A model generated the notes under the pieces. It ran no database searches and was not told the DNA's origin. It worked only from the letters and a program-made list of their open reading frames with translations. Source: Candidatus Poseidoniales archaeon (GTDB taxonomy: Archaea; Thermoplasmatota; Poseidoniia; Poseidoniales; Poseidoniaceae). From it: a stretch of 46,138 nt of DNA. Positions within the stretch are counted from its first letter, which is position 1; each line of letters starts with the position of its first letter. Below are positions 1 to 46,138 of the stretch, piece by piece. Position numbers and translations under genes: made by a program. Location of the stretch: contig QQRW01000038.1 of the NCBI GenBank assembly GCA_003602605.1, forward strand, positions 7,924 through 54,061, written 5' to 3'.

Positions 1-1
1 A

Positions 2-3000
2 GGTTTCGTGAGAGAAGAACACAGTACTCGGAGCCATTGCATGCCGGTCAATACCCCACTGCGATTCCATAGAAGTGATGAAAGAGTCAACCGTTTGTGC
101 GACGTGTTCAACATCGAGTCTTGTACCATGGAATGCAGAGTTAGCGGTCGTGGAACCGAGCAATTCTGCAATTGGTTGGACACCACGTTGCATGGCTTCA
201 GAGTGGCGTTCAACAACGAAAGCCGCTGCACCCATGCCGAGCACCAAACCGTTTCGGCGGCGGTCGAACGGCAAAGCAGCCTCTTCGACAACATTGCCAG
301 TAGCCGCTGCACCGGAGGCAGCAAAGCCTCCCCCAATCCATTCCCAGAGATCTTCGCCAGTCACATCGTCAGCAGAAATGATGACAACGCGGTCGACTCT
401 GTCGCTGTTCAACCAGTCTTCAGCAACGCCAAACGCTGCAGTGGTTGATGCACAGGCGAGGTTGATGGTCGTGTTTGGACCACGAATCCCTGTGTACTGT
501 GCGAATTGTGAATGACCCATATTGAGCGTTTGGAAGAGGTATCGGCGGTCAAATCGCCCTTCGCCGTCATCACCATCGCTCTTGGCGTGTTTCATTGCCA
601 TTTGGAGGCCAGGGAAACAGGAGGCAAACACAATTCCGGTTCGCTCGCGCTGATGTTGAGGAACTTGCCAATTGCGAATCAATCGCAAACCACCTTTGCC
701 GATTTGTTCAACCGGAGTGAGGGGTATGGCTGCATCTCGAAGTGCTAAGAGTCCAGAGGCGACTGCCAGTTGGGTTGTGATGTCCCAAGCAAGAACGACC
801 TTGGCATCGATGCCAAACTCTTCTGCAATGTCAAACGCAGACTTAACACCTGCAAGTTGAGGTATGTCGCCAAACTCCTTGGCTTGTTCCATGTTGACAG
901 AACCATCTCTACCTTTGATGAGGCGAACGATGTTCTTGTCCAGTAAACGTTGCTTGTATTCATCGCTCACTTCCGAAATACATGTCTCGCCGCGCACCAA
1001 GCGTTCGAAAGTATCTTCCTCGAACACACGCTCCCCACCAGGTAGGCCAAGAGAGACGCCGGTTACCACATATGGGTCTGCCTTTCGTCGATCAGTATGT
1101 GTCGGAGAAGCCATGGTTTGAGGGCTCGATTGGGTTGTCGGGGCATGCGACATCGAAGTCTGAGGACTCCATGATGTCGGAAGGGCGGTAATCCATTTTG
1201 CAAGATCTGCAGCCGTGGTAATCGTGGAGGTATCGAGTGAAGCATCAACGGCAGCTTCCGATGAAACGGTGTGAAGAACCGATGCCACTTGTGCATCGCT
1301 CATACCAAGTCCGAGGCGAAGATTGACCATACCGCTACAGAAACGAGCAGGATAACCACTCACTGCTGCAAGGCGATCGCCAAGATAAGCATCCATTGCC
1401 TTGGCAGCAGCCACTGCCGGATCGACGTTTCGTGGAGCTGCAGTATTGACTTGAACGATGTTCTGAACCGGCGCGGAGCCGCCTGTTGAGGGCAGAGGAC
1501 GGGCTCGAGTTCGCAAGTCATCGGCTTGAGCAGTACTGAAAGAAGGAACACTTGAATCACCATAGGCTTCGATTGGTCCAGCTCTAAACGCTTCAGTAAG
1601 CACATGAGAATCTGCAGCAGGCCATTGCGGTTTACGGCCTGCAAGAGCAAGTGTGCCCAACGCACTGAGGAAGGTTGCGATGCCACCTTGCTTTGGATGG
1701 TTGCACATTATTGGCAAATGCGGTTTGTCTTCGAGAATCTGTACGGCAAACATGGTGAGAGCACGCTTTGGACCGACCTCGAGGAAGGCGCGTGCACCTG
1801 CAGCATACATGGTTTCAATTTGAGTGGTCCACTCAACGGCTGATGCCATCTGAGGGGCAAGTTTTCCAAGAACCCCTTCCTTCGAATTATCACCTTCCAT
1901 TGGATAGAAGGTTCCATCGACATTGGCAGTGATTGGAATACGAGGCCAGCGAATTTCAAGACTCTCGAGGAATCTGCGCAGAGGTTCGTTTGCGGGCGCA
2001 ACGATGCGGGAATGGAAAGCGTGCGAGGTTGCAAGAGGTACGGCTTGGAATCCTTTCTCCTCGAATTGAGCCATGGCCTGCTTCACAGGTTCAGTCTCTC
2101 CAGCAATGACCGTCATTTTGGGTGAATTCTTGTTGGCTGCAATAACATAGCCTTCAATCGAATCAAGTACGGACGCAACTTCGTCGTAAGGAGCCATAAT
2201 GCTCGCCATCAAACCTTTGTCTTCGATGACAACGGAGCCCATTTCAGTTCCACGTGCTGCAGATGCTCGCAGTGCTCCATCCATATCTAAGATACCTGCA
2301 GACATGAGTGCTGCGTATTCTCCAAGAGAATGTCCTGCGACCATGTCTGGGTGTTGGCCGTGATCGTTCAGTGCTCGCTCAATGGCCAAATCAGCCGTGA
2401 GCATTGCGGGTTGAGTGTATTCGGTTTGTTTCAGTTTGTGTTCAGCTTCAATCCGTTCTTCCTTGGTCAGGTTTGAGCGTAAAACGAAACTGGACAGCGT
2501 TTCGCCCTCCAAGACATCGACCATCGTCTCATCGGCTTGCTCCCAAACTTTCTGGACGGCGCTGTAGCGTTGATGCAAATCGTGTGTCATGCCAACGTAT
2601 TGACTTCCCTGACCAGGATACATGTGGGCGACTTTCGCCTTTGGATGAAGAGCTGGGTCATTGGTCAACAGGACGCCTTGTGCCTGTAGGAAGCCCCACT
2701 TCTCGGGGTCACTCATGGCTTTGCTTGCAAGTGCTGTACGCTTATGGAACTCAGCCCAAGAAGTCGCAACGATACACATGCGGAAAGCATCCGACTCAGC
2801 ATAATCAGATGATGCTGAATCCAAAGCGGACGACAGACGGAGGCCTCGAGGGTCTTCATCGAAATGCAGACCAGCAAAATCAATCGCTTCTAACTTGGCT
2901 TGAAGTGAGGATAGGTCAGAAGAAGAAAGCAGCAAAATTCCACCTTCTACGGCCTTCATCTGTTCATGTGTCATCGAAGGTTGTGCAGTTGAGTCCAACA

Positions 3001-4540
3001 CCGATGCAGCATCTGATTGAACGGAAGATGATTTTGATTCTTGGGCGTAAGCGGACCAGCGGGAGTCCCACTTCTGAGCGAGTTCAGCGTGGTATTCAGG
3101 TTCAAAACCTTCCAATGCAACGTGATAATTGGTTCCGCCAAAACCGAAAGCAGAAACACCTGCTCGACGAGGGTGATTCACCGGACGAGGCCAGTCTCGT
3201 GCTTCTGTAGGAACAAAGAAAGCGTTGTTATCCCAATCAACAGTCGGATTTGGCGTCTTGAATCCTGCTGAAGGCGGGATTGTACGGTGATGAAGGGACA
3301 TGACGGCTTTGATTAGCCCCGCAATTCCAGCGGCTGCTTTCAAGTGTCCTACTTGAGATTTAATGGAACCAACTGCCACGTGGTCGCCCGCTGGCGAGCC
3401 ATCCCAAAGCAACGAAAGCGTGCCCAATTCGGTAGCGTCTCCGACTTTGGTGGAAGTTCCGTGGGCTTCAATCAATTCGACGGTCGTGACATCGTACTCC
3501 GCCTGTGAATATGCACGAGCAATGGCTTGAATTTGCCCGCGTTGACTTGGAGCAGTAATCCCTTTTCCTCGTCCGTCCGACGAACCGCCTACGCCACGAA
3601 TAACTGCATGAACCTCGTCACCGTCTCGAATGGCATCGGAAAGACGCTTGAGGACAAAAGCACCCGCACCTTCCCCCATTACGAATCCGTTTGCGCCTGC
3701 ATCGAAAGGTGTAGAATGAGTGGGAGAAAGAGCACCGATTGCGCTGAACTTTGCAAAGGTAGGAGCATCCATACTGCGATCGGTAGCTCCAGCAATCATG
3801 ACATCCACTTGACGCATTTGCAAAAGGCGACAAGCGTCCATGAGGGTTGCTAAAGACGAAGCACAGGCGGCATCCATTGCGAAATTAGGGCCTTGTAAGT
3901 CCAAAAGGTTGGAAACTCGACCGGCAACGACATTGGCTAACTCTCCGGGCATCGTGTCTTCATTGACACGGGGTGCACCGGTGTTGATGGCGTCGACAAA
4001 GGCATCTCCGTTAGCTGTTGGCATCCCAAACGACTTGGCTATTTCCTTGGTGTGGTTCGAATAGATTCGAATGTTAGAGAGGTTTCTGTTTTCACCGCCA
4101 AGAGCGTTGGCAAACGCCACTCCAGTACGTAGCCGGTCAATGTCTTTGTTTTCAGCATCGTATCCAGCATGCTCAATTGCTGCTGCTGCAACGGTAACTG
4201 CCCATTGTTGAGCAAGGTCGATTTGAGTGAGCGTACCTGGAGGTTGTTTCCATCGACGCCAATCGAACTCATATCCTTCGACAACTGCACCGATACGTGC
4301 GTAGGTGTAGCCTTCCTCGATGTTTCCTGGACCGCCGTCTCGGAAGAAATGGTCTACAGGTCCGATCCATCGGTGTTCGGGGATTTGACGAATACTGACC
4401 TTGGAATCGAGAATATTCTGCCAAAATGAATCGATGTCTGGTGCATCCGGCATCAGTGCTGAAACCCCAATAACAGCAATCGGTTCAAACGGCCCTTGTT
4501 CAAGTCCCTGGACTTCGTTTCCTTTGGCATCTTTGACCAT
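2..4540 (-). CDS. Type I iterative PKS/FAS (PfaA/HglE-like), 3'-truncated by window edge; domains KS1 (~4490-3110), AT (~2630-1640), degenerate ACP-like (~1400-1190), KS2 (~1075-<1)
   Basis: Manual translation from ATG 4540 (GAGGTGA SD upstream): MVKDAKGNEVQGLEQGPFEPIAVIGVSALMPDA. KS1 motifs DAACASSL (Cys 3863-3865), EAHGTST, GHLKAAAG, SAFGFGGTNYH. AT motifs YPGQGSQ, GHSLG (Ser 2327-2329), HAFHS. KS2 motifs GPNTTINLACAST (Cys 452-454), LPFDRRRNG, FFSHET (His 8-10). All checked motifs are in one frame, and its absence from the ORF track is consistent with no stop before the edge. Confidence 0.95.
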   Translation of the reverse strand, partial: MVKDAKGNEVQGLEQGPFEPIAVIGVSALMPDAPDIDSFWQNILDSKVSIRQIPEHRWIGPVDHFFRDGGPGNIEEGYTYARIGAVVEGYEFDWRRWKQPPGTLTQIDLAQQWAVTVAAAAIEHAGYDAENKDIDRLRTGVAFANALGGENRNLSNIRIYSNHTKEIAKSFGMPTANGDAFVDAINTGAPRVNEDTMPGELANVVAGRVSNLLDLQGPNFAMDAACASSLATLMDACRLLQMRQVDVMIAGATDRSMDAPTFAKFSAIGALSPTHSTPFDAGANGFVMGEGAGAFVLKRLSDAIRDGDEVHAVIRGVGGSSDGRGKGITAPSQRGQIQAIARAYSQAEYDVTTVELIEAHGTSTKVGDATELGTLSLLWDGSPAGDHVAVGSIKSQVGHLKAAAGIAGLIKAVMSLHHRTIPPSAGFKTPNPTVDWDNNAFFVPTEARDWPRPVNHPRRAGVSAFGFGGTNYHVALEGFEPEYHAELAQKWDSRWSAYAQESKSSSVQSDAASVLDSTAQPSMTHEQMKAVEGGILLLSSSDLSSLQAKLEAIDFAGLHFDEDPRGLRLSSALDSASSDYAESDAFRMCIVATSWAEFHKRTALASKAMSDPEKWGFLQAQGVLLTNDPALHPKAKVAHMYPGQGSQYVGMTHDLHQRYSAVQKVWEQADETMVDVLEGETLSSFVLRSNLTKEERIEAEHKLKQTEYTQPAMLTADLAIERALNDHGQHPDMVAGHSLGEYAALMSAGILDMDGALRASAARGTEMGSVVIEDKGLMASIMAPYDEVASVLDSIEGYVIAANKNSPKMTVIAGETEPVKQAMAQFEEKGFQAVPLATSHAFHSRIVAPANEPLRRFLESLEIRWPRIPITANVDGTFYPMEGDNSKEGVLGKLAPQMASAVEWTTQIETMYAAGARAFLEVGPKRALTMFAVQILEDKPHLPIMCNHPKQGGIATFLSALGTLALAGRKPQWPAADSHVLTEAFRAGPIEAYGDSSVPSFSTAQADDLRTRARPLPSTGGSAPVQNIVQVNTAAPRNVDPAVAAAKAMDAYLGDRLAAVSGYPARFCSGMVNLRLGLGMSDAQVASVLHTVSSEAAVDASLDTSTITTAADLAKWITALPTSWSPQTSMSHAPTTQSSPQTMASPTHTDRRKADPYVVTGVSLGLPGGERVFEEDTFERLVRGETCISEVSDEYKQRLLDKNIVRLIKGRDGSVNMEQAKEFGDIPQLAGVKSAFDIAEEFGIDAKVVLAWDITTQLAVASGLLALRDAAIPLTPVEQIGKGGLRLIRNWQVPQHQRERTGIVFASCFPGLQMAMKHAKSDGDDGEGRFDRRYLFQTLNMGHSQFAQYTGIRGPNTTINLACASTTAAFGVAEDWLNSDRVDRVVIISADDVTGEDLWEWIGGGFAASGAAATGNVVEEAALPFDRRRNGLVLGMGAAAFVVERHSEAMQRGVQPIAELLGSTTANSAFHGTRLDVEHVAQTVDSFITSMESQWGIDRHAMAPSTVFFSHET

Positions 4541-4551
4541 ATCATCTCACC

Positions 4552-5346
4552 TCAGTCGTTCATAATGCTCTGCGGCACCATCGTAATCGAATATCCACCA
4601 TCAACATAGATGCATTGCCCAGTGACGCCGCTTGAGAGGGGGCTAGCTAACCACAAGGTTGCACCTGCAACATCCTCTTGGCTGACGTTCCTTCGCAGAG
4701 GCGAGTTGGCTTCGACATGGTCGAGAATATTGTCAAATCCTGGAACGCCGCTCGCAGCGATAGTCCGTATAGGGCCTGAAGAAATTGCATTCACACGGTG
4801 TCCTTCTGGACCAAGGTGGCATGCAAGTTCACGCGTCCAACATTCCAGTGCCGCCTTAGCCATCGACATTATTCCGTAATTTGGAACGAAACGGTTTGAA
4901 GCCGCATAGGTCAACGTGACCGTTGAAGATCCTGGATTGAGATACGGCAGAGCATGCTTCAAACATCGTTGCAATGAATTCGCTGAAATCGTCATTGCTG
5001 TATTAATATCGCTGTCCTCTACAAACAAAATTGGACGGTCAAAGCATGCACGAGGAGCAAAGCCAATCGCGTGAATCAGAATATCTGCCTTCTTGCCGGG
5101 GTGGTCTTTCTCAAACGCCTCAAAGAATTCTCGAGTTGTGGCATCTTCCGCAACATCCAACGGATAAAATCCACCAATCTGTGGCAACTTATCCTTTAGT
5201 TGGAAAATACGGCTCATGAAACGCTTCTGATAACCGAGGTACAGCGTGACACCAGCAGCAGCAAGTTGTTGACAAATGGCCCATGCAATCGAGTCCTCAC
5301 TGGCAACACCGAAGACAAAGGCTATTTTTCCCTGTAATTGTAGCAT
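4552..5346 (-). CDS. fabI: Enoyl-ACP reductase, FabI-type SDR
   Basis: GVASEDSIAWAI, HAIGFAP, catalytic Y-x6-K (YGIMSMAK), RVNAISSGPIRT, VTGQCIYVDGG. Start reassigned to ATG 5346 behind an AGGTG SD. Confidence 0.93.
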   Translation of the reverse strand: MLQLQGKIAFVFGVASEDSIAWAICQQLAAAGVTLYLGYQKRFMSRIFQLKDKLPQIGGFYPLDVAEDATTREFFEAFEKDHPGKKADILIHAIGFAPRACFDRPILFVEDSDINTAMTISANSLQRCLKHALPYLNPGSSTVTLTYAASNRFVPNYGIMSMAKAALECWTRELACHLGPEGHRVNAISSGPIRTIAASGVPGFDNILDHVEANSPLRRNVSQEDVAGATLWLASPLSSGVTGQCIYVDGGYSITMVPQSIMND

Positions 5347-5351
5347 AAAAG

Positions 5352-5391
5352 CACCTACCCAATGGGTAGGTGTTGGCCGTAACACCTATCC
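5352..5391. promoter_or_regulatory. Perfect 21-bp palindrome plus a third complementary arm over the fabI SD (operator or RNA switch)
   Basis: CACCTACCCA-A-TGGGTAGGTG at 5352-5372. AACACCTATCC at 5381-5391 is complementary (1 mismatch) to GGGTAGGTGTT at 5364-5374. Confidence 0.6.
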
Positions 5392-5461
5392 TATGACTGT
5401 TCCCTATGTTGTGTAGGTAAAAACATGGGTTCTGTGACCCTAATTTTTGAGCCGAAGGGCC

Positions 5462-6574
5462 TCACAGGTCATCGAATAAATCATCAAACTCATCATTTGA
5501 TGACGAGCTTTCGTCAAGATCGTCGAAAAGGTCATCGAAATCATCTGCTGATGGTTGCTGAACTGGCTCCTCTGGTAGGATAATGGGTTGTTGAATTTGA
5601 GGCATCTTGTTTTTATTTGGCTTCTTCTTTGTCACCACTCGAATGAGAACGACCAAGAACAAGACAAGTAGGATAGCTCCACCTCCAATCGAAGCGTACA
5701 ACAGCGTGCTATCGGAATTCAAGGAATCGAGCCCATCAATACCTGCATTCTTTGATGGTGCTGTGATATCGAGTTGAATTGTAATTTCACTAAATGGAGC
5801 ATCATCATCATCGCCACTTTGAGCTCGGATGATAAGAGGCATACGCAAATCTTCACTCACGGAAGACGGGGCCCGAATAGACAGTGTTTTCACACCAGAT
5901 GTGCCTTGGTAGGGAACATTCTCATTCACCTTTTTTCCACTCGGGAAAGTAAACTGCGCTGCCTCGAGGTCAGCAGCATTCACGAACAGGACTTCCAACA
6001 AATCGTCGTCATTACCTTTATTGGTCACTTGGAATGAAAACTCAACTTCTTCACTCGTATCCATGTACCGTGTCGAAACATCGGAAAGAAGCAATTCGAC
6101 CATACCGTACGATTCGATAATCAAATCCCCAGAGTATGTCGTGTTAGCGACCCAGGGGCCGTCAGGAAGTTGACCATAAGGAAGATTATTCCAAGACTCG
6201 ACTTTAGCACCAAGTTCAAAGGAATAATCCGTAGAAGCGGGGATTTTAGTTTGTCCAGTGAAAACGACATCAAAGGTGTCTTCTTCACCTGCTGCAAGAG
6301 TGAATGAATCTTCACTAAGTGCCAATTCGACCAAAGTTCCGTCCCATTCAAGCGTTTCCACGCTGATGACTTCACTGGCAGAAGTTGGATTCGTGACTGT
6401 GCACTGGAGTTTCACCTCAGCGTCGGAGGTTGGACGAACATCAAGAACTGGATCAGATGGGCCGCAATCCAATTCAACAGCAGGTATTGGTGAACCTTGG
6501 GCTGAGGCAGGTAGAACAAGACAAGGTGCCAAGAAAAGACCGAATACGAGACAAAGAATCAGACCCTTTCGCAT
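5462..6574 (-). CDS. Secreted, C-terminally membrane-anchored surface protein with beta-sandwich (Ig/CARDB-like) domains and acidic cytoplasmic tail
   Basis: Signal peptide MRKGLILCLVFGLFLAPCLVLPASA (start reassigned to 6574); two xVTNxx..D/E segments; TM YASIGGGAILLVLFLVVLI followed by KKKPNKNK; acidic tail. Confidence 0.8.
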   Translation of the reverse strand: MRKGLILCLVFGLFLAPCLVLPASAQGSPIPAVELDCGPSDPVLDVRPTSDAEVKLQCTVTNPTSASEVISVETLEWDGTLVELALSEDSFTLAAGEEDTFDVVFTGQTKIPASTDYSFELGAKVESWNNLPYGQLPDGPWVANTTYSGDLIIESYGMVELLLSDVSTRYMDTSEEVEFSFQVTNKGNDDDLLEVLFVNAADLEAAQFTFPSGKKVNENVPYQGTSGVKTLSIRAPSSVSEDLRMPLIIRAQSGDDDDAPFSEITIQLDITAPSKNAGIDGLDSLNSDSTLLYASIGGGAILLVLFLVVLIRVVTKKKPNKNKMPQIQQPIILPEEPVQQPSADDFDDLFDDLDESSSSNDEFDDLFDDL

Positions 6575-6650
6575 GGTTGCCACCAAACATCGCTGTATGC
6601 TTTCACACATGAATGTGATGGCTTTTTGTCGAAGAAAAAGGCTTCTCGAA

Positions 6651-7538
6651 TTACCTAATGCTCGGCCCGTAGAGTTCTTCTCCAAGATCACGATGTGCTT
6701 TCCAGAGATATTCTTCATCCAACCCTGCCTCTAAGAGTTGATGCGTTCTTTTTGGCACCGTTTTGGGACCTAAAACTGCCCCGGGACGGCGAACATCATC
6801 CATATAATCCGTTTCAAGAAAGAAACCGTGTGAAGATGACTCAACTGTTTGCATCAATTCGGAGATCGCACCCTTTCCAATCAAGACGCTCGGAGTAAGC
6901 CCTTGTGTGACTTCTTTGGAAATCGTTGCAGGAGCATAATGACGAACCAAACGACGAGGGGAAAGGCCCGCTTTTTCAGCCATTGCAGAGAGGTCTCGGT
7001 ATGTTGAATCGAGTTCACCTTCGACGTGTAGTTGCAGAGCAATTCCTTCTTTTTTCGCCAAGTGCATTGTTTCCAGAAGCAAGGTGTTGGAGAGTTCCCA
7101 AACAGTGTCATCGACAGGCCAGTGCGGCCTACCAACCTCACCGACAGCGTGGGCCTTGCCTTCATGCACAAATTCGAGTGCAGCATCAATGCTGTCGCGA
7201 TAATTTTCCACCGCCTTTTCAGCGCCTTTTTCTCCAGATTCCTGCATCCATGCTGCGAACTGATGGGCGAATGCTGCTGGATGAGGACCGAGAACGACAC
7301 GAACGCCAAGGCCGACTTTTCTTCGGACTTCTTCCGCCATCTCAATTGTATTCGAATACGTCTCAATGTGACCTTGTTTTTCAGTAGGCGGGGCAGAAAA
7401 GTCTGGGCAGTGTACCAAGACAATGTCCGTACCACCTGCGTTTTTGAAGTCTCGAGCAGCATCCAAGTAACGGCCGTTTCGATTCAAATGGAAGTGATTG
7501 TCGAGAACTGGGCCATCCCACCGTTTCGACCCCTCCAT
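6651..7538 (-). CDS. TatD-family metal-dependent hydrolase (archaeal type)
   Basis: DNHFH, GPHP, AVGEVGRPHW, LQLHVE, VRHY, LETDYMDD..RPGAVLGP. Confidence 0.9.
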   Translation of the reverse strand: MEGSKRWDGPVLDNHFHLNRNGRYLDAARDFKNAGGTDIVLVHCPDFSAPPTEKQGHIETYSNTIEMAEEVRRKVGLGVRVVLGPHPAAFAHQFAAWMQESGEKGAEKAVENYRDSIDAALEFVHEGKAHAVGEVGRPHWPVDDTVWELSNTLLLETMHLAKKEGIALQLHVEGELDSTYRDLSAMAEKAGLSPRRLVRHYAPATISKEVTQGLTPSVLIGKGAISELMQTVESSSHGFFLETDYMDDVRRPGAVLGPKTVPKRTHQLLEAGLDEEYLWKAHRDLGEELYGPSIR

Positions 7539-7597
7539 GAATAGCCCTCAGCATCATGCGATTTCAACGCATGGGAAAATCACAACGGTTTGGATGA

Positions 7598-8146
7598 TTA
7601 AACCTGCTCAGCAAAGTAATTCTTGTCGGTGAATTGGTCTCTCCAATAGACTGCTGCCATGGCGACCATGTTGCTGTGACGAGCGTTCGTAACAACGCAT
7701 CGCCCGTTCGGCCAAACTTTGAGTGTGAGGTTGTGCCGTGAATCCTCAAGAACACTGCAACCGAGTCTTTCGTCATAGATTGCGGTGCCTGCTCCAATAT
7801 CACCAACAATTTGAGTGATGTTCAAAGGAACTCCAAAATCAAACGACGCAATCACTGGGCCGAGTTCTGTTTCGAGTCCTGCGTCGCTGAGCCCAAGTCG
7901 GAGCATGAGTTCTTTTGCTGCGGCTCGCGCTGCATCAACACGCTGCGTCCCGTGAACGGTCACACGACCTTCACGATCGATAACCAGAGTTGCGCGTGGA
8001 CGGTCGAGGACTTTGATGACAACTCCACCGGTCTCCTGCCCACCGAGTTGTGAGACAACATCCTGTTGGTTGATAGGGGAGGGTGGAACGAAGCGAACAA
8101 GTTGGTTTTCAATACGAACTTCAATGGCTGCACCGGGCATAATCAT
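7598..8146 (-). CDS. Divergent TATA-box-binding-protein (TBP)-fold protein
   Basis: 182 aa with two repeats matching TBP spacing: EVRIEN...DRPRATLVIDREGRVTVHGTQRVDAARAA and VIASFDFGVPLNITQI...IYDERLG...LTLKVWPNGRCVVTNAR. ATGA overlap with the upstream gene. Confidence 0.7.
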   Translation of the reverse strand: MIMPGAAIEVRIENQLVRFVPPSPINQQDVVSQLGGQETGGVVIKVLDRPRATLVIDREGRVTVHGTQRVDAARAAAKELMLRLGLSDAGLETELGPVIASFDFGVPLNITQIVGDIGAGTAIYDERLGCSVLEDSRHNLTLKVWPNGRCVVTNARHSNMVAMAAVYWRDQFTDKNYFAEQV

Positions 8147-8964
8147 TCCTCCTCTGTTTGACCTGATGAGGTCGTGATTAAACTAATCTCCTCTCCGTTT
8201 GGAAGAGTTTGAAGTGCTTGCAAAAGCGTATTCCGGTGAGGCAAGTACATCACCAAAAGCAGGGTAGCTTCGCCACCATGCTCGGCTCGCAGAGATGCCA
8301 AAGCCCCACGGAGTCGGGCAGCGTATCGTCGGTCACGGTCTGCTGCAACCTCTGGCGAGACAATCCATTCACTCAAATCCCACCATGTGGCAGAGAGAAC
8401 TGCGGCTGATCCAAAATTTGAGGACACACCTTTCGGTGGTTTTTGCGCATCGAAAATATTCTTCTTGACGCGCTTGCGCCATTTACCACCAATCGAAATC
8501 ATTCCGAGCAACTTACGCCAGTGCGATGCTGCTTTTGCTTCTCGAGTGAGGTGTTTGTTCCATTCTTCGTCGTCTGCTGTAGGCTCGATGAAGAAAACGG
8601 GCCGTTCGTGACGAACTGCGTTCCGATGCAATCTTCGAGGCTCTGGGTCTGGGAAACGTCCACTCGTTACGTCTTCAACCATCGAAATTTCATCTAAGAA
8701 AATCCCGAAAGAACCTCCTGAAATCAAACCATGAGACAGATTTACTCCCGGGGATTCAGCTTCGTCTTTTTCTTCTTGGACCCATAGATCGACCACATCA
8801 GGCGATTCAAGCAAAGCCAAGCCATGCCATTCTTCACGTGTTCGCATAGAACGAGGGTAGACGACCGTCGGCAGTACCGAATGAATGACAATCTTCCCCC
8901 CATCGGGGTCTTCCCAAGTATGGTCGCCCCATTCCAGTCGAGCGGGCACGACGTTCACACTCAC
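8143..8964 (-). CDS. Hypothetical protein, weak resemblance to TraB/GumN family
   Basis: Long ORF, likely GTG start overlapping the upstream stop (GTGA). C-terminal DRDRRYAARLR...LLLVMYLPH resembles TraB RDxxMAxxL...VxVVGxxH. Confidence 0.6.
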   Translation of the reverse strand: MSVNVVPARLEWGDHTWEDPDGGKIVIHSVLPTVVYPRSMRTREEWHGLALLESPDVVDLWVQEEKDEAESPGVNLSHGLISGGSFGIFLDEISMVEDVTSGRFPDPEPRRLHRNAVRHERPVFFIEPTADDEEWNKHLTREAKAASHWRKLLGMISIGGKWRKRVKKNIFDAQKPPKGVSSNFGSAAVLSATWWDLSEWIVSPEVAADRDRRYAARLRGALASLRAEHGGEATLLLVMYLPHRNTLLQALQTLPNGEEISLITTSSGQTEEE

Positions 8965-11900
8965 TGGTTGTTGACCCAATCTTGCAGCGCCTCAATGCTC
9001 CATCCTTGGTCAAAGTAACCTTGGATTTCATCTTGAGTCCATTGCGGGAATTGTTCCATTGCTCGGGCCATCTCAGGCGAGACGTTCGCTGCGGGTGCAG
9101 GTGGACCAGAAACTGGCGTCGATTGGCCAGGTAACTCTGCATACGCTTTGTCATCCTCATCTTCGTATTCATCGTAAATATCACCATCGCCTCCACGACG
9201 AATCAAGACGACAACAAGTGTTCCAAGGACTGCAACAGCGATACCCAAGATAGCAAGAACAAGCATAAATCCACCGGAATCACCCGAATCACTCTGAACT
9301 TTGACATTGAACGATTCACCCTGGGATGAACCGTTGTACAGCAGTTCTCCAGTCGTATTGTCGGAGATGAGATAGTACATTCCAGTCGTTGCTAAAGTGA
9401 ATTGCTGCAAGTCAACCTTCACCCACTGCGATGCACCAACCGGGATATCTCCTGTGTCGATGCTTGCTTCGAGTACAGGGACTCCGCCGTTGATGACGGA
9501 GCGAATGTTCAACACAGTTGAACCGTCAAGCGTTCCAGTGTTGAGAACTTCAATTTCAAGTTCAATGTCTTCACCGACTTCGGGTTTAGCTGGACTAATT
9601 CGGACATTTTTAACATCGAACGAGGCTTCCTCGAAAATCAGCTCATAACTGGATTTATGAGTTGGGTTGCTTGAGAAGATTGGAGCAATACCGCCTTCAT
9701 CCGTAAGACCGCCACCAAGCATGGCTTGGGTTCCAGCCGAATCGGTTGCATCAATCCAGAAAACAACTTCGACACCGTCAATTTGGTCTTCATCTGGGTC
9801 GGTCTGTCCCTCTGTAATTGGCCAAAGATCAACACATTCTGCCGAAGCGAAATACGATCCACCACTAGGGTTGAGGGTGAGTTCTTGAGTCATCGGCATA
9901 TCACCGAAGGTTGCTCGGTAAACTGGCCATGTGATGTTGTTTGTTGAGTCGGAGAAGAAACTCCAGGCAACAGAAACATCTCCTTGGAACAGTGCTTCCT
10001 GCTCTTGGATAACGACTTCAACATCGACACAGTGGTATGTTGAGGTTGGGAGAACATTCGCCAATGGCTCTTGGTTTCCGTCTTTCAATGTCCATGTGTT
10101 CGAAACGACGAGAGGTGCAGAAGCATCGACCCTCAAATTGAAGGTTTGACATCCGTATGCTTCTGAAACACAAATTGCGGACGATGTATCAACTGCACCC
10201 ATTGGTAAGCCTTCGATTCCGCCGCCACACTCTCCGTTTGCTCCACCGTCACCACCAGTTGCATCGTAAGGACACAATCGGAACGTGTAGGTGTAATCAT
10301 TAGTTACCGGTGGTGCTGTGATATTGATATCAAAGACACCTCCGGTAAACGAATGGTATGTTACTTCTCCAGGGAAGGCAATGTAACCTTTGGAACCATC
10401 CATAGCAGCAGCCTGCCGTGTCAATTCAAGCGTCAATTCAATCTCTGGAGTGATGTAGACTTGGTCGAGGATTCCGTCAAGGTAAGCGTATTGTCCTTCA
10501 AACGAAATGATATCGCCTGGGTAAACGAAGCCCTTTCGAACGTCTTGAGTAATTGGAGTCATCAAATCACTGAAGACCGGTGAAATCATCAAATCATTCG
10601 CAGAATCTGCACGGAAATCAAGTTGAATTCCGTCGCTGTAGTACCAATCTTGAATGTGACGTCCGGAAGCTGGTAACATTCTGTATCGAGGGTTGTCAAG
10701 GTCCTGCATGTAGAGAACTGGGTTGTTGATCGAGGTTGTAGCACCTGGCAAACCCCAAGTCATTCGGATTGGGAGATCAAGATAGAATTCTGTTTCGAAC
10801 GGATCAATCAACACACCGCCATCCATGCGAAGGACCCGTGGGCCCTCAACATCACCGTCTTCAGCAATGATTTCGATGTATGGACTGTTTGTCCATGCCG
10901 TGTTGTTACGGGGGTAATAGTAGACTGTCATGTCGTCTCGGTCGTCAGCCATGTCGACACGGAAGTAATCTACGTCTCTCCATCCGTTGTCGTCCTTTGC
11001 CTCCACGATGAGATGGTACACGTTACCGGCGTACATGGTGTGATTCCACTTGCCGTTGTATTGCTGTTGGTTCGATTTGAGGAAGCGATTATCTTGTGAA
11101 TCATCGATAAAGAAGTTTCGAATGACTGGAGATTTCGAACTCATAGAAACATAGGTGAAATGGTCGTTCTCGAATCCAGGAGCACCACCGTCAATTGGGT
11201 TTCCTGCCTTGTCAAACCCTTCAATCCAAATGCTGACCTTACCCACTGGGTCTTGTCCAACGTTTGCATAGTCGTTATAGGTCGCAGTATAATTCGCAAA
11301 CGGAGCCTCACCATCGCTGTAAGCGGTTACTGTGATGTATTCTGATTCTTCTGCAAGTCCGTTAGAGTTCGCATCGTGATCGTACTCAACCCAAACCTTG
11401 ATGTCGAGCGATTCTGGGGGGTTGGGTAGGTCACTGGCACTCATTCGAATCTGTTGTGTAGCAGAAGGAACAACCCATGTGTCGTCAACCATCACTCGCC
11501 AGTTGCTGTCAAGCGCTGGGTCGACTTGGCCGTTCAAAATTTCGACCTCAAGCAAATTCGGATCCAGCGTGTCAATCGAAAGATTGAACGGGATTGCACA
11601 CTCACTGTCAGGCCGGAATTCAGCCGCAGGACAGAGCGTCTCTCCGCCCTCGTAGCCGTCGATTCGGAATCTGTATGTGTCTTGACCAGCAGCCATACCG
11701 AGGTCAACATCCCAAGAGAAATCTCCACCTGGTAGACCGGAGCGGTTCGCAACAGAAATCCATTCAATCGAGATGTTGCCATCGGTGTTGTTGACATACT
11801 TTTGTTCGAGGACCATGAAATAGCCACTCGGGTCTGGTGAAATGGAGAGGTCTTGGAGTCGGATAGCCCCGTTGAGGGTGACCGTTTGTCCAGAAGTTCC

Positions 11901-14852
11901 GTCATCAAGGTCTTGGACAATTCCGATGTTGTTGAGGACTTCAAACGAAGTAACGACAGCGTCGTTTTCAACAGCGTTACCACCGGTAGGAGCTAGAAGG
12001 ACTGCATCCGGAAGCCCATTGACGCCGTTGGACGCAATTGAACCTGAGTAGATTCGAACTTCATCGGTATCCTCCCACTCAGAATTTACGACAAAGCGCC
12101 ATGTGATTTCCTTTCCATCTGCGATTGTCGTAGCAGTCGAAGATTCAAGGGTGATCAAATCTCCAATGTCGGAAACCTCAGAGAACAGCAAAGCATCGCT
12201 GTAACCAAGAATAACATTACCAGTCTCGGATTCGAAGGTCAAACGGGCTTCAACGAGAGTGGAGCCAGTCAGAGGGCTCACAGTGTGAGTAGTCGTGATT
12301 TCGTAGATGGCTCCGTTTGGATACAATCCGACCGGATTTCCAACCAAACTAATCGAGTTATCGTAGCCACTCGAGGTTGAAACCATGAGATTTGATAATG
12401 CTGCGCCTCCACCTGTAGAGCTTGTGAAAGTCATTGGTACTTCGGCTGTAGAGCCACCGTCCCACAAGGCAACGCCCTTGTTCAACTCACGATCAAAGCC
12501 GTCCGCAGTGCCGAGTGAAACGGTGTAATTGTAAACAATATCGAGGTCGCGAACCGTCACTTGAGACGAAGTTGAAGCGTTTGGCGATTCTGCTTTCAAT
12601 CGGAAGGTCTGCCATTCGGTACCGTAAGCGTCGTAATGACTGACAGGAACCAAAGCATTACCGAGCAAAGAGTTCAGTGCTGATTTGAAATCAAGGTTTG
12701 GTGCGTTAGCGAGCAACAGAAGCGTCGTGTTCTCGACACTGCCCAAAACAACTTCCTGTGTACCAGAGAGAAGAGACAATTCGAACCCTTCGGTTGAATC
12801 AGTATTCGAGAAAATTCCCATTTGGTCAAAGACCAAATCAACTGAAGTAACTTCTGCCCCCTTTGGTAGCATGAACATTGCACCTTCGGCAACACCAGTG
12901 CTGTCGATGATGAGGTCAGAGGATGACTTACCGTAATTAACTCCATCAACCTTAGCCTTCAAGAATTGAGTTTGGCGCCCGAAACCTCCGAACGCCTCTT
13001 CATCGAATCCCCAGTCAATGTGTCCATCATTGGCGACATCCAACTGGATATCATCGGGGTGGTGGCCAAACGTAAGGTCAAACCAAATGCCCCCAACATT
13101 ACATGGGTCCTCAAAGGAAACCATAGAGTCGAAACCGAACACTGGTTCATCCAAGATATATTCGACACCGTTGGAGAGTTGGTAAAACGAGGCACCTCCT
13201 TGAGAGAAAACCTCAATCGTTGGGGCTTCAGTACAATCTTTCTCGACATACGGCTTAATGCGGGTAATCGGTCGATCGAAATCGCTTCGTTGGAGCGTTG
13301 GCGTATACGATGTATCGCTGATAATCGGTGTATACGTCAAAAACTCACCAGCCCCGGTTGTTGACCAGACACCCTGGAAAATGTTCGGTATCTCGTCGTA
13401 ATAGGAGGCGTTCAATCCCGTACCAACCCGAGTACCAATACTGAATCCGTGGAACACCGGAGATGAAAGTCGGTCGGGTCCCGAATTGAATGTGAATCTA
13501 AAGTCGATCGAAGGGTGTTCGGTCGAATTGATGCCCCACAATTCGATGATTTCTCCTTGAAGGTTGGTCATTGCATCACCTTGTCGGTCATGAACGATTG
13601 AACCGGTAGACGAGTCAAGCACATCAACTGAAATCGTTGCTGTGCTGGTTGTTTCAGTTTCAAGTGCTAGAATACCGTATCCGTTCGGCTGGTTCGGGCC
13701 ACCTGAGTTTGATGGCAGGAATCCGTTAATGCTCATGTTTGCAGATGCTGGAAGAGGGTCTCCAACTCGGAAGTTATCGACATACCAACCGGCTTTGCCA
13801 CCATCGGTGCCAAGGACATCATTGTCTTCCATGACAAAGCGTATCTGAACATATTGTCCCGTGTATGGACCCAAATCTACGGCAATGTTTGCCCAACCGT
13901 TCGGGTTACCAGCAGTCGTTGAAGTGCCGCCAAGTGCCCCGTCTCCAGGGGTTACGCCATTGCATCTCGAGTCAATCTGGCCAGCCGTGTTTTGGTTGGT
14001 GGATACGGTATAGTATCCTGTGCCCCAGCTCAATGATGAATTGGAAAGACTGATTTCCAAGTAATCAAATCCGTTCGGGTCGTTGACATCGAGGTCATCG
14101 TTTTGAGAGGAGCGTATTTCGAGGTATGCACAGTCACGGAAGTAAACCGATGGGTTGGTTCCGCTGCTGGTGCCAAGGTCCAAGTCGTGCCATGAGTCAA
14201 AGTAAGCGAGGGAACTCTTGAGTGAAGAGTCGATGAAAATTGTTTCAGATGTCATCATGTATTTGCGGCCGTTTGCTCCAGCGTTCTTACTGGTGTAGTC
14301 ATCGTCATAGAGCCCAGTGCCCCAGCAATATGTGCCGCTCGCACAGTCGGGAATATCGATGTTCGGCGCAAGAGTGGTTGGGTCAATAGAACCATGATCC
14401 CATCCGTGAGTATCACCGGTCAAAGCGCGATGGTCAACGAAACCGGAAGAAGTTTCTTCAAAGTCGGTAAGGAAGCCTTCAGACTTCAATTCGACTGGAA
14501 CTGCATTTGAACCGTCCTCGTAAACGAAATCAGCGACGTTCGAGAACTTTGTCAGTTGATTGTTGTACATAGGATTCCATACACGAGGCATGGTGTCCAA
14601 GTCAATACGTGTGTGCGCAGAGTGTTCAAGCATCGAAGTCGAAAGATCGACCGATGCACTGGTCACTGTTTCTGAAGCTGGAAGGTGAACAAAACCCTCG
14701 TCAATAAACGGGCTCCCATCTCTCAATTCGATTTCATCGGTTGCGTTTCCGCCTCCAAACGTGGACACGTTTGCTGCTGCAGCAAACGGTGCCAAGAGCA
14801 TTAAGAAAACTAGGAAAAATGCTGATTTAAGTTGTTGATTGTCGTTCGTCAA
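8961..14852 (-). CDS. Giant (1963 aa) secreted membrane-anchored surface protein with M6/MAM-like jelly-roll insert and C-terminal CARDB-like domain
   Basis: TTG start with AGGTGA SD; signal peptide; QYVQIRF...AGWYVDNFRVG; DANSNG loop; ISPAKPEVGEDIELEIEVLNTG; TM GFMLVLAILGIAVAVLGTLVVVLI-RR; Trp-rich tail. Confidence 0.88.
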   Translation of the reverse strand: MTNDNQQLKSAFFLVFLMLLAPFAAAANVSTFGGGNATDEIELRDGSPFIDEGFVHLPASETVTSASVDLSTSMLEHSAHTRIDLDTMPRVWNPMYNNQLTKFSNVADFVYEDGSNAVPVELKSEGFLTDFEETSSGFVDHRALTGDTHGWDHGSIDPTTLAPNIDIPDCASGTYCWGTGLYDDDYTSKNAGANGRKYMMTSETIFIDSSLKSSLAYFDSWHDLDLGTSSGTNPSVYFRDCAYLEIRSSQNDDLDVNDPNGFDYLEISLSNSSLSWGTGYYTVSTNQNTAGQIDSRCNGVTPGDGALGGTSTTAGNPNGWANIAVDLGPYTGQYVQIRFVMEDNDVLGTDGGKAGWYVDNFRVGDPLPASANMSINGFLPSNSGGPNQPNGYGILALETETTSTATISVDVLDSSTGSIVHDRQGDAMTNLQGEIIELWGINSTEHPSIDFRFTFNSGPDRLSSPVFHGFSIGTRVGTGLNASYYDEIPNIFQGVWSTTGAGEFLTYTPIISDTSYTPTLQRSDFDRPITRIKPYVEKDCTEAPTIEVFSQGGASFYQLSNGVEYILDEPVFGFDSMVSFEDPCNVGGIWFDLTFGHHPDDIQLDVANDGHIDWGFDEEAFGGFGRQTQFLKAKVDGVNYGKSSSDLIIDSTGVAEGAMFMLPKGAEVTSVDLVFDQMGIFSNTDSTEGFELSLLSGTQEVVLGSVENTTLLLLANAPNLDFKSALNSLLGNALVPVSHYDAYGTEWQTFRLKAESPNASTSSQVTVRDLDIVYNYTVSLGTADGFDRELNKGVALWDGGSTAEVPMTFTSSTGGGAALSNLMVSTSSGYDNSISLVGNPVGLYPNGAIYEITTTHTVSPLTGSTLVEARLTFESETGNVILGYSDALLFSEVSDIGDLITLESSTATTIADGKEITWRFVVNSEWEDTDEVRIYSGSIASNGVNGLPDAVLLAPTGGNAVENDAVVTSFEVLNNIGIVQDLDDGTSGQTVTLNGAIRLQDLSISPDPSGYFMVLEQKYVNNTDGNISIEWISVANRSGLPGGDFSWDVDLGMAAGQDTYRFRIDGYEGGETLCPAAEFRPDSECAIPFNLSIDTLDPNLLEVEILNGQVDPALDSNWRVMVDDTWVVPSATQQIRMSASDLPNPPESLDIKVWVEYDHDANSNGLAEESEYITVTAYSDGEAPFANYTATYNDYANVGQDPVGKVSIWIEGFDKAGNPIDGGAPGFENDHFTYVSMSSKSPVIRNFFIDDSQDNRFLKSNQQQYNGKWNHTMYAGNVYHLIVEAKDDNGWRDVDYFRVDMADDRDDMTVYYYPRNNTAWTNSPYIEIIAEDGDVEGPRVLRMDGGVLIDPFETEFYLDLPIRMTWGLPGATTSINNPVLYMQDLDNPRYRMLPASGRHIQDWYYSDGIQLDFRADSANDLMISPVFSDLMTPITQDVRKGFVYPGDIISFEGQYAYLDGILDQVYITPEIELTLELTRQAAAMDGSKGYIAFPGEVTYHSFTGGVFDINITAPPVTNDYTYTFRLCPYDATGGDGGANGECGGGIEGLPMGAVDTSSAICVSEAYGCQTFNLRVDASAPLVVSNTWTLKDGNQEPLANVLPTSTYHCVDVEVVIQEQEALFQGDVSVAWSFFSDSTNNITWPVYRATFGDMPMTQELTLNPSGGSYFASAECVDLWPITEGQTDPDEDQIDGVEVVFWIDATDSAGTQAMLGGGLTDEGGIAPIFSSNPTHKSSYELIFEEASFDVKNVRISPAKPEVGEDIELEIEVLNTGTLDGSTVLNIRSVINGGVPVLEASIDTGDIPVGASQWVKVDLQQFTLATTGMYYLISDNTTGELLYNGSSQGESFNVKVQSDSGDSGGFMLVLAILGIAVAVLGTLVVVLIRRGGDGDIYDEYEDEDDKAYAELPGQSTPVSGPPAPAANVSPEMARAMEQFPQWTQDEIQGYFDQGWSIEALQDWVNNQ

Positions 14853-14917
14853 AGACTCACCTGTTCTCTTCCGAGGATTCCTTCACCTATAATCACAACG
14901 GAACGTTGCCCCGGAAT

Positions 14918-14934
14918 CCCCTCCTACGGAGGGG
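14918..14934. terminator. GC-rich hairpin between thiI 3' end and the surface-protein promoter
   Basis: CCCCTCC-TAC-GGAGGGG, perfect 7-bp stem. Function is inferred only. Confidence 0.35.
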
Positions 14935-14952
14935 TCGAAAGCTCTGCATCGT

Positions 14953-15624
14953 TCAAAGTTCCACAAATCTACGATTTTTCCAAGCCTGCTGTGTGAGATT
15001 TTCGAGGCCGCCGAGTCTCTGTTCACTCTTTTCCAACCATTCTAAGTTGGCAATCGTGGTTGGCAAGGAAGGGCCCAATGCATCACAAACCTCAGGACCG
15101 ATGCTTAGTTCAAACGTCCCAAGCCCTTGTGACATGTGCATGATAGCGGTCTTATCAAACCCAAGTAACGGGCGAAGCATTTCCAACGCAGTAACCCGTT
15201 CAATGACCCCTAAATTACCAAGGGTTTGTGATGAAACTTGGCCCAAGTTCTCTCCGGTCAAAAGATGTGTTGCTCCTACCTCTCTACCTGCTAAATCTGC
15301 AAGGCAGTTATACAGGCGTTTCATGTGGATAAAATACTCAGTATGACACCATTTCTTCGTGAATAAAGCCAATTGATCTGCAACGGGAATGACCGTTAAT
15401 GATGTGGATAATTGGCGCCTCGCTGCTTCGCCAATAGGGCCGTCCATTTGGAGGAAAAATCGAAGAGCTGCAATCGTTTTCTGCTCAGCCTCTGGACCGG
15501 TCACAGGCTCCTGCGTACAGTGAACGGGATAGATGTGCCAACCTTCCCTCAACATTCGCGCAACAGCGACAGGTGAATCGATACCTCCCGAGACCAAAGC
15601 GATACACACTTTCTCCTCGACCAT
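14953..15624 (-). CDS. thiI: ThiI-like PP-loop adenylation/sulfurtransferase domain protein lacking THUMP
   Basis: ALVSGGIDSPVA, TGENLGQVSSQTLGNL, LRPLLGFDK, EVC. Start reassigned to ATG 15624. Confidence 0.82.
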   Translation of the reverse strand: MVEEKVCIALVSGGIDSPVAVARMLREGWHIYPVHCTQEPVTGPEAEQKTIAALRFFLQMDGPIGEAARRQLSTSLTVIPVADQLALFTKKWCHTEYFIHMKRLYNCLADLAGREVGATHLLTGENLGQVSSQTLGNLGVIERVTALEMLRPLLGFDKTAIMHMSQGLGTFELSIGPEVCDALGPSLPTTIANLEWLEKSEQRLGGLENLTQQAWKNRRFVEL

Positions 15625-15714
15625 AACCGAGGGCAACCGCTCAAGGTCAAGAAACCACCTCAAGAGGATTTCTTCGCCGCATGAGTTCTTGAGGGAGAAC
15701 ATACTGGCGATGCC

Positions 15715-16176
15715 ATGGAACCTTACTCAAAGGAGCCCGCTACGCTGATTGAACACGTTTTCCCCGGAGACACCAACGCCTACGACACTCTGTTTGGTGG
15801 AAAATTACTCTCACTCATGGATAAAGCCGGGGGAATTGCCTGTGCTAAATTCGCACACAGAGAGTTCGTCACGATATCGATCGATGCGTTGACGTTTATC
15901 GCTCCTGCCCGGCAAGGAGATCTGCTCGAAGTTACCGGAAAAGTAGTGTTCACAAGCAGTCATACGGCATGCACCAAAGTGACGGCAGTCGCCGTCAACA
16001 AAGCAACTTGGGAGAAAAAGAAAATTTGTGAAGGGTTCTTCTTTTTCGTTGCGATTGACTCGATGATGCGACCGATTCCAATCCCTCAATTCGTCGTAGA
16101 ACAAGACGATGAGCAAGATGATTGGGAACATGCCAAAAACATTCGAGAGCAGATGTTGGCGAATCGGAACAAGTGA
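15715..16176 (+). CDS. Acyl-CoA thioesterase (YciA-like hotdog fold)
   Basis: VFPGDTNAYDTLFGGKLLSLMD, FVTISID, FVAID. Confidence 0.92.
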   Translation: MEPYSKEPATLIEHVFPGDTNAYDTLFGGKLLSLMDKAGGIACAKFAHREFVTISIDALTFIAPARQGDLLEVTGKVVFTSSHTACTKVTAVAVNKATWEKKKICEGFFFFVAIDSMMRPIPIPQFVVEQDDEQDDWEHAKNIREQMLANRNK

Positions 16177-16218
16177 AACTACCCCTACCTTCATGTGACC
16201 CACATTGGTGGGGCAAGC

Positions 16219-17238
16219 ATGCCTGTCCTCAACATTGCAATGATTGGTTCCGATGAATTGGCAAGAGAGATCGCCAAACCAACAGACCAAAGGGATGTTC
16301 ATACCTATGTTCACAAAGAATCTGGCAGCGATGGCCCTCGGATTCTATCGTTGATACGACCGGCAAAATACCCTGAGCGCCTGCGCCCTTTCCTCAATGC
16401 CCTTTCCGCTGCCAGAGTTGGAATCATTGAAGTCTCAGGAATCGATGCAACGCTTGGCGAAGCACTGGTCGCTTTTGCGAGTGCCAATATTACGAAAGGA
16501 ATTGGAATCATCAACGCTCCAGACGGCGGGTGGGTCGACGAAGACCAAGTGAAAATGCTGTTCAAACAAGCAGGCTTGGGAGAATGGTCATTCGGCTCGA
16601 CTGACGGTATAGATCTTCGAAATACATTGTATCAATACATGGAAGATATTGCTGATGAACTATCCGCAAATGCCAAAGCTCCTCTCGTCATTCCGGTCGA
16701 CCAACACTTCAATGTCAAAGGCATAGGATTGGTCGCCATCGGTTACGTTCAATCCGGTACAGTCAACGTTCACGATGAGGTTTTCTTACTCCCCGCAAAC
16801 GGCACAGGAAGCGCCAAATCATTGCAAGTAATGGACGACGATGTACCCACTGCAACTGCAGGTGATCGAGTCGGACTTGCCCTTCGAGGTGCCAAAGAGG
16901 ACCACCTTGGAAGTGGTACTTTACTGGTTCACCCTGCCGTTGAAGACAAGAAAACCAACACGAGCATTCCGTTAGCCGTTGTTGCTCACGAACGCTCATC
17001 AATGAAACTCAACCGATCGCCCTTCCAAAAGCGTGTTCTTGCTGAGGGTGATGTTGTTCACGCAAGTGTCGACCTGCAGTTTGTGGTCGGCCGTATTAGT
17101 GCTGTAAACGGCGATGAGATGGATGTCAAGTGGGAATCACCTCTGTACATCCGCAGAGAAAACCCAGAAGCAACCCTCATTGCTCAGCTCGATTCGAAGC
17201 CTCGAATTATGGGGAATGCTGTGCTCACACTAATCTGA
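16219..17238 (+). CDS. Archaeal SelB/EF-Tu-like protein with degenerate G domain
   Basis: IPVDQHFNVKGIGLVAIG, KSLQVMD..ATAGDRVGLALRG (EF-Tu domain II). No GxxxxGK[ST] P-loop. Start reassigned to ATG 16219. Confidence 0.85.
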   Translation: MPVLNIAMIGSDELAREIAKPTDQRDVHTYVHKESGSDGPRILSLIRPAKYPERLRPFLNALSAARVGIIEVSGIDATLGEALVAFASANITKGIGIINAPDGGWVDEDQVKMLFKQAGLGEWSFGSTDGIDLRNTLYQYMEDIADELSANAKAPLVIPVDQHFNVKGIGLVAIGYVQSGTVNVHDEVFLLPANGTGSAKSLQVMDDDVPTATAGDRVGLALRGAKEDHLGSGTLLVHPAVEDKKTNTSIPLAVVAHERSSMKLNRSPFQKRVLAEGDVVHASVDLQFVVGRISAVNGDEMDVKWESPLYIRRENPEATLIAQLDSKPRIMGNAVLTLI

Positions 17239-17335
17239 ACCACTCGGCGAGAGAGCGACGGTCGAATTATCGCCGTCACATTACGACCATCGGTCGGTGG
17301 TTTGATAACCCAGCACATGTGGTTTGCGCGCTGGG

Positions 17336-19000
17336 ATGCGCACTAAAGTTCAGGAGGAAGGTCCTGCACGTGCAGAAGACTTTGAGATCATCAAAGCACT
17401 GCACTTGGCAGGCTCGGGGAGAGTCCGAGCGTCAGTGGATGAGCGCACGCTGTCTCTTGAGACAAGAAGCGGCCACGGACTGGACCTCCGTTTATCCAAC
17501 ATATCCCGTGTGCATCACCACCATACTCGGCTTGTTCCCTTCTCGTTCGCTCTCATCGGTGCAGGTCTCATCTATATCGCACAACGAATACTGATTCCAA
17601 ACACCCTGCAAATGGTTACTGCTGCCTTTGGAGCCGTATTGATTCTCGGATGGCTGGGTACGCGAAAGCCAACGCTCACACTCGATACTGAGGTGGGAGA
17701 TTGCCACACTATTACCGGCAACGATGCCTCATTAATGCGATTAGCAACACTTCTCAAGCGGCTCGAAAGTGGGATGAGCCTTGAAGACGCCCGAATCGGA
17801 CTGGACATTCTCGACCGAGACACAGAATTTCCTCGCACAGCAATTCGAGAACTGCAAGAGGTTCCCGTTCAACCGGTCCACATACAAGCACCCACATCCA
17901 TTGGCACATTCCTAACAGATGCACTTCCCGAAGACGAAATACCTGCCTCCGTGTCCTCTTTCGATCTCTTTGAGGAAGAAATAGATCTAGACTTCGGAGA
18001 CAACAATCCGCTCTCAAATGGATGGATGACTGGTGAAGATATTGCTGAACCTGTGGTGCGAAATGAACACGGACTGCTCTCAAGAGGTATTGCCAACGCA
18101 CATGACCGAAGAGGAGCACTGCCTCGAGTTGCACAAACACCCGGACACCACTACGCCAACCATCCAACTGCACAATTCCCTACTGCTGTAACCCACAGGC
18201 CAGTTTCCTCTTTCCAACATATTGCCCAATCAACCACTGCTGAACTACCTCGAGAACATCATGATGTTCATACCACGGATGCGCCGAAGTCTTTCATTCC
18301 GAACTTCCATGGACCAAATGGTGTTCACGTGCCCGGTTATCCAGCGCATGAACCACATATCGAAATCTCAGAAGCGAAAGGCGCGTTTCGTTCGCCCGAT
18401 TCATTGCTACCCGAAGCCGAGCCATCGACTTCTTTGATCGAAAGCGCCCGAATGGTGAACGCAACGGCAACTCCCACACCTTCGGTATCGGAGATTGCTC
18501 CTCGCACACCAGGGAGCCGCCTAAGACCGAAAAGCGCTCAACGGCCAGGTTCTCGTCTACGGCCGAAATCTCGCTCGCGTACATCATCTGTGAATCGGTT
18601 TTCGAACATGGTGAGGCCTGCTGCTGCTCAAATGATTGGGAATGCAACCGAAATAGCGAACCGATTTTTCAACTCTCGAAACGAACAACAACCCTCTGAA
18701 GAGTCATCATCAACCAGAGAGTTGCGTCAGCGTTCTGCTGAAACACTGCAGTCTGAATCGATTGAATCGATACTTAACCTTTCGATAAAAAGAGGTGGCC
18801 ATTTACCTGACAGCGATATAGAGGTGATGCTCGCCCACATGAATCGAAGACAAACCTTCATCGAACAAGATGAACAAGCAAAGCAAGAAGTTGCTCAGTT
18901 GCCACACCTCGATGATGTCTCGTTTGGTGAACTCAAAGACAGCAAAACACACCATGCTGAGAACGCAGGCAAAGCTGGTCTACCTCGACTAGACCTGTGA
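17336..19000 (+). CDS. Hypothetical membrane protein: two N-terminal TM helices, long Pro/Ser-rich low-complexity region
   Basis: Long ORF; hydrophobic pair LVPFSFALIGAGLIYIA / MVTAAFGAVLILGWL; repeat PGSRLRPKS x2. Confidence 0.75.
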   Translation: MRTKVQEEGPARAEDFEIIKALHLAGSGRVRASVDERTLSLETRSGHGLDLRLSNISRVHHHHTRLVPFSFALIGAGLIYIAQRILIPNTLQMVTAAFGAVLILGWLGTRKPTLTLDTEVGDCHTITGNDASLMRLATLLKRLESGMSLEDARIGLDILDRDTEFPRTAIRELQEVPVQPVHIQAPTSIGTFLTDALPEDEIPASVSSFDLFEEEIDLDFGDNNPLSNGWMTGEDIAEPVVRNEHGLLSRGIANAHDRRGALPRVAQTPGHHYANHPTAQFPTAVTHRPVSSFQHIAQSTTAELPREHHDVHTTDAPKSFIPNFHGPNGVHVPGYPAHEPHIEISEAKGAFRSPDSLLPEAEPSTSLIESARMVNATATPTPSVSEIAPRTPGSRLRPKSAQRPGSRLRPKSRSRTSSVNRFSNMVRPAAAQMIGNATEIANRFFNSRNEQQPSEESSSTRELRQRSAETLQSESIESILNLSIKRGGHLPDSDIEVMLAHMNRRQTFIEQDEQAKQEVAQLPHLDDVSFGELKDSKTHHAENAGKAGLPRLDL

Positions 19001-19001
19001 A

Positions 19002-19922
19002 TCAGTTCAACATCTGTTCAAAGTCTGAAAGACGTTGGCTGAAGGCCTCCAAACTCATCGATTGAAGCGCTTCAGTGCCAAACGATTCGAGAGTGAAGCT
19101 GGCGCTAACGGTTGCTGAGAGCAAAGCCTGCCGTAGTTCATCTCGTGAAAGTTCACCTTCGCCTGTTGCGAGGTGGGCAGCAATAGAGCCAGCAAAAGTA
19201 TCCCCACATCCGGTCGGGTCAACAACATGTTCTGTCGGATAGGCCGGCAATGAAATGATGTCGCCACCATGAAAAGCGATAACACCGTGTTCACCTCGCT
19301 TGACGACCAGTGTTTTGACACCAATCATCTCCAAGACCTTTCGAGCGGCTCGAACGAGGTTTTCATCGTCGGCTAACATGCGAACTTCACCGTCGTTGAT
19401 GATGACAAGATCGACACTTTGCATGACCTCAAGCAGAGAATCCTTTGCGATATCAATCCAAAGATTCATCGAATCAAGCATTGACAATCGGCGTGGTGAT
19501 GCTTGTTGTAAAACGCTTGCTTGCAACGCTGGGTGAAGGTTAGCGCAGAATGTAATCTGTGGAGAACGGTGGGTTTCTGGAACCTTTGGCTCAAAGTGTT
19601 CGAAAACATTGAGATGTGTTTCATGAGTTTGTGCTTCTGCCATCGTTCCATGGTACGAACCTGACCAGCGGAATGTATCCCCCTCCGCAGTCTCAATACC
19701 CTGCAAATCCAGCCCGCTGCTGGACAACAACATACGGTCTTTTTCTGAAAAATCTTGACCTACTACGCCAACCAATCCTACTTTCTCAAGGGACAGTCGC
19801 TTCGAATGAAACGAACAAGCGAGACCTGCATATGTTGCTGAGCCACCAAGTGCGTCTTTGACGTGACCAAGGGGTGAGGCGACACTGTCGTAAGCGACAC
19901 TTCCAACGATGAGTACATCCAT
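19002..19922 (-). CDS. PfkB/ribokinase-family carbohydrate or nucleoside kinase
   Basis: VGSVAYD, LGGSATY, INDGE, VKRGEHG, VVDPTGCGDTFAG. Confidence 0.93.
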   Translation of the reverse strand: MDVLIVGSVAYDSVASPLGHVKDALGGSATYAGLACSFHSKRLSLEKVGLVGVVGQDFSEKDRMLLSSSGLDLQGIETAEGDTFRWSGSYHGTMAEAQTHETHLNVFEHFEPKVPETHRSPQITFCANLHPALQASVLQQASPRRLSMLDSMNLWIDIAKDSLLEVMQSVDLVIINDGEVRMLADDENLVRAARKVLEMIGVKTLVVKRGEHGVIAFHGGDIISLPAYPTEHVVDPTGCGDTFAGSIAAHLATGEGELSRDELRQALLSATVSASFTLESFGTEALQSMSLEAFSQRLSDFEQMLN

Positions 19923-19972
19923 GTATTGCCGTAAAGCGTTGAATACTTGTCCCTTTCGCATCAATCAAGTGC

Positions 19973-21313
19973 TTATCCAAGCAACTCTTCATGCATGTCA
20001 ATGTATTGAATCGTGATGTCCCGGTTGAGGAAGTCCTCTTCATCCATTATACGCCGGTGAAGCGGAATCAGGTGTTCAACACCGGAAATAACCGTTTCAT
20101 CAAGAGCAGTTCGCATGCGTTTGACTGCATCATCGCGATCTCGACCCCAAACCAAAAGCTTGGCCAACAGCGAGTCAAAGCAACCTGGCATTTCGTAACC
20201 AGGGTGAGCGTGCGTATCGACACGAACTCCATATCCGGATGGGAAATGACATTCCCAAAGGCGACCTGGGCTGGGAATAAATTTACGAGGATCTTCGGCG
20301 TTCAATCGACATTGAATCGCGTGACCGTGCCATACAATCTCCTCCTGCTGTAGAGGAAGTTCTTCGCCTTGAGCAACGCGTATTCCTAGTTCCACAAGAT
20401 TATGGCCGGTGATGAGTTCAGTAACGGTGTGTTCCACCTGTACTCGAGGATTCACTTCCAAGAAGTAAAAATCCCCGTTCGAATCACGTAGGAACTCAAA
20501 AGTGGCTAAGCCTTTGTAACCCACCGATTCAGCACCCTTGCAAACCAAAGCTCCGATTTCTTCACGCTTCGCCTCGTCCAACCAAGGTCCTTCTTCGACC
20601 AGTTTTTGATGGCGGCGTTGAATCGAACAGAAACGTTCTCCGAAATGAATTGCTTTCTTGCCGTCACCTAAGACTTGGAATTCAACGTGCTGCGCACCTT
20701 GAATGTACTTCTCTACGAAAACTCGCTCATCGCCGAAAGCAGACCGTGCACGGGATTGGCACAGTTTGAGGGCGTTTTCAAACTCGTCGGATTTCTCGAC
20801 GATTTGCATACCAATGCCACCTCCGCCTGCAGCTGCCTTGATAATGACTGGATAACCGATGTCTTCAGCGAGTGCGGATGCCACAGCTGCATCAGAAATC
20901 GGCTCGGAAGAACCCTTAGCGGTTGGAAGGCCTGCAGCCTCCATTGCTGCACGAGCCTCGATTTTATCGCCAAGAAGCGTGATGACATCAGCCGACGGAC
21001 CGATGAACGTGATACCCTCTTCTTGCAATCGGCGGACAAATGTAGCGTTTTCAGCAAGGAAGCCGTATCCAGGGTGAACAGCGTCACAGCCCATCTCTTT
21101 TGCGGCATGAATAACCGATTCGATGTCGAGATAAGTATCCAAAGGATTCGCCTTGTAATTCGCATACGCCACATCAGCGAAACGAACTGGCAGAGAAAGG
21201 CGGTCTTCTCGGCCGTGAATAATCGCAGCCTCAATGCCCATGTCACGTAGAGTTCGGAGAATTCGAAGAGCTATTTCACCGCGGTTCGCAATGAGTACAC
21301 GCTTGAATGCCAT
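19973..21313 (-). CDS. Biotin carboxylase subunit (acetyl/propionyl-CoA or pyruvate carboxylase type)
   Basis: VLIANRGEIA, HPGYGFLAEN, KAAAGGGGIG, CSIQRRHQK, FLEVNPRVQVEH, RLNAEDP, DSLLAKL. Confidence 0.96.
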   Translation of the reverse strand: MAFKRVLIANRGEIALRILRTLRDMGIEAAIIHGREDRLSLPVRFADVAYANYKANPLDTYLDIESVIHAAKEMGCDAVHPGYGFLAENATFVRRLQEEGITFIGPSADVITLLGDKIEARAAMEAAGLPTAKGSSEPISDAAVASALAEDIGYPVIIKAAAGGGGIGMQIVEKSDEFENALKLCQSRARSAFGDERVFVEKYIQGAQHVEFQVLGDGKKAIHFGERFCSIQRRHQKLVEEGPWLDEAKREEIGALVCKGAESVGYKGLATFEFLRDSNGDFYFLEVNPRVQVEHTVTELITGHNLVELGIRVAQGEELPLQQEEIVWHGHAIQCRLNAEDPRKFIPSPGRLWECHFPSGYGVRVDTHAHPGYEMPGCFDSLLAKLLVWGRDRDDAVKRMRTALDETVISGVEHLIPLHRRIMDEEDFLNRDITIQYIDMHEELLG

Positions 21314-21515
21314 GAGTTACTCGAAGAGCAATTACTCTATGATGCCAACGGTCAAAGTCGATACAAAAGTGTCCATTTCCACAGTGTCATTTGTGTCGAT
21401 AAAAGTTCCATCACATGTCGAAACTGACCGGATTCCAGTCATTGGAATCTATGTTTATGATATTTTCAAGAAAAAACTCCGCAAAATTGATATCACATGA
21501 CTGCGATGTGAGCAC

Positions 21516-21989
21516 ATGACGCAGAAACCCCGAACCGGAGCCGAGGCTCTCGACCAGTTAGCAGGAAAGGATTTGAACAGAGATGGACGCATCGTAAATT
21601 TAGTCATTTGCGGCAATTCCAAGTTTTACGATTACGCATGGCTTGAAGATAAATTGGACGTTTGGGTAGAAGCAAACGCCTATCCCGATCTCATCATCTT
21701 AGGAGGCGCCAGCGGCGTTGATTACTTAGCAGAGCGCTGGGCGAACAACAACAACATCCAGCTCGCTGTGTTTAGCGAAGCATGGACAGCTCCTCGTCCG
21801 AACTCTGCGCATGATTCTGGACGACCGGAAGCGGTGGCAACCTTGGCAAAAACCATGCTCGACAGAGCCACGCACATGCTCTCGTTCCCAGGACCCGATT
21901 CAGTATGGACGAAAAGAATGGAGGAAAGAGCCGTTGAAAACGGTATTCCAGTGACAAGTGTACCCTTGCCAACTGAAGGACTGGAGTGA
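21516..21989 (+). CDS. SLOG-superfamily (DUF2493/YspA-like) protein
   Basis: VICGNSKFYDY, IILGGASGVDYLAERWA, FPGPDSVWTKRM. Confidence 0.78.
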   Translation: MTQKPRTGAEALDQLAGKDLNRDGRIVNLVICGNSKFYDYAWLEDKLDVWVEANAYPDLIILGGASGVDYLAERWANNNNIQLAVFSEAWTAPRPNSAHDSGRPEAVATLAKTMLDRATHMLSFPGPDSVWTKRMEERAVENGIPVTSVPLPTEGLE

Positions 21990-21992
21990 TTC

Positions 21993-23243
21993 TCAGTAAA
22001 CGTCGCGCAAGTAACGCTTCTCTTCTCGCATCATGGTCGTGCCAATGAAGTGTGTTGCGTCGTCTTCCGACATTCCACCGTGTTCCATGGCGATTTCAAT
22101 GAGTGCTCGATGAACGTCTTTAGCCATGTAGGTCTTGTCGCCACAGATGTAGAAGTAAGCACCGTTTTCAAACCATTCCCAAATGTCAGCGCCATGTTCT
22201 TTGAGGCGGTGTTGAACGTAGATTTTCTCTTCTTGGTCGCGTGACCATGCAGTTGTGAATTTGTACAAATCTCCACTGTCCATCCATCCTTCAATCTGTT
22301 CCTTATAGTAAAACTCAGTTTTAGCAGATTGGTCGCCGAAGAACAACCAATTTCGGCCTTTACCACCATCAAAAACCCGTTGTTCCATGAACGCTCTAAA
22401 TGGAGCGATACCGGTTCCAGGTCCAACCATGATGATGTCAACATCTTTGTCCTCTGGAAGGATGAAAGACTTGGTAGGAGACATGAATACGCCGATTGGT
22501 TTGCCGGTAGTATCAATTTCATCGGCCAGATATTGAGTGCAAAGACCACCGCGAGGGCGATTGTGGTATTCGAATCGAACAATACCTACGGTTAGTTCAA
22601 CAAATCCAGGGTGTGCGTCGTGAGAGGAAGCGATCGAGTAGAGTCGAGGTTTGAGACGAGCAACCAAGTCGAGGAACTCCTCGGGAGAGTACTTAACACC
22701 AAACTCTCGCATGATGTCAACATAGTCACGGGTCCAAAGGTAGTTTTCAATTTCTTTTTCGTCTCCGAGAAGAGCCTCTACCCTTGCAGCTGGATCGTCG
22801 GATGCTTTGCTGGTGGCAAGTCCGGGAGGAGTGGCTGAAGAATCAGAAGATTCCCAATCCTCGCTTGAACGGCTACGAGCCACAATTTTCAAAGAAATTT
22901 TCATTCCGGATGAGACGACTTTTCCGGCAAGGGATTGAACAAACTTCTTGTTCGCCATGTGGACCTCAAAATCCTTCTTGAGAGCAGTGTACAAGTCGCG
23001 CTCTCCGTTGTGAGTCTCTACAATGTAATCTCTATCCCAGCCTTGAAGTTCAAGAATCTCCTCAACGATGTGAGGGGGATTTTCAGACATGACACCGAGG
23101 GCATCACCGACCTTGTAGTCAAGGCCAGAGTCCCCGAGTGCAAAGACAATGTGACGGGTCTCTTTACGAGAACCCTCCCCGTTGAGAATATAATTCTCGG
23201 TTATTTCAGTCATGTAAGGATTCTTTGCGCTCCAATCGGACAT
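21993..23243 (-). CDS. CysJ/CPR-like FAD/NAD(P)H oxidoreductase lacking the flavodoxin domain
   Basis: KETRHI, YKVGDALGV, PRLYSIASS, GGLCT, IMVGPGTGIAPFR, LFFG, AWSR..KIYVQ, YICGD, RYLRDVY. GGTGA SD before ATG 23243. Confidence 0.9.
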   Translation of the reverse strand: MSDWSAKNPYMTEITENYILNGEGSRKETRHIVFALGDSGLDYKVGDALGVMSENPPHIVEEILELQGWDRDYIVETHNGERDLYTALKKDFEVHMANKKFVQSLAGKVVSSGMKISLKIVARSRSSEDWESSDSSATPPGLATSKASDDPAARVEALLGDEKEIENYLWTRDYVDIMREFGVKYSPEEFLDLVARLKPRLYSIASSHDAHPGFVELTVGIVRFEYHNRPRGGLCTQYLADEIDTTGKPIGVFMSPTKSFILPEDKDVDIIMVGPGTGIAPFRAFMEQRVFDGGKGRNWLFFGDQSAKTEFYYKEQIEGWMDSGDLYKFTTAWSRDQEEKIYVQHRLKEHGADIWEWFENGAYFYICGDKTYMAKDVHRALIEIAMEHGGMSEDDATHFIGTTMMREEKRYLRDVY

Positions 23244-23412
23244 AATATCACCCACCAACCCAAGGCTGTAGTTGGTCCACAATGGGGACACTTATCATGC
23301 TTATTGAGCGATGTTGATGCCGATTCGCACGGCGTCACAGGACCCTCAAAAACCTTCACAATTTTCAAGGATGCAAACGGCCATTTATATGGTAAACCTC
23401 TTACTTGACTGT

Positions 23413-25023
23413 ATGACTCAAATCAATAAACCAACAGCACTGATTGTAGGCTCCGGCCCCGGAGGACTCGCAAGTGCGCTACTGCTCGCCCATTCGGGAG
23501 TAGATGTAACCATCCTTGAGAAAGAAGAACAAGTCGGCGGACGTACCAAGCTCGTACACAAAGACGGCTACACCTTCGACCGCGGACCCACCTTCTTCCA
23601 TTATCCTGAAGTGATCGAGGAAATTTTTCAAGCCATTGGCCGAGATGCTCACAAAGAACTCGGACTCATGCCGCTTGACCCAATGTATCGCCTCGTTTTC
23701 GGTGCAGGCGGACACATCGATGCAACCAGTAACCTTGACGAGATGACCGAAAGAATCCGTGAACTTGCAGGTGACAAGAACGCTAAAGGATTCGAAAAGT
23801 ACGTTCTTCAAAACCGAAAGAAACTCGAATTCTCCAAGCAGTGCCTCCAGACTCCATGGACCAGCCCTCTCAATATTCTCTCAAAGAGAGCAATGCGAGT
23901 TGCGACCATCCTCAAACCGTGGGCAAGTGTCGCAGGAGATTTGAGCAAACACTTCGACGATGAGCGTGTAAGACTCGCCATGTCTTTTCAGACCAAGTAC
24001 CTCGGCATGAGCCCTTTCCACGCCCCATCGTTGTTCACAATCCTCGCTTTCCTCGAGTATGAACACGGAATATTCCACGCTAAAGGCGGCCTCGGCAGCA
24101 TCACCAAGCGAATGGGTGAAATTGCTGAAGAAATGGGTGTAAAAATCCGTTGCAACACTCCCGTAACATCCCTTATCTACGAAGGTAAGACCGTAGTAGG
24201 CGCCCGAATTGAAGGCGAAGAAATCATGGCCGACAAAGTTGTCGTTAACGCAGACTTCGCTCACGCCATGACAACGCTCGTTCCAAACGAAAAGCGTAAG
24301 AAATGGTCCGACAAGAAACTCGAGAAGAAGGGATATTCATGTTCAACCTTCATGCTTTATCTCGGTGTTGACAAGCAGTACGATCTCCCTCACCACCAGA
24401 TCTATGCTTCGTCTGCATACGAAAAGAATCTTCATGACATAACCAACCACAAACTCACTTGGGATGACCCGTCAGTTTACGTTCAAAACGCCAGTATCAC
24501 CGATGACAGCCTTGCGCCGGAGGGACATTCCACAGTTTACGTCCTGGTTCCAGTCCCGAACACCCATGAAACCATCGTGTGGGACGACATCAAGGCTGAC
24601 TATCGAGACACAGTCATCAAGCAACTAAGCAAGCTGGGCTACGACGATATCGCAGACCACATCGTTTCCGAGACTGTCGTCACCCCCGACGACTGGGGCG
24701 CATCCGACATTTACCGTGGTGCGGTATTCAACCTCACGCACGACCTCAAGCAAATGCTATGGCGACGCCCGCAAAACAGGTTTGAAGAAGCGGACAATCT
24801 CTACATCGTTGGCGGAGGAACACACCCCGGCAGCGGATTGCCGACCATCTTTGAAAGCGCACGTATCAGCAGTAAACTTCTGCTCGCTGACTTGGGAATG
24901 CGCCCTGATTGGAACGGTGTCGACTCTTGGTTCCAAGATGTTCGCAGACCTAAGGTCGGAAATACAGCTGCTAAGCCTGCACAAGCCACACAGAGAACGA
25001 CTGGTGACGGTCATGCTGCGTGA
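23413..25023 (+). CDS. crtI: Phytoene desaturase family (CrtI) protein
   Basis: IVGSGPGGL, EKEEQVGGR, GYTFDRGPT, SCSTFMLYLG, VLVPVPN, VGGGTHPGSGLP. Confidence 0.9.
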   Translation: MTQINKPTALIVGSGPGGLASALLLAHSGVDVTILEKEEQVGGRTKLVHKDGYTFDRGPTFFHYPEVIEEIFQAIGRDAHKELGLMPLDPMYRLVFGAGGHIDATSNLDEMTERIRELAGDKNAKGFEKYVLQNRKKLEFSKQCLQTPWTSPLNILSKRAMRVATILKPWASVAGDLSKHFDDERVRLAMSFQTKYLGMSPFHAPSLFTILAFLEYEHGIFHAKGGLGSITKRMGEIAEEMGVKIRCNTPVTSLIYEGKTVVGARIEGEEIMADKVVVNADFAHAMTTLVPNEKRKKWSDKKLEKKGYSCSTFMLYLGVDKQYDLPHHQIYASSAYEKNLHDITNHKLTWDDPSVYVQNASITDDSLAPEGHSTVYVLVPVPNTHETIVWDDIKADYRDTVIKQLSKLGYDDIADHIVSETVVTPDDWGASDIYRGAVFNLTHDLKQMLWRRPQNRFEEADNLYIVGGGTHPGSGLPTIFESARISSKLLLADLGMRPDWNGVDSWFQDVRRPKVGNTAAKPAQATQRTTGDGHAA

Positions 25024-25636
25024 AACTTTACTCGCTTGCCTCACGGTATTGATGTTCCTTGCTGGATGCGTCCAACCTGATTCGATGATTGAAGATGAAT
25101 CCTCAAACTCAAACCAGATTCCATTTGAACTCACCTTCTCGGCTGACACACTCGACCGAGAAGAAGACGGCACCCCTGAATTCGACTTGAAAGAGCAATT
25201 GGAAGACGGACCGGTAATGCTTCTGTGGATCGGTGCTGGTTGCACCGGTTGCCATGACTGGACGGACATGATTCGTGAGAAAGTGGATGAAGGCATGTTT
25301 GAAGAATCTAACATGACCATCGTAAGTGTTCACCGATGGGGTGAATTCGAGTCGAAGTCCGATGTCGAAAAGGTATTTGGAATTGAGAACGAATCAGAAC
25401 ACTACACACCTTGGACAATTGTCACGCCATCAGAACTCACCCAAGCAGAAGACTTCAACACCGAACAAAGCACCGGGGCTTCGATTTACTCCGCATATGG
25501 CAATCCCGGAACACCGACCCTACAGGTTATTGCTCCAAACGGGGTACTGGCATGGCAATCGAAAACTTATTGGGCCAATGAAACCGTCTTTGAGGACGGG
25601 TTTTCGTTCTTTGAACGACAGGTGAACGAAGAGTGA
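25013..25636 (+). CDS. Thioredoxin-fold (redoxin) lipoprotein
   Basis: Lipobox FLAGC; CTGC motif; GTPT cis-Pro loop. GGTGA SD before ATG 25013; overlaps crtI by 11 nt. Confidence 0.8.
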   Translation: MLRETLLACLTVLMFLAGCVQPDSMIEDESSNSNQIPFELTFSADTLDREEDGTPEFDLKEQLEDGPVMLLWIGAGCTGCHDWTDMIREKVDEGMFEESNMTIVSVHRWGEFESKSDVEKVFGIENESEHYTPWTIVTPSELTQAEDFNTEQSTGASIYSAYGNPGTPTLQVIAPNGVLAWQSKTYWANETVFEDGFSFFERQVNEE

Positions 25637-25688
25637 ACCTCAAAGACCCCGAGGGTCTCCAAGAGTTAAGCAGCCTGCAAGGCGGCCG

Positions 25689-26504
25689 GTGAAAACCATG
25701 GGTGAAGGCATTAAATTACCAGTCATAAATGGACTGGGTCGAACAAATCGTATCGATAACTGGCTCAACAAACCGATTGCAATGGGGCTGGGCCTCACCG
25801 CTGCAATGCTCTACACAGCATGGCGATTGTTCCTCTTCCCAGAATCGATCTCGTATGAACTCGAGGGCTCGAAAGTCATATCACCAATCTTCTCACCAAA
25901 TGTCCTTGAATGGGAGTTGTTCGGTCTCAAAGACTGGGATCATCCGTCTTGGGTCAACGCTGCAGTTCTTGTGCTGTGGATTCCTTTTGGATTCCGAGGA
26001 ACCTGCTACTACATGCGCAGAGTCTACTATCGGACGTTCTTCGCCAGTCCTGTTGCGTGCTGGGTTGACGAACCAGAAATCAATAAGAAACTCGGATACA
26101 AAGGCGAAAAGCGTCTTTTCATCTTCAACAACCTCCACCGCTACTTCCTCTACGCAGCCATGATTATTCTGGTCATCAAGTGGTGGGATGTCACCCACAC
26201 CCTGCATTTCAGTGAAGGATGGGGCATGTCGCTGGGCACACTGGTGATGGCTGTCGAAGCATTCCTTCTCACGATGTATGTCACGTCTTGCCATGCTCTG
26301 CGCCACCTTGCCGGCGGCGCATTGGACCGCTGGACAACCGGTATCAGCCGAATTCGAGGCAAATTGTTTGGACGCATCAGCATCATCAACCGTTCGCACG
26401 GATTTTGGTTTTGGACCTCTCTTACCTTCGTTTTCTTTGGAGACCTATGGGTTTTAGCTGTCAGTAAAGGCTATTTGAGCGATGTGGCGCTGTTTGTAAT
26501 TTGA
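25689..26504 (+). CDS. Succinate dehydrogenase membrane anchor, actinobacterial Sdh1 (Rv0249c-like) type
   Basis: SPIFSP, FRGTCYYMRRVYYRTFFASPVAC, NLHRYFLY, SCHALRHLAGG, RSHG. About 5 TM helices; precedes sdhA/B. Confidence 0.82.
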   Translation: MKTMGEGIKLPVINGLGRTNRIDNWLNKPIAMGLGLTAAMLYTAWRLFLFPESISYELEGSKVISPIFSPNVLEWELFGLKDWDHPSWVNAAVLVLWIPFGFRGTCYYMRRVYYRTFFASPVACWVDEPEINKKLGYKGEKRLFIFNNLHRYFLYAAMIILVIKWWDVTHTLHFSEGWGMSLGTLVMAVEAFLLTMYVTSCHALRHLAGGALDRWTTGISRIRGKLFGRISIINRSHGFWFWTSLTFVFFGDLWVLAVSKGYLSDVALFVI

Positions 26505-26513
26505 GGTGAAAAA

Positions 26514-28367
26514 ATGACTGAAGAATACAAGAAGTACGAATACGATGTTATTGTCATTGGGGCAGGTGGCGCTGGGCTCCGTGCAGCGATTGAAGCAGCA
26601 CGAAGCGGTGCTAAGACCGCCATCATCACCAAATCTTTGCTTGGAAAGGCACACACAGTCATGGCAGAAGGTGGTTGTGCAGCAGCACTCCAAAACGCTG
26701 ACCCAAGAGACGGTTGGAAGGTTCACTTCCACGACACCATGAAGGGAAGCAAATGGCTTGCCGATTGGAGAATGGCTGAATTCCATGCAAAAGAAGCACC
26801 AGACCGTGTTCGAGAGCTCGAACAATGGGGCGCAGTCTTTGACCGAACCCCACAGAACACCATCAATCAACGAAATTTCGGTGGGCATACCTTCCCTCGC
26901 CTCGCCCACGTCGGTGACGCTACGGGTCTCGAACTCATCCGCACCCTCCAGGAGCGTGGAATCCACGAAGGTATTGATATCTTCATGGAATACACTGTTC
27001 GGCACCTTCTCAAAGAAGGAGACAGAGTTACTGGATGCGTGGCTTACACTCGCGTTGACGGTGACTTCCATGCCTTCTCTGCCAAGTCAGTCGTCCTTGC
27101 GACCGGTGGAATAACACGTTGCTGGTCAGTTTGTTCAGGCTCTTGGGAGTATACCGGTGATGGACACGCTCTTGCCCTTTGGGCTGGTGCTGAACTCCGT
27201 GATATGGAGTTCGTGCAATTCCATCCAACTGGAATGGTATGGCCTCCATCGGTCCGAGGCATCCTTGTTACCGAAGGTGTCCGAGGCGAAGGTGGTCGTT
27301 TGACCAATTCAGAAGGAGAGCGATTCATGTTCAATTATGTTCCAGAAATGTTTGCCGGCGACCACGCAGAAACCATCGAAGAATCTGACCAGTGGGTCGA
27401 AGAGGTGGTTTCTGGAAAACTCGCTACCGTCCGAAGACCTCCAGAATTGCTTACTCGTGACGTTGTCGCAAAGGCAATCAATTCCGAAGTGAAAGCAGGT
27501 AGAGGATCTCCGCACGGCGGTGCATTCCTCAACATTTCACACCGTGGAGAAGAAGCAATTTTGAAGAAATTACCATCCATGCACCACCAATTCAAGGAAT
27601 TAGCAGGTGTTGATATTTCGAAAGAACCGATGGAAGTTGGACCGACTGCACACTATGTGATGGGCGGTGTTCGAGTGAACGCTGAAACCCAAGAAAGCAA
27701 TGTTCCGGGACTCTATGCCTGCGGCGAAGTTGCCTCTGGACTCCACGGAGCAAACAGACTTGGAGGAAACTCATTGTCTGACCTCATCACCTTTGGCAAG
27801 AGAGCCGGAGAACATGCTGCAAAGCGCTCAAAAGATTTGGCACAACCTACCATCGATGATGGACAGGTCCAATCGGCCATCGAAGTTATGCTCGCACCAC
27901 TGCAAAGAGGCGAAGGTGAAAATCCTGGTATAATTTACGATGAAATGCGTGACATGATGCAGGCAAAAGTTGGAATCATTCGTACCAAGGAAGAAATGGA
28001 AGAAGCAATGGACGACTTGAAAGCGTTCGATCAACGACAAGCTACATGTTTCCCTGGCTCATCTCGCAAATACAATTCGGGATGGCACCAAGCACTCGAC
28101 CTCAAGAACATGGTCGATGTATCAACTGCAGCCACCCTCGCTGCTCTCACACGCGAAGAAAGCAGAGGTGGCCACACAAGAGACGACTTCCCTGGAGAAA
28201 TCGAAGAATGGGGGAAGATTCTCAATATCATCTACATGGAAAACGGGGAAATCAAGGTTCGACAAGAACCCGTTGAAGAGATGCGCAGCGACTTGAAAGA
28301 CGCCCTTACTGAAGTGAAGGCGATGATTGCGGAACGAGCTGCAGAACAAGCAGGAGGCGATGAGTAA
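26514..28367 (+). CDS. sdhA: Succinate dehydrogenase/fumarate reductase flavoprotein subunit
   Basis: [62 protein letters not shown]; GAGGTGA SD. Confidence 0.96.
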
Positions 28368-29134
28368 TGTCACTGAAAGGAAAGAAGCAAGATTTCACAA
28401 TCCTCCGAGGCGAAGGCGAAGAATCAACACTGGAAGAGTTCAGTATCGAACTCGATGAAGGAATGGTCGTTCTAGACTGTGTCCACCGAATCCAACACGA
28501 ACAGCAACCTGACTTAGCAGTTCGCTGGAACTGTAAAGCTGGAAAGTGTGGTTCCTGTTCTGCTGAAATTAACGGCCGGCCACGCTTGATGTGCATGACC
28601 AGAATGAGTGATGTGGTTGCTGAAACCCCAGCAGGTAAGCCCATTGAGATTCGTCCAATGAAGGCATTCCCCCACGTCAAAGACTTGGTTACTGATGTTT
28701 CTTGGAACTATGAGATTGCTCAAAAAATCAAACCAATCAATGGACCTGAAGAAATGAACTGGGAGTTCAACCAAATGGAAGCAGATAGAGTGCAGCAATT
28801 CCGTGAATGCATCGAATGTTTCCTTTGCGTCAACACCTGCCACGTCTTGAGAGATCACGCCCTGTTCGATGACTTCGCAGGACCTCGAAACTTGGTTCGA
28901 CTTGCACAGTATGAGATGCACCCGCTTGACACTGAAGACCGTGTTCCAGAGATTAAGAAGGAATTCGGAATCGAATACTGCAACATTACCCGCTGCTGCA
29001 CTGAAGTTTGTCCAGCAGGCATACAGATCACTGATGACGCAATCATACAGCTCAAGGAACGAGTTGTCGACCGTTATTATGATCCATTGCAACGTATTTG
29101 GCGAACGCTCACTCGGCAAAAGGTTCGCTATTGA
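28367..29134 (+). CDS. sdhB: Succinate dehydrogenase/fumarate reductase Fe-S subunit
   Basis: NCKAGKCGSC...C, CIECFLCVNTC, CNITRCCTEVCP. Confidence 0.96.
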   Translation: MSLKGKKQDFTILRGEGEESTLEEFSIELDEGMVVLDCVHRIQHEQQPDLAVRWNCKAGKCGSCSAEINGRPRLMCMTRMSDVVAETPAGKPIEIRPMKAFPHVKDLVTDVSWNYEIAQKIKPINGPEEMNWEFNQMEADRVQQFRECIECFLCVNTCHVLRDHALFDDFAGPRNLVRLAQYEMHPLDTEDRVPEIKKEFGIEYCNITRCCTEVCPAGIQITDDAIIQLKERVVDRYYDPLQRIWRTLTRQKVRY

Positions 29135-29143
29135 GGCGATCAA

Positions 29144-29542
29144 TTGTCGAATGCAACAGAGAAAGTCCGGCAAATTTCAGCCATCGGCTTTGGCGTAGCC
29201 TTCGTATGGATTGGGATTCAACACTTCACCAATGTAGGTTTCTTTGTACCGATCGTTCCAGAAATCCTTGGCGCACCTGAGTTTTGGGTCTATGTTAGTG
29301 GAGCAGCGGAAATACTTCTCGGAATGAGCATGATCCATCCTCGAACAAGACCACGAGGGGGGATAGCAACTGCTGCATTCTTGGTTGTCGTCTATTGGGC
29401 AAACCTGAACATGTGGGTGAACGACATTCCAATCGATGGTACTACGTTTTCAACACCTGCCCATATTGCACGCGCCACGGCTCAAATCGGAATGATTGGG
29501 CTTGCGCTCTGGATTTCAGAGTGGAAGATAAAGAAAGAGTGA
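29144..29542 (+). CDS. DoxX-like membrane protein
   Basis: GIQHF, VYVSGAAEILLG, WANLNM, HIAR; four hydrophobic segments. Confidence 0.8.
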   Translation: MSNATEKVRQISAIGFGVAFVWIGIQHFTNVGFFVPIVPEILGAPEFWVYVSGAAEILLGMSMIHPRTRPRGGIATAAFLVVVYWANLNMWVNDIPIDGTTFSTPAHIARATAQIGMIGLALWISEWKIKKE

Positions 29543-29553
29543 ATGGCTTCTAA

Positions 29554-29569
29554 TCCCTCCGAAGAGGGA
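29554..29569 (-). terminator. cUUCGg tetraloop hairpin between convergent doxX-like and MC1 genes
   Basis: Minus strand TCCCTC-TTCG-GAGGGA. Confidence 0.4.
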
Positions 29570-29643
29570 AAAGAAGCGGCGACCCTTGCGGGAACAAACT
29601 TGCATCAGCAAGTTTGGAAAACATACAGAAGTTAAATCAGAAC

Positions 29644-29907
29644 TCAAAGGTGTTCGATTCCGGACTTCTTGACGTTGGCCTTCTTGATCTTGTCAGGAAG
29701 CCAAGCTGGTCCATTAGCTGGCTTGTCAACCATGCTAATACTGCCGGTGAAGACGTGGACACGCTTGGTGCCACGCTCACGTAGGCGTATGTTCGTGTGT
29801 CCGCGGGTTGCAGCTTTGAGGGCTGCACCGCGTGGTTGTTTGCTAGCAAAAACCTGGCTCGTATCTTTTCCGTTCTCCATGAGAACAAAGTATTTTTTAT
29901 CAGACAT
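29644..29907 (-). CDS. mc1: Non-histone chromosomal protein MC1
   Basis: FASKQPRGAALKAATRG, IRLRERGTKRVHVFTG, PAWLPDKI; GGAGG SD. Confidence 0.95.
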   Translation of the reverse strand: MSDKKYFVLMENGKDTSQVFASKQPRGAALKAATRGHTNIRLRERGTKRVHVFTGSISMVDKPANGPAWLPDKIKKANVKKSGIEHL

Positions 29908-29942
29908 TTGGATTTCCTCCGGTATTGGACAGTCAAGTAGAG

Positions 29943-29997
29943 TATATAGTATTTATCCCGTTAAAACGGTATACTGCGCCATATAAGTAACGCAGTA
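29943..29997 (-). promoter_or_regulatory. MC1 upstream region: TATA-like elements and two inverted repeats
   Basis: Minus ATAAATACTATATA at 29943-29956; CCGTT-AA-AACGG at 29958-29969; TACTGCG-N12-CGCAGTA at 29972-29997. Confidence 0.45.
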
Positions 29998-30082
29998 CCC
30001 CATTCCGGAACGATTTTTCGCGCCATGGAGCCTCAGTACAGCGGTTGGGGAAGCCGTAAAATGAAGTTGGGAGATTCGAAGA

Positions 30083-30316
30083 TTACAACTCAGCCCCGGC
30101 TAGAGTTTTGGTATCGATAATACCTGGGATTTGACGTATAGATTCAACAACAGATTGAGCAATGACTGCAAGACTCTCAGCAACGAGTTTGACGATAAGG
30201 TCATGATCTCCAAACAAGAGCGTGGCATCATCAACATTCGGCATATCTTTCACCGCCAAGTAAACTTCGTGCTCTTTACCAGGTGCGACGTTAATCAGGA
30301 CATATCCTACTGCCAT
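30083..30316 (-). CDS. Stand-alone Lrp/AsnC ligand-binding (RAM) domain protein
   Basis: MAVGYVLINVAPGKEHEV, LFGDHDLIVK, IRQIPGIIDTKT; 77 aa, no HTH. Confidence 0.9.
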   Translation of the reverse strand: MAVGYVLINVAPGKEHEVYLAVKDMPNVDDATLLFGDHDLIVKLVAESLAVIAQSVVESIRQIPGIIDTKTLAGAEL

Positions 30317-30364
30317 TGCAATCGTGCCTACCAGATGCTCAAAGCACATCAACTCTTCTCCGTA

Positions 30365-33300
30365 TCATTGCTGTAAGTCAAGAAGGTCCAGTTGTTCATC
30401 AGTGAATTGCATCCATTGGAGCAGCGTCCAGCCACTCGGCATTTCACCCTCAAGCCAAACTCGGTATTGTTCGTGGCTCCAACCTGCAGGCAATTGAAGA
30501 GTTGGAGAACCGTCGGATTGTTGATCTTGAGACACCTGTGTTTGTTCCTCGGTTTCAACTTGCCACAAGGGCGTAACTTCTCCTTTCATCTTTCGTCGCC
30601 GTAGAGCGGTGATAGCTAGGACGGCCAGCGCAGCTGCCCCTCCGAACAACAACGGCGTAGACAACGAACTTACAGCTTCTGATTCGTTGGCAGCCACGGT
30701 TTGATTACAATCGAAGCAAGGTGGTTCAGGTTGGAGCGTTATGCTAAATTCAGAAGTATTCGATTGTGCCCATGAATCGGTGCATGTTGCAGATACGAGC
30801 AGCGTAGCATTACTGAGTGCTCCAGTGGTTGGATACTGGAATTGAATTGATGCAGAAGTAGGAGACTGGGGGACCAAAGAAACCTGCAATTCTGCGAGTA
30901 TAGTATTGTTTTGAGATATCTGGGCTGTGCATTCAATATCATCCGTACCATCTTGGTCAACAACTGTACCCGTAATGGAGAGGAGTTCCCCAGCAGATTT
31001 GTTTGCCAAAACCTCGACCGTCGTTTGTGGCATTGCATGATAAAACGGTACTTCAAGATTGAAGGAACGAACGAGGCCGTCGATGTCACGCGCTGTGAAC
31101 AGGACCTGTCCTTCGCCATCAATGAATGTCCCATCAAGCCGTAAACGGAATTTGTAAAGAGTGTCGGATTCTTGGAAATCGGGGAACGAAGCACAGGATG
31201 AGATTGAGGTACTGTTCGGAGAGACAGATCCGAGAGTGGGTGCATCAACCGACCATCCAAGTTGGGATAATGTCGCTTGCATTCTGTCGATTGGGCGTTC
31301 CGACTGCAAGTGAACCAGCATGTAGCCGGTCTGTCCAAATCGTAATGAATCGATGGTTCCTGACTCGTCGCATAGATGTGCAGCGACAACGATTGGTGTT
31401 GTCAGAAGCAACGGCAAATCAAACTGTTGGGTGAACGTAGAACCATGCCGACCGGTCATGTCCAGAGTCAAGCTCAGTTCCCCAGATTCCAAAGGCACAG
31501 ACACTGATGGAAGTTCAATCAAAACCGGATTACGAATATCAGAAGCACCAACTGGGATTGTTGTTCGTTCAGCCCCTGGCCAATCGATATGTAAATCCCC
31601 ATTGGCGGATGAAAGCGGATCGTCGGAATCAGTAAACACAATGTGAGCATATTCTGCCCCTCCTCCACGAACACTGTCCAACGCAATGCCGTCCTTGTCG
31701 ACGACTTCAACGACCGCCGAAGGGGCTCTGTCTCCGACTGAGATGACTCGCGAGTTCAACAGTAAACCGGACGAATCACGTACTTCAAAAGTCACATCAT
31801 CGAGCGCAGTGTTGACTTCTCGCTGGTATTCACCCACATAGCAATGGTGGGTGTTATCGGCTTGTTGCTCGTAACTCATGTTGCCAAGAATACCAGCAGA
31901 CACTCGAAGTGTCGGTTGCTGAGTGGTTCGATTAAAGTCTGCATCAAGTGCACAAACTTTCCAATTCGCCGTTTCTCCGCGATACATTTGACCCAACGGC
32001 TGATAGGGGAGTTGATTGATTCCCGACCAAGTAGGAGAGTCTACACCGCTGATGTGGGGGCCAAACCATTGAGCTTGTGCATCAACAATTATTGCCACCG
32101 ACGCATCGAGCAAAAGCCCTTCCTGCATGCTGATATCATGGGCTGTTGCCCGCAAAACCAAAGTTCCTAGTGCGAGCGATGTTGGAAGAGTGATCGAAGC
32201 CTGCCAACGGAGTGCGTCGATACGCCCAGTTGCTTGAGAAAACCATTCAAGGTTGGAAAGATCAGATGCGTTCGAGGCTACAGACCATTCCAAGTCAACA
32301 GAAGTAACATTGACATCATCGGATGCTTCAATGGTACAGATGAAGTTATCACCACGCGCATATACTTGTGAATCACAATAGATGCTCTCGACGACTGGAG
32401 GGGCGTTTACCCATATTCGAAGAGTGGCAAGATTGTTGCTCACATTCCGTTCATAGGAACCGCTGCTGGCATTTGAGTAGCGTATTCGCAAATCCATCCA
32501 CCCCGTCTTTTCAGGTACCACAGTCAAGTTGTAAAGAATCCTTGACCCGCTCAAATCTCCTGCCGGAAGCGATATGTTTCCGTTGTAGAGTTCGATATTT
32601 CCTTGGATGTCTTGTACCAAAAGCGAACCATTGGAAGCGGACATGCCTCGATTCTCAAGAGCAAGTTGAATTTGAGAGGGTTGCATGTATGAGAAGTTCC
32701 CGATTTGTCGAACACCAAAGATGTTGATGTCATGATGGAGGTCTGCATAGGGTGCCATCTTTGGATCACCTACAGTAACCCCCATCCAACTTGTCTGTAA
32801 GTTCGCAGCAGCATGGGCTTCTGCCAAGTTAAACCCTTGAGCATACATGCTTAGAAGTATACTTGGGGAGCCGACAGCGGTTAAGTATGGCTCGTAGACA
32901 TAACCCTTCACACCAGAGACTCCATCCTCCAGCAGATCTGCGACGAGTGACTGCCCGTATGCAGTATTGGGGTTGAAGGAGCGACCTCCAGTCGAAACTG
33001 CCGTTTCAGCAATCGAACCGTTAACCCAAGAATTATGAGGAAGAATTGGATGCAAATTCATCGTATCAAGATAGACGGAACCGTCGGTCGATGTTGCTAC
33101 AATGTCAAGTGGGACTCGAACCCGCAGCGAGACTGTGTCGACAGGCGGGCGGAATCGCATGGTTTGCGATTCCCATGTTGGAGCAAAAATCTTGGATTGA
33201 GACTGATTACTGGCGAGAAGTGTTCCGTTTGCATCGAACGAATCAACCTCGATTGTGAAGTCTCCATAGACATCACCAGTACGTTGCCCATAGACCGAGA

Positions 33301-35617
33301 TGAGCCAGGCGTGATCCTTCAAATCATCCGGCAGCACGAATGTTTGTTCTATCGATGCAACAGATTGGCCGGTTCCTGAATACGCAGAACAGTCGCGATA
33401 AATATCGCGATGGAGCGTAGTGATTTCGTCATCTCTCAACGCCACATCCCATACCATGACGTTGTCGATCATACCTTCAAAGAAAGACGAGCCTGCTCGG
33501 TTAACACCGAGTTTGTACAGGTCTATATTGTTCAGAGCGCCTGAAGGATATGTGGTTGTACGTACCAACACGCCATCGAGGTATTGTTTAGCCGTAGCGC
33601 CCTCAAAAACAGTGACAATGTGGGTCCACTCTTGTGCTTGAACAGCACCAAAAGCTTGCGTTTGATTCGTATGCAGTTTCCATTCACCGCCTACAATGGC
33701 GTGTTGGAACGAACTGTTCGAGCCTGCAGCATTATCTACGGCAAAAACAGATGCATAGGTCGGCAGGGACGAAGTATTGGCCCAAACCCACTGACTGACG
33801 GTGAAATTTCCAACCCAGTCATCGACATCGACATCAATGTAATCGTCGATACCGTCGTACCATAGACAGGAGCCATCGACGCACGTTTTCCAGTTACTGG
33901 AGTCCATGTTTTTGAGAGTGAAAGGGGTACTGGAGTTCACCGAATCTTGAGCGAGGCTACCACTGCCGTCTTCAAAATCCCAATGATGGATGAGATTGGC
34001 TTCTGAAGGAATGTATGAATCTGAAAGTGAGAAGGCAGAGGATGGGATAAGTGATTTGCTTTGATTCGGGCCTTCCCATGAGAGTTGCAATCCGTGCGGC
34101 CCGCCGCCTTGGAAGAACTCAACCCTGAAGTCATGCTTTCCTGCATCAAGTTGGATGTACTGAGACATTTCCCTCATACCGTGTGAACCGTAATTGGTAA
34201 CCAAACTTTGTCCATCCAACCAAAGTTCCGAACCATCATCGGATGTCAAAAAGAAGGTCCAGTTTCCTGTTTCCGGCACATCGAGAAGACCACTAAACCT
34301 GGCGCCCCAGTCGTTTTTAAACCGATTATCGAGGCCTGTATAAGCCTGCGATGAAGAGGAATATTGCAACGATGACTCGAGCCGTACATGGTCAGGTACA
34401 CGGTCGATAAGCGTCGGCATAGAGGAAGTGCTGAAACTGACACCGTTGTTGTCGAACAATTCAGCGAGTATGCCTTGCGTACCGTTCCCAGATTCTTGAG
34501 TGCAAACGGCAGAGATTGATGCTTCCAAGGCATTGTTACCGTCTCTTTTGACATCCGATTGCGTGCTCCACTCAAAGGTATCACCTGATGAAAGCGTCGG
34601 AACGGTTGCATTCCAATAACGCGCTCCGCTGGAATACATCGCATCCGCAGTGTTGAACCCAGAATTTGGCAACTTGTTTTCATTCCAATTACCGTCGTTA
34701 GAGCCCCACGAAGCATAACCCATCACATTGGAAACATTTGTCAAAAACAGAGATGTGTCATCAAAAACTGTGTCCAAGCCCATGCTTCCGTTCAATAACC
34801 CATCTGCAGCATAGAGGTCATCGTTCCAGAACTTGTAACCTGAACCGTTGCGATTGGTTGCCAAGTCAAGTGCAAATACACCTCGTTCCCCAAGGCTGTT
34901 GTTTGCTTTTTCAATCAGGCCTAATGCTGTTTCAACGGTATATCCCGTGAGCCGGGTCATCAAGAAAAAACCGTATTGTTCACGCGAAAACGCCTCCACC
35001 GGACTTCCTGCCAGTGGACCATACCCGTGTTCGACCCAGTAATCTGAGCCAATGCTGGAGGATAGACTTCCACCTAACAATGAAAATTCTTGATCGAAGC
35101 TTGCTTTGTTGTTCCCGCCGCTGATTCGTAAAGGTGTACCTTTGGTGGAAACAAGGTAGTTTAGTTCGGTTTCCGAAGAACGATTCGCAAGCATTTCCAA
35201 AAAAGGTGCAGCAAAATACTGGTCAAACTGGTCTCTGTTGATGGTTTCTTTCGTTGGTGCACTCGAATTATTGAAAATGAATATGTTCTCTTCGGGAATA
35301 TTGCGAGCATGAATAAAAGCCCAGCCTATCGTTCGACTAGCTTCTGAGTTGTTGTTGATGAGAACGCCCACATCAGAGTAATCATAGACGGTGAGAAAGT
35401 CAAATCCTTCTGGCTGGGCAATGTCGTTCCAGGGAGTTTGGTTCCAAACATCGTCATTTGAGTCACTAAAAAAGCCAGTAAATGCATCATTGAGTGACCG
35501 AGATGGGTTAGAATCAACCGCTGAATCACCACCTGTGGAATGCGCCAGTATAGGCGAAGAAACGCCGCCAATCATGAACAGAAAAGTCATCAGAAGACTC
35601 GAAAACCTCCTGTCCAT
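30365..35617 (-). CDS. TIGR03790-like surface protein with inserted CBM-like, PA14 and LamG domains; C-terminal TM anchor
   Basis: VGVLINNNSEAS..ARNIP, KGTPLRI, MTRLTG, GYASWGSND, GSIAETAVSTGGRSF, GQSLVADL, GYVYEPYL, VGDP. PA14: WTFFLTSDDGSELWLDG. LamG: WTHIVTVF, FEGMIDNVMVWDVAL. Confidence 0.88.
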   Translation of the reverse strand: MDRRFSSLLMTFLFMIGGVSSPILAHSTGGDSAVDSNPSRSLNDAFTGFFSDSNDDVWNQTPWNDIAQPEGFDFLTVYDYSDVGVLINNNSEASRTIGWAFIHARNIPEENIFIFNNSSAPTKETINRDQFDQYFAAPFLEMLANRSSETELNYLVSTKGTPLRISGGNNKASFDQEFSLLGGSLSSSIGSDYWVEHGYGPLAGSPVEAFSREQYGFFLMTRLTGYTVETALGLIEKANNSLGERGVFALDLATNRNGSGYKFWNDDLYAADGLLNGSMGLDTVFDDTSLFLTNVSNVMGYASWGSNDGNWNENKLPNSGFNTADAMYSSGARYWNATVPTLSSGDTFEWSTQSDVKRDGNNALEASISAVCTQESGNGTQGILAELFDNNGVSFSTSSMPTLIDRVPDHVRLESSLQYSSSSQAYTGLDNRFKNDWGARFSGLLDVPETGNWTFFLTSDDGSELWLDGQSLVTNYGSHGMREMSQYIQLDAGKHDFRVEFFQGGGPHGLQLSWEGPNQSKSLIPSSAFSLSDSYIPSEANLIHHWDFEDGSGSLAQDSVNSSTPFTLKNMDSSNWKTCVDGSCLWYDGIDDYIDVDVDDWVGNFTVSQWVWANTSSLPTYASVFAVDNAAGSNSSFQHAIVGGEWKLHTNQTQAFGAVQAQEWTHIVTVFEGATAKQYLDGVLVRTTTYPSGALNNIDLYKLGVNRAGSSFFEGMIDNVMVWDVALRDDEITTLHRDIYRDCSAYSGTGQSVASIEQTFVLPDDLKDHAWLISVYGQRTGDVYGDFTIEVDSFDANGTLLASNQSQSKIFAPTWESQTMRFRPPVDTVSLRVRVPLDIVATSTDGSVYLDTMNLHPILPHNSWVNGSIAETAVSTGGRSFNPNTAYGQSLVADLLEDGVSGVKGYVYEPYLTAVGSPSILLSMYAQGFNLAEAHAAANLQTSWMGVTVGDPKMAPYADLHHDINIFGVRQIGNFSYMQPSQIQLALENRGMSASNGSLLVQDIQGNIELYNGNISLPAGDLSGSRILYNLTVVPEKTGWMDLRIRYSNASSGSYERNVSNNLATLRIWVNAPPVVESIYCDSQVYARGDNFICTIEASDDVNVTSVDLEWSVASNASDLSNLEWFSQATGRIDALRWQASITLPTSLALGTLVLRATAHDISMQEGLLLDASVAIIVDAQAQWFGPHISGVDSPTWSGINQLPYQPLGQMYRGETANWKVCALDADFNRTTQQPTLRVSAGILGNMSYEQQADNTHHCYVGEYQREVNTALDDVTFEVRDSSGLLLNSRVISVGDRAPSAVVEVVDKDGIALDSVRGGGAEYAHIVFTDSDDPLSSANGDLHIDWPGAERTTIPVGASDIRNPVLIELPSVSVPLESGELSLTLDMTGRHGSTFTQQFDLPLLLTTPIVVAAHLCDESGTIDSLRFGQTGYMLVHLQSERPIDRMQATLSQLGWSVDAPTLGSVSPNSTSISSCASFPDFQESDTLYKFRLRLDGTFIDGEGQVLFTARDIDGLVRSFNLEVPFYHAMPQTTVEVLANKSAGELLSITGTVVDQDGTDDIECTAQISQNNTILAELQVSLVPQSPTSASIQFQYPTTGALSNATLLVSATCTDSWAQSNTSEFSITLQPEPPCFDCNQTVAANESEAVSSLSTPLLFGGAAALAVLAITALRRRKMKGEVTPLWQVETEEQTQVSQDQQSDGSPTLQLPAGWSHEQYRVWLEGEMPSGWTLLQWMQFTDEQLDLLDLQQ

Positions 35618-35775
35618 GCCACGGTGTACGAGTAATAGCGTTTAGAAATGCCGCCATTAAGTCACTGCGTCAAAGAAAAATGTTGAGATTCGGCAATCGT
35701 AAAAATCTCAAAATCAAAGGTTTTCATGAGAAAACTGCGAACTTGATAAGTAAGGTGGCCTCTCTTGCTTGGATG

Positions 35776-36402
35776 ATGGCAGAACTCTACATGGCTCGGA
35801 CATGCAAATGGGGAATTCTTCGCGTTGTTGGTGGAGATGTATGGAACCACAGCGGTGATGTATTGATTACACCTGCGAACAACAGACTCTCTGGCAGAGA
35901 GGGACTTGATGCCCAAATCCACGCAAAAGCAGGCGAAGAACTCACGCAAGTAACACGCAATATTTGCTTGGAAATGCGTAAAATAAACGCTCCACCGTGC
36001 GCTGTAACTCAAAACGTTGTTACCGAACCTTACGCGCTCTCATCCAACTACAAGCACATCATACATGTCGTCGGGCCGGACTGCCGAAGACCAAACCAAG
36101 ACGAAGCACGGCGAACTCTTCTCCCAGAAACCTACGAAAACCTGTTTGCCACACTCGCCGAAATGGATGACGTAAACACAATTGTCGCACCTCCTCTTTC
36201 CATGGGTATCTTCGCATATCCACACCGAGAAGGTGCACGACTGACTTTGGAAATCCTTCTTGGCGTCCTTGACGGTGAAGAAGATCCCGGGATTTCAGAG
36301 TATACCATCGTCGTAAAAGAAAGAAATTTCATCAGCAACATGCGAACTGTCTACAGAGAAACAGAAGACCAACTCCCTGGTTACGATACGACATCTGCTT
36401 GA
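35776..36402 (+). CDS. Macrodomain (ADP-ribose binding/hydrolase) protein
   Basis: GDV, ITPANNRL, GLDAQIHAKAG, IIHVVGP, PPLSMGIFAYP. Confidence 0.9.
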   Translation: MAELYMARTCKWGILRVVGGDVWNHSGDVLITPANNRLSGREGLDAQIHAKAGEELTQVTRNICLEMRKINAPPCAVTQNVVTEPYALSSNYKHIIHVVGPDCRRPNQDEARRTLLPETYENLFATLAEMDDVNTIVAPPLSMGIFAYPHREGARLTLEILLGVLDGEEDPGISEYTIVVKERNFISNMRTVYRETEDQLPGYDTTSA

Positions 36403-36412
36403 GGTGAAGGCA

Positions 36413-37261
36413 ATGGTCGACCTCGCAGCGATGGTCACCAGCACGCTCAGCAGCGAACGCCGCTCATTCCAGTCGGTTCTTATGCTCGCAAACAGTGTTC
36501 GAAAGGTGAAATTGGTTGCTGAAGTCCTGCCGAAAGAACTTGATTTGAAGGTACTTTCTAGCCAAAACCGTGTTGTTGAAGCCCTCCACGAAGCTGGTAT
36601 CGAAAGTTCACTGCTTGAAGAGAGTTTGAGTTCACAAGGCCTCGGCGTTCTCAATCACATGCACGATTTAGTTCTTCAAGCGATTGGAGAAGGCAACCTC
36701 GCCAGCGGAGAGCGTTTGCTGGTGGTCTTAGCAGAACCTCTTGACGGTGTCATAGTCGTCGATACCTCGAACCTCAACGCAAACAGATTCGCAACCATAG
36801 CCCAAGATTACAGCATTGACTTGGAGGTCCTCACCAAAATGATGCATTTAGCTCGTCATATCGGCTCAAGGGGGCGTGAAGGCCATGCAATTGGCGCCTT
36901 GTTCGCCCTTGGACCGTTACCGGCTCTACGAAAACACACAACTGCGCTGGTTCTCAATCCGTTCAAAGGCCATCCCCCTGAAAAAAGAAGTATTATCGAT
37001 GAATCAAATCACGAGACCCTTGCAGAATTCGCATGGCTCGATGGAGCCATCCTGTTCAACCGCGAAGGGATTGCAAGTGACGCTGGTCGTTACATTCAGG
37101 TTCCAGCAGGCATTACGCCGAAGCCTGGAGAAGGCGGGCGCCATTTAGCCGCACGAGCGATATCACAGTTGGTTGAAGGAATCGCAGTGTGTGTCTCATC
37201 CTCTGGTTCAATCACGATGTATGCAAACGGCCGAAACCGGTACCGGGTCAAGTTGAATTGA
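36413..37261 (+). CDS. dacZ: Diadenylate cyclase (DisA_N/DAC domain), DacZ-like
   Basis: GREGHAIGALF, LNPFKGH, EFAWLDGAI, GGRHLAARAIS, VSSSG. GAGGTGA SD overlaps the macro stop. Confidence 0.87.
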   Translation: MVDLAAMVTSTLSSERRSFQSVLMLANSVRKVKLVAEVLPKELDLKVLSSQNRVVEALHEAGIESSLLEESLSSQGLGVLNHMHDLVLQAIGEGNLASGERLLVVLAEPLDGVIVVDTSNLNANRFATIAQDYSIDLEVLTKMMHLARHIGSRGREGHAIGALFALGPLPALRKHTTALVLNPFKGHPPEKRSIIDESNHETLAEFAWLDGAILFNREGIASDAGRYIQVPAGITPKPGEGGRHLAARAISQLVEGIAVCVSSSGSITMYANGRNRYRVKLN

Positions 37262-37804
37262 TTACTCGGATTCATCGGTACGAACACGGGAATTAAGGTT
37301 ACGTTCAACTGAGCCTAAACTGGCACTGGTCGCTAAGAAATCCATCCGTACAGCATCGAGATTAGAGTGGTTAAGGTTGCGCTCGATACTCATCTTTGTC
37401 CGATTTATTGAAGCAATTCGTTGAGTTCTATCTTTCGGCCGTAGTACATCTCCTCGCTGGCTCATGAGCCATTCTTCCAAAAGCGCTTGACCCCATTCTG
37501 GTGCTCGCAAACGAGCTGCCAAGTGAATTTCCAATTGGCGATGACGGAAACGAACTCGCCCATCTGCAGTCCGAAACGCTTGTATTGAGCCTGGATTCCA
37601 ACGATCAAGCGGAATCTGTAGGTGCTCCTTACATTCAAGCGAACCGTCGCTATTTACGTCAAAATCTGCAATCAAGACACTCCGGTTGAGTCGCATGAAA
37701 ACCTGGGCCATATCCTCATCCGCATGCCATTCAGAAATTGCTTGTGGCAGTTGCCCCCACTCGTGTTCACACCATCTTTCAAGTGCAGGCCTGTACGACT
37801 CCAT
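37262..37804 (-). CDS. Hypothetical protein
   Basis: ORF fills the gap between dacZ and the S2P gene; Trp-rich globular N-part and helical C-terminus. Start uncertain. Confidence 0.7.
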   Translation of the reverse strand: MESYRPALERWCEHEWGQLPQAISEWHADEDMAQVFMRLNRSVLIADFDVNSDGSLECKEHLQIPLDRWNPGSIQAFRTADGRVRFRHRQLEIHLAARLRAPEWGQALLEEWLMSQRGDVLRPKDRTQRIASINRTKMSIERNLNHSNLDAVRMDFLATSASLGSVERNLNSRVRTDESE

Positions 37805-37886
37805 GTGAAACGCTCTTGGCGAACCATCATCAAGTTTGTTGAGAAAATCTGTCAAGATTCAAGGAGAAGGAGCGTTTGGGTTGTAC

Positions 37887-39344
37887 ATGGATGGTGCATG
37901 GGGTTCAGTCGAAGCAGACTGGAAGGTCGTCGTTGCACTGATTCTCGCATGGTATATCCTGCTCCGCATATGGGAGAAAAACGGAACGCTCGACCGTTGG
38001 GATGCATCACGTGTGTTCGGAGTCGTACTTATGGTTCGTAGCAACCGCGGCTTGAATACGCTCGACAAAATTGCCAAACCCCGCAGATTTTGGAGAATTT
38101 ACGGTGAAGTGGCGCTCTGGGTCTGCCTGTTCTCTATGTTTTTCGTTGCCATTGGCATGCTCTTGGCGTTCATTACATCAGTCCTCAATCCACCTACTGC
38201 TGCGCCTCCGACTGCGAGTGAACTCGTTGCCATTCCGGGGCTTAATCCAATGATTCCATTGGGTTGGGGTGCTATGGCGTTCATCATCGCTCTGGTCATT
38301 CATGAATTCGGCCACGGCCTCTTAGCCCGAGCACACGGCATGAGAATCCGTGCTTTCGGTCTGCTGCAACTCGGCCCGCTGCCTCTCGGTGCCTTTGCGG
38401 AACCTCAGTATCAAGAACTCCACAAAGCCCCCCGAAAGGAGAGGATGCGAATGTTTGCTGCTGGACCAGCAACCAATTTGTTTGCTGCTTTCGTTTGTTT
38501 GATATTGCTGGGCGGTCTTGCTGGAAATCTAACTTCAGCGAACATGAATCCTCATGTTCAGGGTATTGTGAAAGATTCTGGTGCAGATCAAGCTGGTCTG
38601 CAACCATGGGACACCATTCTACGAATTGATGACGTAGAGATAAGCGGTATTGAAGGGTTCCAAACGATTATGGCCGGTTACTCAGCCAACGATACTATTC
38701 TCGTCGATGTACTGCACGAAAACGGAGATGAGGAGACCATTGAGATTCTCCTTACCGATAAATACCAATATTACATCGAACTTGGATGGAATGAAGAAAT
38801 TCTCGAGGCTCAAGACATCCAGGAAGGCGACGCCTTCGTCGGCGTGGTCGGAATAAGTGAGGGAACTCAAGGTATTGACCGCTTAGCAGGGCCACTTGGT
38901 CCACGGTTTGACGGAGGCGTTGGAATGCGTGTCCTTTACACACCGTTCCACATTCTCAACATGATGATTGTACCCTTTGAACTCCAAGGCGTATCCATGC
39001 ACCCAATGGAAGAAGCCATGCTCTCTCCATCGGATAATTTCCTTGGAGATACATTGGGTATTGGCGGATTACTCTTCATGGTCAACTTCTTCTTCTGGCT
39101 GATGTGGGTCAACATTTTGCTTGGCTTCACCAACCTTATCCCCATGGTTCCATTTGATGGAGGACACTTATTCAAAGACTGGTTACGGGGTACGCTCAAT
39201 CGCCTTCAACGGGTTGGAAAGAAAACAAAATTATGGAAAATACACCCTATGTGGGTCGACCATATTTCGAACAAAGCATCAAGCCTTTCGTCGGTTGCCT
39301 TGTTGATGATGTTGCTTTTCGTACTCCTCGTACCGTATTTCTGA
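37887..39344 (+). CDS. Site-2 protease (M50) with PDZ domain
   Basis: HEFGH, LGAFAEP, AGPATN, PDZ (SGADQAGLQPWDTILRID), NLIPMVPFDGG. Confidence 0.95.
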   Translation: MDGAWGSVEADWKVVVALILAWYILLRIWEKNGTLDRWDASRVFGVVLMVRSNRGLNTLDKIAKPRRFWRIYGEVALWVCLFSMFFVAIGMLLAFITSVLNPPTAAPPTASELVAIPGLNPMIPLGWGAMAFIIALVIHEFGHGLLARAHGMRIRAFGLLQLGPLPLGAFAEPQYQELHKAPRKERMRMFAAGPATNLFAAFVCLILLGGLAGNLTSANMNPHVQGIVKDSGADQAGLQPWDTILRIDDVEISGIEGFQTIMAGYSANDTILVDVLHENGDEETIEILLTDKYQYYIELGWNEEILEAQDIQEGDAFVGVVGISEGTQGIDRLAGPLGPRFDGGVGMRVLYTPFHILNMMIVPFELQGVSMHPMEEAMLSPSDNFLGDTLGIGGLLFMVNFFFWLMWVNILLGFTNLIPMVPFDGGHLFKDWLRGTLNRLQRVGKKTKLWKIHPMWVDHISNKASSLSSVALLMMLLFVLLVPYF

Positions 39345-40028
39345 TCACGAACGACGACGACGAAGTTCTGCGAGAACATCAAGTGGTTTGTGAGGAATAC
39401 TTTGGGCTGGCTTGAGTTCTTCCAGTGAAGTTGATGGCAATGTTGATTGAGAAATGTTTGCCTTTATTGCCCGTGCCTCCAAACTGTGGAGAGCGGCCAT
39501 TTCTGAACCTGCAGGTGAACATACCAAGGAAATGAATTCGTTCAACGGCATACCGTCTTCCCAATTAAGATAGACTGAGCCATTGCGATTTGTTGGAAAA
39601 GGGGGAATGGATTTTTCCAAAAGACGCAACCGACCGGTGAGATTACTGGTTTCAACACGGAAAATCCGCCATGAATCTCCACGTACGCCCTTCCGTCTGT
39701 GGGCATACAGTGGCATCAATTTACATCGCTCACCCTCGTCAACCATTGCCGCATACTGATCTTTTGTTCTTCCTGAGAGATACAATTTGTCTGCGCGTGT
39801 TGACTTGACTTCAATTGGAAAGCACATGTCCCCACGCAATGCCAGTAAATCACCGGTGCCTTCCATGCCGGAGCCTGCGGCACGAACGACAAGAAACGGT
39901 CGATAGACCACTTGCCGCATCCTTTCTTTTTCCAATGGGCTGCATGAACGGATAACCGATTCAACGCCCTTTGGAACGCCTGCAAGAACCTGTCTCAGCT
40001 CCCGCTCGTATTGGCTCGACACAGGCAT
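39345..40028 (-). CDS. hjc: Archaeal Holliday junction resolvase (Hjc-like PD-(D/E)xK)
   Basis: YEREL, VVRAAGSG, DLLAL, PIEVKS. Confidence 0.85.
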   Translation of the reverse strand: MPVSSQYERELRQVLAGVPKGVESVIRSCSPLEKERMRQVVYRPFLVVRAAGSGMEGTGDLLALRGDMCFPIEVKSTRADKLYLSGRTKDQYAAMVDEGERCKLMPLYAHRRKGVRGDSWRIFRVETSNLTGRLRLLEKSIPPFPTNRNGSVYLNWEDGMPLNEFISLVCSPAGSEMAALHSLEARAIKANISQSTLPSTSLEELKPAQSIPHKPLDVLAELRRRRS

Positions 40029-40151
40029 CCATCTTTGTCAATCGTTCTTGATGACTTCGGTCATTCGTAGAGATTCGTTCTTGGTTTCGACAAGAGCGGT
40101 AACAACCGCAAAGCCGGAACATTAGTTAATCTCGGAAAACAACAACATATT

Positions 40152-40904
40152 GTGTCTCGTCTTGCTGTTCGCACGATTGACTTCAAGTTGGCATACCGTT
40201 TGATGAATGAACTCAAAAGCAGGAAACTGAGATTTCTTTTGCTTGAACACGATGCGGTTTTACCAGACAGGGACATGATTTGGTTTGGCAGTGAAGTTGA
40301 GACTGCGAGGTTCCGAGATGAAGGTCAAGCAATTGCAGTCTCAATAGAGAACGTCAAAGAAGCGGTCGATAAAGCCGTCCGACTCCTCAAAGGCATCAAT
40401 CAAGTTCACCGCCTCTGTTTTGGCATCGACCCTGGCCCGAGACCCGGCATTGCATGGCTTGCCGATGGAGCTGTTCTTGGCGTGTCTCAACTGGAAAACA
40501 TAGAACATGTCGCAGGGCATATCTCAGCCATTGCTGCTTCGCTTGAATTTAACCAGATGGTCGTGCGAATTGGAGATGGGGCGCCTCTTATTCGTGACCG
40601 AATCATCAACGACTGCCTAACGCATTCAATTGAACTTGAGCAAGTCAACGAATCGAAGACTTCACGTGGGTTATTGCGCCATAACCATGTTGTTTCAGCG
40701 ATTCGAATCGCCCTGCTTTCCGGTCAGCGTGTTCTTGAATTCCGTACAGTACAACCAACAGAAGGAGATTTGAGAGAGATTCAACGCCAAAGTCGAAAAC
40801 ACAGCAACGGTCGAAAGACGATTTCGACTGAAATGGCGTATGATGTAGCGACTGGGAAATGCAGTCTTGAACAAGCGATTAAGGAGGACTATTCTTCCTC
40901 GTGA
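40152..40904 (+). CDS. Conserved archaeal protein with RNase H-like (YqgF/RuvC-like) motifs
   Basis: GIDPGPRPGIA, VRIGDG, VNESKTS, SAIRIAL, EIQRQSR. Confidence 0.7.
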   Translation: MSRLAVRTIDFKLAYRLMNELKSRKLRFLLLEHDAVLPDRDMIWFGSEVETARFRDEGQAIAVSIENVKEAVDKAVRLLKGINQVHRLCFGIDPGPRPGIAWLADGAVLGVSQLENIEHVAGHISAIAASLEFNQMVVRIGDGAPLIRDRIINDCLTHSIELEQVNESKTSRGLLRHNHVVSAIRIALLSGQRVLEFRTVQPTEGDLREIQRQSRKHSNGRKTISTEMAYDVATGKCSLEQAIKEDYSSS

Positions 40905-41917
40905 CCGTATTTTTGCAGTTCATTTTGAGCCAAGCGATACTCTGGAGAACGCTTCATGAGTTTTTTCGAAAGCGGATCAAACACCATTGGAAGAACCAAA
41001 ACTGCTGCAATCAATGAGAACAGCATGAAAAATGAGGAGTTTGGAACATAGGTTGTCCCCGGTGTACCTGCACCGCCAACCATGAGTTTCACGGTGCCAA
41101 GCCAAGGAATCTCTCCACCTCCAACGCCAATTAGCCAAGAGCCACGAATTGGACCGACTGTACCGGTTGCACTGTGTACTCCTGAAGAGCCGTTTACGGC
41201 TTGAGAACCTTGGTCTACGGAACATTTGTTGTTGTCACCGAGCGTCAAAAGGCCTGCATGTCGAGGTTGCCACTCCCATACCACAAGGTGTGATTCAACA
41301 TTGGCGTGTGCAGGTCGCTTACAATCGTAATAGCCAGCTTGAACGCCGTCAAAAGAGACGGAAACGGTTTCACTGTCAATGACGCTCGTACCTGGAACAT
41401 CCCATGTCAGTACACAGACTCCTTTCGTGCCGTTTCCATCCTTCCATTCTGAGTCGTATGTGCCACCGTTTGGACACCGTTCAGCATCGGTAGCGTCATT
41501 GGAAGCGCTTCGATCAGGCGCTGAGATTTGATTCGGAACGACTTCCAAGATTGCCCGGTGAATAATGGGAGTCCCATCTTCACCGTTTTTCTTGTAGATG
41601 ATGACATCGCCTTCAAGGCCATGCTGGGTGTAGCCAAAGTGTGGATTGTTCTCATCTGTTGCCTCTGCGAATGTGACCACAGAATCGTAATGACGGTTGT
41701 GAACCAAGACCAAATCGCCAGCGTCAATGCTTCCTACCTCACCGTTTGAATCGTGAATCATAGAAGATGATTCAACGACAACCAAAGGAGGCATTGAACC
41801 AGTGTGGGCGTACAATCCCAAAATGAGAAGACCAATCATCCCCACTGCCAACAGCAATTCGCGAACCAGCAATTTTAGCGGGTCGCTTTGCCCTTCCTGG
41901 CCTCCCATTGAGTTCAA
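40889..41917 (-). CDS. Signal peptidase I (S26, archaeal Sec11 type)
   Basis: VVESSSMIH (Ser), GDLV, PIIHRA (His), TLGDNN..VD, IPWLG; N- and C-terminal TM helices. Confidence 0.92.
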   Translation of the reverse strand: MNSMGGQEGQSDPLKLLVRELLLAVGMIGLLILGLYAHTGSMPPLVVVESSSMIHDSNGEVGSIDAGDLVLVHNRHYDSVVTFAEATDENNPHFGYTQHGLEGDVIIYKKNGEDGTPIIHRAILEVVPNQISAPDRSASNDATDAERCPNGGTYDSEWKDGNGTKGVCVLTWDVPGTSVIDSETVSVSFDGVQAGYYDCKRPAHANVESHLVVWEWQPRHAGLLTLGDNNKCSVDQGSQAVNGSSGVHSATGTVGPIRGSWLIGVGGGEIPWLGTVKLMVGGAGTPGTTYVPNSSFFMLFSLIAAVLVLPMVFDPLSKKLMKRSPEYRLAQNELQKYGHEEE

Positions 41918-42294
41918 CGACGAAGTCCTTTGCTTTCAAGGAATGCTGTCCATGAGGCTTCATGCCCCGCACCTAGTGCTTCTGCAGCTTCGTTACCGTC
42001 GGCTTTTCGACGTCGTAATTCAGAAGTCGATTCAATGGAGCGTAATTCATCCAAGGTGTTCACATAGCCACGAAGTGTTAGAAATTCTGGCAAGACAACC
42101 AAAAGACCAATCATCGAAAAAACGGCCATTCCGATGGCTTGCCCAGTGTAATCGCCCCAAGTAACGTGATTTTGGAGAAAAAGCAATTGATACACTGCGA
42201 CAAAAAGCAAGATTCCGATCGCTCCAGAGGCTGTTGCGGCAATACCAAGTTGTCGTCCGTGCTGTTTTGCCCACCAGTTCGAAATGATGCCCAT
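41914..42294 (-). CDS. Small two-TM hypothetical membrane protein
   Basis: Two hydrophobic segments; GGGAG SD; stop overlaps the start of the signal peptidase ORF. Confidence 0.75.
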   Translation of the reverse strand: MGIISNWWAKQHGRQLGIAATASGAIGILLFVAVYQLLFLQNHVTWGDYTGQAIGMAVFSMIGLLVVLPEFLTLRGYVNTLDELRSIESTSELRRRKADGNEAAEALGAGHEASWTAFLESKGLRR

Positions 42295-42428
42295 AGTATG
42301 CTCCCCTGTATAACGCAGACACGCCGGCCCTCTTTTCTCTATCGGATGAAAAATGACACGATGGGGCGAAGTTCAAATGCTTTGCCTGCTGTGGGCCAAA
42401 GGCCCATGGTTGGGAAATGGTGATTTTG

Positions 42429-45400
42429 ATGCGCAAGGCTATTTTTTTGACACTTCTGTTCACCGTATCATTATTCACACCTCTAGCCGCTTCTGCGACA
42501 GTGGAAACCCAGTTCAATAACGGTTCGACATCCTACACTCAGACCTTCACGGGAACGGGGAATGGAACCGCAGGCCACCTTACAATCCCGTTTGGTGCAG
42601 AAGTGACGAGTGCGGAGTTTAGACTTCTCGGTGAAGCAAGTTCAACCTCGTACACCAACTTCACCACCAATGCCCACTATGGGGGCTCGGGAGACGGTGC
42701 TTGGTCTGGCTCTCCTCCTTCACCGTTCACCTCCGGACAACGAAACAACGTCGATGTCTCCTCAAGCACCATGGCACTCAAAGGAAATCCTTCCCTGCAA
42801 TCAATTGACTTTTCCCGCACCGCCCAAGTTGCTTCAAAAGTCAACGCTCATCAGAATACAACCGGCCAATTTGCATCCTTCTCAGACCAAGGATACTCTG
42901 GATTGACCAAGAAGTTTACACACACATCAGTGAGCACCAGTGCAGCATGGGGGCACATTGGCATCGTAGTCAAAGTCGGAGATGAATTTCACGTCATGAA
43001 GTACTCCTCATCGAGCCTTTACAACACACCTACCATTTTGCGTATCAACGCAACTACAGGCGCCTACATTGGTGTTGCAACCCTCAATACCAACGGTTGC
43101 AGTACTTCTTCCTACTACAACATGGTTGATGCTACCGTTGATGGAAACACAGTTTACACCGCTCACTACACCAGTTACTTCCTTACCAAGTGGTCTGTTA
43201 TTACATCAGGGAATACCAAATCGTGGAGATGCGACCAGTCATGGAGCTTCAGCAATAACTACGTTACTGGCGTAGATATCGATGACTCGACTGGAAAGTT
43301 GTATGTCATGACCTATTCCTATTCTGCAAACGCACACTACATTAACGAGGTGAGAAAGACCTCTCCGACCAGCATCCTAGGTACATGGACCGTCGCAACA
43401 GGCTCTACTGTATCGAGATACGGTGCAGGAATGATCGTCAACATGCCGACCATCATTTACAATGAATACGACCAAACTTACGTCAGTGGCGTTGGTTACA
43501 ATTACGATTCAACCCATCATTTCTTCACGATGAGAAGCAATTTCGTCGAACACATGGGGGAAGTCCCTGTTCCAGAGGGTGGGCACTATGGCCTGGTTGA
43601 ATCGGGCGAAGGTCAATTCAGTTTCTCATGCCACTACTACAGTACGATCTACTGCAGCACCTCTACTCGGCACAAAATCAATAATTTTGGAGACGGTTCA
43701 CTTTTCGATGAGCGAAGTCACACTGGAACGACAGCGACAATCATGGGGAGCACGATTACCACGTCCAAAGCCATCGACACGCTCTACATCAGCAGCATAC
43801 TCGGATACACGCCGGCCGGCACCAGCATCAGCGTCGACATTTCGAACGATGGTGGCAGTACATGGAGGCAAGTTTCCGTTGGACAAAATATTGTATTCCC
43901 TCAAACTGCAACGCAATTTGTTTGGCGTGCAACACTCAATGGAACTGCAACGAAAGCCCCAATCTTCGATGGAATAGGCATTGAGTACACTGCTTCGTTT
44001 GTCACCTCTTCGTACATGTACACCTACCAATATGTAGGTTCAGGAACGAAGAATGTCGTCGCTGCAACCATTGATTGGGACGAAACTCGACCGAGTGGAA
44101 CTTCCATCCGCGTCAACTTCGGATACACCTCATCCAGCACATGCACAACCGGTAGCACAGGTGTGTCTCAATTCACACAACCGAACCAGACCAAAACCAT
44201 GACTGGAACTGGATATTACATGTGTTTGAGAGTGGAACTCACCGGACCTTCAAGCGGTGCTGTCACACCAACAATCACCAACATATCCATCGCAAAACAC
44301 TCCAATGCTCCGAGTGAACCCGGAATAGAAATCAACGGAAAAACGGTATGGTCCAGACCGGCATCTGCTGGCGCATTACTCGGTGCCTTTACGGTGACAC
44401 AGAGCACGAGTTCAAACACAATCCTGAAGGAATTTAACGATGCCATACCCGATACGGGCTCAGGTTTGAGTAACATTTCAATTGGACTCAGATCAAAATC
44501 TTCAGGGATTTTATCTCTGGTATCGTTCTCAGTCGCTTACACGATGAACACAGTTAATCTTGAAGTGAACATTCCTGAAGGTGAAATACTTCACGAACGT
44601 TTGCAACCTTACGAGGTGGTAACCCGACACATCGTTGGTGAAGATGCAACGACCATGACCGAAGCAAGTTTGACGCTGATGACCAATTCCATTGCAAAGA
44701 ATCCGACAATGTATTGGCAGGATGGAGATATATTCCCAAGCCCAAATGACCCTGAAGACTACATAGAATTGGACGCGAGTTCATGGTCCTCTCAATCCAA
44801 CGGGATACTTGAGGTGCATTGGATATTCCATGTGACATCGGAGTTCCCAGACCAAAGTAATGTTCGATTCAAGACCGGTTGTTTGGACAATTCTGGCTCA
44901 GCGGGATATTCTCCGCTGGACCTCATCAGCTCTACCGGTTTGGAAGTCAACAGATCGTTTGGCCTTGGATGGATGAAGGTTCGAGACAACGACGGCGCAC
45001 TGGTCATGGATGATGTCCCTGACAACTCATGGGTTGCTGCCGGTGAAACACTCCACTTCCAAGGTGCAATGTGGTTCCAAAACACCGAAGATGCCCCGAA
45101 GGACAATGCCTTTGATGTTCGTGTCTCAAGAAACGGATGGGTCGAAAGCACTGCACGTGACACCACCAATAACAACGGTAGTTTCTTCATATCCGTCGAT
45201 CTTCCGGAGATTGACATTGCCGATGGACTCACCTACGAAGTTCAAACCTACAACGAGAAAGAACCAACACATGTCATGCCCACTAGTATGGACTGGAAGC
45301 GAACCTACAAGGTCGACGCAACCCCCCCTCTACGACAAGCATTCTTACCGCTCGATGATGCGTACGAAGCTTCAAGCAATGTACAAGAAGTCAAGATTCT

Positions 45401-46136
45401 GGTGAACGACGAAATCGGTCACCCGATGGCCCTTGAACTCATGTACTGGGTCGAAGCAAACCATGATTTGAACAGAAACGGTGAAGCAGACCCTCAGGAA
45501 TACGTCAGCAAGAATGTTTACAATTCCACGGTCGCCAAGAACAAATGGTTCATCACCACTATCGACCACTCTCGCAACTCGAACATGGGCCGAGTCTCGT
45601 ATTATTGGACTGGTGGAGACCAAGCAGGTAATCCACTTTATTACACTGCAATGAACAGTGACGATGAACTTCTGTCGTTCAGCTCCGGACCGGGTTTCCT
45701 CTATGACGATGCGACTTTCCGAACACGCAAGGACTCGACTGCTATCTTTACCGGCTTGGAATGGGTCGGCCATGTCGATAATGCACCTGTATTCGCTGGA
45801 ATGGATCAAAGAATTGAACTTGGATTCATTGATGCGAACACTGCAATTGACTTTGAGCACATCTCGTTGGTGTTTGACTTTGAGGGACCGAACCCAATGC
45901 GAGATGCTCAACAAATTTCCTATTCTGGAATCAACAACACCTTTTGGTCTGAAAGTAACTTCATCACATTGCTGACAACCAGTAAGATGGTTGAAACAAT
46001 CAACGAATCTGGAGTTCCATGGATTCAACTCACCTTTGATTTCGTTATTGGTTGGGACTGGCCAGATGAAGAGATGGGCGATGTTGTACTTCGATACAAG
46101 GAACGAGGCTCGAGCGAGGATTCGCAAATACTCCTT
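42429..46136 (+). CDS. Giant secreted surface protein (>1236 aa, truncated at window edge), paralog of 8961-14852
   Basis: Not in the ORF track (open to the edge). GGTGA SD at 42419-42423; MRKAIFLTLLFTVSLFTPLAASA signal peptide; IPFGAEVTSA; YWVEANHDLNRNGEADPQEY; GDQAGNPL. Confidence 0.9.
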   Translation, partial: MRKAIFLTLLFTVSLFTPLAASATVETQFNNGSTSYTQTFTGTGNGTAGHLTIPFGAEVTSAEFRLLGEASSTSYTNFTTNAHYGGSGDGAWSGSPPSPFTSGQRNNVDVSSSTMALKGNPSLQSIDFSRTAQVASKVNAHQNTTGQFASFSDQGYSGLTKKFTHTSVSTSAAWGHIGIVVKVGDEFHVMKYSSSSLYNTPTILRINATTGAYIGVATLNTNGCSTSSYYNMVDATVDGNTVYTAHYTSYFLTKWSVITSGNTKSWRCDQSWSFSNNYVTGVDIDDSTGKLYVMTYSYSANAHYINEVRKTSPTSILGTWTVATGSTVSRYGAGMIVNMPTIIYNEYDQTYVSGVGYNYDSTHHFFTMRSNFVEHMGEVPVPEGGHYGLVESGEGQFSFSCHYYSTIYCSTSTRHKINNFGDGSLFDERSHTGTTATIMGSTITTSKAIDTLYISSILGYTPAGTSISVDISNDGGSTWRQVSVGQNIVFPQTATQFVWRATLNGTATKAPIFDGIGIEYTASFVTSSYMYTYQYVGSGTKNVVAATIDWDETRPSGTSIRVNFGYTSSSTCTTGSTGVSQFTQPNQTKTMTGTGYYMCLRVELTGPSSGAVTPTITNISIAKHSNAPSEPGIEINGKTVWSRPASAGALLGAFTVTQSTSSNTILKEFNDAIPDTGSGLSNISIGLRSKSSGILSLVSFSVAYTMNTVNLEVNIPEGEILHERLQPYEVVTRHIVGEDATTMTEASLTLMTNSIAKNPTMYWQDGDIFPSPNDPEDYIELDASSWSSQSNGILEVHWIFHVTSEFPDQSNVRFKTGCLDNSGSAGYSPLDLISSTGLEVNRSFGLGWMKVRDNDGALVMDDVPDNSWVAAGETLHFQGAMWFQNTEDAPKDNAFDVRVSRNGWVESTARDTTNNNGSFFISVDLPEIDIADGLTYEVQTYNEKEPTHVMPTSMDWKRTYKVDATPPLRQAFLPLDDAYEASSNVQEVKILVNDEIGHPMALELMYWVEANHDLNRNGEADPQEYVSKNVYNSTVAKNKWFITTIDHSRNSNMGRVSYYWTGGDQAGNPLYYTAMNSDDELLSFSSGPGFLYDDATFRTRKDSTAIFTGLEWVGHVDNAPVFAGMDQRIELGFIDANTAIDFEHISLVFDFEGPNPMRDAQQISYSGINNTFWSESNFITLLTTSKMVETINESGVPWIQLTFDFVIGWDWPDEEMGDVVLRYKERGSSEDSQILL

Positions 46137-46138
46137 CT

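What the first reader, a model, noticed from the sequence alone, without database searches (positions are those of the whole stretch)
2..5346. Archaeal fabI + type I PKS/FAS operon: candidate undescribed fatty-acid/polyketide lipid system
Seen: a multidomain synthase with an intact KS catalytic set (DAACAS, HGTST, GHLK) and an AT with GHSLG/HAFH. It lies 11 bp downstream of a FabI gene whose stop codon overlaps the synthase SD, amid otherwise archaeal genes. Established: archaea build isoprenoid ether lipids and generally lack ACP-dependent FAS. HAFH marks malonyl-specific ATs, and Pfa/Hgl-type synthases use PfaD (flavin TIM-barrel) as enoyl reductase rather than FabI. Inference: FabI acts in trans as the ER of an iterative synthase making acyl chains in a marine archaeon, which bears on mixed-membrane hypotheses for MGII.
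Basis: partly seen in the sequence, partly recalled or inferred. Interest (0 to 1): 0.92.

Follow-up and report, generated by a model that had tools for sequence, protein, structure and literature searches.

The report
Archaeal FabI-linked fatty-acid-type megasynthase operon
A marine Group II archaeon carries a conserved three-gene cassette (enoyl reductase, a 3056-residue fatty-acid/polyketide-type synthase, and its activating enzyme) that is its only visible route to making fatty acyl chains, which bears on whether these archaea build bacterial-style or mixed membranes.

Summary
The synthase runs off the left edge. In full it has 3056 aa: KS1, AT, a degenerate ACP-like stretch, a second intact FabF-like KS, four ACPs, KR and DH. 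An Sfp-type PPTase gene overlaps its stop codon, and FabI sits 11 nt upstream.

These are the genome's only ACPs, PPTase and true KS domains. The trio co-occurs across Poseidoniales: KS2 in 101, FabI in 102 and PPTase in 100 of 151 genomes. All three are missing from the same six genera. FabI lies beside the synthase in 12 of 12 fetched loci. Across Thermoplasmatota, FabI occurs only in synthase-bearing genomes (80 of 103, against 0 of 198).

The synthase belongs to a large family catalogued in bacteria in 2011 as the "Type R secondary lipid" cluster, product unknown. In bacteria an acyl-CoA-dehydrogenase gene occupies FabI's position.

Nearly all ACPs of the family carry Thr where the phosphopantetheine Ser should be (240 of 242).

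Best reading: an iterative fatty-acyl synthase that uses FabI as its trans enoyl reductase. Product, release step and Thr modification are untested. It is a new variant of a known kind.

The parts
4552..5346 (-). FabI-family enoyl-ACP reductase. The ATG start is at 5346; an upstream GTG at 5385 gives 277 aa.
   Evidence: PF13561 scores 236.8 bits. The best NCBIfam FabI model scores 225.1 bits, below its 391 cut-off. The Tyr/Tyr/Lys residues align with Thermus FabI 1ulu.
4541..4551 (-). The 11-nt gap between the FabI stop (TGA at 4552-4554) and the synthase ATG (4540). A GAGGTGA Shine-Dalgarno-like run overlaps the stop codon.
   Evidence: Read directly. RNA-library contigs of 3 runs bridge this junction.
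2..4540 (-). The first 1513 of 3056 aa of the multidomain synthase. The gene continues left of the window to contig position C32:3293 (L002:3293-12463).
   Evidence: TIGR02813 PfaA scores 911.9 bits, below its 1010.1 cut-off.
3074..4486 (-). KS1 (aa 19-489), PfaA-like, with the Cys/His/His set DAACAS, HGTST, GHLK.
   Evidence: Pfam PF00109, PF02801 and PF16197; motifs read.
1637..2623 (-). Acyltransferase (aa 640-968) with GHSLG and HAFH.
   Evidence: PF00698 scores 121.4 bits. TIGR00128 FabD scores 210.3 bits. That HAFH marks malonyl specificity is established knowledge, recalled rather than tested.
1175..1360 (-). Degenerate ACP-like stretch (about aa 1061-1122). It has GMSD where the true ACPs have GIDT.
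   Evidence: BLASTP against ACP1 gives E 8e-4 with 22% identity over 64 aa, which is weak. No Pfam hit. Some homologs have a true ACP at this position.
2..988 (-). KS2, a second FabF-like ketosynthase (aa about 1185-1650; only aa 1185-1513 lie in the window). It has Cys (LACAS) and the first His (SHET). The second His (TGHPMG) lies left of the window.
   Evidence: PF00109 scores 37.8 bits on this part. The best PDB matches are FabF, e.g. 4ddo at 92.4 bits, with H, K and H aligned. C, H, K and H are invariant in 14 of 14 family members.

Best explanation
The locus is a three-gene operon of a Poseidoniales (Marine Group II) archaeon: fabI, then a 3056-aa iterative type I synthase, then an Sfp-type PPTase.

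The synthase order is KS1, malonyl-type AT, pseudo-ACP, KS2, four ACPs, KR, then a PKS-type DH.

Proposed mechanism:
- The PPTase arms the four tandem ACPs. In this family the attachment residue is Thr.
- The AT loads malonyl units, supplied by biotin-dependent carboxylases encoded elsewhere in the genome.
- KS1 and KS2 condense, perhaps on different chain-length ranges.
- KR and DH process the beta-carbon.
- The separately encoded FabI reduces the enoyl-ACP in trans. This is the job an acyl-CoA-dehydrogenase-like gene appears to hold in the bacterial relatives.
- The product is a largely saturated fatty acyl chain on ACP.
- No thioesterase is present, so release is most likely direct transfer by a PlsC-family acyltransferase onto a glycerol-3-phosphate-based lipid.

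Shown here: gene content, domain integrity, conservation, co-occurrence, and presence in RNA libraries.

Inferred: every catalytic step, modification of Thr, chain length, the release route and the lipid's destination.
For: Architecture. ACP x4 (PF00550, 106.4 bits, 4 stretches), KR (85.8 bits) and PKS_DH_N/PS-DH lie left of the window. A PPTase (PF01648 33.3 bits; 4PPT_N 27.0 bits) overlaps the synthase stop. The KR motifs (GGGSGVT...YSAAN) and the DH motif HSIEGVPYHP can be read.

Self-contained system. In the 86%-complete genome:
- The only PP-binding domains are these four.
- The only PF01648 gene is the adjacent one.
- The only strong KS hits are KS1 and KS2.
- No FabA/FabZ, PfaD-type NMO, PF00975 thioesterase or PlsY was found.
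- Present are three PF01553 acyltransferases, a GpsA-type G3P dehydrogenase, three carboxyltransferases and a biotin carboxylase.

Conservation in the order, among 151 genomes at least 80% complete:
- KS2 in 102 (101 after I drop one 28%-identity hit): family f1 74/74, f2 2/2, f3 24/74.
- FabI in 102.
- PF01648 in 100, one copy each.
- Six genera (g5, g7, g8, g10, g21, g22) lack all three.
- FabI-synthase adjacency in 12 of 12 fetched loci.

Conservation in the phylum, among 301 genomes:
- KS2 in 103 and FabI in 80.
- All 80 FabI-positive genomes are among the 103, and none of the 198 others has FabI (my comparison of the two tables).
- FabI is again adjacent to the synthase in family f9 (L114).

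Same slot in bacteria. 63 of 73 bacterial loci have an ACAD gene directly upstream of the synthase. The other 10 have no upstream DNA. None of the 80 non-Poseidoniales loci has FabI nearby.

RNA. Contigs from 4 marine metatranscriptome runs of 4 studies, about 90% identical, cover the operon and bridge both gene junctions.
Against: - There is no biochemical evidence of any kind.
- All four ACPs have Thr where the phosphopantetheine Ser belongs. As I recall it, a Ser-to-Thr change blocks modification of E. coli ACP by AcpS, so the ACPs may need a special PPTase or may work differently.
- FabI scores below every NCBIfam FabI cut-off.
- 23 of 103 synthase-bearing Thermoplasmatota genomes have no FabI (families f18, f27, f35 and one fragmented f1 genome). 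FabI is therefore not obligatory for the family.
- No release enzyme is identified. The nearby 4HBT thioesterase is present in 70 of 70 genomes, with or without the synthase. The C27-type acyltransferase tracks the synthase only partly.
- Contigs from RNA libraries may contain DNA and do not prove a single transcript.
- Related genomes are not independent, so the co-occurrence counts overstate the number of independent events.
Confidence: 0.6

Rival explanations
1. The cassette makes a specialised 'secondary lipid' or polyketide, such as a long-chain polyene, a hydrocarbon precursor or a surface or signalling lipid. It does not make bulk membrane fatty acids. FabI reduces only some cycles.
For: The family was filed under 'secondary lipid' synthases with unknown and possibly diverse products. 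Six streamlined Poseidoniales genera live without the cassette, so it is dispensable within the order. Tandem ACPs and PKS-type DH domains are typical of PUFA- and Hgl-like specialised systems (PfaA is the best model).
Against: It is present in 74 of 74 family-f1 genomes, which is more like core metabolism. It is the only ACP/KS system in the genome. No tailoring, cyclising or FabA-type isomerising genes are nearby. PlsC-type acyltransferases and GpsA are present.
Confidence: 0.25
2. The Thr-ACPs cannot be phosphopantetheinylated. The synthase would then work without a carrier arm, for example on CoA thioesters, or be catalytically crippled. FabI would serve another pathway.
For: Thr replaces the canonical Ser in all four ACPs. 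No literature support for Thr modification turned up in the single search I could spend on it.
Against: The Thr is family-wide: 240 of 242 ACPs in 72 named loci across at least ten phyla. Ser and Thr swap at this site within Poseidoniales (L016 and L019 have GIDS) and in one Heimdallarchaeum. A PPTase always travels with the synthase, and is even fused to it in Asgard and other Thermoplasmatota. FabI never occurs without the synthase in 301 genomes.
Confidence: 0.08
3. The locus is an assembly artefact or a recent bacterial insertion, and not an archaeal trait.
For: The domain types are bacterial-looking. Archaea are generally held to lack ACP-dependent FAS.
Against: The gene order is the same in 12 of 12 fetched relatives' loci. 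Some of the genomes that carry all three genes are assembled in only 1-10 contigs (G009, G016, G020, G041). G+C is even along the window. TBP and Hjc are on the same contig. In the KS2 tree the Poseidoniales form one clade (SH-aLRT 100) that mirrors their families and lies outside the single bacterial clade (97).
Confidence: 0.02

Closest known systems
'Type R' secondary lipid synthase cluster (Shulse & Allen 2011, PMC3098273; passages read)
   Same: One pfaA homolog described as KS-MAT-'CLF'-ACP(3-6)-KR, followed by a PPTase gene. An ACC gene sits between them in Koribacter. A Korobacteraceae locus (L107) and many Acidobacteriota fall in the same sequence family as the window's synthase.
   Different: That paper lists only bacteria (the word 'archaea' occurs 0 times) and gives no product. 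The domain it calls 'CLF' has here, and in 14 of 14 aligned members, an intact Cys/His/Lys/His set, so it is a second KS. Bacterial members carry ACAD upstream and a fused ACC downstream. The Poseidoniales version has FabI upstream and no ACC in the cassette. The paper passages I read do not mention the Thr in the ACPs.
PfaA of bacterial PUFA synthases (TIGR02813)
   Same: It is the best-scoring curated model (911.9 bits). The KS-MAT-tandem ACP-KR-DH order is shared, as is an associated Sfp-type PPTase.
   Different: The score is below the curated cut-off of 1010.1. There is an extra KS between AT and the ACPs. No PfaB/PfaC partner, FabA-type DH or PfaD ER is in the genome. Thr replaces Ser in the ACPs. 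A PUFA product is therefore unlikely.
Bacterial type II FAS enoyl-ACP reductase FabI (e.g. Thermus 1ulu, E. coli 1qsg)
   Same: The SDR fold family PF13561 and the aligned catalytic Tyr/Tyr/Lys.
   Different: It is paired here with a type I megasynthase, not with discrete FabF/G/Z and AcpP. It scores under all NCBIfam FabI equivalog cut-offs. In Thermoplasmatota it is found only where the synthase is.
PKS cluster noted in a Heimdallarchaeota MAG (Shark Bay BGC survey, PMC7472256; passages read)
   Same: An archaeal KS whose nearest known relatives are PUFA-type. My Asgard loci L029-L032 and L048 belong to the same family as the window's synthase.
   Different: That report is a BGC-mining note without architecture or partners. 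The Asgard clusters I fetched have carboxyltransferase, alpha/beta-hydrolase, BCCP and BC neighbours. Three of them (L029, L031, L048) have a PPTase fused to the synthase. None has FabI adjacent.

Membership tests
Type R secondary lipid synthase cluster (Shulse & Allen 2011) | A single pfaA homolog with KS-MAT-(second KS-like, 'CLF')-ACP(3-6)-KR | tested here: met
   KS1-AT-KS2-ACPx4-KR-DH. The definition was read.
Type R secondary lipid synthase cluster (Shulse & Allen 2011) | A PPTase gene downstream of the synthase | tested here: met
   L002:2530-3315, PF01648 33.3 bits, overlapping the synthase stop. One PF01648 gene in 100 of 151 genomes of the order, in the same genera as the synthase.
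Type R secondary lipid synthase cluster (Shulse & Allen 2011) | Sequence kinship with the Acidobacteria-type members | tested here: met
   KS2 retrieves Korobacteraceae, Sulfotelmatobacter and Bryobacteraceae loci with the same architecture. The type strains named in the paper were not themselves fetched.
PUFA synthase PfaA (TIGR02813) | Score at or above the curated cut-off | tested here: not met
   911.9 bits against a cut-off of 1010.1.
PUFA synthase PfaA (TIGR02813) | Partner genes: PfaC with FabA-type DH domains, and the PfaD enoyl reductase | tested here: not met
   No PF07977 and no PF03060 in the 86%-complete genome.
FabI enoyl-ACP reductase | PF13561 SDR fold with catalytic Tyr-x6-Lys plus the upstream Tyr | tested here: met
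   236.8 bits. The residues align with 1ulu.
FabI enoyl-ACP reductase | Reaches an NCBIfam FabI equivalog cut-off | tested here: not met
   The best model, NF005615, scores 225.1 bits against 391. I file it as a divergent FabI-family member.
Canonical acyl carrier protein (PF00550) | Conserved Ser in the GxDS motif as the phosphopantetheine attachment site | tested here: not met
   GIDT in all four domains. The Thr aligns to the Ser of both PigH ACPs in 5y08.
Canonical acyl carrier protein (PF00550) | Actual phosphopantetheinylation | not testable with these tools
   This needs mass spectrometry of expressed protein.
Sfp-type PPTase | ACPS domain plus the N-terminal 4PPT_N half | tested here: met
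   PF01648 scores 33.3 bits (cut-off 25). PF17837 scores 27.0 bits, exactly at its cut-off of 27. There is no NCBIfam hit.
Bacterial type II FAS | Discrete AcpP, FabF/B and FabZ/A genes | tested here: not met
   There are no ACP or KS hits outside the synthase that look like FAS genes and no FabA/Z. FabH, FabD and FabG were not searched for separately.

The most novel reading that the evidence does not exclude
Archaea possess their own old lineage of ACP-dependent fatty-acid synthase. It is a KS-AT-KS-ACPn-KR-DH megasynthase whose carrier domains hold phosphopantetheine on threonine. It is shared by Poseidoniales, several other Thermoplasmatota families and Asgard archaea. It is separate from the single bacterial clade in the KS2 tree. 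Marine Group II cells use it, with FabI as reductase, to make the acyl chains of ester-linked or mixed membranes.
Probability: 0.2. Interest if true: 0.92.

Novelty: new variant of a known kind. Interest (0 to 1): 0.74.

Why it matters
Marine Group II archaea are among the most abundant surface-ocean archaea, and none is cultured. Published genomics says they lack the archaeal glycerol-1-phosphate dehydrogenase and carry G3P dehydrogenase and PlsC-like genes. That led to the 'mixed membrane' idea (Rinke 2019 and Besseling 2020, passages read).

The missing piece in that idea is where the acyl chains would come from. This cassette is a concrete and testable source. It is three genes. It is the only ACP, KS and PPTase set in the genome. 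It is present in every sampled member of one family, and it is lost as a unit in streamlined genera.

The same synthase family also occurs in Asgard archaea and other Thermoplasmatota. That makes it relevant to the lipid-divide debate.

The near-universal Thr at the carrier-protein attachment site would interest FAS and PKS enzymologists in its own right, if it is not already known.

Tried and rejected
What led nowhere, or was considered and set aside:

- Whole-protein homolog search: it timed out, so I searched the KS2 part instead.
I identified organisms through the search for related loci instead.
- 4HBT thioesterase at window 15715-16176 as the release enzyme: it is present in 70 of 70 genomes at least 90% complete, including genera without the synthase, so it does not discriminate.
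- PlsC-family genes as a co-occurring partner: PF01553 is in 70 of 70 genomes. The C27-type 537-aa paralog has full-length orthologs only in synthase-bearing genera, but it is missing from four such genera (g15, g18, g2, g6). It remains a lead only.
- PlsY, FabA/Z, PfaD/NMO, PF00975 and G1PDH-family searches of the own genome found nothing. The genome is 86% complete, so absence is not proven.
- Literature on Thr as a phosphopantetheine site: one search gave nothing relevant. Two attempts to open a PPTase review failed.
- Villanueva et al. [quoted passage not shown] I cannot say which genes it counted.
- Supplements of the MGII papers were closed and may list this gene.
- Searches for the synthase in MGII papers found none. 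So did word look-ups ('find' mode, not a reading of the whole text) in the main texts of Rinke 2019, Tully 2019 and Damashek 2021.
- Two PKS survey papers do not mention archaea.
- tRNA scan of the window: none found.
- RNA runs hold only small shares of the query's words (0.05-0.07). The laid contigs come from relatives at about 90% identity. They show presence in RNA libraries, not strand, level or a single transcript.
- The root of the KS2 tree rests on a very long KS1 outgroup branch. I draw no donor or direction from it. Only the best 80 of at least 591 loci were sampled.
- Complex prediction, structure prediction, fold search and the protein atlas were not used. A PPTase-ACP or FabI-ACP pass would not settle the open questions.
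Full report
**1. Observation**

The window holds a minus-strand ORF at 2..4540. It gives 1513 aa and has no stop before the window's left edge. It also carries the acyltransferase motifs GHSLG and HAFH. Pfam confirms KS (224.8 and 117.9 bits) and AT (121.4 bits).

Upstream lies a FabI-family gene at 4552..5385 from a GTG; the ATG at 5346 is the likelier start. It scores 236.8 bits on PF13561. The junction reads TGA-ggtgagatgat-ATG. That is 11 nt, with GAGGTGA overlapping the stop. FabI aligns over its full length with Thermus FabI (1ulu, 191.7 bits), including the catalytic Tyr, Tyr and Lys. It stays below every NCBIfam FabI cut-off, the best being 225.1 bits against 391.

The contig's other genes include TBP (7598-8146) and the archaeal Holliday-junction resolvase Hjc (39345-40028). 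G+C is flat across the window.

**2. What lies beyond the window**

The window is G000:C32:7924-54061 of a 90.7-kb contig, in a 2.02-Mb genome that is 86% complete.

The synthase ORF is 3056 aa in full (L002:3293-12463, minus strand). After KS1 and AT it contains:
- a stretch with no Pfam match that aligns weakly to the true ACPs (E 8e-4), with GMSD in place of GIDT;
- a second ketosynthase, KS2. Its best solved relatives are FabF enzymes, and its Cys, His, Lys and His align with theirs;
- four PP-binding domains, a KR, and a PKS-type DH (PKS_DH_N and PS-DH).

The KR motifs (GGGSGVT, YSAAN) and the DH motif HSIEGVPYHP are readable.

A 261-aa Sfp-type PPTase gene (PF01648 33.3 bits; 4PPT_N 27.0 bits) overlaps the synthase stop codon.

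The best curated model for the synthase is PfaA (TIGR02813), at 911.9 bits against a cut-off of 1010.1.

**3. The cassette stands alone in its genome**

Whole-genome family searches gave these results:
- PP-binding domains: only the four in the synthase.
- PF01648: one gene, the adjacent one.
- KS: the strong hits are KS1 and KS2. The four other hits are short partial matches of 16-29 bits.
- Not found: FabA/FabZ, PlsY, the PfaD-type NMO family, PF00975 thioesterase and the G1P-dehydrogenase family PF13685. At 86% completeness these are 'not found', not 'absent'.
- Present: three PF01553 (PlsC-type) acyltransferases, a GpsA-type G3P dehydrogenase, three carboxyltransferases, one of them on the same contig, and a biotin carboxylase in the window at 19973-21313.

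**4. Conservation and co-occurrence**

In a first draw of relatives the synthase N-terminus matched in 30 of 41 genomes. I fetched 12 loci from three families. All 12 have FabI directly upstream of the synthase. tblastn found the PPTase downstream in 9 of them. For two of the other three (G033 and G027), the family search later placed a PF01648 gene just past the synthase end.

Among 151 genomes of the order that are at least 80% complete:
- KS2 matched in 102. I drop G160, an 82.9-bit hit at 28% identity, leaving 101: the own genome, f1 74/74, f2 2/2 and f3 24/74.
- FabI matched in 102 (f1 73/74, f2 2/2, f3 26/74).
- PF01648 matched in 100, always as a single copy.
- Six genera lack all three: g5 0/10, g7 0/12, g8 0/7, g10 0/9, g21 0/7 and g22 0/3. 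Their listed genomes are small, 1.2-1.6 Mb.

I compared the coordinates by hand. FabI lies on the same contig 4-5 kb from KS2 in 92 of the 101 genomes. In eight it is on another contig, and in one (G113) it was not found.

Named homologs are 'Poseidonia sp.', 'Ca. Poseidoniales archaeon' and 'Ca. Poseidoniaceae archaeon', with generic product names only.

**5. The wider family**

KS2 searched against 1.84 billion representative proteins gave 8032 hits at E up to 0.001, 2401 at E up to 1e-10, and 523 at E up to 1e-30. I mapped domains on the best 150. Most are KS1-AT-KS2-ACPn-KR-DH or fragments of it.

Of these, 591 were confirmed. The best 80 are:
- 5 Asgard loci (Heimdall-, Hod- and Promethearchaeota);
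- 1 Thermoplasmatota locus;
- 1 unclassified archaeon;
- 73 bacterial loci: Actinomycetota, Acidobacteriota, Myxococcota, Calditrichota and Pseudomonadota.

In 63 of the 73 bacterial loci an acyl-CoA-dehydrogenase-family gene lies directly upstream of the synthase. The other 10 have no upstream DNA in the locus. A fused acetyl-CoA carboxylase of about 1850 aa and a PPTase usually follow the synthase.

Asgard loci instead have a carboxyltransferase upstream, with an alpha/beta hydrolase, BCCP and BC downstream. In three of them the PPTase is fused to the synthase.

None of the 80 loci has a FabI homolog nearby.

This architecture matches the 'Type R' cluster of Shulse & Allen 2011: KS-MAT-CLF-ACP(3-6)-KR plus a PPTase, with an ACC gene in between in Koribacter. 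It was reported from Acidobacteria, Elusimicrobia and Chloroflexi with no known product. The word 'archaea' does not occur in that paper (passages read). Their 'CLF' is a true KS by sequence: Cys, His, Lys and His are invariant in 14 of 14 aligned members.

**6. FabI is tied to the synthase beyond the order**

In 301 Thermoplasmatota genomes, KS2 matched in 103 and FabI in 80. I compared the two tables. All 80 FabI-positive genomes are synthase-positive, and none of the 198 synthase-negative genomes has FabI.

Both are present in families f1, f3, f9 (8/8), f28 (13/13), f32, f33 and f46. Families f18 (15/15 synthase, 0/15 FabI), f27 (3/3, 0/3) and f35 have the synthase without FabI.

In f9, FabI again sits directly upstream of the synthase (L114). 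The coordinates for G201, G238 and G263 agree. In f28, FabI is on other contigs.

Most non-Poseidoniales Thermoplasmatota loci that I fetched show carboxyltransferase-synthase, often with a fused PPTase, followed by BC and BCCP.

Related genomes are not independent. At family level the pattern is 7 families with both, about 4 with the synthase only, none with FabI only, and more than 30 with neither.

**7. Threonine in the carrier domains**

All four ACPs read LGIDTVKQAE. The Thr aligns with the attachment Ser of both PigH ACPs in 5y08.

Among the 12 relatives' synthases, 10 have GIDT and 2 (L016, L019) have GIDS. In the 72 named loci that contain ACPs, 240 of 242 ACP domains have GxDT. The two GxDS domains are both in one Heimdallarchaeum locus.

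Of the 150 representatives, six rows had more GxDS than GxDT matches. The extra Thermoplasmatota loci are mostly GxDT, with occasional GxDS.

Three things argue that the Thr is the working attachment site: it is family-wide, it swaps with Ser, and a PPTase always accompanies it. This is inference. I could not establish from the literature whether it is known (searches failed).

**8. Phylogeny**

An IQ-TREE 'quick' tree of KS2 had 97 rows and was rooted on the query's KS1:
- The 73 bacterial rows form one clade (SH-aLRT 97).
- The 13 Poseidoniales rows plus four unnamed representatives form one clade (100), with internal structure that follows families f1, f2 and f3.
- The five Asgard rows form one clade (100).
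- Poseidoniales and Asgard group weakly (84).
- The other Thermoplasmatota row lies outside both.

The outgroup branch is very long, and only the 80 best loci were sampled. I take from the tree only two points. The Poseidoniales copy is not nested inside a sampled bacterial group. Its history within the order looks vertical, with loss in some genera.

**9. Expression**

Twenty-one runs were listed, and RNA runs held 0.05-0.07 of the query's words. Contigs of four marine metatranscriptome runs from four studies, about 90% identical to the locus, cover 25-30 of 30 bins of the 11.1-kb operon.

Records that bridge the FabI/synthase junction:
- X6 record 32 (L002 11012-13498);
- X1 record 7 (11649-13092);
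- X3 record 23 (12230-12921).

Records that bridge the synthase/PPTase junction:
- X1 record 2 (2680-6409);
- X6 record 25 (2410-4414);
- X16 record 9 (2410-3592).

These are contigs of relatives in RNA libraries. They cannot show strand, level or a single transcript, and DNA carry-over is possible.

**10. Interpretation**

With KS, AT, ACP, KR and DH in one chain and no ER domain, a trans-acting enoyl reductase is what is missing for a full fatty-acid cycle.

FabI fits that role on four counts. It is translationally close-coupled to the synthase. It occupies the slot held by an ACAD gene in bacteria. It co-occurs with the synthase and is lost with it. It never occurs without the synthase in the phylum.

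There is no FabA-type DH, so cis-polyunsaturated products are unlikely. A largely saturated chain is the simplest product.

How the chain leaves the ACP is open. There is no TE domain or PF00975 gene. The 4HBT gene nearby is universal in the order. One PlsC-family paralog follows the synthase only partly.

Published MGII genomics reports no G1P dehydrogenase, and reports G3P dehydrogenase and PlsC homologs. Together with that, the cassette is the obvious candidate source of acyl chains for the proposed mixed or bacterial-type lipids. That link is inference.

**11. Novelty**

The synthase family is known as a catalogue entry (Type R, 2011), and a Heimdallarchaeota PKS has been noted in a BGC survey. 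I found nothing in the searchable library on four points:
- the Poseidoniales cassette;
- its FabI partner;
- its order-wide and phylum-wide distribution in archaea;
- the Thr carrier site.

Villanueva et al. 2017 and all supplements were out of reach and may bear on this. I rate the finding a new variant of a known kind.

Noticed in passing
L002:6029-7273 (left of the window) and 72 named loci L028-L107: The phosphopantetheine-site Ser of the ACPs is Thr (GxDT) in 240 of 242 ACP domains of this synthase family, across bacteria and archaea. Ser appears only in one Heimdallarchaeum locus and in 2 of 12 Poseidoniales relatives.
   Followed up: partly
L033-L107 (bacterial relatives): The bacterial members form a conserved four-gene cluster: acyl-CoA-dehydrogenase-like gene, synthase, fused BC-BCCP-CT acetyl-CoA carboxylase of about 1850 aa, then PPTase. 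ACAD is directly upstream in 63 of 73 loci, and the other 10 lack upstream DNA.
   Followed up: partly
L029-L032, L048, L108-L118: Asgard and other Thermoplasmatota clusters put a carboxyltransferase upstream and BC/BCCP downstream. Several of them fuse the PPTase to the synthase C-terminus. Asgard loci also have an alpha/beta hydrolase after the synthase, which may be a release enzyme.
   Followed up: partly
window 19973-21313 (-): A biotin carboxylase subunit (NF006367 556.2 bits, under its 597 cut-off) lies about 15 kb from the operon. One of the genome's three carboxyltransferases is on the same contig, outside the window (C32:68802-70235). Together they could supply malonyl-CoA.
   Followed up: partly
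window 15715-16176 (+): A 4HBT (hotdog) thioesterase-family gene lies about 10 kb from the operon. It is found in 70 of 70 genomes of the order, including genera without the synthase, so it is not specific to the cassette.
   Followed up: yes
G000:C27:8471-10081 (L026:1393-3006): A 537-aa PlsC-family acyltransferase has full-length orthologs only in synthase-bearing genera, though four such genera lack it. Genera without the synthase keep only a distant paralog. It may be the acyl-ACP off-loading enzyme.
   Followed up: partly
window 8961-14852 (-), 30365-35617 (-), 42417-46136 (+): There are three very large ORFs of 1963, 1750 and more than 1240 aa. The first has an N-terminal hydrophobic stretch and a C-terminal membrane-anchor-like segment, so it is probably a surface protein. 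None was analysed further.
   Followed up: no
window 5462-6718 (-) and 8143-8979 (-): Two ORFs of 418 and 278 aa have no Pfam match. The first has a signal-like N-terminus, a C-terminal hydrophobic segment and an acidic tail. It sits directly upstream of fabI on the same strand.
   Followed up: no
window 21993-29134: This stretch holds a CysJ-like flavoprotein (21993-23291), a phytoene-desaturase-family gene (23311-25023, TIGR02734 483.7 bits) and succinate dehydrogenase SdhA/SdhB (26514-29134). This is ordinary aerobic heterotroph content.
   Followed up: no
window 35680-37261 (+): A Macro-domain gene is followed by a gene with a DisA-type diadenylate-cyclase (DAC) domain (38.7 bits). This hints at c-di-AMP signalling in this archaeon.
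   Followed up: no

What the first reader, a model, noticed from the sequence alone, without database searches (positions are those of the whole stretch)
2..1075. Second, apparently catalytically intact KS after the AT (KS-AT-ACP*-KS order)
Seen: a second KS begins at PYVVTGVSLGLPG and keeps Cys (INLACAST) and a His box (FFSHET), with no KR or DH between the two KS domains. Established: PfaA is KS-MAT-ACPn-KR, and the second KS-fold in PfaC is a Cys-less chain-length factor adjacent to the KS. Inference: two active condensing centres could split initiation and elongation, or perform head-to-head or branching condensation.
Basis: partly seen in the sequence, partly recalled or inferred. Interest (0 to 1): 0.75.

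Follow-up and report, generated by a model that had tools for sequence, protein, structure and literature searches.

The report
Second active ketosynthase in archaeal lipid megasynthase
A marine group II archaeon carries a giant bacterial-style fatty-acyl synthase with two apparently working chain-building domains; this layout was catalogued in bacteria in 2011, but what it makes is still unknown.

Summary
Window 2-1075 (minus strand) encodes residues 1156-1513 of a 3056-aa protein that runs off the window. The order is KS1-AT-(decayed carrier-like linker)-KS2-ACPx4-KR-DH, with a FabI-like enoyl reductase gene upstream and an Sfp-type PPTase gene downstream. KS2 has Cys1363 and His1511.

Across 182 KS2 domains from relatives, Cys is kept in 181, and both His and the Lys in all 182. 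The host is a Poseidoniales (marine group II) archaeon.

The architecture is not new. It matches the "Type R" secondary-lipid synthase of Shulse & Allen 2011 (Roseiflexus, Acidobacteria, Elusimicrobium), where KS2 was labelled "CLF" and the product is unknown. That label does not fit the residues.

KS2 is a deep clade of its own and looks most like FabF. A shared origin with PfaC's CLF could not be rejected (AU p 0.43-0.85).

Most likely both KS domains condense and share the elongation cycles, as the two KS of PUFA synthases do. Nothing supports head-to-head or branching chemistry.

This genome has no other FabF-type KS. KS2 was not found in 50 of 151 sampled genomes of the order.

Earlier follow-ups in this scan reached the same Type R reading on three other genomes.

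Noticed in passing: the carrier domains have Thr, not Ser, at the cofactor site.

The parts
2..4540 (-). In-window part (aa 1-1513 of 3056) of the megasynthase gene. The full ORF is G000:C32 = L002:3293-12463(-): KS1-AT-linker-KS2-ACPx4-KR-DH.
   Evidence: ORF list; translation; Pfam domains
3074..4486 (-). KS1 (aa 19-489), a PfaA-type ketosynthase with Cys226, His360, Lys394, His399
   Evidence: PF00109 4.1e-65, PF02801 and PF16197; TIGR02813 PfaA best stretch aa 20-942; residue tally
1637..2623 (-). Acyltransferase (malonyl-CoA:ACP transacylase-like) domain, aa 640-968, with GHSLGE at 736
   Evidence: PF00698 2e-34; TIGR00128 fabD 4.1e-62; motif position
1121..1453 (-). No Ser or Thr at the cofactor position.
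   Evidence: No Pfam hit; hmmsearch against the protein's own ACP profile 1.8 bits; MAFFT alignment; hhalign probability 14.5%
2..1075 (-). N-terminal 358 residues (aa 1156-1513) of KS2. The domain continues to about aa 1650 beyond the window (L002:7550-9100(-) holds all of it).
   Evidence: TIGR03150 fabF 7.1e-38; PDB FabF 1.4e-25; AlphaFold2 model pTM 0.81 with FabF as top Foldseek hits
452..454 (-). Codon of the KS2 active-site Cys1363 (INLACAST)
   Evidence: Codon mapping; Cys in 181 of 182 family KS2 domains
8..10 (-). Codon of the first catalytic His of KS2, His1511 (SHET). Lys1546 and His1551 lie outside the window on the same ORF.
   Evidence: His 182/182, Lys 182/182 and second His 182/182 in the family
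4552..5385 (-). FabI-like enoyl-ACP reductase gene immediately upstream; the likely trans-acting ER of the synthase
   Evidence: PF13561 3.3e-70. The top 12 NCBIfam hits are all FabI models, best 225 bits, below their cut-offs. It sits upstream of the synthase in 30 of 34 Poseidoniales-type loci.

Best explanation
Window 2-1075 encodes the front part of KS2, a second and catalytically complete beta-ketoacyl synthase domain. KS2 sits in a PfaA-like iterative megasynthase of the 'Type R' kind: KS1-AT-linker-KS2-ACPx4-KR-DH. With the FabI-like reductase gene upstream and the Sfp-type PPTase gene downstream, this forms a self-contained, carrier-protein-dependent, fully reducing fatty-acyl synthase. 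Shown here: the fold, the Cys-His-His-Lys set and its near-total conservation, the architecture, the conserved neighbours, and the kinship with the bacterial Type R genes. Inferred: both KS domains carry out decarboxylative Claisen condensation of malonyl-ACP with a growing acyl chain. They use the one AT and the shared ACP array. They divide the elongation cycles (priming or short chains versus long chains) between a PfaA-type KS1 and a FabF-like KS2, as the two KS of PUFA synthases do. The chain is then reduced by KR, DH and the trans ER. With no thioesterase domain present, it is probably handed to an acyltransferase. In this archaeon the synthase is the only FabF-type condensing system found.
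For: KS2 is a full-length KS. It matches fabF TIGR03150 at 7.1e-38 over positions 24-401 of 407 and PDB FabF at 1.4e-25. All Foldseek hits listed for its model (ranks 1-50) are FabF or mitochondrial KAS, with TM up to 0.86 normalised to the target.

Catalytic residues in 182 family KS2 domains: Cys 181, His 182, Lys 182, His 182. KS1 is also intact.

The architecture KS1-AT-KS2-ACPn-KR-DH is the commonest form, 70 of 188 family proteins. Most of the rest are truncated or variant forms of it. It is the Type R layout described, and the Roseiflexus locus has it.

The enoyl-reductase role is filled by three unrelated enzymes at the same place:
- FabI-like upstream in 30 of 34 Poseidoniales-type loci.
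- A ~555-aa acyl-CoA-dehydrogenase-family gene directly upstream in 39 of 46 bacterial loci. Its best NCBIfam match is an ETF-dependent acryloyl-CoA reductase.
- A fused NMO/PfaD-like domain in 4 of 10 long homologues.

A PPTase lies downstream in 23 of 34 archaeal-type loci or is fused in 7 of 10 long homologues. Acetyl-CoA carboxylase genes lie nearby in 10 of 46 bacterial loci.

In the window's own genome only KS1 and KS2 match the fabF model. It also has 3 carboxyltransferases and 3 PlsC-type acyltransferases.

Precedent for two active KS used by chain length: PMC11962503.

KS1 and KS2 subtrees pair the same taxa, so the two domains are inherited together.
Against: No product is known for any Type R synthase, and nothing here measures activity.

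KS2 scores 130 bits against a fabF cut-off of 493.75, so it is not a FabF equivalog. Model confidence is low in residues 276-312 of the domain.

A common origin of KS2 with PfaC's CLF could not be rejected. With one CLF the constrained tree was better by 21.4 lnL, p-AU 0.852. With two CLFs it was 2.79 lnL worse, p-AU 0.434.

The ACPs carry Thr where all characterised carriers have Ser. If Thr is not modified, the synthase cannot work as described.

KS2 was not found in 50 of 151 sampled genomes of the order, including all 48 genomes of six genera. The synthase is therefore not indispensable for this group.

No thioesterase or release domain was seen. Which KS does which cycles is pure analogy.
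Confidence: 0.6

Rival explanations
1. KS2 is a chain-length-factor-type partner, as Shulse & Allen labelled it. It would pair with KS1 as a KS/CLF-like heterodimer that shapes the acyl pocket or only primes by decarboxylating malonyl-ACP, and would not itself elongate chains.
For: The 2011 catalogue calls this domain 'CLF'. AU tests do not reject KS2 and PfaC CLF as one clade: p 0.852 and 0.434. AT-KS2 adjacency is nearly invariant with a short linker, median 73 aa, which would let KS2 fold back onto KS1.
Against: A CLF is defined by loss of the active-site Cys, yet KS2 keeps Cys in 181 of 182 domains and both His plus Lys in all 182. Free trees place KS2 with FabF/FabB (SH-aLRT 99-100) and place CLF with PfaC KS (94). 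In 9 family proteins an extra KS-like domain with His replaced by Phe or Tyr follows KS1, where PfaC has its CLF, and KS2 is still present with a full catalytic set. Profile and fold matches are to FabF.
Confidence: 0.15
2. The protein is a two-module line. KS1-AT-(ACP) is a first module that makes a starter once. KS2-ACPn-KR-DH is a separate iterative module that borrows the AT.
For: A real ACP sits between AT and KS2 in a minority of family proteins; seven such architectures were tallied, about 9 of 188 proteins. An example is the Bradymonadaceae homologue, with PP-binding at 1808-1871 before KS2. Split forms starting at KS2 exist. The window's linker has faint ACP likeness.
Against: In this protein and most relatives no working carrier lies between AT and KS2. 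The linker has no Pfam hit, has Asp at the cofactor position and is short in most members. Many 'split' forms may be truncated metagenomic ORFs.
Confidence: 0.15
3. KS2 performs a non-elongating condensation (head-to-head OleA-like, or branching).
For: There is only the bare fact of two Cys-bearing KS in one protein. No tool result points this way.
Against: KS2 has the Cys-His-His-Lys set of decarboxylating KAS I/II enzymes, and its matches are FabF or FabB. The only FabH-type hit is E 0.0023. The conserved partners are ER, PPTase and acetyl-CoA carboxylase, which is a fatty-acid-synthesis set. That OleA is a FabH-like thiolase is recalled, not tested. Ole genes were not searched for.
Confidence: 0.05

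Closest known systems
Type R secondary-lipid (Pfa-like) synthase clusters of Shulse & Allen 2011 (Koribacter, Solibacter, Elusimicrobium, Roseiflexus)
   Same: Both have one pfaA homologue with KS-MAT-second KS fold-tandem ACPs-KR, followed by a PPTase gene. A Roseiflexus locus has the same domain order, with 48% identity in KS2. Acetyl-CoA carboxylase genes are often nearby.
   Different: The host here is an archaeon. The gene upstream is FabI-like, not the acyl-CoA-dehydrogenase-family gene of the bacterial loci. The paper calls the second KS fold 'CLF', whereas it keeps all catalytic residues. The bacterial hosts checked also have true FabF; this genome does not.
PUFA synthase PfaA/PfaC (Shewanella, Moritella, thraustochytrids, myxobacteria)
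   Same: Both are iterative and have tandem ACPs. KS1-AT...KR-DH is PfaA-like: TIGR02813 scores 911.9 bits. Both have two active KS in one synthase, used differentially.
   Different: In PUFA synthases the second KS sits on PfaC next to a Cys-less CLF and two FabA-type DH domains, as in the reference cluster fetched here. Here the second KS is inserted after the AT of the PfaA-like protein. There is no CLF and no FabA-type DH domain, and the score is below PfaA's cut-off of 1010.1.
FabF / KAS II of type II fatty acid synthesis
   Same: Same fold and same Cys-His-His-Lys set. FabF is the best profile, sequence and structure match for KS2. KS2 groups with FabF/FabB in free trees.
   Different: KS2 has about 20-25% identity to FabF and scores 130 bits against a cut-off of 493.75. 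It has an invariant Glu after the first His (SHET, where KS1 has HGT) and extra N-terminal inserts. It is embedded in a megasynthase.
Chain length factor (KS-beta) of type II PKS and PfaC
   Same: Both are a second KS fold accompanying a KS. A shared origin is not excluded by the AU tests.
   Different: A CLF lacks the active-site Cys and directly follows its KS. KS2 keeps Cys, both His and Lys, and is separated from KS1 by the AT.

Membership tests
Type R secondary lipid synthase (Shulse & Allen 2011) | Single pfaA homologue with order KS-MAT-second KS fold ('CLF')-tandem ACPs-KR | tested here: met
   Pfam and own-profile domain maps give KS1 19-489, AT 640-968, KS2 ~1156-1650, 4 ACPs, KR, DH. 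Definition read.
Type R secondary lipid synthase (Shulse & Allen 2011) | Downstream phosphopantetheinyl transferase gene | tested here: met
   L002:2530-3315(-) has PF01648 and PF17837. A PPTase lies downstream in 23 of 34 Poseidoniales-type loci; the rest have cut flanks.
Type R secondary lipid synthase (Shulse & Allen 2011) | Homology to the genes of the named Type R hosts (Roseiflexus, Acidobacteria) | tested here: met
   The Roseiflexus locus L073 and Acidobacteriota loci are 47-50% identical in KS2 and have the same architecture. They form one KS2 clade, SH-aLRT 100.
Type R secondary lipid synthase (Shulse & Allen 2011) | Fatty-acyl product | not testable with these tools
   The product is unknown even for the bacterial members.
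KAS I/II-type beta-ketoacyl-ACP synthase (FabF/FabB-like) | Thiolase-fold KS with active-site Cys, two His and Lys | tested here: met
   Cys1363, His1511, Lys1546 and His1551, conserved in 181-182 of 182 domains. All listed Foldseek hits are FabF or mitochondrial KAS.
KAS I/II-type beta-ketoacyl-ACP synthase (FabF/FabB-like) | Score above NCBIfam's fabF equivalog cut-off (493.75 bits) | tested here: not met
   130.3 bits. KS2 works like a FabF-type KS but is not a FabF orthologue.
Chain length factor (CLF / KS-beta) | Active-site Cys lost | tested here: not met
   Cys is present here and in 181 of 182 family domains.
Chain length factor (CLF / KS-beta) | Directly follows its partner KS | tested here: not met
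   The AT and a linker (about 660 aa) separate KS1 and KS2.
Chain length factor (CLF / KS-beta) | Phylogenetic grouping with PfaC CLF | tested here: inconclusive
   Free trees put KS2 with FabF/FabB (99-100) and CLF with PfaC KS (94). The AU test does not reject KS2+CLF: p 0.852 and 0.434. Only two CLF sequences were available.
PfaA (NCBIfam TIGR02813 omega_3_PfaA) | Whole-protein score above cut-off (1010.1 bits) and KS-MAT-ACPn-KR-DH with no extra KS | tested here: not met
   911.9 bits. An extra KS2 lies between AT and the ACPs.
OleA / FabH-type non-decarboxylating or head-to-head condensing enzymes | Membership of the FabH-like branch of the thiolase superfamily | tested here: not met
   KS2's only FabH-type hit is E 0.0023 at 16.9 bits, against 130 bits for fabF. 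Ole partner genes were not searched for.

The most novel reading that the evidence does not exclude
Type R synthases are a third, self-contained kind of type I fatty acid synthase with three unusual features. Two active ketosynthases share one AT and one ACP array. The enoyl reductase can be swapped among unrelated enzymes (FabI, ACAD/ETF or NMO type). The carrier domains are phosphopantetheinylated on threonine instead of serine by their dedicated PPTase. Acquired by Poseidoniaceae, and also seen in Asgard and Thermoplasmatota bins, this synthase would be these archaea's only route to fatty acyl chains. It would therefore be the enzymatic basis of the proposed bacterial-type or mixed membrane lipids of marine group II.
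Probability: 0.3. Interest if true: 0.8.

Novelty: new member of a known kind. Interest (0 to 1): 0.45.

Why it matters
Archaea are generally said to lack ACP, ACP synthase and a complete fatty acid synthase (bioRxiv 10.1101/2024.07.05.601840, passage seen). Marine group II archaea are among the most abundant microbes in the surface ocean. They have been proposed to make lipids with bacterial features (PMC7852524 and PMC6461757, passages seen).

This gene set is a concrete, complete, ACP-dependent candidate for that capacity. It was found in 74 of 74 other sampled genomes of the window's family.

For enzymology, the point is that the 'CLF' of a catalogued but unstudied synthase class is really a second intact ketosynthase. 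The class also has cultured hosts (Roseiflexus, Acidobacteria) in which this can be tested. The near-universal Thr at the carrier's cofactor site, if it is modified, would widen what is known about phosphopantetheinylation.

Tried and rejected
1. Carrier likeness of the AT-KS2 linker. There was no Pfam hit, 1.8 bits against the protein's own ACP profile and hhalign probability 14.5%. It is too weak to call an ACP; it is at most a decayed one.

2. Careful (bootstrap) tree. It did not finish in the time allowed, so only quick trees with SH-aLRT support are reported.

3. AU tests to exclude a KS2+CLF clade. They did not reject it, so the claim 'KS2 is unrelated to CLF' was dropped.

4. Expression. 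Two marine metatranscriptome libraries (X1, X2; two studies) and one cDNA library of guessed kind (X3) held contigs about 90% identical to parts of the gene. One 1991-base contig covered window 3-906. Of the 40 differences listed, 37 fall at third codon positions. These are relatives' copies, assembled as contigs, in libraries that may hold DNA. This is not counted as evidence of transcription of this gene.

5. Literature.
- Searches for Poseidoniales with 'polyketide synthase' (2 papers, listing only, neither looks relevant) and with 'acyl carrier protein' (1 paper, listing only, a hydrocarbon-degradation survey).
- 'archaea' + 'polyunsaturated fatty acid synthase' + 'Asgard' gave 0 papers.
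- The architecture strings KS-MAT-CLF, KS-AT-CLF, KS-AT-KS and KS-MAT-KS gave only the 2011 paper.
- Searches on Thr-bearing carriers found nothing relevant.
- Villanueva et al. 2017 (Environ Microbiol) is not held. It may describe these genes.
- Supplements of the papers were not opened.

6. Complex prediction for a KS1-KS2 heterodimer was considered and not run. Any two KS folds would probably pass by likeness to solved KS dimers, so the result would not separate heterodimer from homodimer.

7. PlsY (PF02660) was not found in this 86%-complete genome. This is not evidence of absence.
Full report
**What is in the window.** The window's left end is the 3'-open part of a long minus-strand ORF, 2-4540. 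Codon mapping confirms that residues 1156-1513 are window 1075-2 exactly. Cys1363 is at 452-454 and His1511 at 8-10. The window is G000:C32:7924-54061. On the contig the ORF is L002:3293-12463(-), 3056 aa.

**Domain order.** Pfam gives:
- KS1 at aa 19-489
- AT at 640-968
- four PP-binding domains
- KR at 2520-2661
- a PKS-type DH at 2740-3048

The KS N-terminal model matched in two stretches. KS2 scanned alone matches NCBIfam fabF at 7.1e-38 over positions 24-401 of 407. Beyond the window KS2 continues NTKGFTGHPMG, which gives Lys1546 and His1551. No KR or DH lies between the two KS.

**Surroundings and host.** A FabI-like gene lies directly upstream, window 4552-5385(-). It has PF13561 at 3.3e-70, and its top 12 NCBIfam hits are all FabI models, though below their cut-offs. 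A Sfp-type PPTase lies directly downstream, L002:2530-3315(-). The next genes (a choice-of-anchor T protein, TatD, a TBP-domain protein) look unrelated. Proteins 82-98% identical to KS2 are named by their sources Poseidonia, Poseidoniaceae, Poseidoniales or Euryarchaeota (loci). The host is therefore a marine group II archaeon.

**Is KS2 intact as a family?** A full HMMER scan found 539 cluster representatives at E <= 1e-30. Many are 2000-4000 aa long with the match around residue 1200-2300. I mapped domains on 188 family proteins: 151 representatives plus 37 locus ORFs. The commonest complete form is KS1-AT-KS2-ACP(1-6)-KR-DH, in 70 of 188. Most others are truncated or variant forms.

In 182 KS2 domains of at least 380 aa:
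- the active-site Cys is kept in 181
- the first His is kept in 182
- the Lys is kept in 182
- the second His is kept in 182
- a family-specific Glu follows the first His in all 182 (SHET, where KS1 has HGT)

The first KS1 copies are intact too. The 10 'KS1' segments with changed residues include 9 extra second copies (KS1b) that follow KS1 in one clade. Most of these read Cys, Phe, Lys, Tyr at the four positions. An AlphaFold2 model of KS2 (mean pLDDT 74.1, pTM 0.81; low confidence at 1-31 and 276-312) retrieves only FabF and mitochondrial KAS structures among the hits listed (ranks 1-50). The PDB sequence search agrees.

**It matches a catalogued class.** Shulse & Allen 2011 (PMC3098273; sections 7 and 9 read) define a 'Type R' secondary lipid synthase. 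It is one pfaA homologue with 'KS-MAT-CLF-ACP(3-6)-KR' followed by a PPTase gene. It occurs in Koribacter, Solibacter, Elusimicrobium and Roseiflexus, its product is unknown, and it is sometimes next to acetyl-CoA carboxylase genes.

A scan of one genome per species returned 588 confirmed relatives of KS2, of which the best 80 were kept. L003-L036 carry archaeal titles, except L029. The other 46 are from Acidobacteriota, Chloroflexota (including Roseiflexus and Kouleothrix), Acidimicrobiia, Myxococcota and others, at 45-53% identity. The Roseiflexus ORF (2964 aa) and an Acidobacteriota ORF (2976 aa) have the same order as the window's protein.

So the architecture is known, and the domain the paper calls CLF is KS2. 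A search for the architecture strings found only that paper. I found no paper on the archaeal copies. Villanueva et al. 2017, which may bear on this, is not held. Earlier follow-ups in this scan reached the same Type R reading on three other genomes.

**Where KS2 comes from.** I built trees of KS1 and KS2 domains with these references:
- E. coli FabF and FabB
- four FabF from Type R host genomes
- the KS and CLF of two PfaC-type proteins and one PfaA-type KS, taken from a canonical myxobacterial-type pfa cluster

KS2 is one clade (SH-aLRT 100). It groups with FabF/FabB (100 under LG+G4; 99 under the C20 mixture). KS1 groups with the Pfa KS, and CLF groups with PfaC KS (94).

These are quick searches on long branches. 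The AU test does not reject a KS2+CLF clade. With one CLF the constrained tree was better by 21.4 lnL (p 0.852). With two CLFs it was 2.79 lnL worse (p 0.434). The origin is therefore unresolved.

What is firm is that KS2 is not a CLF by residues or by position. KS1 and KS2 subtrees pair the same taxa (for example Roseiflexus with Kouleothrix, and the window's protein with P0126), so the two domains travel together.

**What the system does.** The conserved partners point to full reduction.

*Archaeal-type loci.* FabI-like is upstream in 30 of 34; the four without it have cut flanks. A PPTase is downstream in 23 of 34.

*Bacterial loci.*
- A ~555-aa acyl-CoA-dehydrogenase-family gene is directly upstream in 39 of 46. 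Its best NCBIfam match is the ETF-dependent acryloyl-CoA reductase AcrC, at 231 bits, below the cut-off.
- ETF-alpha is next to it in 8 of 46.
- An acetyl-CoA carboxylase carboxyltransferase is nearby in 10 of 46.
- A PPTase is nearby or fused in 25 of 46.

*Long homologues.* Of 10 examined, 4 carry an N-terminal NMO/PfaD-like domain and 7 carry a C-terminal PPTase. One is labelled Asgard, one Thermoplasmatota and one Bradymonadaceae.

Three unrelated reductases at one position is best read as displacement of an enoyl-reductase role.

In the window's own genome (86% complete) only KS1 and KS2 match the fabF model. Three carboxyltransferases and three PlsC-type acyltransferases are present, and PlsY was not found. 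All four bacterial host genomes checked have true FabF above the cut-off. The system is thus 'secondary' in bacteria but the only FabF-type condensing system found here.

Against an essential role, KS2 was found in 101 of 151 sampled genomes of the order (G000 included):
- 74 of 74 in the window's family
- 2 of 2 in a second family
- 24 of 74 in a third family, where six genera with 1.2-1.6 Mb genomes have none (0 of 48)

**Mechanism.** PUFA synthases already show that two active KS in one iterative synthase are used differentially by chain length and acyl structure (PMC11962503, abstract and introduction read). I therefore think it most likely (about 0.6) that KS1 and KS2 both condense malonyl-ACP with the growing chain on the shared ACPs and divide the cycles between them.

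The rivals are:
- A CLF-like partner or primer role (0.15). The old label and the AU tests favour it; the residue conservation argues against it.
- A two-module reading (0.15). A real ACP between AT and KS2 in a minority of relatives favours it. In this protein the linker is at best a decayed carrier.
- Head-to-head or branching chemistry (0.05). There is no support for it.

**Noticed in passing: the carriers.** All four ACPs read LGIDTV. In a MAFFT alignment the Thr sits on Ser36 of E. coli AcpP and on the Ser of the reference PfaA-type ACPs. Family-wide, 449 of 474 ACP segments have Thr, 17 have Ser and 8 have something else or no motif. All ACPs are Thr in 149 of 163 proteins that have at least one ACP. 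Five proteins have Ser only and one mixes Ser and Thr. That suggests the two residues are interchangeable at a working site. My three searches found no report of Thr-bearing carriers, but they were lexical and limited. That AcpS does not accept a Ser-to-Thr ACP is recalled, not checked.

**Verdict.** The layout is a catalogued, uncharacterised class, and this is its archaeal member.

Noticed in passing
L002:6005-7291 (-), aa 1725-2153 of the megasynthase, outside the window on the same contig: All four ACP domains have Thr (LGIDTV) at the position of the phosphopantetheine-bearing Ser. It aligns with Ser36 of E. coli AcpP and with the Ser of PfaA-type ACPs. In the family, 449 of 474 ACP segments have Thr and 17 have Ser. 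All ACPs are Thr in 149 of 163 proteins, and five proteins are all-Ser. No report was found in three lexical searches.
   Followed up: partly
window 4552-5385 (-); bacterial loci e.g. L042:5185-6858 (+), L042:3397-5168 (+): The gene just upstream of the synthase differs by lineage. It is FabI-like in 30 of 34 Poseidoniales-type loci. It is a ~555-aa acyl-CoA-dehydrogenase-family protein (best match an ETF-dependent acryloyl-CoA reductase) in 39 of 46 bacterial loci, with ETF genes beside it in 8. It is a fused NMO/PfaD-like domain in 4 of 10 long homologues. This looks like non-orthologous replacement of the enoyl reductase.
   Followed up: partly
Proteins P0236, P0239, P0242, P0243, P0250, P0253, P0267, P0268, P0269 (family relatives, not in the window): One clade has three KS folds: KS1, then a second KS1-like copy with both catalytic His replaced (mostly Cys-Phe-Lys-Tyr) where PfaC has its CLF, then AT and an intact KS2. 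The position of this extra copy in the trees is unstable.
   Followed up: partly
Order-level survey, handles G005-G154: KS2 was found in 74 of 74 other genomes of the window's family. It was found in only 24 of 74 genomes of a sister family, where six genera with small genomes (1.2-1.6 Mb) have none (0 of 48). This suggests loss with genome streamlining.
   Followed up: no
L029 (CAXRAI010000082.1): A contig titled 'Salinimicrobium sp.' carries the Poseidoniales-type operon (75% identity in KS2). It has the same TatD, unknown gene, FabI, PPTase and M28 peptidase neighbours as L003. It is probably a binning or labelling error.
   Followed up: no
G001 and G002 (genomes of L038 and L039): Records titled 'uncultured Enterobacterales/Enterobacteriaceae' are 8-9 Mb genomes with many PKS-like genes. 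They carry a myxobacterial-type pfa cluster: an ER gene, a KS-AT-ACP-KR-DH gene, and a gene with KS, a second KS fold (CLF), FabA-type DH domains and a C-terminal acyltransferase domain. The titles may not reflect the true taxon.
   Followed up: no
window 8961-14852 (-) and 5462-6718 (-): A 1963-aa ORF has no Pfam family at E <= 0.001. A 418-aa ORF matches NCBIfam 'choice-of-anchor T' at 1e-28. Both lie upstream on the same strand as the synthase operon. No link to it was seen.
   Followed up: no
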